Assembly (NCBI GenBank): GCA_963825565.1 | Contig: CAWGTW010000014.1 | Span: 23,408 to 87,407 of the forward strand | Direction: 5' to 3' | Length of the DNA: 64,000 bases | Source: Ilumatobacteraceae bacterium | GTDB taxonomy: Bacteria; Actinomycetota; Acidimicrobiia; Acidimicrobiales; Ilumatobacteraceae | Shown here: positions 1 through 64,000 of the stretch, piece by piece | Position numbering within the stretch: the stretch's first letter is position 1 | Layout: each line of letters starts with the position of its first letter | Made by a program: the position numbers and the translations under genes | The notes under the pieces: model-generated | The model's database searches: none | The model's input: only the letters and a program-made list of their open reading frames with translations | What the model was told of the DNA's origin: nothing

Positions 1-135
1 CTGGAGACGACGCGCAAGCCCGGGCTGACACTCGCCAACTACCAGGAGTCCAAGATCCGCTGGCTGCACGACCTGCTGGGCGCCTGGGTCGAGGGTGACG
101 ACCGGGACGGCGACCACGGCGAGGACGGCGAATGA
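1..135 (+). CDS. 3' end of an unidentified protein-coding gene (5' part upstream of window)
   Basis: Frame 1 is open from base 1 to TGA 133-135 (...LHDLLGAWVEGDDRDGDHGEDGE*). The stop overlaps the ATG of the next ORF (ATGA). No family recognised. Confidence 0.35.
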   Translation: METTRKPGLTLANYQESKIRWLHDLLGAWVEGDDRDGDHGEDGE

Positions 136-338
136 GAGGGATCGTCCACCCGTTCTCCGGCGCGCTCTACGAACAGGACGGCGAGGGCAACGTCCTCGTC
201 ACCGACGGCGACCGCGCCGGCACGTTCACCACGTCTGGCCGGTGGATCTCGGGCGAGCTGCGCGAGTGCGACCCGCAGCTCTGCGGCTGGGTCGGCGGCC
301 CACAGATCGGCAGCCATCGCATCACGAACGCCGACTGA
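132..338 (+). CDS. small conserved hypothetical protein (68 aa)
   Basis: ATG 132 overlaps the upstream stop (ATGA coupling). The composition is non-Arg-rich and protein-like (MRGIVHPFSGALYEQDGEGNVLVTDGD...CDPQLCGW). No family assigned. Confidence 0.45.
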   Translation: MRGIVHPFSGALYEQDGEGNVLVTDGDRAGTFTTSGRWISGELRECDPQLCGWVGGPQIGSHRITNAD

Positions 339-427
339 CCCCAGCGGACCGACCCGGGCGGGCGCCGGATGACGTGACCGAGGCGGGATGAACAAGCCGA
401 ACGGTCGGTCGGATATTCTTCGCCGCC

Positions 428-1183
428 ATGGACCTCGGGCTCACCGGCAAGAAGGCGCTGGTCACCGGCGCGACCAAGGGCATCGGACGAGCGATCGCGG
501 AGACCCTGCTCGCCGAGGGCGCCTCGGTGGCGATCTGCGCCCGCACCGCGGACGATGTCGATCGAGCCGTCGCCGAGATGTCGACCAGGGGGACCGTCGT
601 CGGCGCCCCGCTCGACGCCGGCGACACCGACGCGGTCGCCGCCTGGGTGGCGTCGTCGGGCGAAGCACTCGGCGGCATCGACGTCTACGTGCACAACACG
701 TCGGCCAAGCCGCAGCGCAAGGTCAAGGACTGGATCAACAACTTCAACATCGATCTGATGTCGCTGATCGTCGGGGTCGGCGCGGCCACCGAGGCGCTGG
801 CCGACGGCGGCGGCGCGGTGATCAGCATCGGCACGACCGCCAGCGCCGAGCACTTCGCCACTGGCTCGGGCAGCTACAGCGCGTTCAAGGCGGCGGTGAC
901 CAACTGGACGCTCGGCCAGGCACAGGTACTCGGCGCGCAGGGCATCCGCTGCAACGTCGTGTCGCCCGGTCCGATCTTCGTCGAGGGCGGCGACTGGGAC
1001 ATGATCAAGCAGCACATGGCCGACTTCTACGCGGCGACCGAGCAGGCCCACCCGCAGGGCCACCTCGGCACCGCGCAGGACGTTGCGAACGCCGTCGCCT
1101 TCCTCGCCGGCGACGCGGCCCATCACGTGAACGGTGTCAACCTGACCGTCGACGGCGGGTTCCTCAAGCGCGTCGACTACTGA
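428..1183 (+). CDS. SDR family oxidoreductase (short-chain dehydrogenase/reductase)
   Basis: 251 aa. Has the Rossmann motif VTGATKGIGRAI (TGxxxGxG), catalytic YSAFK (YxxxK) and SPGPI. Confidence 0.85.
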   Translation: MDLGLTGKKALVTGATKGIGRAIAETLLAEGASVAICARTADDVDRAVAEMSTRGTVVGAPLDAGDTDAVAAWVASSGEALGGIDVYVHNTSAKPQRKVKDWINNFNIDLMSLIVGVGAATEALADGGGAVISIGTTASAEHFATGSGSYSAFKAAVTNWTLGQAQVLGAQGIRCNVVSPGPIFVEGGDWDMIKQHMADFYAATEQAHPQGHLGTAQDVANAVAFLAGDAAHHVNGVNLTVDGGFLKRVDY

Positions 1184-1199
1184 GGGCGACCAGCCCGCG

Positions 1200-1967
1200 A
1201 TGGCCGACGCACCAGGCAGCCGGATCGACGTGACGCTCGTCGCGGGCGGGAGGTACCACGACATCGACCACGCCCGCCTCGAGTTGCTCGGCCTGCTCGC
1301 CGAACACGACGAGTTCCGGGTGCGGGTACAACCGGACTACGAGGATGCCGAGCGCATCGCCGCCGGTTCGATCCTCGTCAGCTACACGTGCGACGTCCGG
1401 CCGTCGGAGGAGGCGCAGCGCACCATCCGCACCTGGGTCGAGGGAGGCGGGCGGTGGGTCGCGCTCCACGGCACGAACGCCGCGCTCGACATCGGCACGC
1501 CGAACGGCGTCGACTCGCCGCGGGTGTTCCCTCTGTGGGCCGACACCCTCGGTTCCCAGTTCGTCGCCCACCCCCCGATCGCGCCGTATCCGGTCGAAGT
1601 CAGCGCCCCCGACCACTGGCTGGTCGCCGGGATCGAGCCGTTCGAGACCGATGACGAGCTGTACCTCTGCGAGCACGCCGACCGCGATTCGCTGGTGCCC
1701 CTCCTCCACACGACCTGGTCCGGCGAGGCGACGGGGTTCGTCGAGTCCGACTGGACGCGCGGACCCGACCGGCATCTCGTGATGTACCTCCGCCCGCTCG
1801 GCGACGGCGCCGTCCTCTACAACACGCTCGGGCACTGCCGGGGCCACTACGACATGATCCCGATCATGGACTACTACCCGGTGGTCGAGCGCGGCTCGTG
1901 GGACCAGCCGGCGTACCACGAACTGCTCCGGCGCTCGCTGCGGTGGGCTCGGGGCGCGCTCGCATGA
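1200..1967 (+). CDS. ThuA domain-containing protein (trehalose-utilisation-like / GATase1-like fold)
   Basis: 255 aa. The pattern VTLVAGGRYHD ... WVEGGGRWVALHG ... FVAHPP ... PFETDDELY fits ThuA-like domains. Confidence 0.6.
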   Translation: MADAPGSRIDVTLVAGGRYHDIDHARLELLGLLAEHDEFRVRVQPDYEDAERIAAGSILVSYTCDVRPSEEAQRTIRTWVEGGGRWVALHGTNAALDIGTPNGVDSPRVFPLWADTLGSQFVAHPPIAPYPVEVSAPDHWLVAGIEPFETDDELYLCEHADRDSLVPLLHTTWSGEATGFVESDWTRGPDRHLVMYLRPLGDGAVLYNTLGHCRGHYDMIPIMDYYPVVERGSWDQPAYHELLRRSLRWARGALA

Positions 1968-2030
1968 ACCCCCCTGAGGATCGGAACGCAAACCGGTGAG
2001 GGGCTAACCTCCACGTTCGGCACTCGTCTG

Positions 2031-3011
2031 ATGGACCTCTCTCGCGACACCCAACTCGACCTGCACCGCCGGATGGTGCGCATCCGGCTGTTCGAGGAGG
2101 CGGCCGGCCGACTCGCCGAGGGCGGCAAGCTGCCCGGCTTCCTGCACCTGTACGTCGGCCAGGAGGCGGTCGCCGCCGGGGTGTGCGGCGTGCTGAGCGA
2201 CGCCGACCAGATCACCTCCACCCACCGCGGCCACGGCCACCTCGTCGCCAAGGGCGGCCGGTTCGACCGGATGATGGCCGAGCTGATGGGCAAGTCGACC
2301 GGCTACTGCAGGGGCAAGGGCGGCTCGATGCACATCTCCTCGCTCGAGGTCGGGATGCTCGGGGCGAACGGCATCGTCGGTGCAGGGGCGCCGATCGCCG
2401 TCGGCGCAGGGTTCGCCAACAAGTACCGCGGCAACGGGAACGTCTCGGCGGCGTTCTTCGGCGACGGGGCGACGAACATCGGTGCCTTCCACGAGGCGAT
2501 CAACATGGCCGCCGCCCTGCACCTGCCGACCGTGTTCGTGTGCGAGAACAACGAATACGGCGAGTTCACGCCCCGCGACGAGACGATGGCGATCACCGAC
2601 GTCGTCGACCGCGCCGCCGGCTACGGCATCCCGGGCGTCATCGTCGACGGGATGGACGTCGCCGCCGTGTACGGGGCGGCCACCGAAGCCGTCGCCCGGG
2701 CCCGGCGCGGCGACGGCCCGTCGTTGATCGAGGCCAAGACGTACCGCTTCTACAACCACCACGGCGTGCAGAACCTCGGGCTGAAGTACCGCTCCGACGA
2801 CGAGGTCGAGCGCTGGAAGCAGCGTGACCCGATCTTCACCTTCGAGGACCGGATGGTCGAGGCGGGAACGACCACCCGGGTCGATCTCGACGCGATCTGG
2901 GACGACATCCGGGCCGACATCGCCGCGGCGATCGAGTTCGCCGAGTCGAGCCCACTCCCCGAACCCGACCAGTTGCTCGTCGACGTGTACACCACCGGAG
3001 GCGGCGCGTGA
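2031..3011 (+). CDS. thiamine-diphosphate-dependent 2-oxoacid (pyruvate/acetoin-type) dehydrogenase E1 alpha subunit
   Basis: 326 aa. Motifs YVGQEAV, HRGHGH, GKGGSMH, and the TPP motif FFGDGATN...CENNEYG. The stop overlaps the GTG of the beta subunit (GTGA). Confidence 0.9.
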   Translation: MDLSRDTQLDLHRRMVRIRLFEEAAGRLAEGGKLPGFLHLYVGQEAVAAGVCGVLSDADQITSTHRGHGHLVAKGGRFDRMMAELMGKSTGYCRGKGGSMHISSLEVGMLGANGIVGAGAPIAVGAGFANKYRGNGNVSAAFFGDGATNIGAFHEAINMAAALHLPTVFVCENNEYGEFTPRDETMAITDVVDRAAGYGIPGVIVDGMDVAAVYGAATEAVARARRGDGPSLIEAKTYRFYNHHGVQNLGLKYRSDDEVERWKQRDPIFTFEDRMVEAGTTTRVDLDAIWDDIRADIAAAIEFAESSPLPEPDQLLVDVYTTGGGA

Positions 3012-3997
3012 GCCGCAAGCTCGGGTACGTCCAGGCCTTCAACGAGGCCGTGCGCCAGGAGATGCGGGCCGACCCCGACGTCTTCTGCGCCGGCGAGGAC
3101 ATCGGCGCCTTCGGTGGGGTGTTCGGCACCTATGGCGGGCTGCAGAAGGAGTTCGGCACGGGTCGCGTCGTCGACACGCCGATCAGCGAGCAGGCGATCG
3201 TCGGGCTCGGCGTCGGCGCGGCGGTCAGCGGGCTGCGCCCGATCGTCGACATCATGTTCATGGACTTCATCTGCGTCGCCTTCGACCAGATCGTGAACCA
3301 GGCAGCAAAGATCAAGTACATGTTCGGCGGCGCGGCCACGGTCCCGCTGACGATCACGACCGGCGGCGGGGGCGGCCTGTCGGCGGCCGCCCAGCACAGC
3401 CAGTCGCTCGAAGCGCTGCTGTGCCACATCCCCGGCCTGATGGTCGTCCACCCGTCGAACCCGTACGACATGAAGGGATTGATGACCGCTTGCATCCGCG
3501 AGGACAACCCGACGGTGATGATCAAGCACAAGCGCCTGCTCGGGATGCAGGGCGAGGTGCCCGAGGAGCAGTACGTCGTTCCGCTCGGATCGGCCAACGT
3601 CGTGCGCTCCGGCAGCGACGTCACCGTGGTCGCCTGGGGCCGCATGGTCAACGAGGCCGCCGACGCCGCCGAGCGGCTCGCCGCTGACGGCATCGACGTG
3701 GAGGTCATCGACCCCCGGACCCTCCAGCCGCTCGACACCGACACGATCGTCGACTCGGTGCGCAAGACCAACCGGGCGGTCGTCGTCCACGAGGCGGTGC
3801 GCTTCGGTGGGCTCGGCGCCGAGGTGGCCGCACAGATCCAGGAGTACGCCTTCGACCACCTCGATGCGCCGGTCGGCCGGATCGCTGCGCCGTTCTCGCC
3901 GGTCCCGTTCAGCCCGGCGCTCGAACAGCGCTACCTTCCCGACGCCGACCGGATCGCCGCCGGGATCCGCGACACGCTCGCCCGCCCGGGGGCCTGA
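3008..3997 (+). CDS. 2-oxoacid dehydrogenase E1 beta subunit
   Basis: 329 aa. Transketolase-like pyrimidine-binding and C-terminal domains (VVDTPISEQAIVG, QHSQSLEA, IDPRTLQPLD). Confidence 0.9.
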   Translation: MSRKLGYVQAFNEAVRQEMRADPDVFCAGEDIGAFGGVFGTYGGLQKEFGTGRVVDTPISEQAIVGLGVGAAVSGLRPIVDIMFMDFICVAFDQIVNQAAKIKYMFGGAATVPLTITTGGGGGLSAAAQHSQSLEALLCHIPGLMVVHPSNPYDMKGLMTACIREDNPTVMIKHKRLLGMQGEVPEEQYVVPLGSANVVRSGSDVTVVAWGRMVNEAADAAERLAADGIDVEVIDPRTLQPLDTDTIVDSVRKTNRAVVVHEAVRFGGLGAEVAAQIQEYAFDHLDAPVGRIAAPFSPVPFSPALEQRYLPDADRIAAGIRDTLARPGA

Positions 3998-4090
3998 CGA
4001 TCGTGTCGACGGCCGGCGTCATCGCGCTCGCCCTCGACGTGGGCCGGGCGCTCGCGACGGCCGCCACCGACCACCGCTCGTGCGTGGGGG

Positions 4091-5449
4091 ATGGGGCCGA
4101 TGGCGACTGAGTTCCGCATGCCCAAGCTCGGCCTGACGATGGAAGCGGGCACGATCGCCGAGTGGTTGGTCGCCGACGGCGAGGCGGTCGAGGCGGGCAC
4201 GGCGGTCCTGCGGATCGAGACCGACAAGACCGAGACCGACGTCGAGGCCGCCGCGTCCGGACGGCTCCACACCGCCGGTGCGGTCGGGCGCACCTATGCC
4301 TGCGGCGAGCTGATCGGATGGTTCCTGGCCGATGGCGAGGAACCGCCGGCGGTGGCGGACACCACCCGTCCGGCGCCACCGGGTCGCCGGCTCTTCGCCT
4401 CGCCCAACGCCCGCCGGCTCGCCGCCGAGCGCGGACTCGACCTCGGCACGGTCCGCGGGACGGGACCGAACGGGCGCATCGTCTCGGAGGACCTCGACGG
4501 CCTGGCCACCGCGCCGCCTCCCTCGGCGGCAGCACCGACCACGGTGCACCCGGCCGTCGCAGGGTCGCCCGTGCCGGCCACCGCCGCGGCGCGTCAGCTC
4601 GCCGACCTGCTCGGTGTCGACCTGGCGATCGTGGCGGTCGATCCGGTCGACGGCCGCGTGACACGCGAGGCGGTCGCCGTCCACGTGCGCGGGGTGCTGG
4701 CCGCAGCCAGCGGCTCCGACCCGACCGTGCCGACCCGCGACCTGCTCCCCGCCATCCAGGCGCCGACCGAGACCATCGCGTTCACGGGCATGCGGGGCAC
4801 GATCGCCAGGCGGATGCACGAGTCGCTGCAGCAGATGGCTCAGCTCACGCTGTTCATGGACGCCGACCTCGACGCGGTCGTCGCCGATCGCGAGTCCCGC
4901 CAGGTGTCCGGAGCTGCGCCGGGCTACACCGACTACGTGATCGCCGCGGTCGCCCGCGCGCTGGTCGCACATCCGCGGGTCAACTCCCAGGTCACCGACG
5001 ACGGGATCGCGGTCCTGCCCGACGTGCACGTCGGGATGGCCGTCGCGCTGGACGAGGGCCTCGTCGTGCCGGTGGTGCGCGACACCGCCGCACTCGACCT
5101 CGCATCGCTGACCGCCGAGACCTCCCGGCTCGCCGGCGCGGCGCGGAGCGGCTCGCTCGCCTACGCCGACCTCGAGGGCGGTACGTTCTCGGTCAGCACC
5201 CTCGGTATGTTCGACGTCGACGGGTTCACGCCGGTGATCAATCCGCCGAACGCGGCGATCCTCGGCGTCGGCCGGCTGCGCGACGACGTGGTCGTCGGCG
5301 GCGACGGGACCGTGTCGACGGTGACCCGGATCACGCTCAGCCTCACGTGGGACCACCGGGTGTTCGACGGCGCACCCGCCGCCGCGTTCTGCCGGACGGT
5401 GCGCGACCTCCTCCAGCGCCCCGCCGACCTCGACCGGAGGCTGACATGA
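4091..5449 (+). CDS. dihydrolipoamide acyltransferase (E2 component)
   Basis: Lipoyl domain with IETDKTETDVEA, an Ala/Pro linker, a peripheral-subunit-binding segment (ASPNARRLAAERGLDLGTVRGTGPNGRI), and a catalytic domain with DHRVFDG. Alternative start at ATG 4100 (MATEFRMPKLG). Confidence 0.9.
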   Translation: MGPMATEFRMPKLGLTMEAGTIAEWLVADGEAVEAGTAVLRIETDKTETDVEAAASGRLHTAGAVGRTYACGELIGWFLADGEEPPAVADTTRPAPPGRRLFASPNARRLAAERGLDLGTVRGTGPNGRIVSEDLDGLATAPPPSAAAPTTVHPAVAGSPVPATAAARQLADLLGVDLAIVAVDPVDGRVTREAVAVHVRGVLAAASGSDPTVPTRDLLPAIQAPTETIAFTGMRGTIARRMHESLQQMAQLTLFMDADLDAVVADRESRQVSGAAPGYTDYVIAAVARALVAHPRVNSQVTDDGIAVLPDVHVGMAVALDEGLVVPVVRDTAALDLASLTAETSRLAGAARSGSLAYADLEGGTFSVSTLGMFDVDGFTPVINPPNAAILGVGRLRDDVVVGGDGTVSTVTRITLSLTWDHRVFDGAPAAAFCRTVRDLLQRPADLDRRLT

Positions 5450-5480
5450 CCGACCGCCCGATGCCCCCGAACGGAGCGAG

Positions 5481-7043
5481 ATGTCCGTTCTGACCAGGGG
5501 ATTCGCTGCGCAGCGGGCGAACGAGCCCACGCTCGTCGACGACGACCGCACGGTGACCTGGAGCGAGCTCGACGTCCGGGTCAACCGGCTGATCCACGCG
5601 CTGCGCACCGCAGGGCTGCGGGCCGGCGACACGATCTCGATCGTCAGCGGCAATCGCATCGAGTGGTTCGAGCTGGCGCTCGCCTGCTCCAACTCGGGCA
5701 TCACGTTCGTCCCGGTGAACTGGCACCTGGTCGGTCCCGAGATCGCCTACATCCTCGGGGACTCCGGCTCGAAGGCGGTGCTCGCCGATCACCGATTCGT
5801 CGAGGAGGTGGCGCGTGCGCTCGACGACGAGCGGGCGGCCGGCATCGAGCTGGCGCTCGTCGCCGGTGCTCCGGCGACCGGGAGCTTCGAGAGCTTCGAC
5901 GACCTCGTGGCCTCGGGAGCCCCCGGCGAGCCCGACGACCAGTCGTTCGGCGGCCCGATGTTCTACACCTCGGGCACGACCGGCAACCCGAAAGGGGTCC
6001 GCAGCTCGCTGTCGTCGATGCATCCGGGTACCACCCCCGAGGTGTGGCACCTGATCGGTGCCGGCTTCTCGCAGCTGATGACGGTGCCGGGCGTGACCGT
6101 GCTGTGCGGCCCGGTCTACCACTCCGCTCAGTGGGCGTTCTCGTTCCTGCCGATGATGGCCGGGTCGTCGACGGTCATGCAGCACAAGTACGACAGCGCT
6201 GGCGTGCTCGACCTGATCGACACCCATCGTGCGACCAACATCCACCTCGTCCCGACCCAGATGAAGCGGCTCGTCGACCTCCCCGACGACGTCAAGGCCC
6301 GCTTCGATGGGTCCTCGCTCGAACTCGTCCTGCACGGCGCCGCTCCGTGCCCGCCGGTGGTGAAGCGGGCGATGATCGACTGGTGGGGACCGAAGATCAG
6401 CGAGTACTACGGCTCGACCGAGGGCTCGGTCATCACGCTGATCGACTCCGAGCAGTGGCTGGCCAAGGGCGGCAGCGTCGGTCCCGCGATGCCCAACATG
6501 GAGATCATGGTCCTCGACGACGACGGCAACGGGCTCGGCCCGAACGAGGAGGGAACGCTCTACTTCCGCAACCGGCTGGGAACCGACTTCGAGTACCACA
6601 ACGCGCCGGGCAAGACCGCCGAGGCCCACCGCGAGCCCGGCGTGTTCACGACCGGCGACGTCGGCTACCTCGACGACGACGGCTACCTCTGGTTGAGCGA
6701 CCGCAAGATCGACATGATCATCTCGGGTGGTGTCAACATCTATCCGGCCGAGATCGAGGGGGTGCTCGGCGGGCACGAGCTGGTCGCCGACGTCGCGGTC
6801 ATCGGCGTCCCGAACGAGGAGTTCGGCGAGGAGGTCAAGGCGGTGGTGGTGCCCAACGTCGGCGTCGACGCCGACGATGCGTTGCGGTCGATCCTCGCGT
6901 CGTTCTGCCGCGAGCAGCTCGCCGGCTACAAGTGCCCCCGATCGATCGACTTCACCGAGGCGCTCCCGCGAACCGGCACCGGCAAGATCCAGAAGCGTAC
7001 GTTGCGCGAGCCCTACTGGGAGGGCAGGGAACGACGGATCTGA
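5481..7043 (+). CDS. acyl-CoA synthetase / AMP-dependent ligase
   Basis: 520 aa. AMP-binding signature YTSGTTGNPKGV, TGDVGYLDDDGYLWLSDRKIDMIISGG, and C-terminal GKIQKR. Confidence 0.85.
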   Translation: MSVLTRGFAAQRANEPTLVDDDRTVTWSELDVRVNRLIHALRTAGLRAGDTISIVSGNRIEWFELALACSNSGITFVPVNWHLVGPEIAYILGDSGSKAVLADHRFVEEVARALDDERAAGIELALVAGAPATGSFESFDDLVASGAPGEPDDQSFGGPMFYTSGTTGNPKGVRSSLSSMHPGTTPEVWHLIGAGFSQLMTVPGVTVLCGPVYHSAQWAFSFLPMMAGSSTVMQHKYDSAGVLDLIDTHRATNIHLVPTQMKRLVDLPDDVKARFDGSSLELVLHGAAPCPPVVKRAMIDWWGPKISEYYGSTEGSVITLIDSEQWLAKGGSVGPAMPNMEIMVLDDDGNGLGPNEEGTLYFRNRLGTDFEYHNAPGKTAEAHREPGVFTTGDVGYLDDDGYLWLSDRKIDMIISGGVNIYPAEIEGVLGGHELVADVAVIGVPNEEFGEEVKAVVVPNVGVDADDALRSILASFCREQLAGYKCPRSIDFTEALPRTGTGKIQKRTLREPYWEGRERRI

Positions 7044-7059
7044 CCGACCTCGGTCGCCA

Positions 7060-8244
7060 TCACGGCGCCGCGTTCTCGAACAGCGCCGGGAGGTCGTCGT
7101 CGGGCGCGGCGAGCACGCGGTCGAGGAAACGGTGGAAGCGCTGCCCGCCGCCCTCGTTGCGGCCGAACAGGGTGACCGCCTTGCCGCCCGACCGCAGCGC
7201 CCGCTGCACGCGCAGGCCCATCCAGTAATCCTCGTTCTGGACGACGTCGAGGTTGAACTGCATGACCTGCCTGACGGCGTCGGCCTGCGCGCCGTCCGGT
7301 TCCCGGGTGTGCAGGAACAGCTGCACGGTCGTCGATGCCCCCGGCTCGGCGCCGGGCGACAGCATCGACACCATGTACACCCGCCCGTTGGCGTCGAACC
7401 CGGCGACCGAAACGTGGGGGAAGATCGTCCACACCCCGCCGTTCAGCTCCCTGATCCGCCACTCCTCCTCGGGCCGGTCGACCAGCCGCTCAAATCCCTG
7501 GTCGGGCGACGTCACCCGCTGGTGCGGCCCCCACGCGTCGTACATCGACTTGGTCGACATGTCGGGTCCGAACGAGTCACGGTGGAGGATCGGCAGGTGG
7601 TAGAAGTCGAGATACCCGTCGTAGGCGATCTTCCAATTCGGCCCGACCAGCGTCTGGCGGCCGACCGCGTGGCAGTCGGCGAGGCCGAGGTGTTCGAGCA
7701 TCTCGCCGTACCCGCAGAGGAACGTGTCGATGTCGATCGCCGGCTCGCCGGCGAGGTGGATCCACACCAGACCGGCTCGCTCGGCACACGTCAGCGGCGT
7801 CAGCCCGAAGCAGGAGCGGTCGATCTCGCCGAAGTCGTCGGCGTCGAGGACCCCGACGAGCTCGCCACGGTCGTCGTAGCTCCACGCGTGGTACCGGCAG
7901 GTGTGGCGACGGGCCGTCCCGGCGCCCTCCTCGGTGACGATCGCGCCCCGGTGGCTGCACATGTTGTGGAACGCCCGCAGCTCGCCGTCGCCGCCGCGCA
8001 CCACGAGGTACGGCGTGCCGGCGATCTCGCCCGAGACGTACGAGTGCGGTTCGCGCAGCTCGCACGACGCCGCCACGACGAGCGGCACCCGGCGGAAGAC
8101 GCGCTCCATCTCCGTCGCCCAGCGTGCCGGGTCGACGTAGTTCGAGGCCGGCACCTCGACGACGCCGTCGGCCTGGTCCTGCGTGCCGGCGTCCCGATGA
8201 CCCAGGCCGCGCCGGGCGATCGCCACCAGTTGCTCCCTGCTCAT
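7060..8244 (-). CDS. aromatic-ring-hydroxylating (Rieske non-heme iron) oxygenase alpha subunit
   Basis: Rieske ligands CSHRG and CRYHAWSY plus a C-terminal catalytic domain. ATG 8244 (MSREQLV...) is preferred; the longest ORF extends to 8304 through an Arg-rich stretch. There is no adjacent beta subunit or reductase. Confidence 0.8.
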   Translation of the reverse strand: MSREQLVAIARRGLGHRDAGTQDQADGVVEVPASNYVDPARWATEMERVFRRVPLVVAASCELREPHSYVSGEIAGTPYLVVRGGDGELRAFHNMCSHRGAIVTEEGAGTARRHTCRYHAWSYDDRGELVGVLDADDFGEIDRSCFGLTPLTCAERAGLVWIHLAGEPAIDIDTFLCGYGEMLEHLGLADCHAVGRQTLVGPNWKIAYDGYLDFYHLPILHRDSFGPDMSTKSMYDAWGPHQRVTSPDQGFERLVDRPEEEWRIRELNGGVWTIFPHVSVAGFDANGRVYMVSMLSPGAEPGASTTVQLFLHTREPDGAQADAVRQVMQFNLDVVQNEDYWMGLRVQRALRSGGKAVTLFGRNEGGGQRFHRFLDRVLAAPDDDLPALFENAAP

Positions 8245-8295
8245 CGGCAACCAAGGTAACGCCTGGGGCGATCTCCGCTGCGCTCGCAGCTGGGG

Positions 8296-8312
8296 ACTGA
8301 ACACTGTTCAGT
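8296..8312. promoter_or_regulatory. perfect 17-bp palindrome (ACTGAACA-C-TGTTCAGT), candidate TetR-type operator in a divergent promoter region
   Basis: Read directly from the sequence. It lies between the divergent Rieske oxygenase and cleavage-oxygenase genes, and a TetR gene sits immediately downstream of the latter. Confidence 0.35.
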
Positions 8313-8353
8313 TGATGCGCTACGGTGGTACCACCGACCAGGAAGGGCCGCCG

Positions 8354-9742
8354 ATGACCGCAACCGAATCGACCGAGACCACGACCGGCGCGGCGACGCC
8401 CTGGCACCTGCGTGACAACCGGGCGCCGGTGTTCGACGAGGTGACCCTGACCCAACTCGAGGTGCGCGGCGCGATCCCGCCCGAACTCGTCGGCCGGTAC
8501 GTCCGCAACGGTGCCAACCCGCAGACCGGCGAGTCGTCGCACTGGTTCCTCGGCGACGGGATGATCCACGGCATCGAGCTGAACGGCGGCTCGGCCAACT
8601 GGTACAAGAACCGCTACGTGCGCACGCCGTGCTTCGCGAACAAGGGCGTCGAGCGGATGGACATGTACCTCGACACCGAGACGCTGAAGTTCGACTACAC
8701 CGTCGGCGTCGCCAACACCCACGTCATCGGCCATGCCGGTCAGATCCTGGCGCTCGAGGAGGGGTCGTTCCCGTACGTGCTGACCAAGGACCTCGACACC
8801 GTCGGCCCGAGCGACTACGACGGCAAGCTCGTCACGGCGATGACCGCCCACCCCAAGGTCTGCCCCGAGACCGGTGAGCTGCTGTTCTTCGGGTACAGCT
8901 CGCTCCCCCCGTATCTCGTCTACCACCGGGTCAATGCGGCGGGCGAGCTCGTGCAGTCCGAGGAGATCACCGTCACCGGGCCGACGATGATGCACGACTT
9001 CGTCGTGTCCAGGAACCACACGGTGTTCATGGACCTGCCGGCGATCTTCGACATGGAGCTGGCGATGGCGGGCGGGATGCCGATCCGTTGGAGCGACGAC
9101 TACCCGGCGCGCTTCGGCGTGTTGCCGCGCGAGGGGACCAACGCCGATGTGCAGTGGTTCGATGTGGACCCGTGCTACGTGTTCCACACGCTCAACGCCC
9201 ACGACGAGGGTGACGAGGTGGTCGTGCGCGGCTGCCGGCTCAACGAGATCTGGCGCGACAGCGACGACATCGGCAACGCCGACGTCGTCGACGAGAACTC
9301 GATGCCGCACATGTGGGAGTGGCGGTTCAACCGGACCACCGGCTCCTCCACCGAGCGCCAACTCGACGACCGGCCGTCGGAGTTCCCGCGCGTCGCCGAC
9401 GCGATCGTCGGGTTGCCGAATCGGTACGGCTACACGATGTCGACGTCGTTCCTCGACCGGACGGTCGGCGAGATCTTCAAGTACGACCTGGCCAACGGTG
9501 GCTCGCGCACGTCGCACGTGTTCGAGCCGGGGCAGGTTCCGGGCGAGCCGGTGTTCGTTCCGGCCGAGGGCGGCACCAACGAGGACGACGGTTACCTGAT
9601 GACCTACGTCCACGACGAGACGACGAACACCTCGCACCTGACGATCCTCGACGCGTCGAACATGGCGGCCGACCCGGTCGCCGAGGTGCATCTGCCGCGG
9701 CGGATCCCGACCGGCTTCCACGGTAGCTGGATCGCCGACTGA
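8354..9742 (+). CDS. carotenoid oxygenase family protein (carotenoid/lignostilbene-type cleavage dioxygenase)
   Basis: Family-typical His-containing blocks HWFLGDGMIHG, TAHPK, MMHDF, GFHGSW. An AGGAAGG RBS precedes ATG 8354. The longest ORF starts at TTG 8312. Confidence 0.85.
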   Translation: MTATESTETTTGAATPWHLRDNRAPVFDEVTLTQLEVRGAIPPELVGRYVRNGANPQTGESSHWFLGDGMIHGIELNGGSANWYKNRYVRTPCFANKGVERMDMYLDTETLKFDYTVGVANTHVIGHAGQILALEEGSFPYVLTKDLDTVGPSDYDGKLVTAMTAHPKVCPETGELLFFGYSSLPPYLVYHRVNAAGELVQSEEITVTGPTMMHDFVVSRNHTVFMDLPAIFDMELAMAGGMPIRWSDDYPARFGVLPREGTNADVQWFDVDPCYVFHTLNAHDEGDEVVVRGCRLNEIWRDSDDIGNADVVDENSMPHMWEWRFNRTTGSSTERQLDDRPSEFPRVADAIVGLPNRYGYTMSTSFLDRTVGEIFKYDLANGGSRTSHVFEPGQVPGEPVFVPAEGGTNEDDGYLMTYVHDETTNTSHLTILDASNMAADPVAEVHLPRRIPTGFHGSWIAD

Positions 9743-9752
9743 GCCCGGTGTC

Positions 9753-10313
9753 GTGGCGCTCCTGACGCGGGCGCGCATCGTCGGCGAGGCCCTCCGCCTC
9801 GTCGAGCAGAACGGCTACGAGCAGCTGTCGCTGCGCGGGCTCGCGGCATCGCTCGACGTCACCGCGCCGGCGCTGTACGACCACGTCGCCTCGAAGGACG
9901 ACGTGCTCCAGGCGGTCGCCGCCGAGGGGTACCGAGCGCTCCAGGCGTCGTACCGGGCGCACGGCGGGCAGGCGATCGAGCGGGTCCGCGAGCGGGCGCT
10001 GGCCTACGTCGACTTCGCCCGCGACAACCCGGAGCTCTTCCGGCTGATGTTCGTGTTCCGGCCCCGGGCCGTGGCGATCGAGGCCGACAACGAGCTGAAC
10101 GCGGCGACCAACGTGTTCGAGAGCGCCGTCGAGGACGTGCGCCTGGCCATCGCCGACGGCGAGTTGTCCGATCGCGACGTCGACCAACTCGGGTTGACGT
10201 TGTGGGCGGCGATGCACGGCGTGGCGACCATCGCCACGATCGCCCCGCCGGTCGCCGATGCCGTCGCCGGCGACGTCATCGACGCGCTGCTCGCGGGGCT
10301 CCGACCGCGCTGA
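9753..10313 (+). CDS. TetR/AcrR family transcriptional regulator
   Basis: 186 aa. N-terminal HTH LSLRGLAASLDVTAPALYDHV. Starts at GTG, 11 nt after the oxygenase stop. Confidence 0.85.
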   Translation: MALLTRARIVGEALRLVEQNGYEQLSLRGLAASLDVTAPALYDHVASKDDVLQAVAAEGYRALQASYRAHGGQAIERVRERALAYVDFARDNPELFRLMFVFRPRAVAIEADNELNAATNVFESAVEDVRLAIADGELSDRDVDQLGLTLWAAMHGVATIATIAPPVADAVAGDVIDALLAGLRPR

Positions 10314-12312
10314 CGGCTGCGACGTTGGGGTCGCGATCGTCGCGCGCCGCCTCCCCGAGGTCACGACGCAAACGGAAGTCGGCGACCGAGGTGCGGATCC
10401 CGCCGGCGATGCCCTCCGGGTTGAGGATCGCGGTCAGGATCAGGAGCACCCCACCGACGTACACCTCCCAGGTGCCGAACGCATCGAAGACCTCGCCGGT
10501 GGCGAAGAACGCGACGCCCGACGTCGCCACGATGCCCGATGTGACGGCGCCGCTGACGCTGGTGATCCCGCCGAGATAGGCGACCGCCAACGCGGTCAAC
10601 GACGCGACCACGCCGAACGACGCATCGGACACGCCGCCGAAGCGGTAGCCGATCAACGTGCCTGCGATCCCGGCGATGAAGGCCGAGATGGCGAACGCAA
10701 GCAGCTTGGCGGAGGCGACGTTGACCCCGACCGCGCTGGCCGCCCGCTCGTTCGATCGGACGGCCAACGTCCTGCGTCCCGTCGGGCTCCGCCGAAGGTT
10801 GGCGACGAGCAGTGCGAGCAGGAGCGCGACGGCGACGAGGAAGATCCCGAAGATCGGCCGCGACGAGTTCGTGCCGAAGACGAGAGCGAAGTCCCAGTCG
10901 CCGAGTTTCGGGTGGGGGATCCTCGCCCCTCCGGTCGAGGCGTCGCCGACGAACGTCGGGTTCTTGAAGATGAACTCCGAGATCGCGACCCCGCCGGCGA
11001 GCGTGACGATGGCCAGGTTCGTGCCGCGCAGGCGGAGTGCCGGCAGACCGACGACGACGCCGATCACCGCAGCGACGAGCGCAGCGACCACCGGAGCGAC
11101 GGGGAACGGGAGATCCCAGTTCATCGCCAGCTTCGACAGCGAGAAGCCGGCCACGCCGGCGAACGCCATCTGGGCCAGCGACGTCTGGCCGGCGAAGCCG
11201 GTGATGACCACGAACGACAGCGCGAGCACCGTGCCGATCACCGTGGTCATGATCGCGCCGCGCCACAGCGGGCCGAGCACGAGCAGACCGACGACCGCCA
11301 GCGACACCGGGACGCCAATCGACACCGGCGTGATCCTGGCCGGCGGCACCGCCGGCAGCTTCCAGTCGTCGACCGCGCCACGTTCGGGCAACCGCTCGCC
11401 GAAGACGACCATCGCGACGATGATGATGAGGAACGGCAGCCCCTCTCGCGCCCCGTAGTCGGGGAACCAGCTCAGGTCGACCTGGAGCTTGGTGAACGTC
11501 GACTGCACCATCCCGATCGCCAGACCGGTCGCCACCGTGGGAACGACGTAGCGGAAGCTCCCGACGAGCGCCGCGCCGAGCGCCGGGACGAGAAAGCCGA
11601 ACGTGAACACGGTCGAGGTGAGCTGGATCATCGGCGCGGCGAGGATGGCGACGAAGCCGCCGACGAGGCTCGCCAGCACGAAGCTGAACCCGGCGAGGAA
11701 GTTGGGCGAGTACCCGAGCAGCACCGCACCCTTCTCGTTCTCCGCCGCCGCCCGGACGACCAGCCCGAGCCGGCTGTACCTCGTGTACGCCCACAGCGCG
11801 GCGGCGACGAGGATGACGATCAGCGCGAGCCACAGCCCGTCCCGTGGGACCGTCAGGTCGTCGGCGATCGTCACCGGCTCGCGCGGCAGGATCTTGCCGA
11901 CGCGGATGTTCTGCTTGTCGGAGAACCGCCGGTCGACCAGCGACGTGAACACGACGACCAGTCCCACGCTGGCGACGATCTTGGCCAGCGCCGGTGCCGT
12001 GGCCAGCGGCCGGAACACGAGGAGGTAGACGAGCAGTCCCATCAGGGCGGCGGTGAGCAGTGCCAGCGCCATCGCCCACCAGAACCCGACGTCGTTGTCG
12101 AAGTGGTAGCGACCCGGGAGCCCGGGGACGGGGAACGGGTACGCCCCTTCCCGCAGGTCGGCGTAGACGTAGACCACCCACATCGTCATGGCGCCGTACG
12201 CGAAGTTGACGACGCCGGACCCCTGGAAGGTGACGACCAACCCGAGGCCCAGCGCGGCGATGATCGCCCCGGCGCCGCTGCCGAGCAGCAGGTAGAACGC
12301 GTAGTCGGTCAT
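10276..12312 (-). CDS. branched-chain amino-acid-type ABC transporter permease (LivH-like and LivM-like modules fused)
   Basis: 678 aa and highly hydrophobic throughout, with two tandem permease modules in one ORF. The 3' end overlaps the convergent TetR gene by 38 nt. Confidence 0.85.
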   Translation of the reverse strand: MTDYAFYLLLGSGAGAIIAALGLGLVVTFQGSGVVNFAYGAMTMWVVYVYADLREGAYPFPVPGLPGRYHFDNDVGFWWAMALALLTAALMGLLVYLLVFRPLATAPALAKIVASVGLVVVFTSLVDRRFSDKQNIRVGKILPREPVTIADDLTVPRDGLWLALIVILVAAALWAYTRYSRLGLVVRAAAENEKGAVLLGYSPNFLAGFSFVLASLVGGFVAILAAPMIQLTSTVFTFGFLVPALGAALVGSFRYVVPTVATGLAIGMVQSTFTKLQVDLSWFPDYGAREGLPFLIIIVAMVVFGERLPERGAVDDWKLPAVPPARITPVSIGVPVSLAVVGLLVLGPLWRGAIMTTVIGTVLALSFVVITGFAGQTSLAQMAFAGVAGFSLSKLAMNWDLPFPVAPVVAALVAAVIGVVVGLPALRLRGTNLAIVTLAGGVAISEFIFKNPTFVGDASTGGARIPHPKLGDWDFALVFGTNSSRPIFGIFLVAVALLLALLVANLRRSPTGRRTLAVRSNERAASAVGVNVASAKLLAFAISAFIAGIAGTLIGYRFGGVSDASFGVVASLTALAVAYLGGITSVSGAVTSGIVATSGVAFFATGEVFDAFGTWEVYVGGVLLILTAILNPEGIAGGIRTSVADFRLRRDLGEAARDDRDPNVAAVSAVGAPRAARR

Positions 12313-12363
12313 CGATGGCCGCCCCTCACCGTGGCGCCGGCGACCGTCCCCAGCGGTTGGAGC

Positions 12364-13789
12364 TCACGGCAGGTAGTCGAAGGCGGAGACCGCCTCGAGC
12401 CCCGGAACGGTGACGACGTCGCCCCCCTCCTGGTACTCGGCGGCGGGGAACGTGAACGCGCAGATCGTCGGGTACGCCGCTGCCCGGCCGCATTCGATGG
12501 GCGCGCCGTCGGGCCACTGCCGGAGCCCGGAGCCAGCACGGAAGAACTCGTAGAGCGACGCTCCCGTGACGTCACCGCCGTCGGCGGCGATCCGATTGGA
12601 GTACTCGGCGAGCGACATCGCCATGTTGAGGGCCAGCGCGCCCAGGCCGAGCGCGTTCGGGTCGATGTCCTCGGGCGGCACGCCGAGCGCGGGCGACAGG
12701 ATGTCCTGCAGGATCGCTCGCTCCGGCGTGTCCTCGTCGGTCTGGACGCCGACGAAGATCCACCCGACGGCGTCGTCGCCGACCTCGTCGAAGACCGCCG
12801 TCCCGGCACAGAGGCCCGTGCTGAGCACGGGGGTCTCGATGCCGAGCGCGGCCCGCCCGCGGATCGTGCCGATGCAACCGGCGTCGGAGTACAGCGAGAC
12901 GAGGAAGTCGGGATCACCCTGGGCGGCCTGGCGCATCAGGCCCTGGTACCCGGCGTCGGTCTCGTTGTCGCCGCCCTTCACCGTGGTGTGCGCGATGCCG
13001 GCGATGTCGAGTGATGCGGTCAGCGAGGCCTCGCTGGCGTTGCCGCCGACGTTGTCAGCGCTGACGATGCCGACCGTCTTGGCCCCGAATTGCTCGGCCA
13101 CGGCGGCGACCGCCGCCATCGTCGTTGCGTTGCCTCCGGTGTAGGAAGAGCGCGTTCGCCGTGTAGTCGCCCGGCAGGATGGGGAGCAGGCCGATCACCG
13201 GGACGTCCGACGCGGTGTAGGTGGCGTAGTCGGGGAACAGGTCGACGCCGAGCAACACCAGCTCGACGCCCTGCCCGACGACCTCTTGGGCGCACGACTG
13301 CGAGCTCTCGGCTGACCCGTTGACCGTACAGTTGACGAGCTCGAGCGGACGGTTTCCGTAACCGCCGTGCTCGTTGAGGTAGTCGAACGTCGCGCCGATG
13401 TTGATCCGGATGTCGGGGAAGTCCAGCCCCGTCGTGCCCTCGGTGTTGACGAGTGCGACCTTCATCGTCTCGCCGGTCGGCGGGGCGAGCGTGGGGAACA
13501 CCGCGGTCGGGCTCGCGGCGTCCGCAGGCGCATCGGTCGCCGCAGGCGCATCGGTCGCCGCGGGCGCATCGGTCGCCGCGGGCGCATCGGTCGCCGCGGG
13601 CGCATCGGTCGCCGCGGGCGCATCGGTCGCCGCGGGCGCATCGGTCGCCGCGGGCGCGGTCGTGTCGTCGCTGCCCGAGTCGTCGCTGCTACATGCCGCT
13701 GCGACGAGTGCCAACGCGACGACCATGACGCGCAACGAACGCGGACGACGCGCAGCCGGCTTGCCTGTTCCGTACATGATCTCCCCCAT
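12364..13789 (-). pseudogene. ABC transporter substrate-binding lipoprotein (LivJ-like), interrupted by a 1-nt frameshift near 13141-13146
   Basis: ORFs 13055..13789 (signal peptide/lipobox VAAACSS, (APAATD)n linker, first lobe) and 12364..13119 (second lobe) are two halves of one periplasmic binding protein. The reading ...GDYTANALF / YTGGNATTMAAVA... needs a +1 shift. Confidence 0.75.
13524..13649. repeat. 18-bp tandem repeat x7 (GC[A/G]GGCGCATCGGTCGCC) encoding (APAATD)n in the binding-protein linker
   Basis: Seven head-to-tail copies plus a partial eighth, read directly. The repeat is in frame on the minus strand. Confidence 0.9.
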
Positions 13790-13896
13790 TTCGTGCGGAC
13801 CGCTCGAGCGGCGTCGCTTTCTTAACAGATATCGGGTCCGACGATGGACGCCGGAGCGAGTCGAGCGACGGCGTCATCGAACCAGGGGAGAACGGG

Positions 13897-14439
13897 TCAG
13901 ACCGCGAGGCGATCGCGCAGTTTGCGGACCGTGTTCCAGTTGCGCGCGGTGAAGAACAGATCCGTGCGCTTCATGACGTGGTCGCCGACCGCTGGCGCAG
14001 CGAGGAGTCCATCCGGACACCACTGGTAGACCACGCGCGATCCGAGCCGGACGTTGGCGGGGTCGAGATCGGCGGGGTTGTCGTTCTCGAGGAGTAGGCG
14101 AGGGAGTTCGCCGGAGAGAAACAGCACCTGGTACCTCGAGCCGTCGGTCACGATGTCGCCGAACGGGTCGCCGGCGATGACCCGGTCGACGAAGCCGAGA
14201 TCGACCCCGATGCAACGGGCGCGTACGCCGAGCTCGTCGAACAAGGCCGACTCGACACGCTCGGCCACGGCCGCCGACGACGGCTCCGGCGCGTCGAAGA
14301 TCGCGTTGCCACTCTGCAGCAGCGTGCCGACCCGCTCGAAGCCGAGTCGCTCGAGCAGCTCCCGGAACGCCGCCATCGAGACACGCTTGGCGGTGCCGAC
14401 GTTGATGCCCCGGACCAGGACCGCGTGACGGTGCGTCAA
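13897..14439 (-). CDS. DUF1697 domain-containing protein
   Basis: VLVRGINVGTAKRVSMAAFRELLERLGFERVGTLLQSGNAIF matches the DUF1697 signature. TTG 14439 gives about 180 aa and avoids overlap with the upstream gene. The longest ORF reaches 14571. Confidence 0.7.
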   Translation of the reverse strand: MTHRHAVLVRGINVGTAKRVSMAAFRELLERLGFERVGTLLQSGNAIFDAPEPSSAAVAERVESALFDELGVRARCIGVDLGFVDRVIAGDPFGDIVTDGSRYQVLFLSGELPRLLLENDNPADLDPANVRLGSRVVYQWCPDGLLAAPAVGDHVMKRTDLFFTARNWNTVRKLRDRLAV

Positions 14440-14458
14440 CGGCCGACGCCCACCCAGC

Positions 14459-15421
14459 TCACCGATCCGACGCCGGATCGTCGGCGGTTGCGCCCAGCGC
14501 CCGGAAGTAGTCGATCGTCGCGCGGAGGCCGTCGGTGAACTCGATGCGCGGTCGCCAACCGAGCTCGGCAACGGCCAACCGTGCGTCGGGGACCCGCCGC
14601 TGCGGATCCTCCTCTCGCCCCTCGACGTGCACGACCCGTGACGACGAACCGGTCAGCTCGATGATCTTGTGGGCGAGGTCGAGCATCGAGATCTCGTCGT
14701 CGTTGCCGATGTTCATCGGACCGGGATGCCCCGACCGGAACAGTCGGACCAGGCCGTCGACCTCGTCGGTCACGAAGCAGAAACTGCGCGTCTGCGTGCC
14801 GTCGCCCTGCACCGTCACGTCGGCCGAGTCGAGCGCCTGGCCGACGAACGCGGGGATGACCCGCCCGTCGTCGGGCCGCATCCGCGCGCCGTACACGTTG
14901 AAGATCCTGACGATCGCCGTGTCGGTCCCATGGACCCGGGTGTGTGCAACCGTGAGCGCCTCGCCGAAGCGCTTCGCCTCGTCGTATGCACTGCGCGGCC
15001 CGATCGGGTTGACGTTGCCCCAGTAGCTCTCGGGTTGCGGCGAGACGAGCGGATCGCCATAGACCTCGCTCGTCGACGCGAACAGCATCCGGCACTGCTT
15101 CTCGCGGGCGAAGTCGAGCACGTTGCCCGTGCCCGTCGAACCGGCCGCCAGCGTCTCCAGCGGGAAGCGGAAGTAGTCGACCGGGGAGGCCGGACTCGCG
15201 AGGTGATAGATCCCGTCGACCGCACCGGCGATCGACAGGGGGGTCGTGATGTCGTGCTCGACGAGATCGAACCGGGGCTCGCCGTCGAGGTGGGCCAGGT
15301 TCGCCCGGGTACCGGTCAGGAAGTTGTCGACGCCGACGACCGAGTCACCGTCGGCGAGGTGGCGGTCGGTCAGGTGCGATCCGACGAAGCCGCCGGCACC
15401 GACGATCACGATGCGAGCCAT
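14459..15421 (-). CDS. UDP-glucuronate decarboxylase (UDP-xylose synthase-like) NAD-dependent epimerase/dehydratase
   Basis: 320 aa. VGAGGFVGSH Rossmann motif, STSEVYGDP, YWGNVNPIGPRSAYDEAKR (YxxxK), RIFNVYGARMRPDDGRVIPAF. Confidence 0.85.
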   Translation of the reverse strand: MARIVIVGAGGFVGSHLTDRHLADGDSVVGVDNFLTGTRANLAHLDGEPRFDLVEHDITTPLSIAGAVDGIYHLASPASPVDYFRFPLETLAAGSTGTGNVLDFAREKQCRMLFASTSEVYGDPLVSPQPESYWGNVNPIGPRSAYDEAKRFGEALTVAHTRVHGTDTAIVRIFNVYGARMRPDDGRVIPAFVGQALDSADVTVQGDGTQTRSFCFVTDEVDGLVRLFRSGHPGPMNIGNDDEISMLDLAHKIIELTGSSSRVVHVEGREEDPQRRVPDARLAVAELGWRPRIEFTDGLRATIDYFRALGATADDPASDR

Positions 15422-15560
15422 GGTTGAGAGCGCCCTTCCCGCGGTGGCCGACCACCCGATCGCCTCCGTCGGCGCAAGGGGTCACCGCGGCCGCGATTCC
15501 GATCCGATACGAGTTTCGGCGCAGCGTACTGCCCGGCACCCACTCCCCCACCGGCGAGAC

Positions 15561-16154
15561 TCAGCGCGACCCCGAGGCGCTCCGGCGATCCGCCTCCCAT
15601 TCGGCGCGGGTGATCGCGTACTCCACGTCGCCCTCCTCGTCGCCGGGGATGCGCACCGGCCAGTCGGCGTGGAACGTCCGCACGTAGCGGAGCCCGGCCT
15701 TGTCCATCACCCGCCGGGAGGCGGTGTTGACCGCCATCGTCTCGGCGTGGATGCGCTCGACTCCGAGTTCGGTGAAGCCGTGATCGATCAGCCCGCGGGA
15801 TCCCTCCGTCGCCAGGCCACGTCCCCACGCCGCCCGATGCAGCCGGTACCCGAGCTCGGGCTCGAGCGGGCCGTCGCCGGCACCCGGACGGAGGTGGAAC
15901 CAGCCGACGAACGCTCCGGCCGCCCGCTCGATCGCCGCCCAGAAGCCGAACCCCTCGAACCGCTCGTAGTACCCGATCCAACAGGCGAGCGTCTCGGCCA
16001 GGTCGTCGTGATCGACCGGGGCACCTCCGTCGATGAAGCGCTTGACCCCGGGGTCGGCATCGAGGTCGACGAGCAGCGTTAGGTCGTCGGGGGTGAACGT
16101 GCGCAGCACGAGTCGCGGGGTCTCCAGCACCACGTGCGCTTCCACCGCCACCAT
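15561..16154 (-). CDS. GNAT family N-acetyltransferase (RimJ/RimL-like)
   Basis: From ATG 16154: MVAVEAHVVLETPRLVLRTFTPDD...YRLHRAAWGRGLATE...AVNTASRRVMDKAGL. The upstream part of the 300-aa ORF is Arg/Trp-rich and overlaps the divergent gene. Confidence 0.8.
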   Translation of the reverse strand: MVAVEAHVVLETPRLVLRTFTPDDLTLLVDLDADPGVKRFIDGGAPVDHDDLAETLACWIGYYERFEGFGFWAAIERAAGAFVGWFHLRPGAGDGPLEPELGYRLHRAAWGRGLATEGSRGLIDHGFTELGVERIHAETMAVNTASRRVMDKAGLRYVRTFHADWPVRIPGDEEGDVEYAITRAEWEADRRSASGSR

Positions 16155-16236
16155 TCTGGCCGACACCGCCGACCCCGCGAGCGGCGATCGAGGACCGGTC
16201 GACCACCACGCCCACCGGCGGCGTACGATCCACCCG

Positions 16237-17679
16237 ATGTCGCGATCGCAGCCCGGAGCCGACGCCATCGTCGTCGGCTCCGGCCCGAACGGTCTCGTCG
16301 CGGCGATCACGTTGGCCTCCGCCGGGTGGAAGGTGACCGTCCTCGAAGCGGCGCCCCGCCCCGGTGGCGGCACCCGTTCCGAGGAGCTGACCCTGCCGGG
16401 CGTCGTCCACGACGTCTGCTCGGCCATCCACCCGCTCGGGCTCGCGTCGCCGGCCCTGCGCACCCTCCCGCTCGCCGAACACGGTCTGGAGTGGGTGCAG
16501 CCCGACGTGCCGTTGGCCCACCCGCTCGACGACGGGCGCGCCGCCCTGCTCCACCGCTCGGTCGAGGCGACCGCCGACGCGCTCGGCGCCGACGGCCCTG
16601 CCTACCGCAGGCTGTTCGACCCGTTCGTCCGGTCGGGGTTCGACCTGACCGACGGCCTGCTCGCCCCGCTGACCGTGCCTCCGCCGCATCCGGTCGTGCT
16701 CGCCCGGTTCGGCCTGGTCGGCATCCAGCCGGCTGCGCTCGTCGACCGGCGGCGATTCACGACCGACGAGGCCGGTGGGCTGCTCGCCGGGCTCGCCGCG
16801 CACTCGATGCTGTCGCTGCGGGCGGTGACGACCGCCGGATACGCGATCATGCTCGGCGGTCTCGGCCATCTGGTCGGGTGGCCGATGGCCCGTGGCGGCT
16901 CGCAATCGATTGCCACGGCGCTCGTCGGCGTGCTCCGCAGCCTGGACGGCGACGTCGTCTGCGACGCGCCGGTCACCGCGCTCGACGAGTTGCCGCCCGC
17001 CCGAGCCGTGCTGCTCGACCTCACACCGCGCCAGGTGCTGGCGCTCGCCGGTGACCGCCTGCCGATGCGCTACGCCCGCCAGCTCGCCCGGTACCGGTAC
17101 GGCCCCGGCGTGTTCAAGCTCGATCTCGCGCTCAGCGGTCCGATCCCGTGGACGAACCGCGAGGTCGCCAGGGCGGCGACCGTGCACCTCGGTGGCACGA
17201 TGGCCGAGATCGCCGCCGCCGAGGACGACGTCCTTCACGGGCGGCACCCCGAGCGCCCCTACGTCCTGCTCGCCCAACACACGCTGTTCGACGACAGTCG
17301 AGCGCCGGCCGGCACGCACACGGTCTGGGCCTACTGCCACGTCCCGAACCGCTCGACGACCGACATGACCGACCGCATCGAGTCCCAGGTCGAACGGTTC
17401 GCCCCGGGGTTCCGCGACCTGATCGTCGGCCGCCACACGATGGCCGCCGCGGCGATGGAAGCCCACAACGCGAACTACGTCGGCGGCGACATCAACGGCG
17501 GTGCGGCCGACCTCCGCCAGTTCGTCGCCCGGCCGACGCTCGGGCTCCACCCGTGGGCGACCCCGGTCGAGGGGCTGTACCTCTGCTCGTCCTCCACGCC
17601 CCCCGGAGGCGGCGTCCACGGCATGTGCGGCCTCCACGCCGCCCGCGAGGTCCTGCGGCGGCAGCCACTCGTCGACTGA
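16237..17679 (+). CDS. NAD(P)/FAD-dependent oxidoreductase, phytoene-desaturase (CrtI)-like family
   Basis: From ATG 16237: MSRSQPGADAIVVGSGPNGLVAAITLASAGWKVTVLEA (dinucleotide-binding fold). About 480 aa with a C-terminal GGGVHG motif. Confidence 0.75.
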   Translation: MSRSQPGADAIVVGSGPNGLVAAITLASAGWKVTVLEAAPRPGGGTRSEELTLPGVVHDVCSAIHPLGLASPALRTLPLAEHGLEWVQPDVPLAHPLDDGRAALLHRSVEATADALGADGPAYRRLFDPFVRSGFDLTDGLLAPLTVPPPHPVVLARFGLVGIQPAALVDRRRFTTDEAGGLLAGLAAHSMLSLRAVTTAGYAIMLGGLGHLVGWPMARGGSQSIATALVGVLRSLDGDVVCDAPVTALDELPPARAVLLDLTPRQVLALAGDRLPMRYARQLARYRYGPGVFKLDLALSGPIPWTNREVARAATVHLGGTMAEIAAAEDDVLHGRHPERPYVLLAQHTLFDDSRAPAGTHTVWAYCHVPNRSTTDMTDRIESQVERFAPGFRDLIVGRHTMAAAAMEAHNANYVGGDINGGAADLRQFVARPTLGLHPWATPVEGLYLCSSSTPPGGGVHGMCGLHAAREVLRRQPLVD

Positions 17680-17811
17680 TCGACCGAGCGGTACTCGATC
17701 CGGGCCGAGGCGGGCGAGCAGCGGGTCTACACTCCGCGGTCGTGGAGACGCCCTCGCCGACGTGGTGCCGGGTCCGCACGCCGATGCCGACCGGCCGCAG
17801 CGCCGGCGCCG

Positions 17812-19212
17812 GTGACCCGAACCGGCGTCGATGTGGGTGACACCATCCCGACAGCGACCGGCGCGGCGGGAATCCGCGAGCGGCCGCTGGAGTACTTCGA
17901 GCACTGGCGCAGCCAACTCGGCGACCTGTTCGCGATCGACATGGCCGGGCCGCTGCTGTCCAGATCGCCCGACTGCCCCGGCGTCTACGCGGTGTTCGGC
18001 GAGGCTCACCAGCGGGCGGTCCTGAGCGACATCGAACGCTTCGTGCTGCCGGTCTCCGCCGCGGTCCGGCTCGATCTCCCCGAGACGTTGCGCAACCTCA
18101 ACGTCGGTCTCCACAGCAAGCGCGGCCGCACCCACGACGACGAGCGGCGGATGATCGCGTCGGTGCTCGCCGCCATAGACCCACCACGGATCGGTGGCGT
18201 GGCCGCCGAGGTCGCCGCAGTCGTCGCCCGGCACGCGCGCCAGCCGTTGGGCCTGCTCGACCTGATGCGCGGCATGGTCGCATCGCTGTCCGACCGCCTG
18301 TTCTTCGGCGATGCCGCTGACGAGGGCACCACCGAGGCACTGGTGTCGTACTTCCATCTCCGCCGGTCGGCGTCAGCTCCGGGTATGACCCTCGACGATT
18401 CGATGTGGCGCCGACTGGTCGATGCGGGCAACGCTGCCGATGCGGCGTTGCGCAGCTACCGGCGCGAGGTGGTACGTGATCGGTCCGGCCACGACCTGGG
18501 AGGCCTCGCCCCGCTGGCGAACGGGACCGCCGGACCGATCGACGAGGACGCATTCGTCGGCCACGCCAACGTGTTGTTCGTGTCGGCCAACGAACCGATC
18601 GCCGTCGCGCTGACGTGGACGCTGCTCGTCCTGAGTCAGCTGCCGGCGCTTCGACAGGCGCTGCGCGCCGAACTCGCGCAGGCGCGTGTCGCCGGTCCGT
18701 ACCCCGCTTCGCGCGAGCTGCCGACGATGCGGATGGTCGTGAGCGAGTCACTCCGCGTCCTGACCCCCAACGCGTTCATGGTGCGGGTGACATCGGAGCC
18801 GGTGACGCTCGGCGGCCACCTCCTGCCGAGTGGGGCCGAGATCGTCCTCAGCCCGCTCGTCGCCCATCGCGACCCTTCGGTGTTCGCCGATCCGACGCGG
18901 TTCCAGCCGTCGCGTTGGTCACGGATCAGGCCATCGGCGTACTGCTACTTCCCGTTCGGCGCCGGTGGTCACAGCTGCGTCGGGCGGGCGTTGGCGACGG
19001 AGATGATCCACTCGTGCCTGTCCGCGCTCCTCGACCACGGCGACATCGTGCTCACCGTCGATGCCGACGTCGACTGGCGGGTCGACGTGATGCTCACGCC
19101 CACCGTCGATCCTCCGGTCACGATGGTTCGCCGCGAACCGACCGGGGCGGTCGGCGGCGTGCTGCGCGGCGGCGTGACCCGACTCGTCAGGCTCCCCGAC
19201 GAGTGGTCGTGA
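17812..19212 (+). CDS. cytochrome P450 (first gene of the RiPP cluster)
   Basis: 466 aa. Heme-thiolate loop FPFGAGGHSCVGRALA, ExxR (ESLR), and PSRW meander region. Confidence 0.9.
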   Translation: MTRTGVDVGDTIPTATGAAGIRERPLEYFEHWRSQLGDLFAIDMAGPLLSRSPDCPGVYAVFGEAHQRAVLSDIERFVLPVSAAVRLDLPETLRNLNVGLHSKRGRTHDDERRMIASVLAAIDPPRIGGVAAEVAAVVARHARQPLGLLDLMRGMVASLSDRLFFGDAADEGTTEALVSYFHLRRSASAPGMTLDDSMWRRLVDAGNAADAALRSYRREVVRDRSGHDLGGLAPLANGTAGPIDEDAFVGHANVLFVSANEPIAVALTWTLLVLSQLPALRQALRAELAQARVAGPYPASRELPTMRMVVSESLRVLTPNAFMVRVTSEPVTLGGHLLPSGAEIVLSPLVAHRDPSVFADPTRFQPSRWSRIRPSAYCYFPFGAGGHSCVGRALATEMIHSCLSALLDHGDIVLTVDADVDWRVDVMLTPTVDPPVTMVRREPTGAVGGVLRGGVTRLVRLPDEWS

Positions 19213-19248
19213 GACGGACCGAGGCGACGATTGCGACGCACCGCAAAG

Positions 19249-19289
19249 TGTGGTCAGATGGACCACAATCCATGACGTGGAGACCACGT
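19249..19289. promoter_or_regulatory. two adjacent palindromes upstream of the precursor gene: TGTGGTC-agatg-GACCACA (19249-19267) and ACGTGG-aga-CCACGT (19275-19289)
   Basis: Read directly. Both share a GTGG-N-CCAC core and lie 20-60 nt upstream of ATG 19310. They could be an operator pair or an RNA hairpin. Confidence 0.3.
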
Positions 19290-19309
19290 TCCGTCCAGAG
19301 GAGAACCTG

Positions 19310-19564
19310 ATGGCCACTCGGAAAGCCGCTGCGAAGAAGTCCACTGCGAAGAAGCCGGCCGCGAAGAAGCAGGCTGCCGCCCGCCCCGCCGCTCCCGAGA
19401 TCAGCGTGTCGGCGATGATCCCGAAGATGACGGTCTCGATGCCGCTCGACGACAAACGCATCGCCGCCATCCAGCGGTGCATCGCCAAGGGGAACCTGAC
19501 GGTCACGTTCAGCAGGATCGATCTCGCAGCCGGCAAGCTCGGGGACGGTTGGCTGTACGACTGA
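19310..19564 (+). CDS. candidate RiPP precursor peptide (84 aa) ending ...AAGKLGDGWLYD*
   Basis: A GAGGAG RBS lies 8 nt before ATG 19310. It sits between the P450 and the MNIO. Lys/Ala-rich N-terminus, one Cys, and a C-terminal Trp-Leu-Tyr-Asp. The longest ORF starts at GTG 19250. Confidence 0.6.
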   Translation: MATRKAAAKKSTAKKPAAKKQAAARPAAPEISVSAMIPKMTVSMPLDDKRIAAIQRCIAKGNLTVTFSRIDLAAGKLGDGWLYD

Positions 19565-19579
19565 TGGCCGCACCCGTGG

Positions 19580-20461
19580 GTGCCGACGGGCACGCCGTCG
19601 ACGGCGGGGACTGACGTGCGCTTCCTCGACCCCGATGCGACGACGATCCAGATCGGGCTGGCGTACGGGGAACCGGCCCTGCAGTACCTCAACCTCCATC
19701 CCGACGGCGTCGACTACGTCGAGGTGCCGTTCGAGCAACTCCGTCACCGCCCCGGTGTGGCGCGACTGCAAGAGCACATCCCACTCGTCCTGCACTGCGC
19801 CAGCCTGTCGGTCGCAGGGACGGTGCCGCCCGACCCGGCCACCGTGCAGGCGATCGCCGCGACGATCGAGCGGATGCGGTCGCCATGGCTCGGCGAGCAC
19901 CTCGCGTTCATCTCGGCGCACGGGCTCGGGGAAGGTCAAGCCGACGCGATCGAGCTGACCTACACGGTCTCGCCGCAGTTCAGCCACGAATCGGTTGCGC
20001 AGGTCGCTCAGAACGTCGCCGCGATCCGCCCCGCCATCGGCGACGTACCGCTGATCCTGGAGAACACACCGTCGTACGTGACGGTGCCGGGCAGCACGAT
20101 GTCGAGCGCCGAGTACATCGCCGCAGTGCTGCGCGCCTGCGACGTCGGCCTGCTGCTCGATCTGAGCCACTTCCTCATCACCTGCACGAACACCGGCGCC
20201 GATCCCATCGCGGAGCTCTCGAAGATCCCGCTCGATCGAGTCGTCGAGATCCACCTGTCGGGGGTGAACGTCCAGGGGGGCCGGGCGTGGGACGACCATG
20301 CCTCGCCGGTACCCGCTGCAGTGTTCGACCTGCTCCGCATCGTCCTGCGCGAGGCCTCGCCGCGCGCGGTGACCATCGAGTACAACTGGCCGTCCGAAGC
20401 GACCGCATCGGTGATCGACGAGCACGTTCGAGTGGCCACCGAGATGGCGCGCGCGTCATGA
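19580..20461 (+). CDS. DUF692 / multinuclear non-heme iron oxidase (MNIO; MbnB/TglH/ApyH family)
   Basis: Family blocks VDYVEVPFE, PLVLHCASLSVAG, SPWLGEHLAF, PLILENTPSYV, LLLDLSHF, VVEIHLSG, WDDHASPV, TIEYNW. Alternative start at GTG 19616. Confidence 0.85.
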   Translation: MPTGTPSTAGTDVRFLDPDATTIQIGLAYGEPALQYLNLHPDGVDYVEVPFEQLRHRPGVARLQEHIPLVLHCASLSVAGTVPPDPATVQAIAATIERMRSPWLGEHLAFISAHGLGEGQADAIELTYTVSPQFSHESVAQVAQNVAAIRPAIGDVPLILENTPSYVTVPGSTMSSAEYIAAVLRACDVGLLLDLSHFLITCTNTGADPIAELSKIPLDRVVEIHLSGVNVQGGRAWDDHASPVPAAVFDLLRIVLREASPRAVTIEYNWPSEATASVIDEHVRVATEMARAS

Positions 20462-21276
20462 CGCCGGCCCAGGCCCAATCGCTGCTCGCAGCCGGCCTCG
20501 ACGACCCGTGGTTGATCGAGCGGTGGCGGCGCGAACCCGAGCTGCTCGGCCCGCTCGGTGTCGACGATCCCGGCGTCGTCGATCTCGACACCCTGGCCCG
20601 GTTCGCGGGCATGGCGGCGATGGTCAAGCACAATCAGCTGCGCTCGTTCCTGCCGCTGACGTTCCGACTCATGCGTTCGTACGGCGTCGATCTCGAGCTG
20701 TTCACGGCGTACGCCATGACCCGTTCGCGCACGCGCATGGCGTTCGCTCCGTCGGCCGCCGGCAAGGCGGTCGATCTGGTCGAGTTCGCGTCCGGCTGGC
20801 TCGGCCCGGACGACGCCGCGCACGTCGCGGTGCTGGACGCGGCCCGCTACGAGCTGGCGGTCGCCCGCCTCGGGCCTTGGTTCGATGCGGGCCTGCCCGC
20901 AGGGACGGACCCGGTGCGCGACGGTGCGGGCGTGCGCGGCCACATCATCCTGCTCGAGCTCCGGTCCGAACCCGCCACGCTGGCCGACGCGCTCGAATCG
21001 GGCATCGACACCTCGTCGATCGCGCTGTCGCCACGGTCGACGTGCCTGTGGCGCGATCCCGTCGGCCACGTCTCGATCGTGTCCCTCGACCCGCTGCACT
21101 TCGAGGTGCTTGCGTCGATCGCCGACGACCGCCCGTTGCAGCAACTGGTCGACGCGTTGGACGTGGCCGGGGCGGCGGTGGTCGTCGCCGAGGCGGCACG
21201 ACGTCTCGCCGAGGCGGGCGTCGTCTCGACGATCGGCATCGAACGCGTCGAGCGCGAGGCGCTCCTGTGCACCTGA
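20458..21276 (+). CDS. MNIO partner protein with a C-terminal RRE-like winged-helix segment (MbnC/TglI/ApyI-type role)
   Basis: ATG 20458 overlaps the MNIO stop (ATGA). 272 aa. The C-terminus HFEVLASIADDRPLQQLVDAL...AEAARRLAEAGVV resembles PqqD-like peptide-binding domains. Confidence 0.6.
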   Translation: MTPAQAQSLLAAGLDDPWLIERWRREPELLGPLGVDDPGVVDLDTLARFAGMAAMVKHNQLRSFLPLTFRLMRSYGVDLELFTAYAMTRSRTRMAFAPSAAGKAVDLVEFASGWLGPDDAAHVAVLDAARYELAVARLGPWFDAGLPAGTDPVRDGAGVRGHIILLELRSEPATLADALESGIDTSSIALSPRSTCLWRDPVGHVSIVSLDPLHFEVLASIADDRPLQQLVDALDVAGAAVVVAEAARRLAEAGVVSTIGIERVEREALLCT

Positions 21277-23225
21277 CGCTCGTCGACAACATGGTGATGC
21301 CCGGGGAGGGCGACCTCGGGATGCTCGACGTCCACCCGCATCTCGGCCTGCTCTCGCTCGCGGCTGCAGCCGAGGCGAGCGGGCACACCGTCGACATCTA
21401 CGACCCGAAGCGGATGCTGCGGTCGGGGCAACTGCGCTACGACGACGAGCTCTACGACCGGGCGACGGCGGCGATCCTGGCGCGTCATCCCGACGCGGTC
21501 GGGTTCACGACCCTGGGGTGCAGCTTCATGTTCGCCATCAACGTCGCCGCGCTCCTCAAGCGCGCCGAACCGGAGCTGCCGATCCTGCTCGGCGGCCCGC
21601 ACGCGACGATGCTCGATCGCCCCATCCTCGAGCGGTTCGATCAGTTCGACGTCATCGTGCGCCACGAGGCCGACCAGGTCTTCCCCGACGTGCTCGGGGC
21701 ACTCCCCGCCCGGCGCTTCGAGGCCATCGAGGGGCTGAGCTGGCGCGACTCGGGCGGGGAGCTGCGCTTCACCGCCGGCAAGCCGATCGTCACCGACCTC
21801 GACTCCCTGCCGCTGCTGTCCTACGACCACTACCCGATCGCCGACCTCGGCCTCGACCTGTTGCGGATCGAGGCCGGCCGCGGGTGCCCGTTCCGATGCA
21901 CGTTCTGCTCGACCGCAGGATTCTTCCAGCGGAGCTTCCGCCTCAAGTCCCCCGAGCGGCTGGTCACCGAGCTCGAACGGCTGCGGACGCTGTACGGCTA
22001 CTCCGACGTCAAGCTCGATCACGACATGTTCACGGTCAACAAGCGCAAGGTGCTCGACTTCTGTGAAGCGGTCGCCGGACGCGGGTTCCGTTGGCGGGCT
22101 TCGGCACGCGTCGACCGCGTCGACGACGGGCTTCTCGAACGGATGGCCGACGCCGGTTGCGTCGGGCTGTACTTCGGGATCGAGAGCGGGTCGGCGCGGC
22201 TGCAGCAGATCATGAAGAAGGGGCTCGACGTCGATCGCGTCGAGCACACGCTGCAGACGGCCGAGGCGCTGGGGATCGAAACCACCGCATCGTTCATCAC
22301 CGGGTTCCCCAGCGAGGAGCGGCAGGACCAGGATGACACCCTCGACCTCGTCGGCAGGTGCCTCCGTACGACGAGCATCACCCAACTCCACATTCTGCAA
22401 CCAGAGCCCGGCACGCCGATGTACGAGGAGTTCGGGTCGGCCATCGAGTACGACGGCTATTCCAGCCCGTTCAACACGCACCTGCTCACCGACGACGACC
22501 ACCGGCTGGTCACGACCACGCCGTCGATCTTCCAGACCTACTACTTCTATGCGACTGCTTTGCCTCGGTCGGACCACGTGTTCGCCGTCGAGACCGTCGA
22601 GTTGCTGCGCCGGATCGGACCGCGGGTCGCGGCCTACATGCTGCGGGGGTTCGACGGGCGCCTGAGCCGACTGGTGAGCGACCTGCGGACGTTCTGCGCC
22701 GATCGAACAGCCGGTGGGTCGCTGTCGCCGACCGCGTTCGCCGACTTCGTCGCCGACCGGTTCGGCGCGCAGCACCACCTGACCTCACTCGTTCGCCTCG
22801 GGCTGCTGCTCCACGATCCCCGGGTGCCGACGGCGTCGCCGGCGTCCGACGCCTACGATCCGACGACGACCTACGTCCTCGATGCCGACGTGTACATCCT
22901 GACCGAGATGCACGATCCGGAGGTCTGGATGCAGCGCATCGCGGGCAGTGCCGGCAACGCGCTGCTCGACGACGACGGCCACGCCGAGACGAGCCTCGTC
23001 GTGCGGCGCGGGATCCAGCCGCCGTCGGTCCACCGAGTCGATGACGGGGCGGTCGCGGTGCTCGAGCTCTTCGACGAGCCGCGACGACCCGACCAGCTGA
23101 TCGAGCGCCTCGGCCTACCGCCCACGGACGCGATCGCGGTCCACGAGCTCATCGAAGGTCTGGCGCGCTCGACGCTGCTCGTGCCATCGCCCGGCATCGC
23201 GTTCGGCACCGAGGACTCCAGCTGA
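21267..23225 (+). CDS. B12-binding-domain radical SAM enzyme (class B rSAM, probable C-methyltransferase)
   Basis: GTG 21267 overlaps the upstream gene by 10 nt. N-terminal cobalamin-binding-like domain (LGLLSLAAAAEASGHTVDIYD, ILLGGPHAT). CxxxCxxC = GCPFRCTFCS. About 220-aa C-terminal extension. Confidence 0.85.
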   Translation: MHLTLVDNMVMPGEGDLGMLDVHPHLGLLSLAAAAEASGHTVDIYDPKRMLRSGQLRYDDELYDRATAAILARHPDAVGFTTLGCSFMFAINVAALLKRAEPELPILLGGPHATMLDRPILERFDQFDVIVRHEADQVFPDVLGALPARRFEAIEGLSWRDSGGELRFTAGKPIVTDLDSLPLLSYDHYPIADLGLDLLRIEAGRGCPFRCTFCSTAGFFQRSFRLKSPERLVTELERLRTLYGYSDVKLDHDMFTVNKRKVLDFCEAVAGRGFRWRASARVDRVDDGLLERMADAGCVGLYFGIESGSARLQQIMKKGLDVDRVEHTLQTAEALGIETTASFITGFPSEERQDQDDTLDLVGRCLRTTSITQLHILQPEPGTPMYEEFGSAIEYDGYSSPFNTHLLTDDDHRLVTTTPSIFQTYYFYATALPRSDHVFAVETVELLRRIGPRVAAYMLRGFDGRLSRLVSDLRTFCADRTAGGSLSPTAFADFVADRFGAQHHLTSLVRLGLLLHDPRVPTASPASDAYDPTTTYVLDADVYILTEMHDPEVWMQRIAGSAGNALLDDDGHAETSLVVRRGIQPPSVHRVDDGAVAVLELFDEPRRPDQLIERLGLPPTDAIAVHELIEGLARSTLLVPSPGIAFGTEDSS

Positions 23226-23290
23226 CCGACGGGACTGCTCCGTCATGGGGTGCGTTCGACCTCGTCGAGGGGCTGCACCTGGGCCACGCG

Positions 23291-24208
23291 GTGGCCGCGC
23301 TGCACGAGCTCGGAGTGCTCGCCGCGCTCACCCGGCCGCGACGCCCCGCGGAGGTCGCCGCCGAGCTCGCACTCGACCCGGCCATGCTGTCCGGGGTGCT
23401 CGAGTACTGTGCCGCACGTACCGACATCGTCGAACGGGTCGGTACCCGGTTCGCCGCCCGCAACTACGATGCCGCAACCCAGTACCTCCTCGATCTGTAC
23501 GCCGGTGCGTTCGCTCCCAACGCCGTGGAACTCGCTGTGTTGCTGCGCAGCCCGGAGCGCGCGCATGACGCCGTCGATCGATCCCGTCACGCTCGGGCGT
23601 TCGTCCGGGCGCCGGACGGTCCGGAGGGGACACCGGCCGCGCTGCTGGCCCAGCTCGGCGTTCGGCGTGTGCTCGATCTCGGCTGCGGACAGGGTGCTCT
23701 GCTCCGGGCGATGGCCGTCGCCGACGACGAATTCCAGGGATGGGGCATCGACGCGAACCCGACCACCTGCCGCGGTGCCCGGATGGCGATGTGCGATGCC
23801 GGCGTGTCGGGGCGCGTCCGGATCATCCGCGGCGACGGGTTCCGGCCCGAGCGCCACCTGACGACGAAGATGATCGAGTCGATCGAAGCGGTCGTCGCTC
23901 GCGACCTCCTCGACGAGCTCTTCGCTCAGGACGCTACCGCCGCCACCTCATGGCTACGAGGGCTGCGCGCCGAGTTCCCCAGCCGACTGCTGTTGATCGG
24001 GGACTACTACGGCCGGCTCGGCCATCGTCGGGCGCGCGGAGACCGCCGAACACTGCTGCACGACTACGCCCAGGTGATCACCGGGCAGGGTGTCCCCCCG
24101 CCCACCCGCGCCGCCTGGGCTGCGATCTACCGAGACGCCGGAGTCCGCTTGATCCACGTCATGGAGGACCGTTCGACGACCAAGTTCTTGCACCTGCTTC
24201 ATCTCTGA
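23291..24208 (+). CDS. class I SAM-dependent methyltransferase (O-MT-like, N-terminal winged-helix/dimerisation segment)
   Basis: Motif I VLDLGCGQGALL. The N-terminus ...VAALHELGVLAALTRPRRPAEVAAEL is typical of small-molecule MTs. The true start may lie slightly upstream, because the frame is open back to 23222. Confidence 0.8.
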   Translation: MAALHELGVLAALTRPRRPAEVAAELALDPAMLSGVLEYCAARTDIVERVGTRFAARNYDAATQYLLDLYAGAFAPNAVELAVLLRSPERAHDAVDRSRHARAFVRAPDGPEGTPAALLAQLGVRRVLDLGCGQGALLRAMAVADDEFQGWGIDANPTTCRGARMAMCDAGVSGRVRIIRGDGFRPERHLTTKMIESIEAVVARDLLDELFAQDATAATSWLRGLRAEFPSRLLLIGDYYGRLGHRRARGDRRTLLHDYAQVITGQGVPPPTRAAWAAIYRDAGVRLIHVMEDRSTTKFLHLLHL

Positions 24209-24364
24209 CCGAGCGATCGCCACGCCCGGACCGGCTCGCGAGGCCGAAGTGCCCTGGCCCGACGACGCGATCGGACGGAAGATCAGGCAGGAGATGTTGG
24301 CCGGCAGAGGATCGGGAGCGCAGGTGAGAGCGAAGTCGGTATCCGTGGTGCTGGTCTCCTCGGG

Positions 24365-24826
24365 GTGACCGCGATGCCGCTGCGGCTGAGCGAACTCCTG
24401 GAACGGATCCGACCGGCGGGAACCCCCGGCGCGCCCGCCGAGGGTGAACAGGTGCGCCAGCGCAGCAACCGCGACCGCGAGCTCGTCGACGTGCTCGCGG
24501 TCGTGGCGTCGATCGAGCGCGAGGCCGCCGAGATCGTCGACGCCGCCGGAGCCGAGGCCGAGCGGATCCACCGCGACGCCGTGGAGCGGACCCGTATCAT
24601 CCGCGCCGGACGAGACGACCAGGTCGCGGCCGCCGGAGCCGAGGCGGCACAGCACGACGACGCGTTGGCCGATGTCGTGGGCGCCGCGATCGCCGACTCG
24701 GCTGCGCAGGAGCGAGACGAGCTGCGCTCCCGCGCCGACATCCTCATCCCCGACCTCGTGAGGCGGGCGACGGAGTCGATCTGGACCACGATCGTCCCCG
24801 AGGCGCGCATCGGGGGCCGGCGATGA
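24365..24826 (+). CDS. putative A/V-type ATPase peripheral-stalk subunit (H/G-like coiled-coil protein)
   Basis: 153 aa. Ala/Glu/Arg-rich helical sequence (VASIEREAAEIVDAAGAEAERIHRDAVERTR). It is the first gene of the operon and is ATGA-coupled to subunit C. The assignment rests on context. Confidence 0.45.
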   Translation: MTAMPLRLSELLERIRPAGTPGAPAEGEQVRQRSNRDRELVDVLAVVASIEREAAEIVDAAGAEAERIHRDAVERTRIIRAGRDDQVAAAGAEAAQHDDALADVVGAAIADSAAQERDELRSRADILIPDLVRRATESIWTTIVPEARIGGRR

Positions 24827-25732
24827 CCGCCGGCTGGGTCGCACCGGTGACGAGGGGACGAGCGATCCTCGGTCGTCTCGTCGGTGCCGACGGCGCGCGG
24901 ACGCTCGCCGAGATGAGTTCGTGGGACGAGGCACGTGCCGAACTGGGTCGCACGATGTACGCCACCGGCCTTCCTCCCGATGCCGGGCGGCAGGCCGCTG
25001 TCCGATCCGCGCACGCCTCGGCGATCTGGCAACTCCGGGTCCTGGCCGGCTGGATGCCTCCGGAGCACACGGTCCTGCCACGGCTGTTCGCCGCACCGTT
25101 CGAGATGAGGAACATCGAGCAACACCTCCGCTCGCTGCGCGATCACACCCCGACCGACCCGCTCCCCCTCGGCTCGCTCGCCGTCGCCTGGCCGGCTGTG
25201 TCCCGGACGAAGACCGTCGAGGAAGCCCGCCACGTGCTCGCCCGGACGGTGTGGGGCGATCCCGGTAGCACGGATCCGCCCGAGTTGGCGCTGGCGTTGC
25301 GCGTCGGGCTCGCCCGGCGCGCCGTCGCCCGCCTCCCCGTGGCGAAGGAGTGGGCGTGCGGAGCGGTGGCCGTGCTCGTCGCCCGGGAGCGGTTCGCGTT
25401 CTCCCGGCCGGTCGAGGACACGACCGCCGGAGTGGTGAGCCGCCTGGTCGGTCGTGCATGGGGCGGAGCCGTGTCGGTCACCGACCTCGCCGACCACCTC
25501 CCCCCACGGGCGGCGTGGCCACTCGCCGATGTCGACGACCCGCGCGATCTCTGGCGCGCCGAGCTCGCCGTCGCGGCGCGGGTCGCCGGCGATGCGCGCA
25601 CGCTCGCGGCGTCGAACCGATTCGACGTGCGCACTGCGGCGGCGATGATGGCACTGCTGCTCGTCGACCTCTGGCGCGTGCAGGCAGCGATCGAGCTCGC
25701 AGGACGGGGACCGATTCCCACCGAGGTGTTCG

Positions 25733-25746
<14 letters not shown>
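24823..25746 (+). CDS. A/V-type ATP synthase subunit C (d-like)
   Basis: 307 aa and helical. Its size and position between the stalk and I subunits fit, and it overlaps both neighbours. The family call is mostly contextual. Confidence 0.55.
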
Positions 25747-27558
<1,812 letters not shown>

Positions 27559-27565
27559 GCCTGGC

Positions 27566-27784
27566 ATGAGCACCGTCATCGCCATCGGCGACGACCCCGA
27601 GCTGCCCGGATTCGCCCTCGCCGGCGTGGGGATCCGGCGCGCCCGGACCGACAGCGAGATCATCGACGCCTGGACCACTGCCGAACCCGACGTCGGTCTG
27701 GTCATCCTCTCGACACGAGCCGCTTCGGTCCTGGGCGCAGCGCTGGTCGAACGCCCCGATGTGCTCACGGTGGTCCTGCCGTGA
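27566..27784 (+). CDS. A/V-type ATP synthase subunit F
   Basis: 72 aa. VIAIGDDPELPGFALAGV...VGLVILS is the typical F-subunit pattern. Confidence 0.7.
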   Translation: MSTVIAIGDDPELPGFALAGVGIRRARTDSEIIDAWTTAEPDVGLVILSTRAASVLGAALVERPDVLTVVLP

Positions 27785-28347
27785 CCGCGACGATGAGCGC
27801 CGGCTCCGAGCGGACCGCGGTGGAGCGCACGCTGCAACCCGTGCGCGCAGCCCTCCTCGCCGATGCCGAACGGGAGGCCGCCGAGATCCGGGCGGCCGCA
27901 CGCACGGCGGCCGATGCGCTGATCGCCGAGGCCGAGCGCGAGGTTGCCACGGCCGTCGAGCAGGAGCGAGAGCGAGCACGACGGTCGGCACGCGCCCGCG
28001 CCGACCACAACGCGTCGGACGCCCGCCGCGCCGCCCGCCAGCTCCTGCAGGCTGCCGGCGAGTCCGAGCGCACCCGATTGATCCAAGCACTGCACGCCAC
28101 GATCGGACGCCTCCGCGACGACGACCGGTATCCGCAGCTCGTCGACGCGCTGGAACGGCGGGCGCGAGCGCAACTCGGCGACGGCGCCGACCTCCGACGC
28201 GACCCGGCCGGTCGGGGTGGCATCGTCGGTCGCGCCGGTCCACGAAGCGTCGACTACACCCTCGACGCGCTCGCCGACCGCGCCCTCGCAGCATTGGGGG
28301 AGGAGGTGGCGACGTTGTGCAGCCCGCACCGCAAGCCGGACGCGTGA
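27781..28347 (+). CDS. A/V-type ATP synthase subunit E
   Basis: GTGA-coupled to F. Has an N-terminal long coiled coil (AEREAAEIRAAARTAADALIAEAEREV) and a C-terminal globular part (GRGGIVGRAGPRSVDYTLDAL). Confidence 0.7.
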   Translation: MTATMSAGSERTAVERTLQPVRAALLADAEREAAEIRAAARTAADALIAEAEREVATAVEQERERARRSARARADHNASDARRAARQLLQAAGESERTRLIQALHATIGRLRDDDRYPQLVDALERRARAQLGDGADLRRDPAGRGGIVGRAGPRSVDYTLDALADRALAALGEEVATLCSPHRKPDA

Positions 28348-30050
28348 CGCGCGTCAACGGGCCGGTCGTCCACCTCGCGGGCCTGCCCGATGTCGCGCGG
28401 TTCGAGTTCGTCGAGGTCGGCGATGCCGAGCTACCGGGTGAGGTGGTCATGGTCGACCGAGACGTCGCCGTCGCCCAGCTCTACGAGTACAGCGGTTCGC
28501 TGCGCGTCGGGGAGCCGGCGCGGAGCACCGGGCACCCGCTGTCGATCGAGCTCGGACCGGGGCTGCTCGGCGGCGTCTACGACGGTCTCCTCCGACCGCT
28601 GGCCGGCGCCGACCGGTTCCTCGGGCCGCGCCGTCTCGTCCCTCCGCCGGCGACCGAACACCGCTTCTCACCGATCGCGGCGATCGGGACCGACGTCGGA
28701 CCCGGCCATATCCTCGGCACGATCGACACCGCCGGGAACGTCGAACACCGCGTCCTCGTCCCCCCGGGCCACGGGGGTCGTCTCGACCTCATCGCCGAGC
28801 CCGGGCGCTGTCTCGGCACGGCGACGATCGCCACCATCGACGGGCGCTCCGTCTCGGCCACGACGCACTGGCCGATTCGGCTCCCACGACCAGCCGTCCG
28901 GTACCTCGGCGATGCCGAACCGTTCCACACCGGTCAGCGAGTCCTCGACGGGCTGGTCCCGATCGCCCGCGGCAGCTCGGCGACGGTGATCGGCGGGTTC
29001 GGCGAGGGCAAGACGATGCTGCTCGAACAGGTCGCAAAGTGGGGGGACGCCGACGTCATCATCTACGTCGGATGTGGCGAGCGCGGCAACGAGCTCACCG
29101 ACCTGATCCACGAGCTCACCGAGCTGGTCGACCCGCGGACCGGTGCCCGGCTCATGGAGCGCACGATCATCCTCGCCAACACGTCGAACATGCCGGTCAT
29201 GGCCCGCGAGGCGAGCATCCACACCGCAGCGACGATCGCCGAGTTCTACCGCGACATGGGCCACCACGTCGTCGTCATCGCCGACTCGACCTCGCGGTGG
29301 GCCGAGGCGCAGCGCGAGCTCGCCGGCCGAACCGGAGCAATTCCCGCCGAGGAGGGCTACCCGGCCGATCTGCCCGCAGCCCTCGCCGCGTTCTATCAAC
29401 GCGCCGGTCGGATCACCACCCCTGACGGACGGGACGGCTCGGTCACCATCGTCACCTCGGTCTCGCCGGCCGGAGGCGACCTCACCGAGCCGGTCTCGGC
29501 GCACACGCAACGGTTCGTCCAAGCGGTGTGGACCCTCGACCGCGACCTCGCCTATGCCCGCCACTACCCGGCGGTCAGCTGGCGACAGTCGTCCTCGCGT
29601 GACACCGAGCGGTTGGCACGCTGGTACACGGCTCAGGGCGACCCCGACTGGGCCGTACGCCGCGCCCGGCTCGCCGCCCTGCTGACCGAGGCCGACCGTC
29701 TCCGAACGATCGCCGACCTCGTCGGCGTCACCGCCCTCCCGCCCGACGAACGCATCGTCCTGCTCACCGGCCGGCTGGCACGCCAGGCCGTCCTCCAGCA
29801 GAGCGCGCTGAGCCCCAACGACGCGTCGTGCTCACCGGGCAAGCAGGCCGCGCTGATCGATGCCGTGCTCGCGGTCCACGACGTCGGCCTGCAGCTCATC
29901 GACGACGGCCTCCCGGCCAGCGTCATCGAGACCTACGACTTCGGCCCACTCATCCGCGCCAAGGACGACATCGGCACCGACGACCCTGCCGGCATCCGCC
30001 GGGTCGCAGCCGGCACCATCGACGGGCTGCGCGAGAGCAGGCAGCGATGA
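28317..30050 (+). CDS. A/V-type ATP synthase catalytic subunit A
   Basis: P-loop GGFGEGKTML, GCGERGNE, Walker B VVVIADSTSRWAEA, PAGGDLTEPV. Starts at GTG 28317 within the end of the E gene. Confidence 0.92.
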   Translation: MQPAPQAGRVTRVNGPVVHLAGLPDVARFEFVEVGDAELPGEVVMVDRDVAVAQLYEYSGSLRVGEPARSTGHPLSIELGPGLLGGVYDGLLRPLAGADRFLGPRRLVPPPATEHRFSPIAAIGTDVGPGHILGTIDTAGNVEHRVLVPPGHGGRLDLIAEPGRCLGTATIATIDGRSVSATTHWPIRLPRPAVRYLGDAEPFHTGQRVLDGLVPIARGSSATVIGGFGEGKTMLLEQVAKWGDADVIIYVGCGERGNELTDLIHELTELVDPRTGARLMERTIILANTSNMPVMAREASIHTAATIAEFYRDMGHHVVVIADSTSRWAEAQRELAGRTGAIPAEEGYPADLPAALAAFYQRAGRITTPDGRDGSVTIVTSVSPAGGDLTEPVSAHTQRFVQAVWTLDRDLAYARHYPAVSWRQSSSRDTERLARWYTAQGDPDWAVRRARLAALLTEADRLRTIADLVGVTALPPDERIVLLTGRLARQAVLQQSALSPNDASCSPGKQAALIDAVLAVHDVGLQLIDDGLPASVIETYDFGPLIRAKDDIGTDDPAGIRRVAAGTIDGLRESRQR

Positions 30051-31462
30051 GCGCCACGACCGCGGCGGCCGACGTGTTCACCGCTCCCGTCGATCACGAC
30101 GGCATCCAGCGCGTCGACGGGCCGCTGCTGTTCCTCACCGGCGGCACCGGCGCGGGATGGGACGAGTACGTCGAGATCCGCGCCGAAGGCCAGCCGGACC
30201 GCCACGGAGTCGTCGTCGACGTGAGCGAGGACGTCGCGGTCGTCGAGGTCTTCGAGGGCACCGCCGGGCTCGGCACGACCGGCACGATCGTCGGCTTCAC
30301 CGGGCGACCGCTCCACGTGCCGGTCACCGAGCGATGGCTCGGGCGAGTGCTGAACGGGCGCGGTGCCCCGCTCGACGGCGGCCCACCGATCACCGGCACG
30401 ATCCACCGTCCGGTCAGCGGCCTCCCCCTCAACCCGACGAGCCGCGACATCCCGCGCGACCCGGTGATCACCGGCGTGCGGGCGATCGACGGGCTGACGA
30501 CGCTCGTCAGGGGTCAGAAGCTGCCGATCTTCTCCGTCGGTGGTCTCCCCCACCTCGAACTGGCGATCCAGATCGCCTCCCAGGCCCACGCCTCGGGAGC
30601 CCCGTTCCGCGTGGTGTTCGCCGGCATGGGGCTGACCAACGCGGACGCCGACCTGATCCGCCGCGGCCTCGAGCCGCGCCTCGACCGCGAGGAGGCGGTG
30701 CTGTTCATGAACACGGCGGACGACCCGCCGATCGAGCGGCTGCTCTCGCCGCGCGTCGCGCTGACCGTCGCAGAGCACCTCGCCTTCGACCTCGGCCACC
30801 ACGTGCTCGTCATCCTCACCGACATGACCAGCTACTGCGACTCCCTCCGCCAGCTCTCGACCGCCCGGGGGGAGATCCCGAGCCGGCGCGGGTACCCCGC
30901 CTACCTGTTCAGCGATCTCGCCGGCATCTACGAACGATGCGGTCGGCTGCGCGACCGGCCGGGATCGATCACCGAGCTCCCCGTGCTGACCATGCCCGCC
31001 GGCGACATCACGCACCCGGTGCCCGACCTCACCGGCTACATCACCGAAGGCCAGATCGTCCTGTCGCGCGACCTGCACCAGGCCGGGACGTACCCCCCGA
31101 TCGACGCGCTGTCGTCGCTCTCCCGCCTGATGCGGCGGGGCGCCGGCCCCGAGCGAACCCGCGACGACCACCTCGCTGTCGCCGCTCAACTCCTTGCCCT
31201 TCTCGCCGACGCCCGCAGAGCCGAAGACCTGGCCACGCTGATCGGCGCCGATGCGCTGTCGATCACCGAGCAGCGAGCGGTCGAGTTCGCGCAGCGGTTC
31301 GAGCACGACTTCATCGAGCAGGACCCCCATGTCGCCATCGACCTCGAGGAGACGCTCGACACCGCATGGTCGACGATGGCGCAGATCCCGAGACGGGAGC
31401 TGACGACGGTCACGCCACAACAGATCGACGCCCACCTGAGCGGGTTCGGGGTGGCGTCATGA
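30047..31462 (+). CDS. A/V-type ATP synthase subunit B
   Basis: ATGA-coupled. 471 aa. Motifs RGQKLPIFS, LTDMTSYCDSLRQLSTARGEIPSRRGYPAYLFSDLAGIYERCG, GSITELPVLTMPAGDITHPVPDLTGYITEGQI. Confidence 0.92.
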   Translation: MSATTAAADVFTAPVDHDGIQRVDGPLLFLTGGTGAGWDEYVEIRAEGQPDRHGVVVDVSEDVAVVEVFEGTAGLGTTGTIVGFTGRPLHVPVTERWLGRVLNGRGAPLDGGPPITGTIHRPVSGLPLNPTSRDIPRDPVITGVRAIDGLTTLVRGQKLPIFSVGGLPHLELAIQIASQAHASGAPFRVVFAGMGLTNADADLIRRGLEPRLDREEAVLFMNTADDPPIERLLSPRVALTVAEHLAFDLGHHVLVILTDMTSYCDSLRQLSTARGEIPSRRGYPAYLFSDLAGIYERCGRLRDRPGSITELPVLTMPAGDITHPVPDLTGYITEGQIVLSRDLHQAGTYPPIDALSSLSRLMRRGAGPERTRDDHLAVAAQLLALLADARRAEDLATLIGADALSITEQRAVEFAQRFEHDFIEQDPHVAIDLEETLDTAWSTMAQIPRRELTTVTPQQIDAHLSGFGVAS

Positions 31463-32070
31463 ACGGTCAGCACGGAAGCAGCCGGGCCGCTCGGCTCGAG
31501 CTGCGCGGCCGGCTCGACCTCGCCCGCCACGCCACCGAGCTCCTCCAGCTGAAAGAAGAGGCGCTCCGACGCGAACGCGTCCGGCTGGAGGGCCACGCGC
31601 TACGCACCGCGCAGCAATGGAGCGAGCGATGCGAGCGCGCGGGCACCTGGCTGGCTCGCTCGCGGGCGCTGGGGGCCGGAAACGAGCTCGCCGCCCTCGC
31701 CGACCGGCACACCCCGCTGGCCACCATCGACACGCACTGGCGCGACTCGATGGGTGTGGCGTACCCGGGCGAGGTCGTCGTCAACCACCCAGCGACCCCC
31801 TCGTTCACGACCACCGCCGCGCTCGCCCCGACCGCCGAGGCGTACCGGCACGCACTCGAGGCCGGAGCGCACCAAGCCGCGGCGTCCGCCGCACTCCAAC
31901 GCGTCACCGCCGAGCTGATGGCGACACGACGCCGACGCCGAGCGATCGAGCACCGCCTCCTGCCCCTCCTCGAGGAGCGGGTCAGCGTTCTCGAACTCCG
32001 CCTCGACGAGGACGACCGAGCCCAGGCGCTGCGGTCGCGCCTGGCGATACGATCGAGGAGCGGGCCATGA
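31459..32070 (+). CDS. A/V-type ATP synthase subunit D (central stalk)
   Basis: ATGA-coupled. 203 aa. N-terminus RLELRGRLDLARHATELLQLKEEALRRE and C-terminal helix RRRRAIEHRLLPLLEE. Confidence 0.8.
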   Translation: MNGQHGSSRAARLELRGRLDLARHATELLQLKEEALRRERVRLEGHALRTAQQWSERCERAGTWLARSRALGAGNELAALADRHTPLATIDTHWRDSMGVAYPGEVVVNHPATPSFTTTAALAPTAEAYRHALEAGAHQAAASAALQRVTAELMATRRRRRAIEHRLLPLLEERVSVLELRLDEDDRAQALRSRLAIRSRSGP

Positions 32071-32474
32071 TCGACCGCATCCTCGTCGCCGTCGACGACT
32101 CACCGACCGCCCTCGCTGCGGCCTCGATGGCGATCGATCTCGCCGCGACCCAGCACGCCCGACTTCACCTCGTCACCGTCACCGACGGCCAGCACGACGC
32201 GGCACGGGCGCTCCACCATGTCACCGCGCTGGCCCGCCGCGCCCACCTCGAGCCCCGGACGACGACGACCGAGGGTGGCCAGCCCTTCGAGGCGCTCCTG
32301 CGCGTTGCCGCCGACTGGGGTGCCGATCTCATCGTCATGGGCCGATCCAACCGCCGTCGCCCCGGCGCACCGTACGTCGGAACCCAGACCGAACACCTCC
32401 TCGAGTTCACCCACATCCCGGTCCTGATCGTCCCCGACCCGGCGTTGACGCCCGACCGCTCAGGTCACCGCTGA
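32067..32474 (+). CDS. universal stress protein (UspA family), last gene of the ATPase operon
   Basis: ATGA-coupled to subunit D. MIDRILVAVDDSPTALAA...ADLIVMGRSNRRRPGAPYVGTQTEHLLEFTHIPVLIV. Confidence 0.8.
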   Translation: MIDRILVAVDDSPTALAAASMAIDLAATQHARLHLVTVTDGQHDAARALHHVTALARRAHLEPRTTTTEGGQPFEALLRVAADWGADLIVMGRSNRRRPGAPYVGTQTEHLLEFTHIPVLIVPDPALTPDRSGHR

Positions 32475-33812
32475 CACCGGCGGTGCGGGGATCACGCCGG
32501 CCTCCATCAGGACCGAGGTTGCCCGTCGCGCCGTCCCGATCGCCTGTCGCGCCGCCGCCCGCAGCTCCTCAGCGGATCGGTCCGATGCGGCCACTCCCTG
32601 CTGTTGGGCAGTGACCGCGGTGGCCACCGCGACGTCGGGAACGACCTCCCATTCGGTCATCGTCGGCAGCAGCCCTCCGTCGAGTCCTCGATCGCGAGCG
32701 AAGCGGGCCAGCACCTCGGCTGCGGCCAGCGCCATCTCTTCGGTGATCTTCCGTGCCCGTACGTCGAGCACACCGCGGAAGATGCCCGGGAACCCCAGTG
32801 AGTTGTTGACTTGGTTCGGGAAGTCCGAGCGGCCGGTGCCGACCACACGGGCCCCTGCTTCCAGCGCGTCCCATGGCCAGATCTCGGGCACCGGGTTGGC
32901 GCACGCGAACACGATTGCGTCGTCGGCCATGTCGGCCACCCACTCCGGCCGGATGGTCCCGGGACCCGGCCGCGAGAACGCGATGCACACGTCGGCACCG
33001 CGCAACGCTTCGGCGAGACCGCCCACCACGCCACGGACGTTGGTCTGCCGGCACACCCGCCACTTGTCGCGATACTCCTCCTGGCGTGCCTCCAGGTCGC
33101 TGCGCCCGCGGTGCAAGATGCCCCCCGTATCGGTCGCGACGACCCGCGCCGGGTCGATCCCTGCAGCCACGAGCAGCCGGTAGGTCGCGACGTTCGCGGC
33201 GCCCATTCCCACCATCGCGATGTCGATGTCGCCGATCGACTTGCCGACCAGGTCCAGGGCATTGCGCAATGCTGCGACGACGACCGTGGCCGTCCCCTGC
33301 TGATCGTCGTGCCAGACCGGGATCGACAAGCTCGACCGCAGTCGATCGAGCACCTCGAAGCACTTCGGCTGCGCGATGTCCTCCAGATTGATCCCGCCGA
33401 ACGAGGGCTGGATCGCCTCGACCAACGCGACCAGCTCGTCGGCCGACGTCGTGTTCACGCAGAGTGGAACGGCGTCGACGCCGCCGAGGTACTTGAACAA
33501 CAACGCCTTGCCTTCCATCACCGACAGGCCGGCCTCCGGGCCGATGTCGCCCAACCCCAACACGCGCGAACCGTCGGACACGATCGCAATGCTGTTCGCC
33601 TTGTTCGTGTGCTCGAACACCAGGCTGGGGTCGTCCGCGATCGCGCGACTCGACGCAGCGACACCCGGCGTGTACCAGATCGCGAAGTCGTCGATGTCCC
33701 GGATCGGGACCTTGGGCATGATCTGCACCTTGCCCCGGTAGAACGGGTGGAGGCGCAGGGCATCCCGCGCGGGCTGGTCGGTCTGGCGGCGAGCGCGGTC
33801 ATCGGAAGCCAT
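32460..33812 (-). CDS. NAD(P)-dependent malic enzyme
   Basis: LHPFYRGKVQIMPKVPI..., WYTPGVAA, GSRVLGLGDIGP, NLEDIAQPKCFE, VGMGAANVAT. ATG 33812 (MASDD...) is preferred over the longest ORF start at 33887. It overlaps the convergent usp gene by 15 nt. Confidence 0.9.
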   Translation of the reverse strand: MASDDRARRQTDQPARDALRLHPFYRGKVQIMPKVPIRDIDDFAIWYTPGVAASSRAIADDPSLVFEHTNKANSIAIVSDGSRVLGLGDIGPEAGLSVMEGKALLFKYLGGVDAVPLCVNTTSADELVALVEAIQPSFGGINLEDIAQPKCFEVLDRLRSSLSIPVWHDDQQGTATVVVAALRNALDLVGKSIGDIDIAMVGMGAANVATYRLLVAAGIDPARVVATDTGGILHRGRSDLEARQEEYRDKWRVCRQTNVRGVVGGLAEALRGADVCIAFSRPGPGTIRPEWVADMADDAIVFACANPVPEIWPWDALEAGARVVGTGRSDFPNQVNNSLGFPGIFRGVLDVRARKITEEMALAAAEVLARFARDRGLDGGLLPTMTEWEVVPDVAVATAVTAQQQGVAASDRSAEELRAAARQAIGTARRATSVLMEAGVIPAPPVSAVT

Positions 33813-34041
33813 ACCTCGGTCGTACGGCTGCTGCCACCGGGCGCACAGAGGCCAAGGTCCGCGAGCTGCCACAAGCCCCCGCTGCACCGCGTCCGAAGCG
33901 CTGACGACAAACGGCCCTGCCGGTCATCGGCGCGGGCGTACACCGGCGCCGACCCGGTGCGTCTCAACGCTGCACGAGCGCCGGCGGCCGCCGGAGACGG
34001 CGATCCCCGAACCCGGCCGGCAGGAATCGGCAGTCCGTACG

Positions 34042-34455
34042 ATGGTGGGCGTGGCACATCCACAGATGTTCGACGACGACGATCCGGTCCTCGCACGAGT
34101 GCGCGAACTCGCTTCCGCGCTGCCGGGGAGCGGCGAGAAGACCTCTCACGGTCGTCCGGCGTTCTACACGACGAAGGTCTTCGCCTACTACGGCGGCTCG
34201 GTGAAGGTCGACGGTGAGTGGCGGCAACACCCGCACTCGCTCGTCATCGTTCCCGATCCGGACGACCGCGAGGCGCTGAGCGGAGATGTCCGCGTGTTCA
34301 CGCCGGCCTACCTCGGCCCGTCCGGCTGGATCGGCATCGATCTCGACGCCGACAGCGACTGGGTCGAGATCGCGGAGCTGCTCGACGCGTCCTACCGGCT
34401 CACCGCGCCGAAGCGCCTGGTCGCCCTCCTCGACGGGCGCGGCTCGACCGCGTAG
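34042..34455 (+). CDS. MmcQ/YjbR family DNA-binding protein
   Basis: 137 aa. EKTSHGRPAFYTTKVFAYYGG...GPSGWIGIDLD...VEIAELLDASYRLTAPKRL is typical of the YjbR-like fold. Confidence 0.6.
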   Translation: MVGVAHPQMFDDDDPVLARVRELASALPGSGEKTSHGRPAFYTTKVFAYYGGSVKVDGEWRQHPHSLVIVPDPDDREALSGDVRVFTPAYLGPSGWIGIDLDADSDWVEIAELLDASYRLTAPKRLVALLDGRGSTA

Positions 34456-34555
34456 CGGTCCACACCCGCTCGGCATCGTTCGGGGCAGGGCCGTGGACGA
34501 ATGACCCTTGGCAGCGCCGTGGCGACCGGGCGAGGGTGGGATCGGAGGTGTTGCG

Positions 34556-35050
34556 ATGTCGCCGGGCACGACCACGATCAAGCTGCCGGGGACCCCGAAA
34601 CCCTGGATGAACTCGGCGATGATGACCATGCTGAGGACCCCCGGCCTGCGGTCGGTGCTCGGCAAGTCGTTGATGATCCTCAGCGTCACCGGCGCCACGA
34701 CCGGGAAGCGGTACACCATGCCGGTCCAATACGTCCGCGACGGCGATCGCCTGCTCGTGCTCTCGCAACGGACGAGGCGATGGTGGAGGAACCTCACTGC
34801 CCGGCCCGAGGTCGAGGTCGTGCTTCGTGGCGAGACGATCCGGGCCGACGCCCGGCTCGCCAGCGACCAGGAGGCCAGGAGGGCGATCGCCACCAGCCTG
34901 CGCCGCAACCCGCGGACCGCCAAGTTCTACGGCATCGCCATCGGGCGCGATGGTGAGCCGGCCGCCGACGGCGTCGAACAGCTGGACGCCGCGTTCGTGG
35001 TGATCGTCATCGACGCTGCGGCGCAGCAACCGTCAACCGGGGCGGGTTGA
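34556..35050 (+). CDS. nitroreductase-family deazaflavin (F420)-dependent oxidoreductase-like protein (DUF385)
   Basis: From ATG 34556. LILSVTGATTGKRYTMPVQYVRDGDRLLVLS...WWRNLTARPEVEVVLRGE pattern. Confidence 0.6.
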   Translation: MSPGTTTIKLPGTPKPWMNSAMMTMLRTPGLRSVLGKSLMILSVTGATTGKRYTMPVQYVRDGDRLLVLSQRTRRWWRNLTARPEVEVVLRGETIRADARLASDQEARRAIATSLRRNPRTAKFYGIAIGRDGEPAADGVEQLDAAFVVIVIDAAAQQPSTGAG

Positions 35051-35084
35051 CGCGCCGGTCGGCCGGGCCGAACGCGCACCAACC
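35045..35084. terminator. imperfect GC-rich hairpin between convergent genes (possible bidirectional terminator)
   Basis: GGTTG/CAACC, CGCG/CGCG and TCGGC/GCCGA pairings read directly. There is no U-tract. Confidence 0.3.
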
Positions 35085-35089
35085 GGTCC

Positions 35090-35542
35090 TCACCGCCCGC
35101 CGGCGACGAGCACCGCGCACGGGGCGTGGTGCACCACCCTGGTCGACACGCTGCCGAGGAACGCCCGACCGCCGAGGCCGCGGCCGCGCGACCCGACGAC
35201 GATCAGGTCGGCGTGCTCGCGTTCGGCGACGCCGATGATCGCGTCGGCCGGCCGCTCCTCGACCATGTGCTCCTCGTGCTCGACACCGAAGTCGGTCTCG
35301 AGCACCCGCGCCGCCTCGTGCAGCACCTGCCAACTGTCCTCGTGCAGGTCGACCGCGGCCCAGAACTCCGATGGCAGCTCGTTCAGCGCCTGCTGCCATT
35401 CCGCGCGCGAGATCGGGTGCGCGCCGGTGACGACGTGCACCCTGCCACCGAGTGCGCTCGCCAACTCGCCGGCCACACGCACCGCCTCATCGCCGTGTGG
35501 CGACCCGTCGGTACCCACCACGATGGTCTCGTACGTTCCCAT
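35090..35542 (-). CDS. universal stress protein
   Basis: 150 aa. ETIVVGTDGSPHGDEAV...ADLIVVGSRGRGLGGRAFLGSVSTRVVHHAPCAVLV. Confidence 0.85.
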   Translation of the reverse strand: MGTYETIVVGTDGSPHGDEAVRVAGELASALGGRVHVVTGAHPISRAEWQQALNELPSEFWAAVDLHEDSWQVLHEAARVLETDFGVEHEEHMVEERPADAIIGVAEREHADLIVVGSRGRGLGGRAFLGSVSTRVVHHAPCAVLVAGGR

Positions 35543-35597
35543 GGCACCACTCCGACACGATCCCCTCGGACCCGGCTAGGGCCGGTGGTCACGGCGC

Positions 35598-36920
35598 TCA
35601 GGGTGTCGCGCAGCCGCCGCCGCGTGCTTCGAGGTGGTTCAGGACCCGCCGCGCCGCGCCGTCGAGGCGCTCGGTCGGGAGCGTTCCGTCGAGAACGGCC
35701 CGTTCGATCGCGTCGACGACCGCTCCGGTCTGCTCGGTGGCGGTGAAGATCGCCACGTCGATCCCGGCGGCGATCGCCGCCACCGCAGCCTGCGGTTCGC
35801 TGAGACCGACGGCGTTCATGCCGAGCGCGTCCGAGATCACGAGCGCGTCCGCATAGCCCAGTTCGGTACGCAGGAACTCGATCGCCCGGGCGCTGCGGGT
35901 GGCGGGCTCACCGTCGGTGAGGCCGGGCACGGTCAGGTGACCGACCATCACGGCGACGTCGGTTCCGGCGAGGTCGGCGTACGGCACGAGGTCGCGCGCC
36001 GTCAGCTCGTCGAGCGGCGACGTGACGCCGGCGGTGTCGTGGGTGTCGCCGGAGGCCGAGCCGTGACCCGGGAAGTGCTTGAGCACCGGCGTGATGCCGT
36101 TGGCGTTCCAGCCCTCGACGTAGGCCGCGGCGTACTCGCTGACGACGGCGGGTTCGCCGCTGAAGAAGCGCGATCGCTGGAGCGGGACGATGCCGTCGGC
36201 CGGGACGACGTCGACGACCGGCCCGAACACGATGTCCACTCCCGCCGCGCCGATGCGCGCGCCGTGCCGGGCGATGAGCGCCTGGGCATCGGACGGCGAC
36301 ATCGACTCGGACACCGCCTGCTGCGACGGGAGCTCGCCGAACATCGTGAGCCGCTGGACGTCGCCACCCTCCTCGTCGGTGGCGACGAGGAGCCCGAGCT
36401 CGGCGGCGGTGTCGAGCAGCTCCAACCCCTCGGTGACGTCGGCCGCCGACCAGCCGGACGGCTTCATCAGGACCACGCCACCGACCTGGTGATCGTGGAC
36501 GACCCGCGCCGCCTGGTCCCAGTTGTCCGAGTACACCGCGGGCCAGGTCAGCAGTGCCACCTTGCGCCGGGTCGACAGCGAGGAGAGGCAGTCGACCGGT
36601 GTGGGCGCGGCGGCGGTGGTGCTCGTCGCCGGAGCCGGTTCGATCGTCGTCACCGTCCGCGGCGCGGCGGTGGTGCGCGACCCCTCGCCGGCAGAGGCGT
36701 CGGTCGTCGTCGGGTCGGTCGTCGTCGGGTCGGTCGTCGTCGGATCGGGGCCCGTCGAAGGGTCGCCAAGGTCCCCCGCCGCGCAGGTCGCCGTCCCGAT
36801 CGCCGCGATCAGCAAGATCGCGAGCCGGGAGCGATGGGTCGTCGATCGACCCTGATCGTGTCGCGGGTGTCGAGCTCGACCGGTGGCGCCGCCCGGTCGC
36901 GGGAGGTCCCTACTGGGCAC
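35598..36920 (-). CDS. glycoside hydrolase family 3 N-terminal-domain lipoprotein (beta-N-acetylhexosaminidase/NagZ-like)
   Basis: KHFPGHGSASGDTHD, TDEEGGDVQRL, VISDALGM. N-terminal hydrophobic/lipobox-like segment, then a (TTDP)n linker from a 15-bp x3 repeat near 36699-36743. Confidence 0.85.
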   Translation of the reverse strand: MPSRDLPRPGGATGRARHPRHDQGRSTTHRSRLAILLIAAIGTATCAAGDLGDPSTGPDPTTTDPTTTDPTTTDASAGEGSRTTAAPRTVTTIEPAPATSTTAAAPTPVDCLSSLSTRRKVALLTWPAVYSDNWDQAARVVHDHQVGGVVLMKPSGWSAADVTEGLELLDTAAELGLLVATDEEGGDVQRLTMFGELPSQQAVSESMSPSDAQALIARHGARIGAAGVDIVFGPVVDVVPADGIVPLQRSRFFSGEPAVVSEYAAAYVEGWNANGITPVLKHFPGHGSASGDTHDTAGVTSPLDELTARDLVPYADLAGTDVAVMVGHLTVPGLTDGEPATRSARAIEFLRTELGYADALVISDALGMNAVGLSEPQAAVAAIAAGIDVAIFTATEQTGAVVDAIERAVLDGTLPTERLDGAARRVLNHLEARGGGCATP

Positions 36921-37241
36921 GCTGAGAGGATACGGGGCAGCAGCCGCGGCGGGTTTCGATCGACAGGCGGCCGATCAGCATCTCGACGTCGACCCCGACG
37001 CGCAGGTGCTCCGACGCTCACTCCGGCGCTGACCCGTCCGGTAGCCACCGGCCCGGTCCCCGCCGCGGAAGAACGGGAGCCCCTGGACGCAGCCTCAGCG
37101 GGAGCAACCTGCCGCCGCAACGACCTGCGGGTGCTCCGGGCCATCGTGACCTACTGCCCTGGTCGTGGCCGGGAACGGGTGGCGGGATGGGAGACGGACA
37201 GGCGGGATCGACGTGACCCGCGTCATGCCAGAGGAGGAACC

Positions 37242-37622
37242 ATGAGGAAGACAGCGTTTGCCGTCGTCGTGTGCATGTTCGTGCTCGGGGGGAGTTGGTC
37301 GGTCGCGGCTGGCCCGGGCGGACCGAAGCTGACGACCCACATCGTCACCGAATCCGAGTCGATCGGTGGTCCGGCAGGAGGATTCAAGGCGGCGGTCGCC
37401 CTCTGTGACGCCGGTGAGGTCGTCACCGGCGGTGGGATGGAAGTGGCATCGATCAACCCCGGTGTCGCCGTCGTGACCAACGCGCCGACCGACGACTTCG
37501 AGTCGACCGGGCGACAAGGCTGGATCGTGACCCTTGCCTGGGACGAGCCGACCTTCGATGCGGAGTTCACGTCCTTCGCGATCTGCACGCCCGGCTCGAA
37601 GGCGCTCGGCCGCGGGCGGTGA
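37242..37622 (+). CDS. secreted hypothetical protein (126 aa)
   Basis: A GAGGAGGA RBS precedes ATG 37242. Has a signal peptide (MRKTAFAVVVCMFVLGGSWSVAA). The long upstream part of the 662-aa ORF is Arg-rich antisense of the GH3 gene. Confidence 0.55.
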   Translation: MRKTAFAVVVCMFVLGGSWSVAAGPGGPKLTTHIVTESESIGGPAGGFKAAVALCDAGEVVTGGGMEVASINPGVAVVTNAPTDDFESTGRQGWIVTLAWDEPTFDAEFTSFAICTPGSKALGRGR

Positions 37623-37693
37623 GCGCCGTCTGATCCGCCGTCAAGGCTGACGCTCGACCCCGCGTTCCGGGTCGTCGCCACCCGGGCACGCCC

Positions 37694-38746
37694 ATGATCC
37701 CGCTCCTGCTCAGCAGCGGCATCGCTGCCGCCCTCTCGTTGATCCTCACCGGCTGGCTGGCGCGCCTGCTCGAGTCCCGCGGGCAGACCCAGCCCATCTT
37801 GGCCGTCAACGCCGACAACCTCGCGGCGCCCGACCATCAGCACAAGGCGGGAACGCCGACGCTCGGCGGGGTCGCCGTCTTGGTCGCCGCCGCGTGCGGA
37901 TACCTCGTGAGCCACATCCGTCCCGGTGTCGTCTTCTCGAATCAGACGCTGCTCGTGTGGGTCGGCGTCGCTGCGCTCGCGTCGATCGGACTGGTCGACG
38001 ACGTGATGAAGATCCGAGCGCGCCAGAACCGTGGCCTGTTCTGGAAGCTGAAGGGGCTGATCACCCTCGCCGTCTCGATCGCTATCGCGGGCAGCCTGGT
38101 CGCGCTCACCGACATCGATACCCGGGTGTCGATGACCCGGGCCGATCTGCCGGGCTGGGAGCTCGGACCGTTCTGGTGGACGCTGTGGGCGGGGCTGCTG
38201 ATCTTCTGCACCGCCAATGCGGTGAACGTCACCGATGGGCTGGACGGCCTCGCCGGCGGATCGGCGTTGTTCGGGTTCCTCGCCTTCACCGGGATCGCCT
38301 ACGCCGGATTCCGGCAGCCGGAGATCTACGGGGCGATCGTCAACCCGTACGATCTGGCGATCTTCGCGGTCGCATTCGGTGGCGCCTGCGCCGGCTTCCT
38401 GTGGTGGAACGCCGCACCCGCCCAGATCTTCATGGGCGACGTCGGCGCGTTGGCGATCGGCGCGGCGCTGGCATTGCTCGCCTTGACCACCAACACCCAG
38501 TTGCTCCTGCCGCTGATCTGTGGCCTGAACGTGATCGAGGCCGGCTCGGTCGCGATGCAGATGGTCGTGTTCCGCGCTTCGGGGCGGACCCTGCGGATCT
38601 TCCGGATCTCACCGATCCATCATCACTTCGAGCTCGGCGGCTGGCCGGAGACGCGCGTGATCATCCGCTTCTGGCTGCTGTCGGGTGCCTTCGTCGCACT
38701 CGCACTCGCACTCTTCATCGCGGACTTCACCGACCGGGCGGCGTGA
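37694..38746 (+). CDS. mraY: phospho-N-acetylmuramoyl-pentapeptide transferase
   Basis: HQHKAGTPTLGG, VDDVMKIRA, NAVNVTDGLDGLAGG, WWNAAPAQIFMGDVGALAIGAALA, RISPIHHHFELGGWPETRVIIRFW. Confidence 0.9.
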   Translation: MIPLLLSSGIAAALSLILTGWLARLLESRGQTQPILAVNADNLAAPDHQHKAGTPTLGGVAVLVAAACGYLVSHIRPGVVFSNQTLLVWVGVAALASIGLVDDVMKIRARQNRGLFWKLKGLITLAVSIAIAGSLVALTDIDTRVSMTRADLPGWELGPFWWTLWAGLLIFCTANAVNVTDGLDGLAGGSALFGFLAFTGIAYAGFRQPEIYGAIVNPYDLAIFAVAFGGACAGFLWWNAAPAQIFMGDVGALAIGAALALLALTTNTQLLLPLICGLNVIEAGSVAMQMVVFRASGRTLRIFRISPIHHHFELGGWPETRVIIRFWLLSGAFVALALALFIADFTDRAA

Positions 38747-38761
38747 GCAGCTGGGTTCGGG

Positions 38762-39064
38762 CTACGTCCGGGCCGGGCGTGTGCCGTCGTGGTGGGCGGC
38801 GACGCGGGTGGCGGTGACGACCTCGCGGTGTTCGGGTGGCGGGTTGAAGTACAGCCAGCGGCCATCGAGGCGTTCGCCGAGCCGGTGGTGGTAGGTGCCG
38901 ATCGGGCGTGGTGGAGGCGCCCCGGGGGGCGTGGGTCTGGCGCCCGATTGGGCGATCGGGTCGCCGGCCCGATTGGTGAACGTCACCCCGTCGGGATCGT
39001 CGGCGTTGCCCTCGATCCCGAGTTCGCCGCGACGCAGTTTACGAACACATGTTCGGTTCGTCAA
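38762..39064 (-). pseudogene. C-terminal remnant of a DUF222/HNH-endonuclease-type (13E12-repeat-like) gene
   Basis: RRGELGIEGNADDPDGVTFTNRAGDPIAQSGARPTPPGAPPP...GTYHHRLGERLDGRWLYFNPPP matches the tail of actinobacterial HNH endonucleases. The HNH core and the DUF222 part are absent. Confidence 0.5.
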
Positions 39065-39157
39065 CTCGACCGCAGAAGACGATCGCGTCGGACCGGCGTG
39101 GATCTTCGGCGGGTCACGACCGCAGCGGCGACCACCGCCGCCGGGCGCCCGAAGCGC

Positions 39158-39985
39158 TCAACGACGTCGGCGCGCCGTGACCATGATCGAACCCGCCAGC
39201 GCCACGAGCGGCGCGATGGGTTGGAGGATGACGCCGATCCCGATGTCGCCACCACCCAGGTCATCGCTCACGATGGCCAACATCGCGAGACCGATCACCA
39301 AGGCGATCACCGATGTCACGATCGCCAGGATCGCGACGGCGAGCACGCGCCCGGCGAGGAACAGCGCGATGCCGAGACCGCCGAGCACGACGGAGGCCAG
39401 GATGACGAGAACGCCCGGTCCGTCGATGATCTCGAAATCGGACGACAGGAACTGATCGGTGCCGCTGCGGGTGAAGCCACCATCGCTCAGCCACGGCAGG
39501 TAGACGCCGACGATCGCGACGATCGCTCCGACGACGATCAGACTCGCGCCGGCCTTGACCGCGGGCCGCGCCGGCTTGCTCCCGGGCACCGGCTGATCGC
39601 CGGGTGGGGGCTCGGTCGCGTCGACGAACGCGGGTGAGGGCGACGCCGCGGGCGCGACGGGTGACGGCGACGGTGACGGTGGTGGTGGTGGCGGTGACGG
39701 TGGTGGTGGCGGTGACGGTGGCGGTGGTGGTGGCGGCGGAGGCGGCGGTTGCGATCCCGCGACGTCGTTGTCGGCCCCCGCCGTCGGCGGGTCGATGTGT
39801 CGCGCCGTGAAGTAGGCCGAGCCGAGTCCCGTCAGCGAATCGACGGTGACGCCCTCGTGGCTCTCGACCACTGCGCCGTCGGCGTGCACCTGGATGTCGA
39901 AGGTGGGGTCGTCGGACGAGTCGTCCAGGTAGATCGTGACCCCTTCCGCCGGGGTGATCTCGTATGCATTCGGCCCGTCCGCCAT
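39158..39985 (-). CDS. membrane protein with an N-terminal soluble domain, a long poly-proline linker and four C-terminal TM helices
   Basis: 275 aa. Has the tract QPPPPPPPPPPPSPPPPPSPPPPPPSPSPSP, followed by a hydrophobic C-terminal half. Confidence 0.6.
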   Translation of the reverse strand: MADGPNAYEITPAEGVTIYLDDSSDDPTFDIQVHADGAVVESHEGVTVDSLTGLGSAYFTARHIDPPTAGADNDVAGSQPPPPPPPPPPPSPPPPPSPPPPPPSPSPSPVAPAASPSPAFVDATEPPPGDQPVPGSKPARPAVKAGASLIVVGAIVAIVGVYLPWLSDGGFTRSGTDQFLSSDFEIIDGPGVLVILASVVLGGLGIALFLAGRVLAVAILAIVTSVIALVIGLAMLAIVSDDLGGGDIGIGVILQPIAPLVALAGSIMVTARRRR

Positions 39986-40044
39986 GTTGGCCTGTCTCCT
40001 CCGTCGAAAAGGCGAACTCTAACGGTCCGGCTCGTCGCCCGCTG

Positions 40045-40638
40045 TCAACCGAGCGCGTTCACGAGGGCGGCGGCGAGGGCTTCCTGGGCGGGTCGAGCGT
40101 CGTAGTTGCCGAACGCGAATTGGTTGCCGACGCGAAAGCTCAGGTCGTCGAGTGAGACCCAGACCTCACCGAGCGCCTCGCTGCCGATGTACAGCGCACC
40201 GGACCCCAAGCCTGCGATCTCCTCGCCCTCGAGCCCTTGATCGATCGCGTCTTGTTGAAAGGCGAACTGCTCGGGCGGGAACGGCTGCCAGGTGATCGCA
40301 TCGTCGGCGATGATGTCGGGGTCGACGTTGTCGACGAACCACGCGCAGCCGATCGGGCCTTGGTCCTCGGTGCCTCTCACCGTCAAGCCCGTCGCAGCCG
40401 ACACCTCGGCCTCGGTGAGGACGGCGCACGGGTTGACGAACCCGCCGAACTCATCCCGTCCGAATTCCCCGGAGGCAGGATCGCCCGCCCGACCGCTGTC
40501 GGGTTGTGCACCGGGTTCGTCGACGTCGGTCGCGGCTGCAACCGGTTCGCTGGCAGCCGGCGGAGCACCGATCTCATCGTCGCTGCACCCGACGAGCACG
40601 GTGACCGCGGCCACGAGCATCAAACGTCGGCGACCCAT
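40045..40638 (-). CDS. hypothetical lipoprotein (DUF3558-like)
   Basis: Lipobox LVGCSDD. NPCAVLTEAEVSAATGL...GPIGCAWF pattern. Confidence 0.55.
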   Translation of the reverse strand: MGRRRLMLVAAVTVLVGCSDDEIGAPPAASEPVAAATDVDEPGAQPDSGRAGDPASGEFGRDEFGGFVNPCAVLTEAEVSAATGLTVRGTEDQGPIGCAWFVDNVDPDIIADDAITWQPFPPEQFAFQQDAIDQGLEGEEIAGLGSGALYIGSEALGEVWVSLDDLSFRVGNQFAFGNYDARPAQEALAAALVNALG

Positions 40639-40889
40639 CGCACGAGCGTAGACCTCCGACCGTGGGGTTCAGCGACGCCGGAGCGGCTCCGCGTCGAGCG
40701 TTGCGGGTTCCCCTCCGCGTGGCTCGGGCCGCCCGGTCTTGCGAGAGCTCGTCGATGGGTGACGCACCCATGTCGCGACCCGACCCGCGACGTCGGGCTT
40801 GACAGCTCCGCCGACGGGGCCCCACACTGGGCCGTCCTGACCGGGGGGTCGGGTCGGCCGACCGCCGGCAAACGAAATGGAGACACGTC

Positions 40890-41207
40890 ATGCCGCTTCA
40901 CGTCGGGAAGTTCGAACGGTATCCGTCGACCGATCGCGACGAGCTGGCGCTCGCAGCGCTCGAGTGGTGCCGAGCCGCACGCGAGTCGGACGGCGTCAAC
41001 GACAGCCGCTTCTACTGGATCGATCCCAACGAGATCGTCGTCGTCACCGACGCCGAACCCGGAGCCTGGGGGCCAGGATCCGGGGCCGAGCTGAGCTCCC
41101 GAGCAGCGAAGGCCGTGTTCGCATTGGCGGACCTGGCCCGCAACACCAGCAGCGAAACCTGGGCCGACGCCCGCGCCGGCACGGAGATGTTCGGACGCGC
41201 CCAATAG
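40890..41207 (+). CDS. hypothetical protein (105 aa)
   Basis: Protein-like composition and an isolated ORF. No family recognised. Confidence 0.4.
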   Translation: MPLHVGKFERYPSTDRDELALAALEWCRAARESDGVNDSRFYWIDPNEIVVVTDAEPGAWGPGSGAELSSRAAKAVFALADLARNTSSETWADARAGTEMFGRAQ

Positions 41208-41325
41208 CTGCAACCCCGGCCGAAGCATTCGGTCGAGGCACCCTCAGCGGCGTCTTCCGGCGAACCGCCAGGCCGAGGATCCGTCCGATCGCGGCGTCCA
41301 TCGGCTCAGCCCCCAAGCGGGGTGA

Positions 41326-43308
41326 TCACGGAACTCCCCGCACCGGCTGGCCCAGTTCGGCCAGCCAATCCTTCAGCACGAAGTGCAGCGCAGCAGGCCC
41401 CTCGATGACGCCGGCCGGCGGCGTGAGGTCGGCGGGGTGCAGCACGAACGGATGCGTCTGCGGCCCGCCCAGGCCCCCGTGGGAGCTGACCTGGTGCTCG
41501 AAGGCCGCCACCTCGTCGCGCTCCACGTCGTACAGGCTGTTCACCATCACGTCGGCCGCGTTGGCGTAGCCGGCGGCCTTGGTCACCATCACCACCGCCT
41601 CGGGACCGAACGGCCCCAGTGGGTCGTCGCCCTCGATCGCACCGCTGTCCAGGTTCCGTCGCCCCGACGCCCCGATCACCAGCGAGCCGTCGGCGGCCGA
41701 CCGCACCTGCACGAAGCCGACGCCGGGGTGTTCGACCAGCCCGGGCACCAGCTCGGGATAGGTCTGCTCGATCTCCTCCAGCGTGAGGCGGCGCTCGCCC
41801 TCGGGCAGATAGACCAGCCCGAGGTTCCCCGATGCCAGCACCGTGGGCTGCGCCTCCGCGGCGTGAGGGTCCTTGTTGCGCCCGCGGGCACTGCGGAACC
41901 AGGCCGACGACTCGGTCCTGCCCTCCTCGGAGTCGGCGTCGGCGTCACGAACGCTCCCGCACAACCGCCCGACCAGCTCGGCGAGCGACTGGCCGTAGCG
42001 CTCGTCGAACGTGGCACCCTGGGTCTGACCGTGATCGGACAGCACCACGATCCGGTACGGCCGGGGCGCCCAGCGAGCGGCGCGCTCGAAGCGAGCGATC
42101 TGGCGATCGATGTCGCGCAGGACGCGGAGCGTGTCCTCCCGCAAGGGACCCGAATGGTGCGACACCTCGTCGTAGCCGAGGAAGTCGATGTAGATCGCCG
42201 CCCGCCCCTCGGCCATGTCGTTGACCACGCCGTTGACGCACACGTCGCGACTGATGACGGTGGTGAACGCCCGCAGCAGCGCGTAGGTCCAGTTGCGGCT
42301 GACCCGGGGCTCGACGCCACGGCGGATCTGGTCGCGCGCCGCCCGCCGTTCGCGGAACACCTCCGAGATCGTCGCCACCAGCGTGCGGACAGCGTTCGAT
42401 GGCCGGGAGAAGTACCGGCCGTACCCGGCGCCGGCTCGGCCTTCCTTCTTCTTGCCGGCGACGCTCATCGTCAGCACGGCCCGCTCAGCGTCTCCGGTGA
42501 AGAGGTTGCCGTAGCTCGAGCCGTTGTACGCCAGGAGCCCGGCGCCGTCGCTGTGCCGACGCTCGATCTCGGCCGCCGACTTGGGGTGGTTGGAGACGAT
42601 CACCTCACCGGTCGCCTTCTCCACCCAGCGGAAGGCCGGCATGTCGTCGGTCGAGCCGTGGAGGATGCCGCACTGGCTGACGCCGGTCTGGGACGACCAC
42701 TCGGTCCGCCAGCCGATGAGGTGGTGCTGTCCGTCGTCGAGCCAGCGACGCAGCGTGGGCACGTCGCCCGACGCGAACGCGACCCGCAGCACCGGCTCGG
42801 ACAGTCCGTCGATCTGCGCGAACACCACTCCGGGAACGTCGGTCGTGGTCGCACCGCGCCGCCTGCGGGCGAGGCGGGCCATCCGCTCGTCGTACCAGGC
42901 GTCGTCGTCGAGGGACAGCGCCGTAGCCAGCAGCGTGCCGATCACGGTGGCGATCAAGGTCACGAGCAGCGCCGCCCCGAACCCGTCAAGGCGGACACCG
43001 GGCAGCTCGCTGAGCACGACCCAGGTGAACAGGGCATTCACGGCCAGATTGGCCACGCCGAGCGTGTACACCGAGAGCGGCACCAGCACGAACGACAGCG
43101 CCGGCCAGACGAACGCGTTGACCAGCCCCATCACCAGCCCGGCCAGCAGGGCGTCGCGGAACCGTGCGATCTCGAAGTCCGGCAACAGCCACGACGTGAC
43201 GAACAACGCAATCGCCACCAGCAGCGTGATCGAGAGGGTCCGTCCGATCAACTGACCAGGCGTCGGACGTTGACTCGCCGGGCGGAGTACTCCCGTCTGG
43301 CCCTTCAT
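41326..43308 (-). CDS. alkaline-phosphatase-superfamily (nucleotide pyrophosphatase/phosphodiesterase-like) protein with an N-terminal holin-like 4-TM domain
   Basis: The N-terminal 130 aa are hydrophobic. FAQIDGLS, FLGYDEVSHHSG and VVLSDHGQTQG are metal-site motifs. Confidence 0.8.
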   Translation of the reverse strand: MKGQTGVLRPASQRPTPGQLIGRTLSITLLVAIALFVTSWLLPDFEIARFRDALLAGLVMGLVNAFVWPALSFVLVPLSVYTLGVANLAVNALFTWVVLSELPGVRLDGFGAALLVTLIATVIGTLLATALSLDDDAWYDERMARLARRRRGATTTDVPGVVFAQIDGLSEPVLRVAFASGDVPTLRRWLDDGQHHLIGWRTEWSSQTGVSQCGILHGSTDDMPAFRWVEKATGEVIVSNHPKSAAEIERRHSDGAGLLAYNGSSYGNLFTGDAERAVLTMSVAGKKKEGRAGAGYGRYFSRPSNAVRTLVATISEVFRERRAARDQIRRGVEPRVSRNWTYALLRAFTTVISRDVCVNGVVNDMAEGRAAIYIDFLGYDEVSHHSGPLREDTLRVLRDIDRQIARFERAARWAPRPYRIVVLSDHGQTQGATFDERYGQSLAELVGRLCGSVRDADADSEEGRTESSAWFRSARGRNKDPHAAEAQPTVLASGNLGLVYLPEGERRLTLEEIEQTYPELVPGLVEHPGVGFVQVRSAADGSLVIGASGRRNLDSGAIEGDDPLGPFGPEAVVMVTKAAGYANAADVMVNSLYDVERDEVAAFEHQVSSHGGLGGPQTHPFVLHPADLTPPAGVIEGPAALHFVLKDWLAELGQPVRGVP

Positions 43309-43591
43309 CGCTTCGGCTCCCCGTTCATCGGACGTTCCGGCTGCAGGACTTCACCGCAAACAGGTAATCGTGGCGGTCGAGCCACTTCCAGCTCACGTAG
43401 CCCCAGAGCGGGGGAACGTAGTTGCTGACGAGCCGGGGCACCAACCCCGGCGGACACGGCGATGTCGCCGTCGACGCCGACTGCGGTGAGCCCAGGGGTC
43501 AGACCGCTCGGTGATCGCAGGTACACCCGCCTGTCACCCGTCGGGCTGCCGCCTTCGTCTGTCTGATCGACGAGATCGACGGGAGACGCTG

Positions 43592-45145
43592 ATGAACCTT
43601 CGAACCCTGACACCGGTCCTGCTGTTCGGGATGTCGGCAGCGGCCTGCGGCGGGGACGACGGGGCGGCACCGACGACGCCGTCGTCGGTCGTTGCACCGA
43701 CGCTCGAGGCCGCATCGGCCAGTACGGGTTCCGACCGATTGCCCGTGATCGTCGACTACAGCCCGACGTCGTCCGACGTCGCCGCGTTGATGTACGTGAC
43801 GCAACACCCCGATGCCGACCTCCTCGCCGTCACGCTGGCCGGCACCGGTGAATCGCACTGCGACCAGGGAGTCGCCAACACACGCGCGCTCCTCGCTGCG
43901 GTGGGTCTGGCCGACGTACCGGTCGCGTGTGGCCAGGACCAGCCCGTCGGTGCCGGAAACGAATGGCCCGCCGACTGGAGAGCCGCCGCCGATCGGCTCG
44001 AGGGTCTCGACCTGCGAGCGACCGCCGGCGCTGACGACGGCGAGGACGCGGCCGACCTGCTCGCCTCGATCATCGCCGAGCGGGCGCCGGTCACGATCAT
44101 CGCCCTCGGCCCGCTGACCAACCTGGCGATCGCGATCGAGCGTCATCCCGAGCTCACACGACACGTTGCGGACGTGGTCACGATGGGCGGTGCGGTCGAT
44201 GTCGGCGGCAACGCGACCGACGGCATCGCGGAGTGGAACTACTTCATCGACCCGACCGCGGTCGACGTCGTACTCCGATCGGGGATGCCGGTCACGATGG
44301 TGCCGCTCGACGCGACCAACACGGTCCCCGTCACCGAGGAGTGGGTCGATGCGCTCGCCGGGCACCGGACGACCGTTGCGGCGAACGTCGTGCACGATCT
44401 GTTCGCGGCATCGCGCCCGTACGAGTTCGGGTTCTACTTCTGGGACGAGCTCGCGGCCGCCGCGGCGTTCGACGATCGCGTCGCGACCTTCGAGGAGGGG
44501 CCGATCGTCGTCGAGCTGGCCGGACCCGAGCAGGGACGGACCAGGATCGACCCCACCGGCGTGCCCGTCAAGATCGCGGTCGACGCCGACAGGTACCGCT
44601 TCGAGCGCGACCTGCTGGTGACGCTGAACGGTGGCACCGAACCACCCGAACTCCCGGCCGCCACCGAGGAGGAGATCGAGTACTTCCGGGCCGTCGAGGC
44701 AACGGCATTGGCGCTCGGCGTCGCGGTAGAGGACCTCTTCCAGACTCCGCTCGCCTTCGAAGTCGAGGAGATCGCCAATCGGGTACAGGCCGAGAGCACC
44801 GAGACCGTCGGCCTCACGCCTGCCGAGGAGGCGGCGTTGCGCGAGTTCTTCACGACCTTCTGGGCCGCCGCGTCCGACCACATCGCCGCACTCGGCGACG
44901 AGCTCCGCGCGATCGATCCCCCCGATTCCATCCGCGCCCCCCACGACGCATACGTCATCGCCGTCGACGACGTCGTCGACGACACGAGGAACAGGATCGC
45001 CGACATCCGCACGCGCGACGCAGCCGACCTCCTCACCATCCTCTGGGAGCCCGACGCGGCTGTCGAGGCGATGAACGCCGCATGTGAACTGCTCGGCGCG
45101 GAGGCGCGCGATCGAGGGATCGACGCCGAGACATGCCCGCAGTGA
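43592..45145 (+). CDS. nucleoside-hydrolase-like lipoprotein with a C-terminal extension
   Basis: Lipobox SAAACGG. LPVIVDYSPTSSDVAALMYV...LLAVTLAGTGES..., TIIALGPLTNLA and MGGAVDVGGN resemble the IU-nucleoside hydrolase fold. The DxDxxxDD motif is degenerate. Confidence 0.6.
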   Translation: MNLRTLTPVLLFGMSAAACGGDDGAAPTTPSSVVAPTLEAASASTGSDRLPVIVDYSPTSSDVAALMYVTQHPDADLLAVTLAGTGESHCDQGVANTRALLAAVGLADVPVACGQDQPVGAGNEWPADWRAAADRLEGLDLRATAGADDGEDAADLLASIIAERAPVTIIALGPLTNLAIAIERHPELTRHVADVVTMGGAVDVGGNATDGIAEWNYFIDPTAVDVVLRSGMPVTMVPLDATNTVPVTEEWVDALAGHRTTVAANVVHDLFAASRPYEFGFYFWDELAAAAAFDDRVATFEEGPIVVELAGPEQGRTRIDPTGVPVKIAVDADRYRFERDLLVTLNGGTEPPELPAATEEEIEYFRAVEATALALGVAVEDLFQTPLAFEVEEIANRVQAESTETVGLTPAEEAALREFFTTFWAAASDHIAALGDELRAIDPPDSIRAPHDAYVIAVDDVVDDTRNRIADIRTRDAADLLTILWEPDAAVEAMNAACELLGAEARDRGIDAETCPQ

Positions 45146-45377
45146 TGCGAACGCGAGCGCACGAAGCACCCCGACGGCCGGCCCGACGAGATGAACGACC
45201 GAGGCGCTCAACTCACCGGTTCGTGGCTCGACACCGTCGATGCCGCCCGGCGGCATCCAAGGTACCCGATTCGAGATGCCCTGCCCGGTGGTACTCCTCT
45301 CCGGATCGGAGTCGGATCCCAGGCATACTGTGTGGCCAACCTTTCAACGATCGACCTGGTCAGGAGCCGCAGTGACA

Positions 45378-45641
45378 ATGAACGAGATGGGGCCGGGAGA
45401 GGCCGACAAGTCGAAAGCGGGGCTGAGCGGAGGTGCGATCGCGATGCTGTCCGGCGGCGGCATCCTCGCCGTGTTCATGGCCCAGAACACCGAGGACGTG
45501 AAGGTGCAGTTCCTCGCTTGGGACTTCACGTGGCCGGTGTGGCTCCTGACGCTCGGCTCGGCACTGCTGGGCGCGCTGATCTGGTTCGGCGCCGGAGTGA
45601 TGCGACGTCATCGCCGTCGCAAGGCTCGCCGAGCAGACTGA
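45378..45641 (+). CDS. LapA/DUF1049-family small membrane protein
   Basis: Two TM helices and a basic tail (VMRRHRRRKARRAD). VKVQFLAWDFTWPVWLL pattern. Alternative start at GTG 45372. Confidence 0.6.
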   Translation: MNEMGPGEADKSKAGLSGGAIAMLSGGGILAVFMAQNTEDVKVQFLAWDFTWPVWLLTLGSALLGALIWFGAGVMRRHRRRKARRAD

Positions 45642-45671
45642 CCCGGGTCATCCCACCCCTCGGATGGCGTG

Positions 45672-46724
45672 TCAGGAGTTGGCCGACGCGGCCGAGGTGA
45701 ACTCGCCGTCCAGCCAACCGCGTGCGGCGGCCAGATGGAGGACGGTCGGCACGTCGATCACCAGGGGACCGTCGGCGAGCAGCGTCACGATCGGCGCCTC
45801 ACCGTCCAGGATGACCTCGCGCTCGCCGTCGAGCGCGAGCACTCCCGAGCTCGACTGCAACGTGAGCTCCTCGCCAAGGGCGAGCGTGCTCGCAGTCACC
45901 AGATCCACCGATCGGACCAGACCGGGGGCAATCGGTGCGAGCACCCGACGGCCGGCAGGACCGAACGTGAGATGGCGGCCGGCGGCGTCGTCGCGAGCAC
46001 ACGGGCACACGGCGGCGGCGATCGCCGAGAGGCCGATCGCTCCCGGCTCCGCGATCGTGACCACCAGTTCCCGCAGCGCGGACGGATGCCAGATCGCCCG
46101 GGCACCGACGCCGGGCGCGTCGACGACGGCGGCATCGACCAAGGCCAGATCGATGCGGTCCCCGATCCGGACGTCCAGACGTTTGGCCCGCCGACAACCG
46201 TCCCCGATCGAGCATCGCCCGTCCGCGACCAACCCAACGGCGATCCCGGCCACGGTCGCATCGGTCATGACTCCGAACGCATTGTTCGTTCCCGTGGACA
46301 GCGCGAGGAGCGGGGTGTCGCCGGCCACGGAGGCCACCGCTCGCGCCGTGCCGTCGCCACCGAGCACCACGATCGCACCGACGCCGGCGCCGTTCATCGC
46401 AATCGTCGCGGTCCGGGTGTCGTCGGCCGTCTGACGGACGTCCATGCCCACGAAGTCGACGTCCGGCCAGATGCCATCGCGATCGACCCGATGATGCTCG
46501 ACAGCGCGCTCGATCCCGAGCGACAGGCCGGACCCGTCGGGCATCGCCAGCACCCGGTCGACACCGCTCGCGCCGAGCCCCGCGAGCAGTCGTCGCACGA
46601 TGTTGACCTTCTCGATGTTGGTGGCGATCGACGCGCCCGAGATGAGGCGCCGCAGATCGTGGCCCGACGCCGGGTTGGCGATCAGGCCAACGCAGCAGCG
46701 CGACTCGGTCGAGGCGCTCGTCAC
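45672..46724 (-). CDS. ATP-NAD kinase family protein (AcoX-like)
   Basis: 350 aa. VVLGGDGTARAV (GGDGT) and STGTNNAFG. It overlaps the upstream lipoyl-protein gene by 4 nt. Confidence 0.75.
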   Translation of the reverse strand: MTSASTESRCCVGLIANPASGHDLRRLISGASIATNIEKVNIVRRLLAGLGASGVDRVLAMPDGSGLSLGIERAVEHHRVDRDGIWPDVDFVGMDVRQTADDTRTATIAMNGAGVGAIVVLGGDGTARAVASVAGDTPLLALSTGTNNAFGVMTDATVAGIAVGLVADGRCSIGDGCRRAKRLDVRIGDRIDLALVDAAVVDAPGVGARAIWHPSALRELVVTIAEPGAIGLSAIAAAVCPCARDDAAGRHLTFGPAGRRVLAPIAPGLVRSVDLVTASTLALGEELTLQSSSGVLALDGEREVILDGEAPIVTLLADGPLVIDVPTVLHLAAARGWLDGEFTSAASANS

Positions 46725-46960
46725 TCGATGACGGCGATCACGGCGCCCTGATGGCTGACCGCCTCCTCGGCGACGACGTGCCTGAGCACGCCCGAGGTCG
46801 GAGCCTCGACATCGGCCGACACCTTGTCGACCTGCACCTCGGCGATGAGCTGGCCCGCGGTGACGGTCTCGCCGTCTCGGGCGAACCAGGTGCCGATGAC
46901 GCCCTCCCCGGTCGGGTCGTCCTGGGACATGACCGGGAAGACGACCTGGACGCTCACCAC
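46721..46960 (-). CDS. free-standing lipoyl (biotin/lipoyl attachment) domain protein, 79 aa
   Basis: GQLIAEVQVDKVSADVEAPTSGVL is a lipoyl-Lys motif. There is no acyltransferase domain. Confidence 0.8.
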   Translation of the reverse strand: MVSVQVVFPVMSQDDPTGEGVIGTWFARDGETVTAGQLIAEVQVDKVSADVEAPTSGVLRHVVAEEAVSHQGAVIAVIE

Positions 46961-46964
46961 TGCC

Positions 46965-47987
46965 TCACGCCATCAGCCGCGTGGCCTCGGCGACGATCTT
47001 GTCGGTCTTCGGGAGCACGAACGTCTCGAGCGGACGGGCGTACGGGATCGGGGTGTCGGGCACCGCGAGCCGGGCCACCGGCGCCTTCAGCATCGTGGGA
47101 TCGGTCTCGGCCACGATCGCGGCGATCTCGCCGGTCAGACCGAACGAGCGGTAGTCCTCGTCGACCACGAGCAGGCGACCGGTCTTGCCGACCGACTCCA
47201 GCACGGCCTGCCGGTCGAGCGGTACCAGGCTCCGCAGGTCGATCACCTCGGCGCTGATCCCGTCGCCGGCCAGCTGCTCGGCGGCGTCGAGCGCGTGGTG
47301 GACCGACAACGACAAGGTGACGATCGAGACGTCCGTCCCCTCCCGAGCCACCGCGGCCTCACCGATCGGCACCGTGTACGCCTCCTCGGGCACGACGTCG
47401 ATCGCCCGGGGGTTTTTCGCCATCCAGACGAGTCCCATGATCCCCTTGTGGAACAGGTAGAGCACGGGATTGTCGTCACGGATCGCCGAGATCATCAGCC
47501 CCTTCGCGTCGTAGGGGTTCGACGGCACGACGACTTTCAGGCCGGGGAGATGAGCGAACGTGCCCCACAGGCACTGGGAGTGCTGGGCCGCATCGGAGTA
47601 GCCGCCGCCGACCGAGGACATCAGCACCATCGGCACCTTCACGGCGCCGCCCGACTCATAGTGGATCTTCGCCATGTGGTTGTAGATCTGGTCCATGCAG
47701 ACCCCGAAGAAGTCGATGAACATCAGCTCGACAACGGGGCGCATGCCCTCGGTGGCGGCGCCGATGCCGGCGCCGATGAACGCGGTCTCCGAGATCGGCG
47801 TGTCGATGATTCGCTCGGCGCCGAACTCATCGAGCAGGTCGCCGGTGGCGCCGAAGATGCCGCCGTAGGCAGCGACATCCTCGCCCATCACGAACACGGA
47901 ATCGTCGTTGCGCATCTCTTGGGCGATGCCTTCGGAGATCGCCTTGGCCGTCGAGAGACGGCGGGTCGGTGTGGCGGTGTCGGTCAT
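46965..47987 (-). CDS. acetoin/pyruvate-type 2-oxoacid dehydrogenase E1 beta subunit
   Basis: 340 aa. IIDTPISETAFIG, QHSQCLW, IDLRSLVPLD. Confidence 0.9.
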   Translation of the reverse strand: MTDTATPTRRLSTAKAISEGIAQEMRNDDSVFVMGEDVAAYGGIFGATGDLLDEFGAERIIDTPISETAFIGAGIGAATEGMRPVVELMFIDFFGVCMDQIYNHMAKIHYESGGAVKVPMVLMSSVGGGYSDAAQHSQCLWGTFAHLPGLKVVVPSNPYDAKGLMISAIRDDNPVLYLFHKGIMGLVWMAKNPRAIDVVPEEAYTVPIGEAAVAREGTDVSIVTLSLSVHHALDAAEQLAGDGISAEVIDLRSLVPLDRQAVLESVGKTGRLLVVDEDYRSFGLTGEIAAIVAETDPTMLKAPVARLAVPDTPIPYARPLETFVLPKTDKIVAEATRLMA

Positions 47988-47998
47988 GATCGGTCTCC

Positions 47999-48976
47999 TC
48001 AGGCGAACACGTGGTCGAGAGCATCGGAACCGGCCGGTTCCGGGCTGGACTTGGCGAAGTCGATCGCCGCTTCGATCTCGGCCGACATCTCCTCGGCGAT
48101 CGAGGCGACGTCGGCGTCGGTGAGCACACCGGCGGCCCGCAACCGCTCGGCGTAGGCGGGGATCGGGTCCCGCTCGTCGAGCTCGTCGAGCTCGGCGCCG
48201 CGATAGGCCTGGGCGTCGCCCTCGAAGTGGCCCCAGAGGCGCACGGTGTGGATCTCGAGCAGGCTCGGACCCTGGCCGGCGCGAGCACGCGCGACCGCCT
48301 CACCCGCGACCTCGCTGATCGCGTCGACGTCGTTGCCCTCGACGCGCACGCCCGGAATCCCGTAGCCCGCAGCCCGATCGGCGTTGGATGCCACCGACGT
48401 CGAGGCCGACCGCGGCACCGAGATCGCCCAGTCGTTGTCCTCGATCACGAACACGACCGGCAGGTTCCACAGCGCGGCGAGGTTGAGCGACTCGTGGAAG
48501 GCGCCCTGGTTCGCGGCGCCGTCACCGGCGACGGCCACCGACACCCGACCCGTGCCCTCTCGCTTGAAGGCCATCGCCTGCCCGCACGAAACGGGGTAGC
48601 CCTCGGCGATGATGCCCGAGCACGAGAAGTGTGTCTCAGGGTCGAACAGGTGCATGTGACCGCCCTTCCCCTTGCAGAGCCCGGTCGTTCGACCGAAGAT
48701 CTCGGCCATCATCTTGTTGATGTCGATCCCGTGGGCGATCGCCAGGTGGTGTGGACGGTGTGGCCCCGTGATCGCGTCGTCGCGGCGCAGGTGCTCGCAG
48801 ATGCCGACGGCGACGGGCTCTTGGCCGGCGGCGAGGTGCATCTCGCCCGGGATCTGACCGGCGCCGATGTCCCACGCAGGGGTCTTGTCCGCGTGGTACT
48901 CGCGCAACACGGCTGCTTCGAACGTGCGGATCCGCACCATCGTGCGGTACCGCTCGAGTCGGATGTCATCGGTCAT
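47999..48976 (-). CDS. acetoin/pyruvate-type 2-oxoacid dehydrogenase E1 alpha subunit (TPP-dependent)
   Basis: MTDDIRLERYRTMVRIRTFE..., HLAAGQEPV, GKGGHMH, GDGAANQG...IEDNDWA. ATG 48976 has an AGGGG RBS. The longest ORF starts at 49015. Confidence 0.9.
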   Translation of the reverse strand: MTDDIRLERYRTMVRIRTFEAAVLREYHADKTPAWDIGAGQIPGEMHLAAGQEPVAVGICEHLRRDDAITGPHRPHHLAIAHGIDINKMMAEIFGRTTGLCKGKGGHMHLFDPETHFSCSGIIAEGYPVSCGQAMAFKREGTGRVSVAVAGDGAANQGAFHESLNLAALWNLPVVFVIEDNDWAISVPRSASTSVASNADRAAGYGIPGVRVEGNDVDAISEVAGEAVARARAGQGPSLLEIHTVRLWGHFEGDAQAYRGAELDELDERDPIPAYAERLRAAGVLTDADVASIAEEMSAEIEAAIDFAKSSPEPAGSDALDHVFA

Positions 48977-49183
48977 CTCTGCCCCTTTCGGCTCGATGTC
49001 TCCCCTGGCCCTCATTGCCCCCGCCCACCCCGAATGGCGAACCCCTTCCTACACACTCTGCGCGCCCGTCGGCGAAGCGAACGACGACCACCAGCCGGGC
49101 GGTTTCTTTCGACCGAGGCGCACGTTTGATCTAGGGTGCGCGGGATCGGCCGCCACTTCGGCTCCGGGGCGAGGAGGAAGAAC

Positions 49184-52100
49184 ATGAACGCACGGACCTT
49201 GCGGCTTCTCGTCGCATTCACCGCAGCGGTTGGGATGACCGCAGCGCCGGCATCGACGAGCGCACAGAGCGACCGCGAACCCGGGGACATCAGGGAGGCC
49301 GATGGGTCGGTCGAGCTCATCTCGACCTACACGAGCGCCGCCGCGAAGGCGGAGGGTTCGAAGCTCGTCAGCGTCATCATCACGCTCGACGAGCAGCCTG
49401 CCGCGTCGTACACCGGCGGCGTCGCCGGCTTCGAGGCGACGACCCCGACGCTGACCGGCGACACCCGGCTCGACGTCAACGCTCCCGCGGTCGCCAGCTA
49501 CACGAGATACCTCAGGTCGCAGCACGCGGCATTCGAGTCGACGCTCGAGGCGGCGGTCGCCGGTGCGTCCGTCACCCAGACCTACGAGTTGGTCGTCGGC
49601 GGTGTCGCCGCCATCGTGCCGGCCGAGTCGATCGACAGGATCGCCGCGCTGCCCAACGTCACCGGCGTCTACCCCGACGAGCTGAACCAGCTCACGACGA
49701 ACGTGAGCCCAGAGTTCATCGGGGCCGACGATCTCTGGGCCGAGCTCGGCGGTCAGGAATCGGCCGGCGAGGGCGTCATCATCGGCGTCATCGACAGCGG
49801 CATCTGGCCCGAGCACCCCTCGGTGTCGGACCCAGACCCGGCGGGCAACCCGTATCCCGCGCCCCCTGCGCACTGGACCGGCAGCGGTGTCGGCGCTGGT
49901 TGTGACTTCGGAAACACCGCGTTCAACCCGGACGACGCGCCCTTCACCTGCAACAACAAGCTGATCGGCGCCTACGACTTCACCGACACCTACGCTGCCG
50001 TCGTCGGTCTGATCCCGACCGAGTTCGACTCCGCTCGCGACTCCAACGGGCACGGCACGCACACGCTCACCACCTCGGGCGGCAACGGCGGCGTGGCGGC
50101 GACCCTGCTCGGCGTCCCGCGCGGCGAGGTGTCCGGCATCGCACCCAGAGCCCACGTCGTCGCCTACAAGGGCTGCGGCCTCGACGGCTGCTTCAGCTCG
50201 GACACGACCGCATCGATCCAGCAGGCGGTCGTCGACGGCGTCGATGTCGTCAACTACTCGATCAGCGGCGGCGAGAATCCCTATGGCGACGTCGTGTCGC
50301 TGGCCTTCCTCGACGCTTACAACGCCGGCGTCCTGGTCAACCCGTCGGCCGGAAACTCCGGCCCCGGCGCCGACACGGTCGCGCACCGCGAGCCGTGGAC
50401 GCTGACCGTCGGCGCCAGCACGAGCGACCGTCACTACCTCAGCACGGTCTCGCTCGCCGCAGATGGCGGCGACACGCTCGAGGTCGTGGGAGCGACGGTC
50501 ACCGACGGCATCTCGACGCCGACACCTGTGGTGTTTGCCGGTGACTTCGGCGACGCGCTGTGCCTCACGCCGTTCGCCTCCGGCACCTTCAGCGGCGAGA
50601 TCGTGATCTGTGACCGCGGCGGCATCGCCCGCGTCACGAAGAGCTTCAACGTCGCCGAGGGCGGCGCGGGAGGCCTGCTCCTCGCCAACACGGCCCCCCA
50701 GGGCCTGTCGACCGACAACATGTTCATCCCCAGTGTGCACCTCGAAGACGTCGACGGCGCAGCCGTGAAGGCGTTCGAATCGACGCACACCGGCGTGACC
50801 GCGACGTTCACGCCCGGAACCGCCACCGCGGTCCAGGGCGACGTCATGGCGCCGTTCTCCAGCCGCGGCGGCCCGGGCCAGACGCTCGGCATCTCCAAGC
50901 CCGACGTCACCGCGCCGGGCGTGCAGATCCTCGCCGGCATGACGCCGCTGCCCGAGAACGCCGACGGCGGCCTTCCCGGCCAGCTCTTCCAGGCGATCCA
51001 GGGCACGTCGATGTCCGCGCCGCACTCCACGGGCGCTGCGGCGCTCGTCAAGGCAGCGCACCCCGACTGGGGACCCGGCGACATCAAGTCCGCCCTGATG
51101 ACGACCGCATTGGAAGCCGGTGTCACCAAGGAAGACGGTCTCACCCCGGCCGACGCGTTCGACTACGGGTCGGGCCGCATCCTGCCCGACGCCGCGGCGC
51201 ACGCGCAGCTCACCATCGTCGAGACCGGGGCGAACTACCTCGCGCTCGAAGACAACCTGTGGGACGCCAACTACCCGAGCCTGTACGTGCCGACGCTCTC
51301 CGGTTCGATCACGGTCGAGCGCACCGTCAGCAACCCCACCGGTGACGCCAGCACCTGGGATCTGACCGTCGATGCGCCCGTCGACCTGTGGGTCGGCGTG
51401 CCGCCGACCATCGGCGTCGGCGCCGGTGGCGACGCGTCCTTCGACATCCACGTCGACGCCCGCGACGTCCCGGTCGGCGAGACCAGGTTCGCAATGCTGA
51501 CGCTCGAGAAGACCAACGAGCCGTTGCTCGGTCAGGTCCTGCACTTCCCGATCACGATCGTCAAGACCGAACCCGCGGTCACGATCGGCAAGGAGTGCGT
51601 CCCGTCGACGATCGCCCAGGGCGCGTTCACCGATTGCACGATCACCGTCGAGAACACCACGTTCGACGCCCAGGACGTCTCGATCTTCGACGAGATCCCG
51701 GACCAGCTCGCGGTCGACAAGATGACCCTCGTCGGTGCCGACATCAACGAGTGCCGCGTGACCTACGACGGCCCCTTGTCCGGCGCGGCGGCATCGATCC
51801 CGACGGTGACGATCGACCCGCTCGCATCGCCCGCCGGCTACCTGCCGCTCAACTCGTTCACGCCGACCGACGTTGGCGCGACCGACGAGAGCATCGCCAA
51901 CTTCGCCGTGCCCTCCTTCGAGTACGGAGGCGTCAGCTACGACACGATCGGCATCGTCTCCAACGGCTACGTGGTCGTCGGCGGCGGGACCGGGGCCGAC
52001 GTCGACTTCATCAACAGCGACCTGCCCGATGGTGCGCTCCCGAACAACGTGCTCGCGCCGTTCTGGACCGATCTCAACCCGGCGGCCGGCGGCACGGTGT

Positions 52101-54616
52101 GGATCGAACTGTTGACCGACGGCTTCGACAGTTGGATCGTCGTCGAGTGGGAGATGGTGCCCAACTTCAGCAGTGCGTCCGAGATCAACACCGCGCAGGT
52201 CTGGCTCGGCTACGACACCGACGCCAACCCGAGCCAGGACATCTCGTTCACCTATGGACCCGACGTCACCGGCGGTGACGGCGGATTCCTGACCGTCGGC
52301 GCCGAAAACGCTGACGGCACCGAGGGCGGCACGGTCTACTTCGACGGTGTCGGTACCCCGCCCGCGCCGTCCAACCCCTTCCCCGGCTACGAGGTCGACG
52401 TCGCCTCGACACCCGGAGCGCCGGGTGAGTCGCACGTCATCTCGTTCTCCGCGGCCGGCAAGGCGATCGGGCCGTGGGTGAACTACGCCGAGATGACCGG
52501 TACCGGAATCGTCGGTACCGCCATCGCCGCTGCATCCGGCGAGACCACCGCTGGCACGACCGCCGTGTGGCCGACGGTGACGATCGCCCCGGCCGCGGGC
52601 CAGGCCGACCCGACCGGTGAGTCGCCGATCGACTTCACCGTCGAGTTCTCCGAGGCCGTGACCGGGTTCTCCCCGGTCGACGTGGTCCTCGGCGGCACCG
52701 CGGACCCGACGACGGCTGCGGTGTCCGGCAGCGGCACGACCTACAACGTCGCGGTGTCGGGCATGACCGGCGACGGCACGGTGACCGCCGAGGTGCGGTC
52801 GTGCGCCGCCAAGTCGGTGTCCGGCCAGACCAGCGCCGCGTCGCCGAGTGCGGCGGAGGTCACCTTCGAGATGACGTCGCCGACGGTGACGATCGAAGCG
52901 GCAGCCGGCCAGGACGATCCGACGAACACCTCGCCGATCGAGTTCGCCGTCGAATTCTCCAAGGACGTCGTCGGCTTCACCGACAGCGACGTGATCCTCG
53001 GTGGAACCGCCGGTCCGACCACCGCAGTGGTCAGCGGGTCCGGCGCCTCCTACACGGTCACCGTGTCCGGGATGATCGGTGACGGCACCGTCGCCGCCAC
53101 CATCCCGGCCGGCGCGGCGGACGACTCCCTCGGCAACCCGAGCGAGGCGTCATCGACCGGCTTGATCACGTACGACACGATCAGGCCGACGGTGACGATC
53201 GACAAGGCGGCGGCGCAGGCCGATCCGACCAACGGGGATCCGATCGACTTCACGGTCGAGTTCTCCGAGGAGGTGTCCGACTTCGATTCGGCCGACGTGA
53301 CCGTCGGCGGGACCGCCGGCGCGACGACCGCGGTCGTGACCGGCTCCGGCACGACCTACAACGTGGCCGTCTCGGGGATGACCGGCGAGGGCTCGGTCAC
53401 GGCCGCGATCCCCGCCGACGTCGCCAGCGATGCCGCCGGCAACACCAATACGGCGTCGTCGACCGCAGAGGTCACCTTCGACACGTTGATCCCGACGTTC
53501 GTCGACATCGGTCCGTTCCGGTTCGAGGACACCCGCTCGCCGGGCGGCGGTCCGGTCGGCTCGGCAGACGGTTCAGCAGGGCCGTTCGTGTTCAACGTGC
53601 TCGGGCGAGGCGGGATCCCGGCGACGGGTGTCGATGCGGTGTCGTTGAACGTCACGGCGACCAACACCCAACTCCCGAATCTCGGCGCCGGTTTCGTCAC
53701 CGTCTGGGACTGCTCGCTCCCACGACCGAACACCAGCAACATCAACTTCGGGCAGAGCAACTCGATCGCCAACGAGGTGATCACCGGGGTGTCACCCAGC
53801 GGTGACGTCTGCGTCTACGTCTACGGCACCGCGGACATCCTCGTCGACGCCAACGGGTACTTCCCCACCGGCAGCGACTTCGGCCCGATCGGCGCGCGGT
53901 TCGAGGACACCCGTAGCGGGTCCCCCGTCGGCTCGGCGGACGGGACGGCGGCGGCGTTCACGTTCAACGTGCTCGGGCGCGGGGGGATCCCGCTGTCCGG
54001 TGTCGATGCGGTGTCGCTGAACGTCACCGCCACCAACGGGCAGCTCCCGAACGTCGGCCTCGGTTTCGTCAGCGTCTGGGACTGCTCGCTCCCACGACCG
54101 AACACCAGCAACATCAACTTCGGGCAGGGTCAGACGATCGCCAACGCGGTCCTGACGCCGGTGTCGGCGACCGGTGACGTCTGCGTCTACGTCTACGGCA
54201 CCGCCGACATCCTCGTCGACGTCAACGGGTACTTCCCCACCGGCAGCGACTTCGGGACAGTGGGTCCGGCCCGGTTCGAGGACACCCGTGGCGGCTCCCC
54301 GGTCGGCAACGCCAGCGGAACGGCGGCGCCCTTCGTGTTCAACGTGCTCGGGCGCGGGGGGATCCCGCTGTCCGGTGTCGATGCGGTGTCGCTGAACGTC
54401 ACCGCCACCAACGGGCAGCTCCCGAATCTCGGCGCCGGTTTCGTCACCGTCTGGGACTGCTCGCTCCCACGACCGAACACCAGCAACATCAACTTCGGGC
54501 AGGGCCAGACGATCCCGAACGCGGTGATCACCGGGGTGTCACCCACCGGTGACGTCTGCGTCTACGTCTACGGCACCGCGGACATCCTCGTCGACGCCAA
54601 CGGCTACTTCGGGTAG
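49184..54616 (+). CDS. giant secreted S8 subtilisin-family serine peptidase (I9 propeptide, PA-domain insert, Ig-like repeats, C-terminal triple repeat)
   Basis: GAGGAGGA RBS and a signal peptide. Catalytic triad blocks VIGVIDSGIWPEHPS (Asp), HGTHTLTT (His), GTSMSAPHSTGAAALV (Ser). PA-like segment GEIVICDRGGIARVTK. Confidence 0.9.
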   Translation: MNARTLRLLVAFTAAVGMTAAPASTSAQSDREPGDIREADGSVELISTYTSAAAKAEGSKLVSVIITLDEQPAASYTGGVAGFEATTPTLTGDTRLDVNAPAVASYTRYLRSQHAAFESTLEAAVAGASVTQTYELVVGGVAAIVPAESIDRIAALPNVTGVYPDELNQLTTNVSPEFIGADDLWAELGGQESAGEGVIIGVIDSGIWPEHPSVSDPDPAGNPYPAPPAHWTGSGVGAGCDFGNTAFNPDDAPFTCNNKLIGAYDFTDTYAAVVGLIPTEFDSARDSNGHGTHTLTTSGGNGGVAATLLGVPRGEVSGIAPRAHVVAYKGCGLDGCFSSDTTASIQQAVVDGVDVVNYSISGGENPYGDVVSLAFLDAYNAGVLVNPSAGNSGPGADTVAHREPWTLTVGASTSDRHYLSTVSLAADGGDTLEVVGATVTDGISTPTPVVFAGDFGDALCLTPFASGTFSGEIVICDRGGIARVTKSFNVAEGGAGGLLLANTAPQGLSTDNMFIPSVHLEDVDGAAVKAFESTHTGVTATFTPGTATAVQGDVMAPFSSRGGPGQTLGISKPDVTAPGVQILAGMTPLPENADGGLPGQLFQAIQGTSMSAPHSTGAAALVKAAHPDWGPGDIKSALMTTALEAGVTKEDGLTPADAFDYGSGRILPDAAAHAQLTIVETGANYLALEDNLWDANYPSLYVPTLSGSITVERTVSNPTGDASTWDLTVDAPVDLWVGVPPTIGVGAGGDASFDIHVDARDVPVGETRFAMLTLEKTNEPLLGQVLHFPITIVKTEPAVTIGKECVPSTIAQGAFTDCTITVENTTFDAQDVSIFDEIPDQLAVDKMTLVGADINECRVTYDGPLSGAAASIPTVTIDPLASPAGYLPLNSFTPTDVGATDESIANFAVPSFEYGGVSYDTIGIVSNGYVVVGGGTGADVDFINSDLPDGALPNNVLAPFWTDLNPAAGGTVWIELLTDGFDSWIVVEWEMVPNFSSASEINTAQVWLGYDTDANPSQDISFTYGPDVTGGDGGFLTVGAENADGTEGGTVYFDGVGTPPAPSNPFPGYEVDVASTPGAPGESHVISFSAAGKAIGPWVNYAEMTGTGIVGTAIAAASGETTAGTTAVWPTVTIAPAAGQADPTGESPIDFTVEFSEAVTGFSPVDVVLGGTADPTTAAVSGSGTTYNVAVSGMTGDGTVTAEVRSCAAKSVSGQTSAASPSAAEVTFEMTSPTVTIEAAAGQDDPTNTSPIEFAVEFSKDVVGFTDSDVILGGTAGPTTAVVSGSGASYTVTVSGMIGDGTVAATIPAGAADDSLGNPSEASSTGLITYDTIRPTVTIDKAAAQADPTNGDPIDFTVEFSEEVSDFDSADVTVGGTAGATTAVVTGSGTTYNVAVSGMTGEGSVTAAIPADVASDAAGNTNTASSTAEVTFDTLIPTFVDIGPFRFEDTRSPGGGPVGSADGSAGPFVFNVLGRGGIPATGVDAVSLNVTATNTQLPNLGAGFVTVWDCSLPRPNTSNINFGQSNSIANEVITGVSPSGDVCVYVYGTADILVDANGYFPTGSDFGPIGARFEDTRSGSPVGSADGTAAAFTFNVLGRGGIPLSGVDAVSLNVTATNGQLPNVGLGFVSVWDCSLPRPNTSNINFGQGQTIANAVLTPVSATGDVCVYVYGTADILVDVNGYFPTGSDFGTVGPARFEDTRGGSPVGNASGTAAPFVFNVLGRGGIPLSGVDAVSLNVTATNGQLPNLGAGFVTVWDCSLPRPNTSNINFGQGQTIPNAVITGVSPTGDVCVYVYGTADILVDANGYFG
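52566..53490 (+). repeat. three tandem ~306-bp (~102-aa) Ig-like coding repeats inside the S8 gene
   Basis: The repeating protein unit PTVTI..AAGQ.DPTN.SPI.F.VEFS..V.GF...DV.LGGTAG.TTA.VSGSG..Y.V.VSGM.G.G.V.A occurs three times. Confidence 0.7.
53500..54613 (+). repeat. three tandem ~375-bp (~125-aa) near-identical coding repeats at the C-terminus of the S8 gene
   Basis: Long identical DNA strings recur about every 375 bp (372 and 375 bp between copies; a second anchor, TTCGAGGAC, gives 378 and 375). For example, CGTCTGGGACTGCTCGCTCCCACGACCGAACACCAGCAACATCAACTTCGGGCAG occurs at 53701, 54073 and 54448. Confidence 0.85.
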
Positions 54617-54640
54617 ATCCACGGGACTCCAGCCAGTTCG

Positions 54641-54677
54641 GATCAGCGGGTCTCGCAGTCAGCGCGACCCGCTGATC
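54641..54677 (+). terminator. 12-bp-stem GC-rich hairpin (GATCAGCGGGTC-13 nt-GACCCGCTGATC) 25 nt after the S8 stop codon
   Basis: A perfect inverted repeat read directly. It lacks a U-tract, as is common in high-GC actinobacteria. Confidence 0.5.
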
Positions 54678-55112
54678 TCGAGCGGGTGAACCCGCAGCGA
54701 CCATCGCGGATGCGCCACGAGGTCTGGACACGGTTCGTCGCCCTGCTGTTGCCGGTCAGCGGTGTACCCACAGCGGCAGAATCACGCCAGTGGGGGCACG
54801 ACGCTCGCCATCCCGCGCGCCCCGGGAGCGGCTCTCGTCCGGTCCGTCATCGTGTCGTCCGGTCCGGCGCGGAGCGCGTCGTCGACCGAGCCCCGCCTGA
54901 GTCGTGCACCGAACCTCCCCCGTCCTGACCCCTCCCGGCGAGTGATTCCACACGCAGCGGAACGGCCGCCGACCGTGCACGGATCGACCCACCTGGGCCG
55001 GCCTGCCAGGCGAGCAGGGGTCCGGCGGGACCTCTTCACCGATGACGACCGCGTCATCAGGATCGAGCCATGTCACCGATCGGACGGTGGCTCGACCTGA
55101 GAGGGAACCACG

Positions 55113-57905
55113 ATGAACCGAGCACTGAGAAGCCGAGTTGCGATCTGGGCAGGGGCCGCCGTAGCGGTCTCGCTCGTGTCGGGCGCCGTCGTCGCCGTGA
55201 CCATGGAGACGACGGCGGCCGACGACGACGCGGTCGCGGTGGTGGCGCCGGCGTCGAGCGACCCCGCGCCGGACTCACCCCCCGAAGCGGACGACGGCAC
55301 GCGCCTGCCCGGCCCGGACGAGGAGCCGGCCACGGCAGCATCCGAGGATGTCACCTCGATCGACGACGGCGACGACGCCGAGAGCACCGATGGGGCTCCG
55401 AACGCGACCCACGGCGAACCAGCGTCGACCGATGGCGAGGACACCGAGCCGCCGCCGGAACCGGACATGGAGGATCCGGTCGCTTCCGAGGCACCCGTCG
55501 TCGAGTTCGTCGTGGGAGGCCAGGCACCACCCGACGCGGGGGCGACCAGGTTCGACGCCGGGGACGGTTCCGCACCCTTCGATTTCGCCTCGAACCGACT
55601 GATCGTGGCCGGACCGGATGAGCAGCAGCTCGCCGACTTCCTCGCAGAGCACCCGGGCCGCGTCGTCGACACCACGTCGGTCGCGGGAACGGTTGTCGTG
55701 ACGGTCGAGATGGAGGTGACACCGCGCGACGTCGAGCATGCAGCCGAGCGGCTCGTTGCCGCGCTCGACGCCGACCAGCCGAGCGGGACGACCGTCAGCG
55801 TCTCGGACGGCACGGGGTTCGGCCTGATCGGGCTCGCCGCCCTCGCATCGACGCAGGGACTCGACGCAACCGTCGATTTCGCCATCTCGCCCGCCGGAGA
55901 GGCTGACGACGCAGTTGCGACCGGCACCGCCACCGAAGGCTGGACGTGGAACGGCTCGTCGGATCCCTTCCAGTGGGACTACTTCCGCGACGGTGGCGTC
56001 CTCGACATCGGCGTGACCGAGGCGTGGCGGCGGCTTCGGGCCGTCGGCCGCCTCACACCCGGCTCGGTCGACATCGCGGTGATCGACCAGGGGTTCGACC
56101 TGACGATTCCCGATCTCGCTGATGCCACGCTGTACCCGGCCGACGCCAGCGGCCGCGCCGGCTCGGCGGTCTGCGGTGGCAACCCGTGCCCGTTCCACGG
56201 CAGCACGGTCGCCCAGATCGCGGCCGGCGATTTGAACGACACCCTCGGAACGGTCGGTCCCGGCGGGCCGATCGCCGACCTGACGCTCATCGACCTCAAT
56301 GCGATCGCCGACGACGCCTGGTCGAACTTCCGCTTGACCGAGTTCATCGGCGCCTTCGAGCTGCTCGGCACAACCAACCCCGACGTCATCAACATGAGCG
56401 GAGCCAGCGAGATCCCTTGGTACGTCGCATGGGTCGTCGACCCGGTCGCCGGTCTGTTCGCCGATCTGGCAGAGGGCCACAACATCGTGCTCGTCGCCTC
56501 GGCCGGGAACGACGGCCGCAACATCGACTACCACGGCGATTGCCTGCTCGGGACGTGCCCGTGGGAGAACGAGATCGTCTTCCCCTGCGAGGTCCGCCAC
56601 GTGCTGTGCGTCGGTGGGCTCTCCAAGGGCTCGACCAACGGTCACCCCAACTCGAACTACGGCCGCGAGGACGTCGACATCTACGCCCCATACGAACACG
56701 CGAACGACGGGAGCGGCCCCAACCGGGGGACCAGCTACTCGGCGCCGTTCGTCGCCGGCATCGTCGGCCTGATGCGGGCCGCGTGGCCCGACATGCCCGC
56801 CGAGAACGTCCGTCGTCTGCTCGCCGACACCGCACACGAAGCCGGCGGCATCCGGATCGTCGACGCCGGTGCCGCGCTCGCTCGGATCGCCCACGCCGGC
56901 AAGGCCGACATCGACGTCCACTCGCTCGAACTGATCTCCCCCGACGTTCAGATCGGCGCCGACGGCGTGCGGCTCGAAGCCGCGATCAACGGATTCACCC
57001 TCGGCGACGCGCGGATCAAGCTCTACGACGGCGATGACCGTCTCGCCGGTCAGGAACTTCTCCACCCCCAGGTCGTGTGGACGATCGACGGCAAGCTTCA
57101 CGAGATCGGCAATCCGGGGGCGCTGAACCCGCTCGATCTCGGGCCCGGCACGTACCTCGTCGCGGCCGAACTGACCGATCTGGCCGGCACGGTGCACCGA
57201 GCCGAGCGCCGGGTGAGCGTGCTCGACCACGGCCCGACCGTCCGCTTGGAGACCGACGGCCCCATCACCATCGACGAGGGACTCGACCTGAGCATGCGCG
57301 GCGAGGTCCGCGGTCGCTTCTCCGTGCCCACGGCCGAGTGGCGCCTCGACGGCGTTCTGATCGACGCAGCGTCGACAGCAGTCGGCGAGCCGAACCGGTT
57401 CTCCCTTACGACGGTGCGGGTCCCGGCCGCGCTGCTCACGCCGGGCCGTCATCTGCTCGAGCTCACCGCACGACAGGCACCTGGAGTGTTCAGCACCGAT
57501 TCCGTGCTCGTCGACGTCGTCGCCGGGCCCGAGCCGGACGAGAACGGGAACACCCCGCCGGTCCTCCAGGTGCTGGGAGACGACGACACCTGGTCGCCGG
57601 GCGGATACTCCCACGTGATCACGATCCGTGCGACCGACGCCGAAGACGGGGACGTCACGGACTCCGTGCGCTGGTGGGTCGAGTGTGCAGGTGGAGCCGT
57701 CCTCGAGGTCCATCCCGAGCGGCTCGGCAGTGGCCGGTTCGGGATCGAGGCGCCCGGCGATGGGTTTCCCGGATGCGGCACATCCCGTCACGCGGTCACA
57801 GCGGCGACGAACGGTTACCGCATGTGGCTGACGGTCACCGACACCGGCGGGGCGACCGCCACATCACCCGATCACTGGCTCGTCACCGGCGTGGTGGTGC
57901 GCTGA
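55113..57905 (+). CDS. secreted S8 family serine peptidase (930 aa) with an acidic N-terminal region and C-terminal beta-rich domains
   Basis: Signal/TM segment VAIWAGAAVAVSLVSGAVVAV. Triad blocks IAVIDQGFD (Asp), HGSTVAQIAAG (His), GTSYSAPFVAGIVGLM (Ser). Confidence 0.85.
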   Translation: MNRALRSRVAIWAGAAVAVSLVSGAVVAVTMETTAADDDAVAVVAPASSDPAPDSPPEADDGTRLPGPDEEPATAASEDVTSIDDGDDAESTDGAPNATHGEPASTDGEDTEPPPEPDMEDPVASEAPVVEFVVGGQAPPDAGATRFDAGDGSAPFDFASNRLIVAGPDEQQLADFLAEHPGRVVDTTSVAGTVVVTVEMEVTPRDVEHAAERLVAALDADQPSGTTVSVSDGTGFGLIGLAALASTQGLDATVDFAISPAGEADDAVATGTATEGWTWNGSSDPFQWDYFRDGGVLDIGVTEAWRRLRAVGRLTPGSVDIAVIDQGFDLTIPDLADATLYPADASGRAGSAVCGGNPCPFHGSTVAQIAAGDLNDTLGTVGPGGPIADLTLIDLNAIADDAWSNFRLTEFIGAFELLGTTNPDVINMSGASEIPWYVAWVVDPVAGLFADLAEGHNIVLVASAGNDGRNIDYHGDCLLGTCPWENEIVFPCEVRHVLCVGGLSKGSTNGHPNSNYGREDVDIYAPYEHANDGSGPNRGTSYSAPFVAGIVGLMRAAWPDMPAENVRRLLADTAHEAGGIRIVDAGAALARIAHAGKADIDVHSLELISPDVQIGADGVRLEAAINGFTLGDARIKLYDGDDRLAGQELLHPQVVWTIDGKLHEIGNPGALNPLDLGPGTYLVAAELTDLAGTVHRAERRVSVLDHGPTVRLETDGPITIDEGLDLSMRGEVRGRFSVPTAEWRLDGVLIDAASTAVGEPNRFSLTTVRVPAALLTPGRHLLELTARQAPGVFSTDSVLVDVVAGPEPDENGNTPPVLQVLGDDDTWSPGGYSHVITIRATDAEDGDVTDSVRWWVECAGGAVLEVHPERLGSGRFGIEAPGDGFPGCGTSRHAVTAATNGYRMWLTVTDTGGATATSPDHWLVTGVVVR

Positions 57906-57979
57906 TGAGGCCGACACCAGCTGACGACCGCACGACCACCCGACTACTCTCCACGCTCGACCACAGGAGGGCGAACCCG

Positions 57980-59070
57980 ATGACCATGATCCAACGACGT
58001 GCCGGCCGTCTGGCGCTCTCGGCGTGCACCGTCTTCGCGCTGCTCGCCGGAGCAGCCTGCGGCGGAGACGAGAACCAGGACGACGCCGAGGCCTCGGCCG
58101 CAACTCCCGCCGCGACCGATGCTGCGTCGGACGGCACCGAGCAAGCAGCTGCCGAGCTCCCCAACGCCGCTGTCGAGACCGCCGACACCACGCCGGCGGA
58201 CCAACGCGAGTCGGACCCGCCACTCGTCGTCGCGGCAGCTCGTGGCGACCTCGCCGAGGTCACCACTCAGCTCGGGAGCGGGGCCGATCCGAACACCGCC
58301 AGGGAGAAGGACGGCTGGACACCGCTGCTGTTCGCCGCACAGGACGGCTACACCGACGTCGCGCTCGCACTCCTCGACGCTGGGGCTGCCGTCGATCGCG
58401 GCACCGACGACGGCTGGACCGCATTGATGATCGCCTCGCAGAACGGGCACGAGGACACGGTCGCAACGCTGCTCGAGCGAGGAGCCGACCCGAAGGTCGG
58501 ACGATCGACGAACTGGACCGCACTGCATTCGGCAGCGCTGCGAGACCAGGTGGGCATCGTCGGCCAACTCATCGACGCGGGCGCCCCCCTGAACGCTGCC
58601 GAGAACGGGTTCACGCCGCTCACGGTCGCCGCACAGGAAGGTCACGACGCGGTGATCACCCTGCTGACCGCAGGGGGTGCGGCGGTCGACGGGAGCCCGA
58701 ACGCCGGGCCGACACCGGTCTACATGGCCTCCCAGAACGACCACGTCACCGCTGCAGAGTTGCTCCTTGCCGAAGGGGCCGATCCCGACGACGGCGGAAC
58801 CGAGGGTCCGCCGATCGTGATCGCCGGAGCACGGAGCAATGCCGGCATCGTCACCGCGCTCGCAGCGCGGCCGGCGCGAACCTGGACCTACCCCGAGGGG
58901 ACGGCTTCACCGCGCTGCACTGGGCGGCGTACAACGACGACGCCGAGCTCACTCAACAGCTGCTCGACCTCGGGGCGAGCCGAGACGTGGTCGACGACGA
59001 CGACCAGACCCCACTCGACATCGCCGTCCTGCGAGACAGCGACGCATCGGCTGCCGTGCTGAAGGGGTGA
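57980..59070 (+). pseudogene. ankyrin-repeat lipoprotein, interrupted by a frameshift near 58871
   Basis: Lipobox LLAGAACGG. At least 6 ANK repeats (GWTPLLFAAQDGYTDVALALLDAGA, GWTALMIASQNGHEDTV...). The last repeats continue in another frame (GANLDLPRGDGFTALHWAAYNDDAELTQQLLDLGA...) ending at 59070. Confidence 0.7.
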
Positions 59071-59092
59071 CCAGGGACCGGCGGTCCGGCGC

Positions 59093-60076
59093 TCAGCCGA
59101 AGTCGACCAACGGAGCGAGGAGATCGTCCGAGTCCCCGAGTGGTCGTTGCTGCTCCTGCTTCGGCGCCCAGTCGTCGTACCAGACGAGCACCTCGGTCTC
59201 GTCGACTGCTCCCCCCGGACGAAGGCCGGCCCGGTACTCGATCACGACGACCTCACCCGCAGCGACGGAGATGTCGAACACGCCAACAGCGTTCACCCGC
59301 TGTACCGGCTGAGGAAGCCATTCGATCGATGCGTAGTCACCGTCGAGGGCGAGCGGGGGGATCAGCTCACGGTGCAGGCCGGTCGCAGCACTGCCGTCCA
59401 CCCCCGAGACCCGCACGACGCCGATGATCGTCTCCCGGTCGGGAGGCACCCGCCAACCGCGTTCGACCATGAAGGGGCCCTCGCGGACCGCCTGGAACGA
59501 GGCGTTGACCTCCTCGACCACCGCTGGGATCGTCGTCGTCGAAGCAGACGTGGTCGTCGTCGTCGCCGCGTCGGTGTCCTCCGGGGCCAGCGATGTCTCC
59601 ACCGATTGCGAGGTGCTCACCACTTCGGTGCCGGGCGAGTCCGGGTCAGCCGACAGCAGGATGAAGGCGCCGCCGGCCAGCCCGACGGCCACGGCGGCAA
59701 CGACCCCCACCAACCGCCAGTTCGTCCCTGGAGACGAGCCGGAGGCGGCGGTCGAAGCGTCCTCGAGCCCGGCCTGACGAGCGATCACTTCCACCGCGGC
59801 GCGAGCATCGGACGGAGCGATCCCCTCATCGACGCACGAGCGAACCACCCGATCGAACGGCAAGGACCCACCCCGTTGAACTCCCTGCGACACCAACTGG
59901 CGGGTTGCGGTCCGGAACGCGCTGAACTCGGCGTAGCGGTCGACACCCGGCTCAGCGATCAGGTCGGCCACCAATCCGATCGCCTTGCGCGGCTGCTGCA
60001 GCAGGTCGACTCCGTAGTTCACGGGCAGCGCAGCCAACGCACGTTCGAGCCGTCCGTCGTCACCCTCACCCACCAC
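59093..60076 (-). CDS. hypothetical single-pass membrane protein (327 aa)
   Basis: Has an N-terminal cytoplasmic helical part, a TM segment (LVGVVAAVAVGLAGGAFILL), a Thr-rich linker and an extracellular beta-rich domain. Divergent from the FHA gene. Confidence 0.5.
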   Translation of the reverse strand: MVGEGDDGRLERALAALPVNYGVDLLQQPRKAIGLVADLIAEPGVDRYAEFSAFRTATRQLVSQGVQRGGSLPFDRVVRSCVDEGIAPSDARAAVEVIARQAGLEDASTAASGSSPGTNWRLVGVVAAVAVGLAGGAFILLSADPDSPGTEVVSTSQSVETSLAPEDTDAATTTTTSASTTTIPAVVEEVNASFQAVREGPFMVERGWRVPPDRETIIGVVRVSGVDGSAATGLHRELIPPLALDGDYASIEWLPQPVQRVNAVGVFDISVAAGEVVVIEYRAGLRPGGAVDETEVLVWYDDWAPKQEQQRPLGDSDDLLAPLVDFG

Positions 60077-60173
60077 TGCTCACCACCGCTCACCTCTCCC
60101 GTCGTCGCGCACGGTGTCGTCCCCCGACACCTGCGGTCCAGCCTGTTCGGTCCCACACCATACGCTCGTGCCG

Positions 60174-60866
60174 ATGCAGGTGAAGGTCGGAGAGCACATC
60201 GTGGAGCTCACGCCCGGGGAAACGTTCGTGTTCGGGCGCGGCACCGACGCCGACCTCCAGGTCACGGACGGACCCGACGACGTGCGGGTCTCCCGGCGGG
60301 CGGGACGCCTCGAGTTCGACACGTTCGCGTGGCGAGTCACCAACATCGGCCGCCGCCCGTTCTTCGTCATCGTGGCGGCTGACGAGAACGAACTCGTGCC
60401 CGGCGACGGCGCACAGGCCAGCACGTTGATGCTCAGCGACGACCCGTGGATTCGGATCCCCACGTCGACCGGTGATGCCGCGTTGGAGATGTCGATCCCT
60501 TCCGACGAGCGCCCCGACCAGCGGGTTCTCGAGGCGACGGGGACATCGGCGGCGGCGACCGTCGTCGAGAGGACCGTGACGCTCACGGACAATGAACTCC
60601 GCAGTGTCGTCGCCGTGTACGCCGGATACCTCAGCCTGCCGCCCCACTACCGACGCGAGCCGAACTCATACCGAGCTGCGGCCAATCGCCTCCGCGTGGA
60701 GGAAGGCAAGGTGCGGGCCGACCTCCGCCGCGTGCGAGAGAAGGTCCAGCGGGCCGGCGGCCAACTCAGTGGCGGGTCGCGGGCGCGCGACGAGTTGATC
60801 CAGTGGCTGTCGTCGCGGCGAGTCGTCCGCCGTGAGCACCTCCAGGTCCTCATCCCGGACCAATGA
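60174..60866 (+). CDS. FHA-domain protein with a C-terminal helical (possible HTH) region
   Basis: From ATG 60174: FVFGRGTDADLQVTDGPDDVRVSRRAGRLEF...WRVTNIG is FHA-like. The C-terminus is basic and helical. Confidence 0.55.
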   Translation: MQVKVGEHIVELTPGETFVFGRGTDADLQVTDGPDDVRVSRRAGRLEFDTFAWRVTNIGRRPFFVIVAADENELVPGDGAQASTLMLSDDPWIRIPTSTGDAALEMSIPSDERPDQRVLEATGTSAAATVVERTVTLTDNELRSVVAVYAGYLSLPPHYRREPNSYRAAANRLRVEEGKVRADLRRVREKVQRAGGQLSGGSRARDELIQWLSSRRVVRREHLQVLIPDQ

Positions 60867-60964
60867 GGTCCGGCCGGACCTCTGTCCCGATCACCGCTGA
60901 CGTACCAAACTGGTCAACAGGTGACGCTCGACGATCGGGCGAATGAGACGGGGATGAGACAGCT

Positions 60965-62866
60965 ATGACGAACACATCGCCAGCGGCCACCGCTGATCGA
61001 CAGCGGAGCTCCCGAAGCCGTTGGGCACTCGCCATCATCGTGATTGCATCGCTCACGGTTGTGGCGATCGTTGCCTTCGTCGCCACCCGGGGCAGCGAAT
61101 CTGCCGCTCCCTTCCCGTGGTTCGCCGTCACCGATGCACCCGAGCCGTCCGAACACGTCGTCATCGAGTGGCAACGCAACGCAGCCCAGACGCAGATCAC
61201 CTACGCGGCATCGCCCCCGACGGCGTGGTCGGGATCACTGGCGTTCGACGGGCTCACCGACACCTCGTTCGAGCAACGACAGGAGTTGGTCGGCCGATTC
61301 GCGCATCCACTCCAGTCCGATGTCCTCGGCCACTTCGGCGTCGAAGTCGTGGCGCTCGACCAGGCTGCGTACCTCCTCGACCCCGATCGAGACGGCACCG
61401 TCGACCTCGCCATCTTCCGGAGCCTCGTCGGAGCGCCACCCGATCTGCCCGCAACCGACCCGCTCGCGTTCGCCGCCTACGACCATGCAGAGACCCTGGT
61501 CGTGCGCCCGGGCATCGGCGACCAACTGCTGCCCACCTACGAGGCATACGGGATGATCGGCATCGCGTGCACATCGCCCCTCGCGCTCGGACTGAGCGCC
61601 GACGGCCTCCCTCAGGCCCCCGAGTACGACCTCGTGCCCGTCGAATTCTCCTGCGAACCGCCACAGGCTCGGCAAGCGGACGGCGCACCAGATCGTGAAG
61701 GATCCTTCGACGACGTCAGCGGATTCCGGTCCAACAGTGGCAGTGCGCTCCGGCAGATGTCGCCTCCATTCGACGTGCAACGGCCGTGCGCCAACCATCT
61801 CCAGGTCTGGCAGCACGAGATCACCGAAGGGACCCGTCTGAAGGACGCTCGGGATCGGGCGCGCGAGTTCGAACGGCTGACGCTCGCTGAACAACAGGCG
61901 ACCGTCGCACTCGCGCGAGAACTCAAGAAGGCGTTCCAGAATGCGGACGTCCTGCGCAAGTACGAGACGGCGCCGTCGGATGCCGCTCGAACGCTCGTGC
62001 TCACGAACTACCTGAGAGGCAAGATCGAGGGACAGCTCGCCAAGGAACTGATCAACATCTATGGCCCGGACCAACCGGCGCTGAAGTCGTTCAGCGCGAT
62101 CATGTTCTCGATGGTGAAGAGCCTGGCGCGCGGAACGTCGCCGGTGGGCCAGATCATCGACGCACAACTCTGGGCTGCCGATCGAGCGCTCGAGGTCGCC
62201 AAGATCCTCGGCGAGCGAGCAGACGACGCGGTCGACGCGAACGAGGAGTCGCAGGAGCAATGGGAAGAGGCCTACCACGACTGCCTTGAAGCCCAGGAGG
62301 AGAACAAGAAGAAGGCCCGCGGAAAGGGAGAGCCGCACCTGACGACGTTCGACGGGTTCAGCTACGACTTCCAAGGCGTCGGCGAATACGTCCTTTCGAC
62401 GGGCGAGGGGCTTGAGGTTCAAGCCCGCTACGCACCGATCCGGGATGGGGATGTCAGCGTCGCTGTCGCAGCCGCCTTCGTGCTCCCGGGCGGTGTCGAG
62501 TCGGTGTTCGTCGATGCGACCGGACAGCCCGGCGAGGGCTGGTCGGTCTACCTCGGTGACGCGGAGTACTTCGTGCCGAACGGCGCAAGCCGTCTCGGCA
62601 CCTACGCGGTGAGCGCAAGTCCGACCACGTTGAGCTTCGAGACCGACGGTCCCGTGGGCCGGTCCATGCGCCCGATCGAACCGTTGCCGACGACCGGGAG
62701 CTGCTGTACACGAGCCGGTCCCTGCTCGCCGTCGAGCGCCGTCTCCTCGAACAGCTCGCTGCTGGCGCGCGGACTGGCACAGGCGTCCTCGAGCCTGTGG
62801 CCGTCGAAACCGCGATCGAACACTCGACGCTCGGCGACGACCAGGCCGCCGCGATCAGGGCGCTGA
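60965..62866 (+). CDS. membrane-anchored protein with a coiled-coil region and a von Willebrand factor type D (VWD) domain; the 3' end is probably non-native read-through
   Basis: TM segment WALAIIVIASLTVVAIVAFVA. VWD signature GEPHLTTFDGFSYDFQGVGEYVL at about 62326. After about 62650 the translation becomes low-complexity, while another frame shows TraA-like homology. Confidence 0.55.
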   Translation: MTNTSPAATADRQRSSRSRWALAIIVIASLTVVAIVAFVATRGSESAAPFPWFAVTDAPEPSEHVVIEWQRNAAQTQITYAASPPTAWSGSLAFDGLTDTSFEQRQELVGRFAHPLQSDVLGHFGVEVVALDQAAYLLDPDRDGTVDLAIFRSLVGAPPDLPATDPLAFAAYDHAETLVVRPGIGDQLLPTYEAYGMIGIACTSPLALGLSADGLPQAPEYDLVPVEFSCEPPQARQADGAPDREGSFDDVSGFRSNSGSALRQMSPPFDVQRPCANHLQVWQHEITEGTRLKDARDRAREFERLTLAEQQATVALARELKKAFQNADVLRKYETAPSDAARTLVLTNYLRGKIEGQLAKELINIYGPDQPALKSFSAIMFSMVKSLARGTSPVGQIIDAQLWAADRALEVAKILGERADDAVDANEESQEQWEEAYHDCLEAQEENKKKARGKGEPHLTTFDGFSYDFQGVGEYVLSTGEGLEVQARYAPIRDGDVSVAVAAAFVLPGGVESVFVDATGQPGEGWSVYLGDAEYFVPNGASRLGTYAVSASPTTLSFETDGPVGRSMRPIEPLPTTGSCCTRAGPCSPSSAVSSNSSLLARGLAQASSSLWPSKPRSNTRRSATTRPPRSGR

Positions 62867-64000
62867 CCTCGAACGGCGATCGCATCTCCGTGATGGTCGG
62901 ACGTGCAGGCACCGGCAAGACCCACACGCTCGGCACACTCCGCACCGCCTACGAGGACGCCGGATGGTCGGTCATCGGATTGGCGCCATCAGCACGTGCC
63001 GCCCGCGAGCTTCAGGAGGGGTCGGGCATCGAGTCGACGACGATCGCCCGGCACCTCGTCGAACAACGAACCATCACCACGACCACGGTTGTCGTCGTGG
63101 ACGAAGCTGCGATGGCCGGCACCCGTGACGTCGCTGCGATCGTCGATCAAGCAACCGCCGTCGGCGCCAAGGTCGTGCTCGTCGGCGACCATCACCAGCT
63201 GCCCGAAGTCGCCGCCGGCGGAGCCTTCCGCGCCGCCCTCGACACACTCGGCGATCAGGTCGTTGAGCTGACCGTCAACCGCCGCCAGCAACACGAGTGG
63301 GAACGTGAGGCGCTCGACCAGCTCCGCTGCGGTGACGTTCCGACGGCGTTCGCCGCATACCGAGACCACGGCCGAGTCGTCATCACCGACACACCCGACG
63401 ACCTCCACGCGATCGTGCTCGGCGACTGGCACGCCATCCGGCCCCACGGAGAAACGCTGCTCCTCGCCGGGACACGAGCCGAAGCCCGCTTCCTCAACCG
63501 CCACGCTCGCCAGTTGCTCGCCGCCTCCGGTGAGCTGTCCCTCGAAGACGAGGTCGAGTTCGCCGGCCACGGCTACGTCGTCGGCGACGAGGTCGTGATG
63601 TGCCGCAACGACCGCCACCAGCACCTCGTGACCGGCAGAGGAGTTCGCCGTCGACAACGGCATGCGCGGCACCGTCACCGGCCTCTCCCTCGACCACATG
63701 ACCGTCCGCGTCACCAGCGGCGAACACGTCGTGCTCGACCGCGACTACCTCGACCACGGCTGGGTCGACCACGCCTACGCCGTCACGATCCACAAGGCGC
63801 AAGGCGTCACCTGCGACTCCGTTCTCGTCGTCGGCCCCGCCGGCCTGTACCGCGAAGGCGCGTACGTTGCCCTCTCCCGGGCCCGCCACGAAGCCCGCCT
63901 CTACGTCACCGCCGACCAAGCAGCTGGGATCGAAGAACGCCACGAGTACGGCATCCCGCTGCCGACCGAATCGGTGCCCGATCCCGAAGCACGACATCCT
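62689..64000 (+). pseudogene. 5'-truncated, frameshifted TraA/TrwC-type conjugative relaxase-helicase (RecD-like ATPase part only); runs off the window
   Basis: Frame 1 is open from 62560. RELLYTSRSLLAVERRLLE, Walker A GRAGTGKTHTLG, Walker B VVVVDEAAMAG, VLVGDHHQLPEV. A frameshift near 63636 moves it to frame 2: EFAVDNGMRGTV...AYAVTIHKAQGVTCDSV...YVALSRARHEARLY. It is not in the ORF track because it has no stop within the window. Confidence 0.7.

Follow-up and report, generated by a model that had tools for sequence, protein, structure and literature searches.

Do the six genes packed into a 6.4-kb stretch of a 64,000-nucleotide piece of DNA (the window, meaning the whole stretch that was analysed) make up a complete aminopyruvatide pathway, and what would such a pathway produce? 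Aminopyruvatides are a young class of RiPPs, first described in 2024, in which three metalloenzymes are combined and whose α-keto-acid warhead inhibits papain-family cysteine proteases at sub-nanomolar concentrations. In the characterised apy pathway of Burkholderia thailandensis E264 (Nguyen et al., ACS Cent Sci 2024, PMC11117315), the P450 ApyO joins two Tyr residues through a biaryl link, the B12-radical SAM enzyme ApyD places a beta-methyl group on the penultimate Tyr, the MNIO ApyHI turns the C-terminal Asp into aminopyruvate, and ApyS methylates the beta-carbon of the keto acid; the order of the enzymes and the requirement for a Cys are reported in the same paper. The original prediction assigned our locus to this family and described these enzyme roles accurately.

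Six genes in the order of the apy cluster

Using ORF analysis of the 6.4-kb stretch (17812-24208), we confirmed the six co-directional genes that had been predicted. All of them lie on the + strand at the coordinates listed here, and the motifs named for them were found.

17812-19212, + strand: apyO-like cytochrome P450, 466 aa (Pfam p450, 6e-32; NCBIfam NF050147)
19310-19564, + strand: apyA-like precursor peptide, 84 aa (NCBIfam NF050146; BLASTP vs ApyA)
19616-20461, + strand: apyH-like MNIO (DUF692), 281 aa (PF05114, 4.4e-45; NCBIfam NF050151; BLASTP vs ApyH)
20458-21276, + strand: apyI-like MNIO partner, 272 aa (BLASTP vs ApyI; NCBIfam NF050149; AlphaFold2/Foldseek)
21267-23225, + strand: apyD-like B12-binding radical SAM C-methyltransferase, 652 aa (Pfam B12-binding and Radical_SAM; NCBIfam NF050148)
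23291-24208, + strand: apyS-like SAM-dependent methyltransferase, 305 aa (NCBIfam NF050150; VLDLGCGQG)

The gene order, O-A-H-I-D-S, is that of the apy cluster of B. thailandensis E264. Each of the six proteins matched its dedicated NCBIfam Apy equivalog model from end to end, with E-values from 2e-24 to 1e-288, a level far outside what chance could give. The equivalog cut-offs were passed for ApyA, ApyD and ApyS, while ApyO, ApyH and ApyI scored just below theirs; therefore, this copy of the cluster appears to have diverged, and we infer its isofunctionality rather than regard it as certified. The profile searches proposed at the outset for DUF692, P450, B12-binding and Radical_SAM domains all gave matches (PF05114 4e-45, p450 6e-32, 8e-15 and 2e-20, respectively), and BLASTP, the curated HMMs and synteny upheld the apy assignment for every gene. 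To judge by sequence, all six genes are orthologues over their whole length, and their catalytic residues are preserved. We put at roughly 85% the probability that the stretch is a RiPP cluster of the aminopyruvatide (apy) family, complete with its six genes and working as proposed below.

A scan of a genome collection, to which the window's own species does not belong, detected the O-A-H-I-D-S order in several phyla, in about 35 species-representative genomes altogether. Among apy clusters, the ApyH-type MNIO is present in 100%, ApyD in 97%, ApyS in 93% and the ApyO P450 in 74%. The window locus carries an ApyH-type MNIO, an adjoining RRE-containing ApyI partner, an ApyA precursor, ApyD, ApyS and an ApyO, the latter accompanied by aromatic residues at positions -2 and -4 of the precursor.

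Regarding the surroundings, the unrelated oxidoreductase and the ATPase operon that had been described as flanks were both confirmed, the former as an FAD/amine-oxidase-type gene upstream and the latter as a V/A-type operon downstream. The FAD oxidoreductase was considered as a member of the cluster and ruled out, being conserved at no related locus. As the original prediction had noted for proteases and exporters, no protease, transporter or paralogue was found inside the cluster, and the window as a whole held neither another precursor nor a paralogue. The 5-kb flanks of 50 loci held no conserved seventh gene (protease or transporter) beyond the synteny common to close Lysobacteraceae relatives. 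Simple scans found no promoter or terminator, the leader-proximal intergenic regions folded no better than shuffled sequence, and neither Rfam nor tRNA searches gave any match in the window.

The precursor peptide ends in a Trp-Leu-Tyr-Asp tail

The precursor gene has an ATG at 19310, with a GAGGAG Shine-Dalgarno sequence 7 nt upstream, and ends at 19564 after the C-terminus ...GKLGDGWLYD. The peptide is rich in Lys and Ala at its N-terminus; a conserved leader region follows, which contains Cys57 (in CIAKG; codon 19478-19480), and the C-terminal 10-mer reads G75-K-L-G-D-G-W81-L-Y83-D84. By BLASTP it showed 52% identity to ApyA across the C-terminal 54 aa (4e-25), and it passed the cut-offs of two NCBIfam models, with 85.6 bits for ApyA NF050146 (2.2e-24; cut-off 47) and 78.1 bits for NF050152 (cut-off 40). 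The Cys stands at -28 from the C-terminus, a spacing found in ApyA and most homologues; the basic residue at -9 is kept as Lys, and position -1 is Asp. Both this C-terminal Asp and the central C-B-X2-3-G motif (here CIAKG) of apy precursors are present, and in its primary structure every recognised apy determinant is kept.

The original prediction had called for a conserved small ORF with an aromatic-x-aromatic-Asp ending at homologous loci. We found the [WY]x[YW]D ending in 35 of 35 loci with a P450 and a detectable precursor ORF, and in none of the precursor ORFs at the 13 loci without a P450. WLYD was the commonest tail among related loci (23 of 37 precursors).

An ApyH-type MNIO coupled to an RRE-containing partner

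The MNIO gene most likely starts at the GTG at 19616 (281 aa) rather than at the GTG at 19580 (293 aa), because only the former agrees with independent gene calls and with the N-terminus of ApyH; an exact look-up of the 293-aa form was empty because the called gene starts at 19616. Its product, which ends at 20461, contains the motifs EHLAF, ILENTPSY, EIHLSG, WDDH and TIEYNW and aligns with ApyH along its whole length at 52% identity (BLASTP, 1e-99). It scored 393.3 bits against the ApyH model NF050151 (5e-118), 6.7 below the equivalog cut-off of 400, compared with 126 bits for BufB, 92 for HvfB, 19 for ChrH and 16 for MbnB. The loss of the His/Asp/Glu metal ligands had been named as a result that would sink the proposal. 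These ligands are conserved: the TglH residues H71, H107, E151, D184, H216, E258, D229 and H231 correspond to H72, H107, E161, D194, H225, E267, D238 and H240 in the window protein, and none of the eight positions varies among the 50 family members compared. The equivalent of the TglH Fe3 ligand Asn187 is H197, and this position is His throughout the apy clade.

The ATG of the partner gene overlaps the MNIO stop codon as ATGA, so that the two genes are translationally coupled. The partner is 32% identical to ApyI over its full length (BLASTP, 1e-34) and gave 182.9 bits against NF050149 (6e-54), below the cut-off of 200. It comprises an N-terminal helical domain and a C-terminal RRE-type winged-helix domain, and the best Foldseek matches of its AlphaFold2 model (pLDDT 93.7) were TglI (8hi7_A, 5e-05) and NGO1945 (3dee, 6e-03). 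A profile of the partner family gave a weak PqqD match at the C-terminus (E 0.043), where a weak NGO1945_C signal was also seen. When the partner was used as query in a word-indexed protein search, it retrieved no protein other than itself, and an exhaustive HMMER search was required.

It could be objected that the locus only resembles apy and belongs to another MNIO pathway, one that modifies Cys as in the methanobactin, bufferin or pearlin type, as the precursor has a single conserved Cys and the MNIOs characterised before ApyH all act on Cys (PMC11117315). We consider this extremely improbable. The MNIO scores far higher with the ApyH model than with any of the other four, the precursor lies above the ApyA equivalog cut-off, and the Cys in apy is required yet is not the site of modification (PMC11117315).

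The radical SAM enzyme and the methyltransferase

The radical SAM gene has a GTG start and a 10-nt overlap with the partner gene. Its product contains the motif CPFRCTFC and passed the cut-off of the ApyD model NF050148 with 958.9 bits (1.2e-288; cut-off 750), and both the C209-x3-C213-x2-C216 triad and a GGPH motif are invariant in 46 members. An hhalign comparison showed homology between its last 150 aa and the C-terminal half of ApyI (probability 91%, E 1e-6), and a C-terminal peptide-binding domain is predicted for the ApyD-like enzyme. A search of PDB sequences with a profile of the ApyD C-terminus gave no significant match, so that the profile-profile comparison with ApyI was the sole informative one. 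The methyltransferase, with the motif VLDLGCGQG, passed the cut-off of the ApyS model NF050150 (408.8 bits, 1.6e-122; cut-off 400), the next-best model being a 2-ketoarginine methyltransferase (3e-12). The core of its SAM-binding loop, D129-x-G131-C132-G133, is invariant in 37 members.

The P450 and the predicted Trp-Tyr cross-link

The P450 contains the heme-loop sequence FPFGAGGHSCVG and matched the ApyO model NF050147 over its full length with 478.6 bits (1.6e-143), below the cut-off of 525. The heme ligand Cys389 and E312-x-x-R315 are invariant in 33 family members, and an unusual Glu-Pro pair in the I-helix is, like the heme loop and ExxR, invariant across W-type and Y-type clusters. The enzyme is 50-52% identical to its Lysobacteraceae orthologues and ~40% identical to the one Burkholderiaceae orthologue compared. 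It has Arg at the equivalent of ApyO Glu20, where it stands alone in the family, and at the equivalent of Asp459. Arg residues are found at two of the three acidic positions that surround the essential basic residue of the substrate in an AlphaFold3 model (the numbering is approximate); therefore, substrate docking in the window P450 may differ. With ApyO, an R1K variant of the substrate, with Lys at -9 as in the window precursor, gave only about 8% conversion.

From the WLYD tail, the original prediction had anticipated a Trp-Tyr cross-linked variant. The tail holds, and is in fact the commonest type. Its implied novelty does not hold, as the 2024 paper (PMC11117315) had described both Trp/Tyr variation at -2 and -4 and the occurrence of apy clusters in Actinomycetota, and a 2026 preprint (PMC13192836) dealt with the WxY class, to which 26 of 53 precursors belong. 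Nor is a C-C biaryl the likelier outcome: by analogy with ApyO, the predicted link between Trp81 and Tyr83 is most likely a C-N bond from Trp N1 to Tyr Cε2. This is the link that ApyO makes in GWLYD, the tail of the engineered ApyA-Y6W (PMC13192836), a datum limited to the Burkholderia P450 on an engineered substrate and the sole experimental one for any GWLYD substrate.

A less likely alternative is that the pathway is the same and the native P450 forms another Trp-Tyr link, for example a C-C biaryl between an indole carbon and Tyr Cε. The bond type made by ApyO shifts with small changes in the substrate, the L7Y and L7W variants giving C-C or C-O products (PMC13192836), and the window P450 combines its ~40% identity to the Burkholderiaceae orthologue with the two Arg substitutions; besides, we found no characterised native WLY-type P450 in the literature searched. 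Against this, the N-C link is the only experimental result on a GWLYD substrate, and the heme loop, ExxR and I-helix Glu-Pro pair common to W-type and Y-type clusters favour a shared mechanism. We keep the C-N bond as the most likely linkage.

A deep branch of the family in a probably actinobacterial context

Among 5.8 billion protein clusters, no other MNIO exceeds about 57-62% identity to that of the window, the window's proteins are singletons in 90% identity clustering, and the window copy is a deep branch of the apy family. Its affinity is to the clusters of Lysobacterales (bootstrap 197-200 of 200), and its flanking genes resemble those of Acidimicrobiia. Taken together, these affinities suggest that the apy cluster was transferred between phyla. 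A tblastn comparison with plasmids gave a weak taxonomic signal, with Streptomyces for a sugar decarboxylase (56%) and mixed phyla for an E1-beta subunit.

The discordance between cluster and flanks could also be explained by a chimera of assembly or binning, with a Lysobacterales apy cluster joined into an actinobacterial contig. This is very improbable. An independent Logan assembly, ERR15459714 (8.8 kb), shows the same arrangement across both junctions: the tail of the upstream gene is followed by the whole six-gene cluster and then by genes one to three of the ATPase operon, with identical products. As its identity to any Lysobacterales copy is just 50-63%, the cluster is not a recent contaminant, and composition is nearly uniform across both cluster/flank junctions. 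Look-ups of the precursor, the partner and an ATPase gene led to just two short Logan contigs; precursor and partner were identical in these two independent read-set assemblies, which confirms the gene calls and the junctions.

A silent or decaying relic of horizontal transfer, with no product in its host, is an improbable reading as well. It would account for a Lysobacterales-like cluster between actinobacterial-looking flanks, for a cluster GC3 slightly lower than that of neighbouring genes and for the lack of a promoter in simple scans, and the model apy cluster is itself silent under laboratory conditions (PMC11117315). However, the six reading frames are intact and their coupling is kept (ATGA and the 10-nt overlap), all catalytic residues checked are conserved, the precursor and partner are identical in the two read-set assemblies, and a long branch with fully conserved functional sites suggests purifying selection.

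A bolder scenario joins origin and chemistry: the cluster would have moved between Lysobacterales-like Gammaproteobacteria and an Acidimicrobiia-like actinobacterium, and its diverged P450, in which two of the three acidic residues believed to hold the substrate's basic residue are lost, may bind its Lys-type substrate in another way and give a Trp-Tyr linkage or atropisomer other than N1-Cε2. We regard it as tentative and rather doubtful; if true, it would provide a new macrocyclic scaffold for a cysteine-protease inhibitor.

Proposed pathway and product

By orthology to the characterised B. thailandensis pathway (PMC11117315), we propose the following steps for the window cluster. The B12-radical SAM enzyme would methylate Cβ of the penultimate Tyr83, reaching the peptide through its C-terminal leader-binding domain. 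The P450 would oxidatively join Trp81 to Tyr83 across Leu82, with a loss of 2 Da, the likeliest bond being Trp-N1 to Tyr-Cε2. The ApyH-type iron enzyme, docked on the leader by the RRE-type ApyI partner, would then oxidise and decarboxylate Asp84 to aminopyruvic acid, a conversion expected to depend on leader Cys57, and the methyltransferase would methylate the β-carbon of the new α-keto acid to give a C-terminal 3-amino-2-oxobutanoate. ApyHI itself was inactive in E. coli; Burkholderia sp. FERM BP-3421 is an example of a host in which MNIOs are active. A protease encoded elsewhere probably frees the putative product, a small macrocycle whose α-keto-acid warhead would inhibit papain-type cysteine proteases. 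Desmethylaminopyruvatide inhibits cathepsins L, B and papain at 0.3-0.6 nM (PMC13192836).

Significance and comparison with known systems

The locus is a correct identification of a known system. It opens no new question and overturns nothing, NCBIfam-based pipelines would already name three of its six genes as Apy proteins, and the W-L-Y-D tail is not a novelty. Mildly new are the deep-branch copy and its Lysobacterales grouping amid Acidimicrobiia-like flanks. WLYD is the majority type in our survey, though we found no characterised native Trp-Leu-Tyr-Asp cluster in the literature searched; this divergent, probably actinobacterial copy could be used to probe the linkage made by a native WLY-type P450 and the recognition of Lys-type substrates, as well as for enzyme and substrate diversification.

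In comparison with the B. thailandensis E264 BGC (PMC11117315), the window cluster has the same six families, the same order and the same H/I coupling, and both are without a protease or transporter gene. The two precursors share Cys -28, Gly -10, a basic residue at -9, Tyr -2 and Asp -1. They differ at position -4 (Trp in the window, Tyr in ApyA), at -9 (Lys instead of Arg) and in an extra Lys/Ala-rich N-terminus of about 18 residues in the window leader. In front of the Gly of the GWLYD fragment, which GluC released from ApyA, the residue is Glu in ApyA and Asp in the window. The proteins compared directly (ApyI, ApyA and ApyH) are 32-52% identical, and the host is probably an uncultured Acidimicrobiia-like actinobacterium instead of a Burkholderia.

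The nearest relatives of all six proteins are found in WLY-type Lysobacterales clusters (Dyella tabacisoli, Tahibacter soli and Lysobacteraceae MAGs; loci L001-L011 and L044), with identities of 47-52% for the P450, 57-69% for the precursor, 54-59% for the MNIO, 37-42% for the partner, 60-63% over the full length for the radical SAM enzyme and 51-62% for the methyltransferase. The tail G-K-L-G-x-x-W-L-Y-D is common to the window and most of these clusters; L010, L011 and L044 have Arg at -9, and L010 and L044 end in YIYD, unlike the window. With respect to them, the window copy forms a long sister branch, lies in another genomic context and probably belongs to a different phylum, and its P450 bears unique Arg substitutions in the N- and C-terminal segments.

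Further away, the TglHI (pearlin/3-thiaglutamate), MbnBC and NGO1945/DUF2063 pairs contain a TIM-barrel MNIO with the same set of iron ligands as the window MNIO, and TglI and NGO1945 share the two-domain fold of its partner. The sequence similarity between the window MNIO and TglH is low (E 1e-17), and TglHI-type pairs act on Cys, whereas the substrate residue in apy is the C-terminal Asp. Finally, biarylitides and related P450-cross-linked RiPPs share with apy a P450 that couples the aromatic side chains of residues i and i+2 within a short C-terminal motif and for which a short peptide is sufficient as substrate. We rejected the biarylitide class, in which the precursor is a minimal pentapeptide and the P450 the sole class-defining enzyme, for a locus with an 84-aa precursor, a conserved leader and a P450 that is dispensable in its family. 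In apy the P450 is accessory (26% of the clusters are without it), the leader is long and recognised by RRE domains, and it is the MNIO step that defines the class.

Six genes of the apy family

Between 17812 and 24208, the window holds six co-directional genes with short or overlapping junctions, as the original prediction had described, and every motif quoted there is present:

17812-19212 (+), apyO, P450
19310-19564 (+), apyA, 84-aa precursor
19616-20461 (+), apyH, MNIO (multinuclear non-heme iron oxidase; DUF692); alternative start 19580
20458-21276 (+), apyI, MNIO partner
21267-23225 (+), apyD, B12-radical SAM enzyme
23291-24208 (+), apyS, SAM methyltransferase

The most likely starts are ATG 19310 for the precursor, which GAGGAG precedes by 7 nt, and GTG 19616 for the MNIO; the latter fits both the N-terminus of ApyH and gene calls made independently on other assemblies. 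The MNIO stop and the partner start overlap in ATGA, and the radical SAM gene, starting at GTG 21267, shares 10 nt with the partner gene. Pfam searches recovered a P450 (6e-32), an MbnB/TglH/ChrH-type MNIO (4e-45), and B12-binding and Radical_SAM domains in one protein; the last gene gave weak matches of methyltransferase type, and neither the precursor nor the partner matched any Pfam family.

The arrangement reported earlier was confirmed, and its proposed apy-like identity was supported. The gene order is that of the apy cluster of Burkholderia thailandensis E264 (O-A-H-I-D-S), whose enzyme functions have been established experimentally (PMC11117315). Using reference sequences from the RODEO supplement of that paper, we found 52% identity between the MNIO and ApyH (1e-99), 32% over the full length between the partner and ApyI (1e-34), and 52% across the C-terminal 54 residues between the precursor and ApyA (4e-25). 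All six Apy proteins have curated equivalog models in NCBIfam release 20, and the window proteins each match the corresponding one end to end.

Scores of the window proteins against the NCBIfam Apy models (score; cut-off)
ApyA: 85.6 bits; 47
ApyD: 958.9 bits; 750
ApyS: 408.8 bits; 400
ApyO: 478.6 bits; 525
ApyH: 393.3 bits; 400
ApyI: 182.9 bits; 200

Because of these scores, we consider the cluster, judged from its sequence, a diverged yet unmistakable apy family member.

Conserved catalytic residues

TglH binds iron through H71, H107, E151, D184, H216 and E258, and a third iron through N187, D229 and H231 (PMC10880893). The equivalents in the window MNIO (numbered from 19580) are H72, H107, E161, D194, H225, E267, H197, D238 and H240. 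As the original prediction required, these positions are conserved, being invariant across 50 apy-type MNIOs; in all 50, His replaces TglH Asn187 (window His197, 20168-20170). This swap may relate to the Asp-directed rather than Cys-directed chemistry of apy-type MNIOs. Likewise, the CxxxCxxC and GGPH motifs of the radical SAM enzyme and the D-x-G-C-G core of the methyltransferase SAM loop are invariant in the family.

Partner protein

An exhaustive search among 1.84 billion proteins gave 168 representatives of the partner family, and a 65-sequence alignment from it served as AlphaFold2 input. The resulting model (pLDDT 93.7, pTM 0.88) predicts a helical N-terminal domain followed by a module of three strands and three helices, and in the PDB it significantly matches only TglI (8hi7_A, E 5e-05) and NGO1945 (3dee, E 6e-03), both MNIO partners. 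The family profile matches PqqD weakly at the C-terminal module (E 0.043), a putative peptide-binding domain that ApyD would share, since its last 150 residues are homologous to the module (hhalign probability 91%, E 1e-6). Both results fit the published statement that ApyI and ApyD each carry an RRE (PMC11117315).

Related loci and precursor tails

Searching species-representative genomes with an ApyH-type alignment yielded 50 loci, about 35 of them with the full O-A-H-I-D-S arrangement, in Lysobacterales, Acidobacteriota, Nitrospira, Burkholderiales, Acidimicrobiales, Microlunatus, Kitasatospora and others. In one Pyrinomonadaceae locus (L021:7853-10630), crude ORF extraction gave a 926-aa reading frame of ApyI-ApyD fusion length, either a true partner/radical SAM fusion or a frameshift/assembly artefact.

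In all 35 P450-containing loci with a detected precursor, this small ORF, which lies just before the MNIO gene and was expected to be conserved, ends in [WY]x[YW]D; in P450-less loci with a detectable precursor, the tail consists of aliphatic residues and then Asp. Among the 37 aromatic-type precursors, counting the window and ApyA, 23 end in WLYD, nearly all place their Cys 28 residues from the C-terminus, and residue -9 is Arg in 23 and Lys in 12. The window precursor reads …CIAKG…GKLGDGWLYD. By these counts its sequence is therefore of the typical form, and the YLYD of ApyA is the minority one. The Trp-Tyr tail that had been pointed out is real; its implied novelty did not hold, WLYD being the common natural form and already in the literature.

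Apart from close Lysobacteraceae relatives, the 5-kb flanks of related loci share no conserved gene family, and the six genes are therefore the whole unit. The lack of a protease or transporter, correctly observed before, is a property of the apy family in general. Further downstream, 25-31 kb from the cluster, are genes for two very large S8 subtilases, at 49136-54616 (1826 aa; PA, fn3, Big_12) and 55113-57905 (930 aa); nothing ties either to leader removal.

Proposed pathway

By orthology, the ApyD-type enzyme would methylate Cβ of the penultimate Tyr (Tyr83), and the P450 would cross-link residues -4 and -2 (counting Asp as -1); given GWLYD as substrate, ApyO itself links Trp-N1 to Tyr-Cε2 (PMC13192836). 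The ApyHI-type pair would convert the C-terminal Asp to aminopyruvate, dependent on the leader Cys, and the ApyS-type enzyme would methylate the β-carbon. Consistent with this last step, the second-best NCBIfam family for the window methyltransferase is 2-ketoarginine methyltransferase, which methylates an α-keto acid. By analogy with the model system, whose desmethyl product shows 0.3-0.6 nM inhibition of papain and cathepsins B and L (PMC13192836), the product is likely a cysteine-protease inhibitor.

Phylogeny and genomic context

The window proteins, from an NCBI/ENA contig of 88.9 kb, are singletons at 90% identity, and the nearest other MNIO among 5.8 billion protein clusters is only ~57-62% identical. 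In neighbour-joining trees of ApyD and ApyH, the window forms a long branch sister to Lysobacterales clusters, outside the Acidimicrobiales/Microlunatus and Kitasatospora clades; the grouping with Lysobacterales had bootstrap values of 197/200 (ApyH+ApyD) and 200/200 (four proteins). Flanking genes include:

24365 to ~32100, V/A-type ATPase operon, beginning 156 nt past the methyltransferase gene
25733-27085, ATPase I subunit
28317-30050, ATPase A subunit, 69-70% identical to proteins named Acidimicrobiia bacterium
near 31500-32070, ATPase D subunit
34508-35050, F420H2-dependent quinone reductase family protein, fitting an actinobacterial host

A sugar decarboxylase gene has its best plasmid matches in Streptomyces. 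Together with the A subunit and the F420H2-type gene, it supports the earlier actinobacterial label without proving it, and points to an uncultured Actinomycetota member as the probable host. Cluster and flanks are phylogenetically discordant, the cluster grouping with Lysobacterales whereas its flanks look actinobacterial. An assembly chimera was rejected because both cluster/flank junctions recur in an independent 8.8-kb assembly and composition hardly shifts across them. GC3 is 0.83-0.91 in cluster genes and 0.91 ± 0.03 in 22 others. The simplest reading is whole-cluster transfer between phyla.

Elsewhere, the window encodes:

2031-5449, 2-oxoacid dehydrogenase E1 alpha and beta, followed by an E2 gene
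7060-8304, Rieske oxygenase
8312-9742, carotenoid oxygenase (RPE65)
41326-43308 (-), 660-aa protein with an N-terminal match to the 4-TMS holin superfamily IV domain and no Pfam match in the remainder
46965-49015 (-), second, separate E1 alpha and beta set

Comparison with the known apy systems

Actinomycetota were already among the hosts of apy clusters in the 2024 paper, which also reported Trp or Tyr at -2 and -4 (PMC11117315). A 2026 preprint lists 26 WxY precursors out of 53, including 23 of WLY type, and contains a characterisation of the GWLYD cross-link (PMC13192836). The exact window peptide is absent from both supplements, and the literature searched describes no characterised native WLY-type cluster.

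The window P450 keeps two family-wide invariants, the heme ligand Cys389 and the E312-x-x-R315 motif. A third is the I-helix pair Glu261-Pro262 (18592-18597), found in 33/33 apy-type P450s; most P450s have an acid-Thr pair here, and Glu-Pro is a family-level peculiarity of these cross-linking enzymes. Two differences from ApyO, whose OCR-derived sequence makes the numbering approximate, stand out in the window: Arg stands at the equivalents of Glu20 (Arg24, 17881-17883) and Asp459 (in GGVTRLVRL, ~19165-19167). In an AlphaFold3 model, these are two of three acidic ApyO residues around the substrate's essential Arg/Lys, and at the Glu20 column all other family members have E, D, N or Q. Overall, the cluster adds a divergent new member to a family already known and curated; it is mildly new in its divergence, its Lysobacterales grouping amid actinobacterial-looking flanks and its P450 Arg substitutions.

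Follow-up and report, generated by a model that had tools for sequence, protein, structure and literature searches.

The aminopyruvatide (ApyA) cluster of Burkholderia thailandensis E264 (Nguyen et al., ACS Cent Sci 2024, PMC11117315) encodes a RiPP precursor and its modifying enzymes in the gene order O-A-H-I-D-S. Across apy clusters the ApyH-type MNIO is present in 100%, ApyD in 97%, ApyS in 93% and ApyO, a cytochrome P450, in 74% (PMC11117315). The MNIO gene of such clusters is followed by that of ApyI, a partner protein with an RRE. The precursors of this family are diverse in sequence, and their hallmarks are a central C-B-X2-3-G motif, in which B is a hydrophobic residue, and a C-terminal Asp; Trp or Tyr is found at positions -2 and -4 from the C-terminus only if the cluster has a P450 (PMC11117315).

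Several other systems also use an MNIO (PF05114) and a partner protein on a ribosomal peptide, including those for methanobactin (MbnA with MbnBC), pearlin (TglA with TglHI), the bufferins (BufA with BufBC) and the oxazolins. The residue modified in those systems is Cys, and a Sec signal peptide is present on many of the precursors, whereas the closest described relative of the enzyme studied here acts on a C-terminal Asp. An aromatic-x-aromatic tripeptide beside a P450, as at the present locus, is also found in the biarylitides, the SlyP-type systems and the cittilins. The apy products are not classed as biarylitides by the authors who described them, because not every member of the family has a P450 and the class-defining enzyme is the MNIO (PMC11117315).

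Here we describe a cassette with the same six genes, in the same order, in a 64-kb stretch of DNA (the window). We conclude, with a probability of about 0.9, that the open reading frame at 19310-19564 encodes the precursor of an aminopyruvatide-type RiPP and lies in a complete, intact apyO-A-H-I-D-S cassette at 17812-24208. This cassette adds one moderately divergent member to a RiPP family that is known and for which curated models already exist; it is not a new kind of system.

An ApyA-type precursor peptide

The apyA homologue (19310..19564, plus strand) begins with ATG, ends with a TGA at 19562-19564 that is included in these coordinates, and encodes a peptide of 84 residues; the translation given in an earlier note on this DNA was reproduced exactly. 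A Shine-Dalgarno-like sequence, GAGGAG, lies upstream of the ATG with 7 nt between them. The peptide has a single Cys, as the earlier note said, and W81, Y83 and D84 had been numbered correctly; the Cys, however, is residue 57 (codon 19478-19480) rather than 55. No second precursor copy was found within the 64-kb window.

Using the ApyA, ApyH and ApyI sequences of the supplementary table of PMC11117315 as references, we found that the last 54 residues of the peptide align without gaps to B. thailandensis ApyA, with 52% identity and 80% similarity (BLASTP, E 4e-25). The peptide also scores 85.6 bits with the NCBIfam equivalog model for ApyA (NF050146, cut-off 47) and 78.1 bits with the broader subfamily model (NF050152, cut-off 40), and automated annotation based on NCBIfam would call it 'aminopyruvatide family RiPP'. 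The proposal that this frame is a RiPP precursor for the adjoining MNIO is thus borne out by ApyA homology, by the NCBIfam models and by the syntenic cassette. Its description as an unusual candidate does not hold, since the peptide is typical of a family that curated NCBIfam models already cover.

Each hallmark of the family can be located in the peptide. Residues C57-I58-A59-K60-G61 (19478-19492, plus strand) form a C-B-X2-G motif. D84 is followed directly by the TGA, and Asp is the last residue in 29 of 30 aligned sequences, the lone exception being a truncated fragment. The aromatic residues at -4 and -2 are W81 and Y83, and a P450 gene (17812-19212) lies directly upstream. Finally, K76 aligns with the Arg of the RMGEGYLYD segment of ApyA, providing the basic residue at position 1 of that segment.

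Beyond its N-terminal extension, the peptide consists of a conserved recognition region (residues 37-75, 19418..19534, plus strand; IPKM...MPLD...AAIQRCIAKG...DL..G), within which the Cys motif lies, and a predicted core, KLGDGWLYD (residues 76-84, 19535..19561, plus strand), that aligns with RMGEGYLYD of ApyA. Across the 30-sequence alignment the columns of A53, I54, C57, G61, L63, D71, L72 and G75 are invariant, and those of I37, P38, K39, M44, P45, L46, D47, Q55, R56, L82, Y83 and D84 are at least 90% conserved. The earlier note had reasoned that conservation of the AKK-rich part only would point to a DNA-binding protein, and that the precursor call would fail if the frame were not conserved next to homologous enzymes. 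What is conserved beside the enzymes is the C-terminal part of about 48 residues, including C57, G61, Y83 and D84, and not the AKK-rich part, which favours an ApyA-type precursor over a DNA-binding protein.

An AlphaFold2 model built from a 16-sequence alignment is of low confidence (mean pLDDT 54.8) and predicts that the 84-residue peptide is mostly disordered. A helix that spans the Cys motif (residues 48-59) is the only element of secondary structure in the model, in which neither the N-terminal extension nor the C-terminal core is structured. Such a model would fit what is expected of a RiPP precursor with a disordered extension.

The features that the peptide has in common with ApyA of B. 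thailandensis are the CBX2G motif, the Asp at the C-terminus, a Leu separating the two aromatic residues, and a basic residue placed 8 positions ahead of the Asp. It differs in ending with WLYD rather than YLYD (W81 in place of Tyr6), in having Lys rather than Arg at the P450 recognition position, and in having 36 rather than 18 residues before the IPKM motif. It is more like the WLYD-type ApyA homologues of Lysobacterales (for example Dyella tabacisoli NZ_KZ857175.1 and Lysobacteraceae MAGs), with which it shares a Lys/Ala-rich N-terminus of the form 'MATTRKP..KKAA..', the AIQRCI(A/E)KG segment, the G(K/R)LG..WLYD C-terminus and the cassette itself. Peptide identity to this group is nevertheless only 57-69%, the enzymes are 37-63% identical in full-length matches, and the flanking genes are unrelated. 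The supplement of the 2024 paper (PMC11117315) lists closely similar peptides from a Xanthomonadales MAG and from Dyella tabacisoli, which end in WLYD and have an AKK-rich N-terminus; the exact 84-residue peptide is absent from the supplementary tables of that paper.

The apy-like clusters already described from actinomycetes, probably the same host phylum as that of the window, also have an MNIO and partner beside a peptide with a central C-hydrophobic-x-x-(x)-G motif and a C-terminal Asp. Their peptides, however, lack a Lys/Ala-rich N-terminus and have either YLW or no aromatic pair: the C-terminus is ...EDGYLWD in Kitasatospora sp. RG8 and in Streptomyces sp. CB01881, and ...GVIVD in Streptomyces smaragdinus, as against WLYD in the window.

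The six-gene cassette and its relatives

The five enzyme genes of the cassette are all on the plus strand. The first (17812..19212) encodes a cytochrome P450 of 466 aa (Pfam p450, 6.2e-32), a homologue of ApyO. Its best match, over the full length, is NF050147 (aminopyruv_ApyO), at 478.6 bits, below the equivalog cut-off of 525; the heme-ligand motif FGAGGHSCVG at residue 382 is intact, and the protein shares 39-52% identity with the P450s that occupy this place in 21 apy loci.

Downstream of the precursor gene lies the gene for the MNIO (DUF692; 19616..20461, 281 aa; Pfam PF05114, 4.4e-45), a homologue of ApyH with which it is 53% identical end to end (280 residues, E 1e-100). Both the alignment to ApyH and the gene calls place the start at 19616. 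With the ApyH model NF050151 the enzyme reaches 393.3 bits, 6.7 under the cut-off of 400, and this is its best NCBIfam match by 267 bits; the next are BufB at 126 bits (cut-off 310) and HvfB at 92 bits (cut-off 360). The start of the following gene overlaps the MNIO stop by 4 nt. This gene (20458..21276) encodes the MNIO partner or peptide-binding protein, an ApyI homologue of 272 aa that aligns with ApyI from end to end at 32% identity (E 1e-34) and has NF050149 as its only match (182.9 bits, under the cut-off of 200).

The fourth enzyme (21267..23225, 652 aa) is a B12-binding radical SAM C-methyltransferase homologous to ApyD, with Pfam B12-binding and Radical_SAM domains, an intact cluster motif, CPFRCTFC, at residue 207, and a score of 958.9 bits with NF050148 (rSAM_ApyD, cut-off 750). 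A '905-aa' frame at 20508-23225 was rejected as an artefact, its first ~250 residues being Arg-rich and out of frame; the real genes in this interval are those for ApyI (20458-21276) and ApyD (21267-23225). The last gene (23291..24208) encodes an ApyS homologue, a SAM-dependent methyltransferase of 305 aa that scores 408.8 bits with NF050150 (RiPP_MTase_ApyS, cut-off 400) and has an intact motif I, VLDLGCGQG, at residue 127.

Equivalog cut-offs are thus missed by three of the five enzymes, narrowly by ApyH and ApyI (6.7 and 17 bits) and by more for ApyO (46 bits), which marks the cassette as divergent and means that functions could differ in detail; each of the three nevertheless matches its Apy model over the full length and far better than any other. 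The cassette also differs from the B. thailandensis cluster in its setting, as the window has 70% G+C and probably comes from an actinobacterial host.

A family-alignment scan of 185,579 species-representative genomes returned 23 loci. Most are from Lysobacteraceae or Lysobacterales MAGs, Dyella tabacisoli and Tahibacter soli; the others are from Burkholderiaceae, a betaproteobacterial MAG, Massilia, two Acidobacteriota MAGs (Pyrinomonadaceae and Bryobacterales) and a Kofleriaceae MAG. By tblastn with the proteins of the window, the order P450-peptide-MNIO-partner-rSAM-methyltransferase was found in 21 of the 23 loci, spanning Lysobacterales, Burkholderiales, Acidobacteriota and Myxococcota, and the collinear arrangement was seen wherever the contig was long enough. 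The small frame is therefore conserved beside homologous enzyme sets in about 20 loci. Identities to the window proteins across these loci are 39-52% for the P450, 50-60% for the MNIO, 32-42% for the partner, 53-63% for the radical SAM enzyme in full-length matches and 42-62% for the methyltransferase (tblastn); the cassette is 39-63% identical to other full-length members in most loci.

The conserved unit appears to end with the six genes. All-against-all clustering of the flanking ORFs recovered no further shared gene, proteases and transporters included, and the upstream FAD oxidoreductase, the GNAT genes and the downstream ORFs of the window have no counterpart in any of the 23 loci. The FAD oxidoreductase (CrtO/CrtI-like; 16033-17679, plus strand) lies upstream of the P450 gene, and an A/V-type ATPase operon lies downstream of the methyltransferase gene. 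Scans across the cassette found no promoters or terminators, and the window contains no tRNAs.

In a neighbour-joining tree of ApyH sequences, built without bootstrap, the window enzyme forms a long branch that is sister to the Lysobacterales clade and lies apart from the actinomycete enzymes. The MNIOs of actinomycetes are 50-52% identical to that of the window, compared with 57-60% for those of Lysobacterales. It is possible that the cassette was acquired horizontally; its base composition shows no island-like anomaly.

The wider surroundings hint weakly at an actinobacterial host. Among plasmid records, the best tblastn matches of the flanking acyl-CoA synthetase are from Streptomyces, Nocardia, Nonomuraea and Mycobacterium (41-47% identity), and those of the flanking V-ATPase subunit B are from Streptomyces and Embleya (~60%). 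The window also encodes a mycosin-like subtilase and a 'mycobacterial holin' domain.

A variable Lys/Ala-rich extension

Residues 1-36 of the precursor, ahead of the I-P-K-M motif (19310..19417, plus strand), form a variable extension with 56% K+A and a net charge of +8, which is predicted to be disordered (pLDDT ~47-52 in the AlphaFold2 model). The Lys/Ala-rich N-terminus pointed out in the earlier note is therefore real. It had also been called atypical for a RiPP leader; most ApyA homologues, however, carry such an N-terminus. Among 22 homologues the extension before the (I/L)PK(L/M) motif measures 18-48 residues, with a net charge of +2 to +15. Lys/Ala-rich extensions like that of the window are found in the Lysobacterales, Pyrinomonadaceae and Massilia homologues, and the extension is short (about 10-18 residues) in the peptides from Bryobacterales and Kofleriaceae and in ApyA of B. 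thailandensis, where it reads MATKPKKTKG...

This part of the 30-sequence alignment is gap-filled and is the least conserved part of the peptide, and the 47 positions of the NF050146 model do not include it. Part of the extension is encoded by a 15-bp tandem repeat (2.8 copies, 19329-19370), consistent with lengthening and shrinking by slippage. Judging from the alignments and the structure prediction, the Lys/Ala-rich extension is a family trait, probably disordered and expanded via short DNA repeats, that lies outside the conserved recognition and core regions. Strongly basic extensions of this repeat-expanded kind are found in several phyla.

Two readings of the frame other than an ApyA-type precursor have to be weighed against these data. 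It could be a small histone-like or nucleoid DNA-binding protein of the HC2/H1 type, a mere neighbour of the enzymes; this would account for the Lys/Ala-rich residues 1-36 with their charge of +8, and for a Pfam match to HC2 (histone H1-like, PF07382) with an E-value of 4.5e-4. That match, however, scores 20.8 bits, about half of the gathering cut-off of 40, and is confined to low-complexity sequence, so that we regard it as low-complexity noise, as we do a match to FlgM (22.6 bits against a cut-off of 40.75). Moreover, the AKK region is the most variable part of the family, ranging over 18-48 residues and shrinking to ~10-18 in ApyA and the Bryobacterales and Kofleriaceae peptides, whereas the conserved part corresponds to the recognition and core regions of ApyA, and the gene always lies between the P450 and MNIO genes. 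A nucleoid protein is thus highly improbable. The frame could also be an untranslated chance opening, as the window has 70% G+C and spurious frames of about 84 codons are common in it, and as the GC3 of the stop-to-stop frame at 19178-19564 is 0.81, below that of the neighbouring genes. Against this stand the conservation across phyla, in which the C-terminal 48 residues align without indels, the fixed position in the cassette, the Shine-Dalgarno sequence before the ATG, and agreeing independent gene calls: the identical 84-residue product, with the same neighbours, was called on two independent metagenome assemblies, and 24 further proteins in a collection of 5.8 billion match the frame (best E 2e-21). 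The peptide occurs in identical form in the samples ERR15459714 and ERR12037369. We give a chance frame next to no credence; on this sequence evidence, the 84-codon ORF is a real gene.

Proposed maturation and function of the product

The modification steps that we propose for the ApyA-type precursor of the window are drawn from experiments on the B. thailandensis system, with the order of the pathway following PMC11117315, while homology, collinearity and the hallmarks were observed here. By analogy, residues ~37-75, including C57-I-A-K-G61, would be the recognition element for the ApyH/ApyI pair, in which the Cys would be required and itself stay unmodified. The P450 would bind the C-terminal ~10 residues through K76 and cross-link W81 to Y83, most likely by a bond from the Trp indole N1 to the Tyr C-epsilon, which is the bond that ApyO forms in a WLY substrate. 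The B12-dependent radical SAM enzyme would methylate the beta-carbon of Y83, the MNIO and its partner would oxidatively turn the C-terminal D84 into aminopyruvic acid, and the ApyS-type methyltransferase would methylate the beta-carbon of the resulting keto acid.

The proposed P450 step rests on studies of the B. thailandensis enzyme. For ApyO the last 10 residues of ApyA are sufficient, but the residue that opens RMGEGYLYD has to be basic (PMC13192836, a 2026 preprint). In the same study WLY was the natural motif seen most often in orthologues (n=23), B. thailandensis ApyO joined Trp N1 to Tyr C-epsilon-2 in an engineered WLY substrate, and ApyD methylated Tyr8 (PMC13192836). The ApyO homologue in the window and these data on the ApyA family support the idea, already raised from the W-x-Y spacing, that a P450 would cross-link the two aromatic residues. 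A substrate with Lys in place of the Arg (R1K) was converted poorly by B. thailandensis ApyO, at ~8% (PMC13192836); the Lys at position 76 in the window therefore implies that its P450 has co-adapted to Lys. As the N-C linkage comes from a non-native enzyme-substrate pair, a native WLY-type P450 may form a different bond. Overall we think it rather unlikely that the native WLYD/Lys-type set yields a different product, for example one with another Trp-Tyr linkage, or, as a separate matter, that the extension has a function of its own. If the extension is functional, its role could be to retain the precursor through polyanion or nucleic-acid binding, or to offer a handle to an unlinked leader protease or exporter.

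The earlier note had named two conceivable substrates for the MNIO, the C-terminal Asp and the lone Cys, and the two differ greatly in their standing. Most characterised MNIOs act on Cys (PMC12452194), C57 is invariant across the family, and the next-best models for the enzyme are BufB (126 bits) and HvfB (92 bits); one might therefore suppose that the enzyme modifies C57 as MbnB, TglH or BufB do, giving an oxazolone-thioamide, a thiooxazole or a carbon excision, with the C-terminal Asp incidental. Yet the enzyme is 53% identical to ApyH and scores 393 bits with the ApyH model against 126 with BufB, and D84 is conserved in 29 of the 30 sequences, the exception being a truncated fragment. The equivalent Cys of ApyA is, moreover, essential yet unmodified: its replacement by Ser, Ala, Asp or His abolishes MNIO (ApyHI) activity, while alkylation, NMR and Marfey analysis identify it as unmodified L-Cys, with all modifications on YLYD (PMC11117315). 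Modification of C57, in any of these variants, accordingly has a slim chance of being correct. ApyH-like chemistry on the C-terminal Asp, on the other hand, finds support in the identity to ApyH and in the conserved D84, and is what we would expect of this enzyme.

As for function, desmethylaminopyruvatide A, the GluC pentapeptide from ApyA modified by the P450, the MNIO and the methyltransferase, acts as an inhibitor of papain and of cathepsins B and L (0.3-0.6 nM) but not of trypsin or chymotrypsin (PMC13192836). This inhibition of papain-family enzymes points to a cysteine-protease inhibitor, which by analogy would be the likeliest function of the product of the window cassette.

The family, its hallmarks, its chemistry and curated models for its detection are already known, and the cassette opens no new question. 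It adds one intact and fairly divergent aminopyruvatide-type cluster with a natural W-L-Y-D core, probably from an actinobacterial host, to a family whose derivatives are sub-nanomolar inhibitors of papain-family cysteine proteases (PMC13192836). Since natural WLY-type enzyme sets are uncharacterised with their own substrates, the cassette would be a reasonable candidate for expression and for a comparison of P450 linkages.

Probable carotenoid-related genes and an ATPase operon around the cassette

Immediately upstream of the P450 gene, and on the same strand, lies a gene for a CrtO/CrtI-like FAD oxidoreductase (window 16033-17679, +), which has no counterpart in any of the other apy loci. 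A carotenoid-cleavage-dioxygenase-like gene (8201-9742, +) is found 6 kb further 5' of it. These two genes are probably carotenoid-related neighbours of the cassette rather than tailoring enzymes. At its annotated N-terminus, the FAD oxidoreductase overlaps a divergently oriented GNAT gene (15561-16463, -); it is therefore probable that the true start of one or both genes yields a shorter protein than annotated.

Directly 3' of the methyltransferase gene begins an A/V-type ATPase operon (24374-31462, +). Its first two ORFs, of 150 aa and 307 aa on the same strand, carry no annotation. Subunit I (25733-27085, +) comes next, then subunit A, located within 27570-30050 (+), and subunit B, located within 29603-31462 (+). 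In the plasmid collection, the best matches of subunit B come from Streptomyces and Embleya (~60%).

Subtilases and other distant genes

Two very large subtilases (S8) adjoin each other 25-30 kb from the apy cassette: an 1828-aa protein with PA, fn3_6 and Big_12 domains (49130-54616, +) and a mycosin-like protein of 934 aa (55101-57905, +). Desmethylaminopyruvatide A, the pentapeptide derived from modified ApyA of Burkholderia thailandensis, showed no inhibition of trypsin or chymotrypsin, the serine proteases assayed (PMC13192836), and hence no link between the subtilases and the cassette is suggested.

Genes for pyruvate/2-oxoacid dehydrogenase E1 occur in the window as two distinct sets, one in an E1-alpha/E1-beta/E2 operon (1968-5449, +) and the other comprising a second E1-beta and a probable E1-alpha (46965-49048, -). 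A 674-aa protein (41326-43350, -) carries a 'mycobacterial 4-TMS phage holin' domain (PF04020) at its N-terminus and also has a weak match to type I phosphodiesterase, a predicted fusion of an unusual kind.

Anomalous apy loci in other genomes

At L022, in a Deltaproteobacteria MAG (VBLP01000281.1, 8001-8400), the C-terminal third of apyH directly continues the apyA reading frame (…SKVDLAELGRMPLERVVEVHVSG…), and the P450 and methyltransferase are absent from the locus. The locus has the look of an apy cluster cut down by deletion, or of an assembly chimera. In the complete genome of Massilia sp. H-1 (CP087969.1; L023, 8001-12500), an ApyA-like ORF has lost the conserved C-terminus (…ITVSKTRSGRRASRRCLAVRL), apparently by a frameshift, and there are only fragmentary matches to the P450, the partner and the methyltransferase: this is an apy cluster in decay. 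L013 is a 67% G+C locus on CALRWS020000008.1, from a MAG labelled Chitinophaga pinensis; its cassette is almost the same as the ones in Lysobacteraceae/Thermomonas MAGs, and mis-binning or mislabelling of the contig is probable.

Repeats upstream of and within apyA

The P450 stop codon and the start of apyA are 97 bp apart. This gap holds a perfect 7-bp inverted repeat, TGTGGTC-N5-GACCACA (19249-19267), 43 nt 5' of the apyA ATG, a possible operator or small hairpin.

Within apyA, the A-A-K-K-x units of the peptide's N-terminal extension stem from a 15-bp tandem repeat (19329-19370; 2.8 copies, consensus CTGCGAAGAAGCCCA). Among ApyA homologues this extension ranges from 18 to 48 residues, suggesting that it expands and contracts by slippage.
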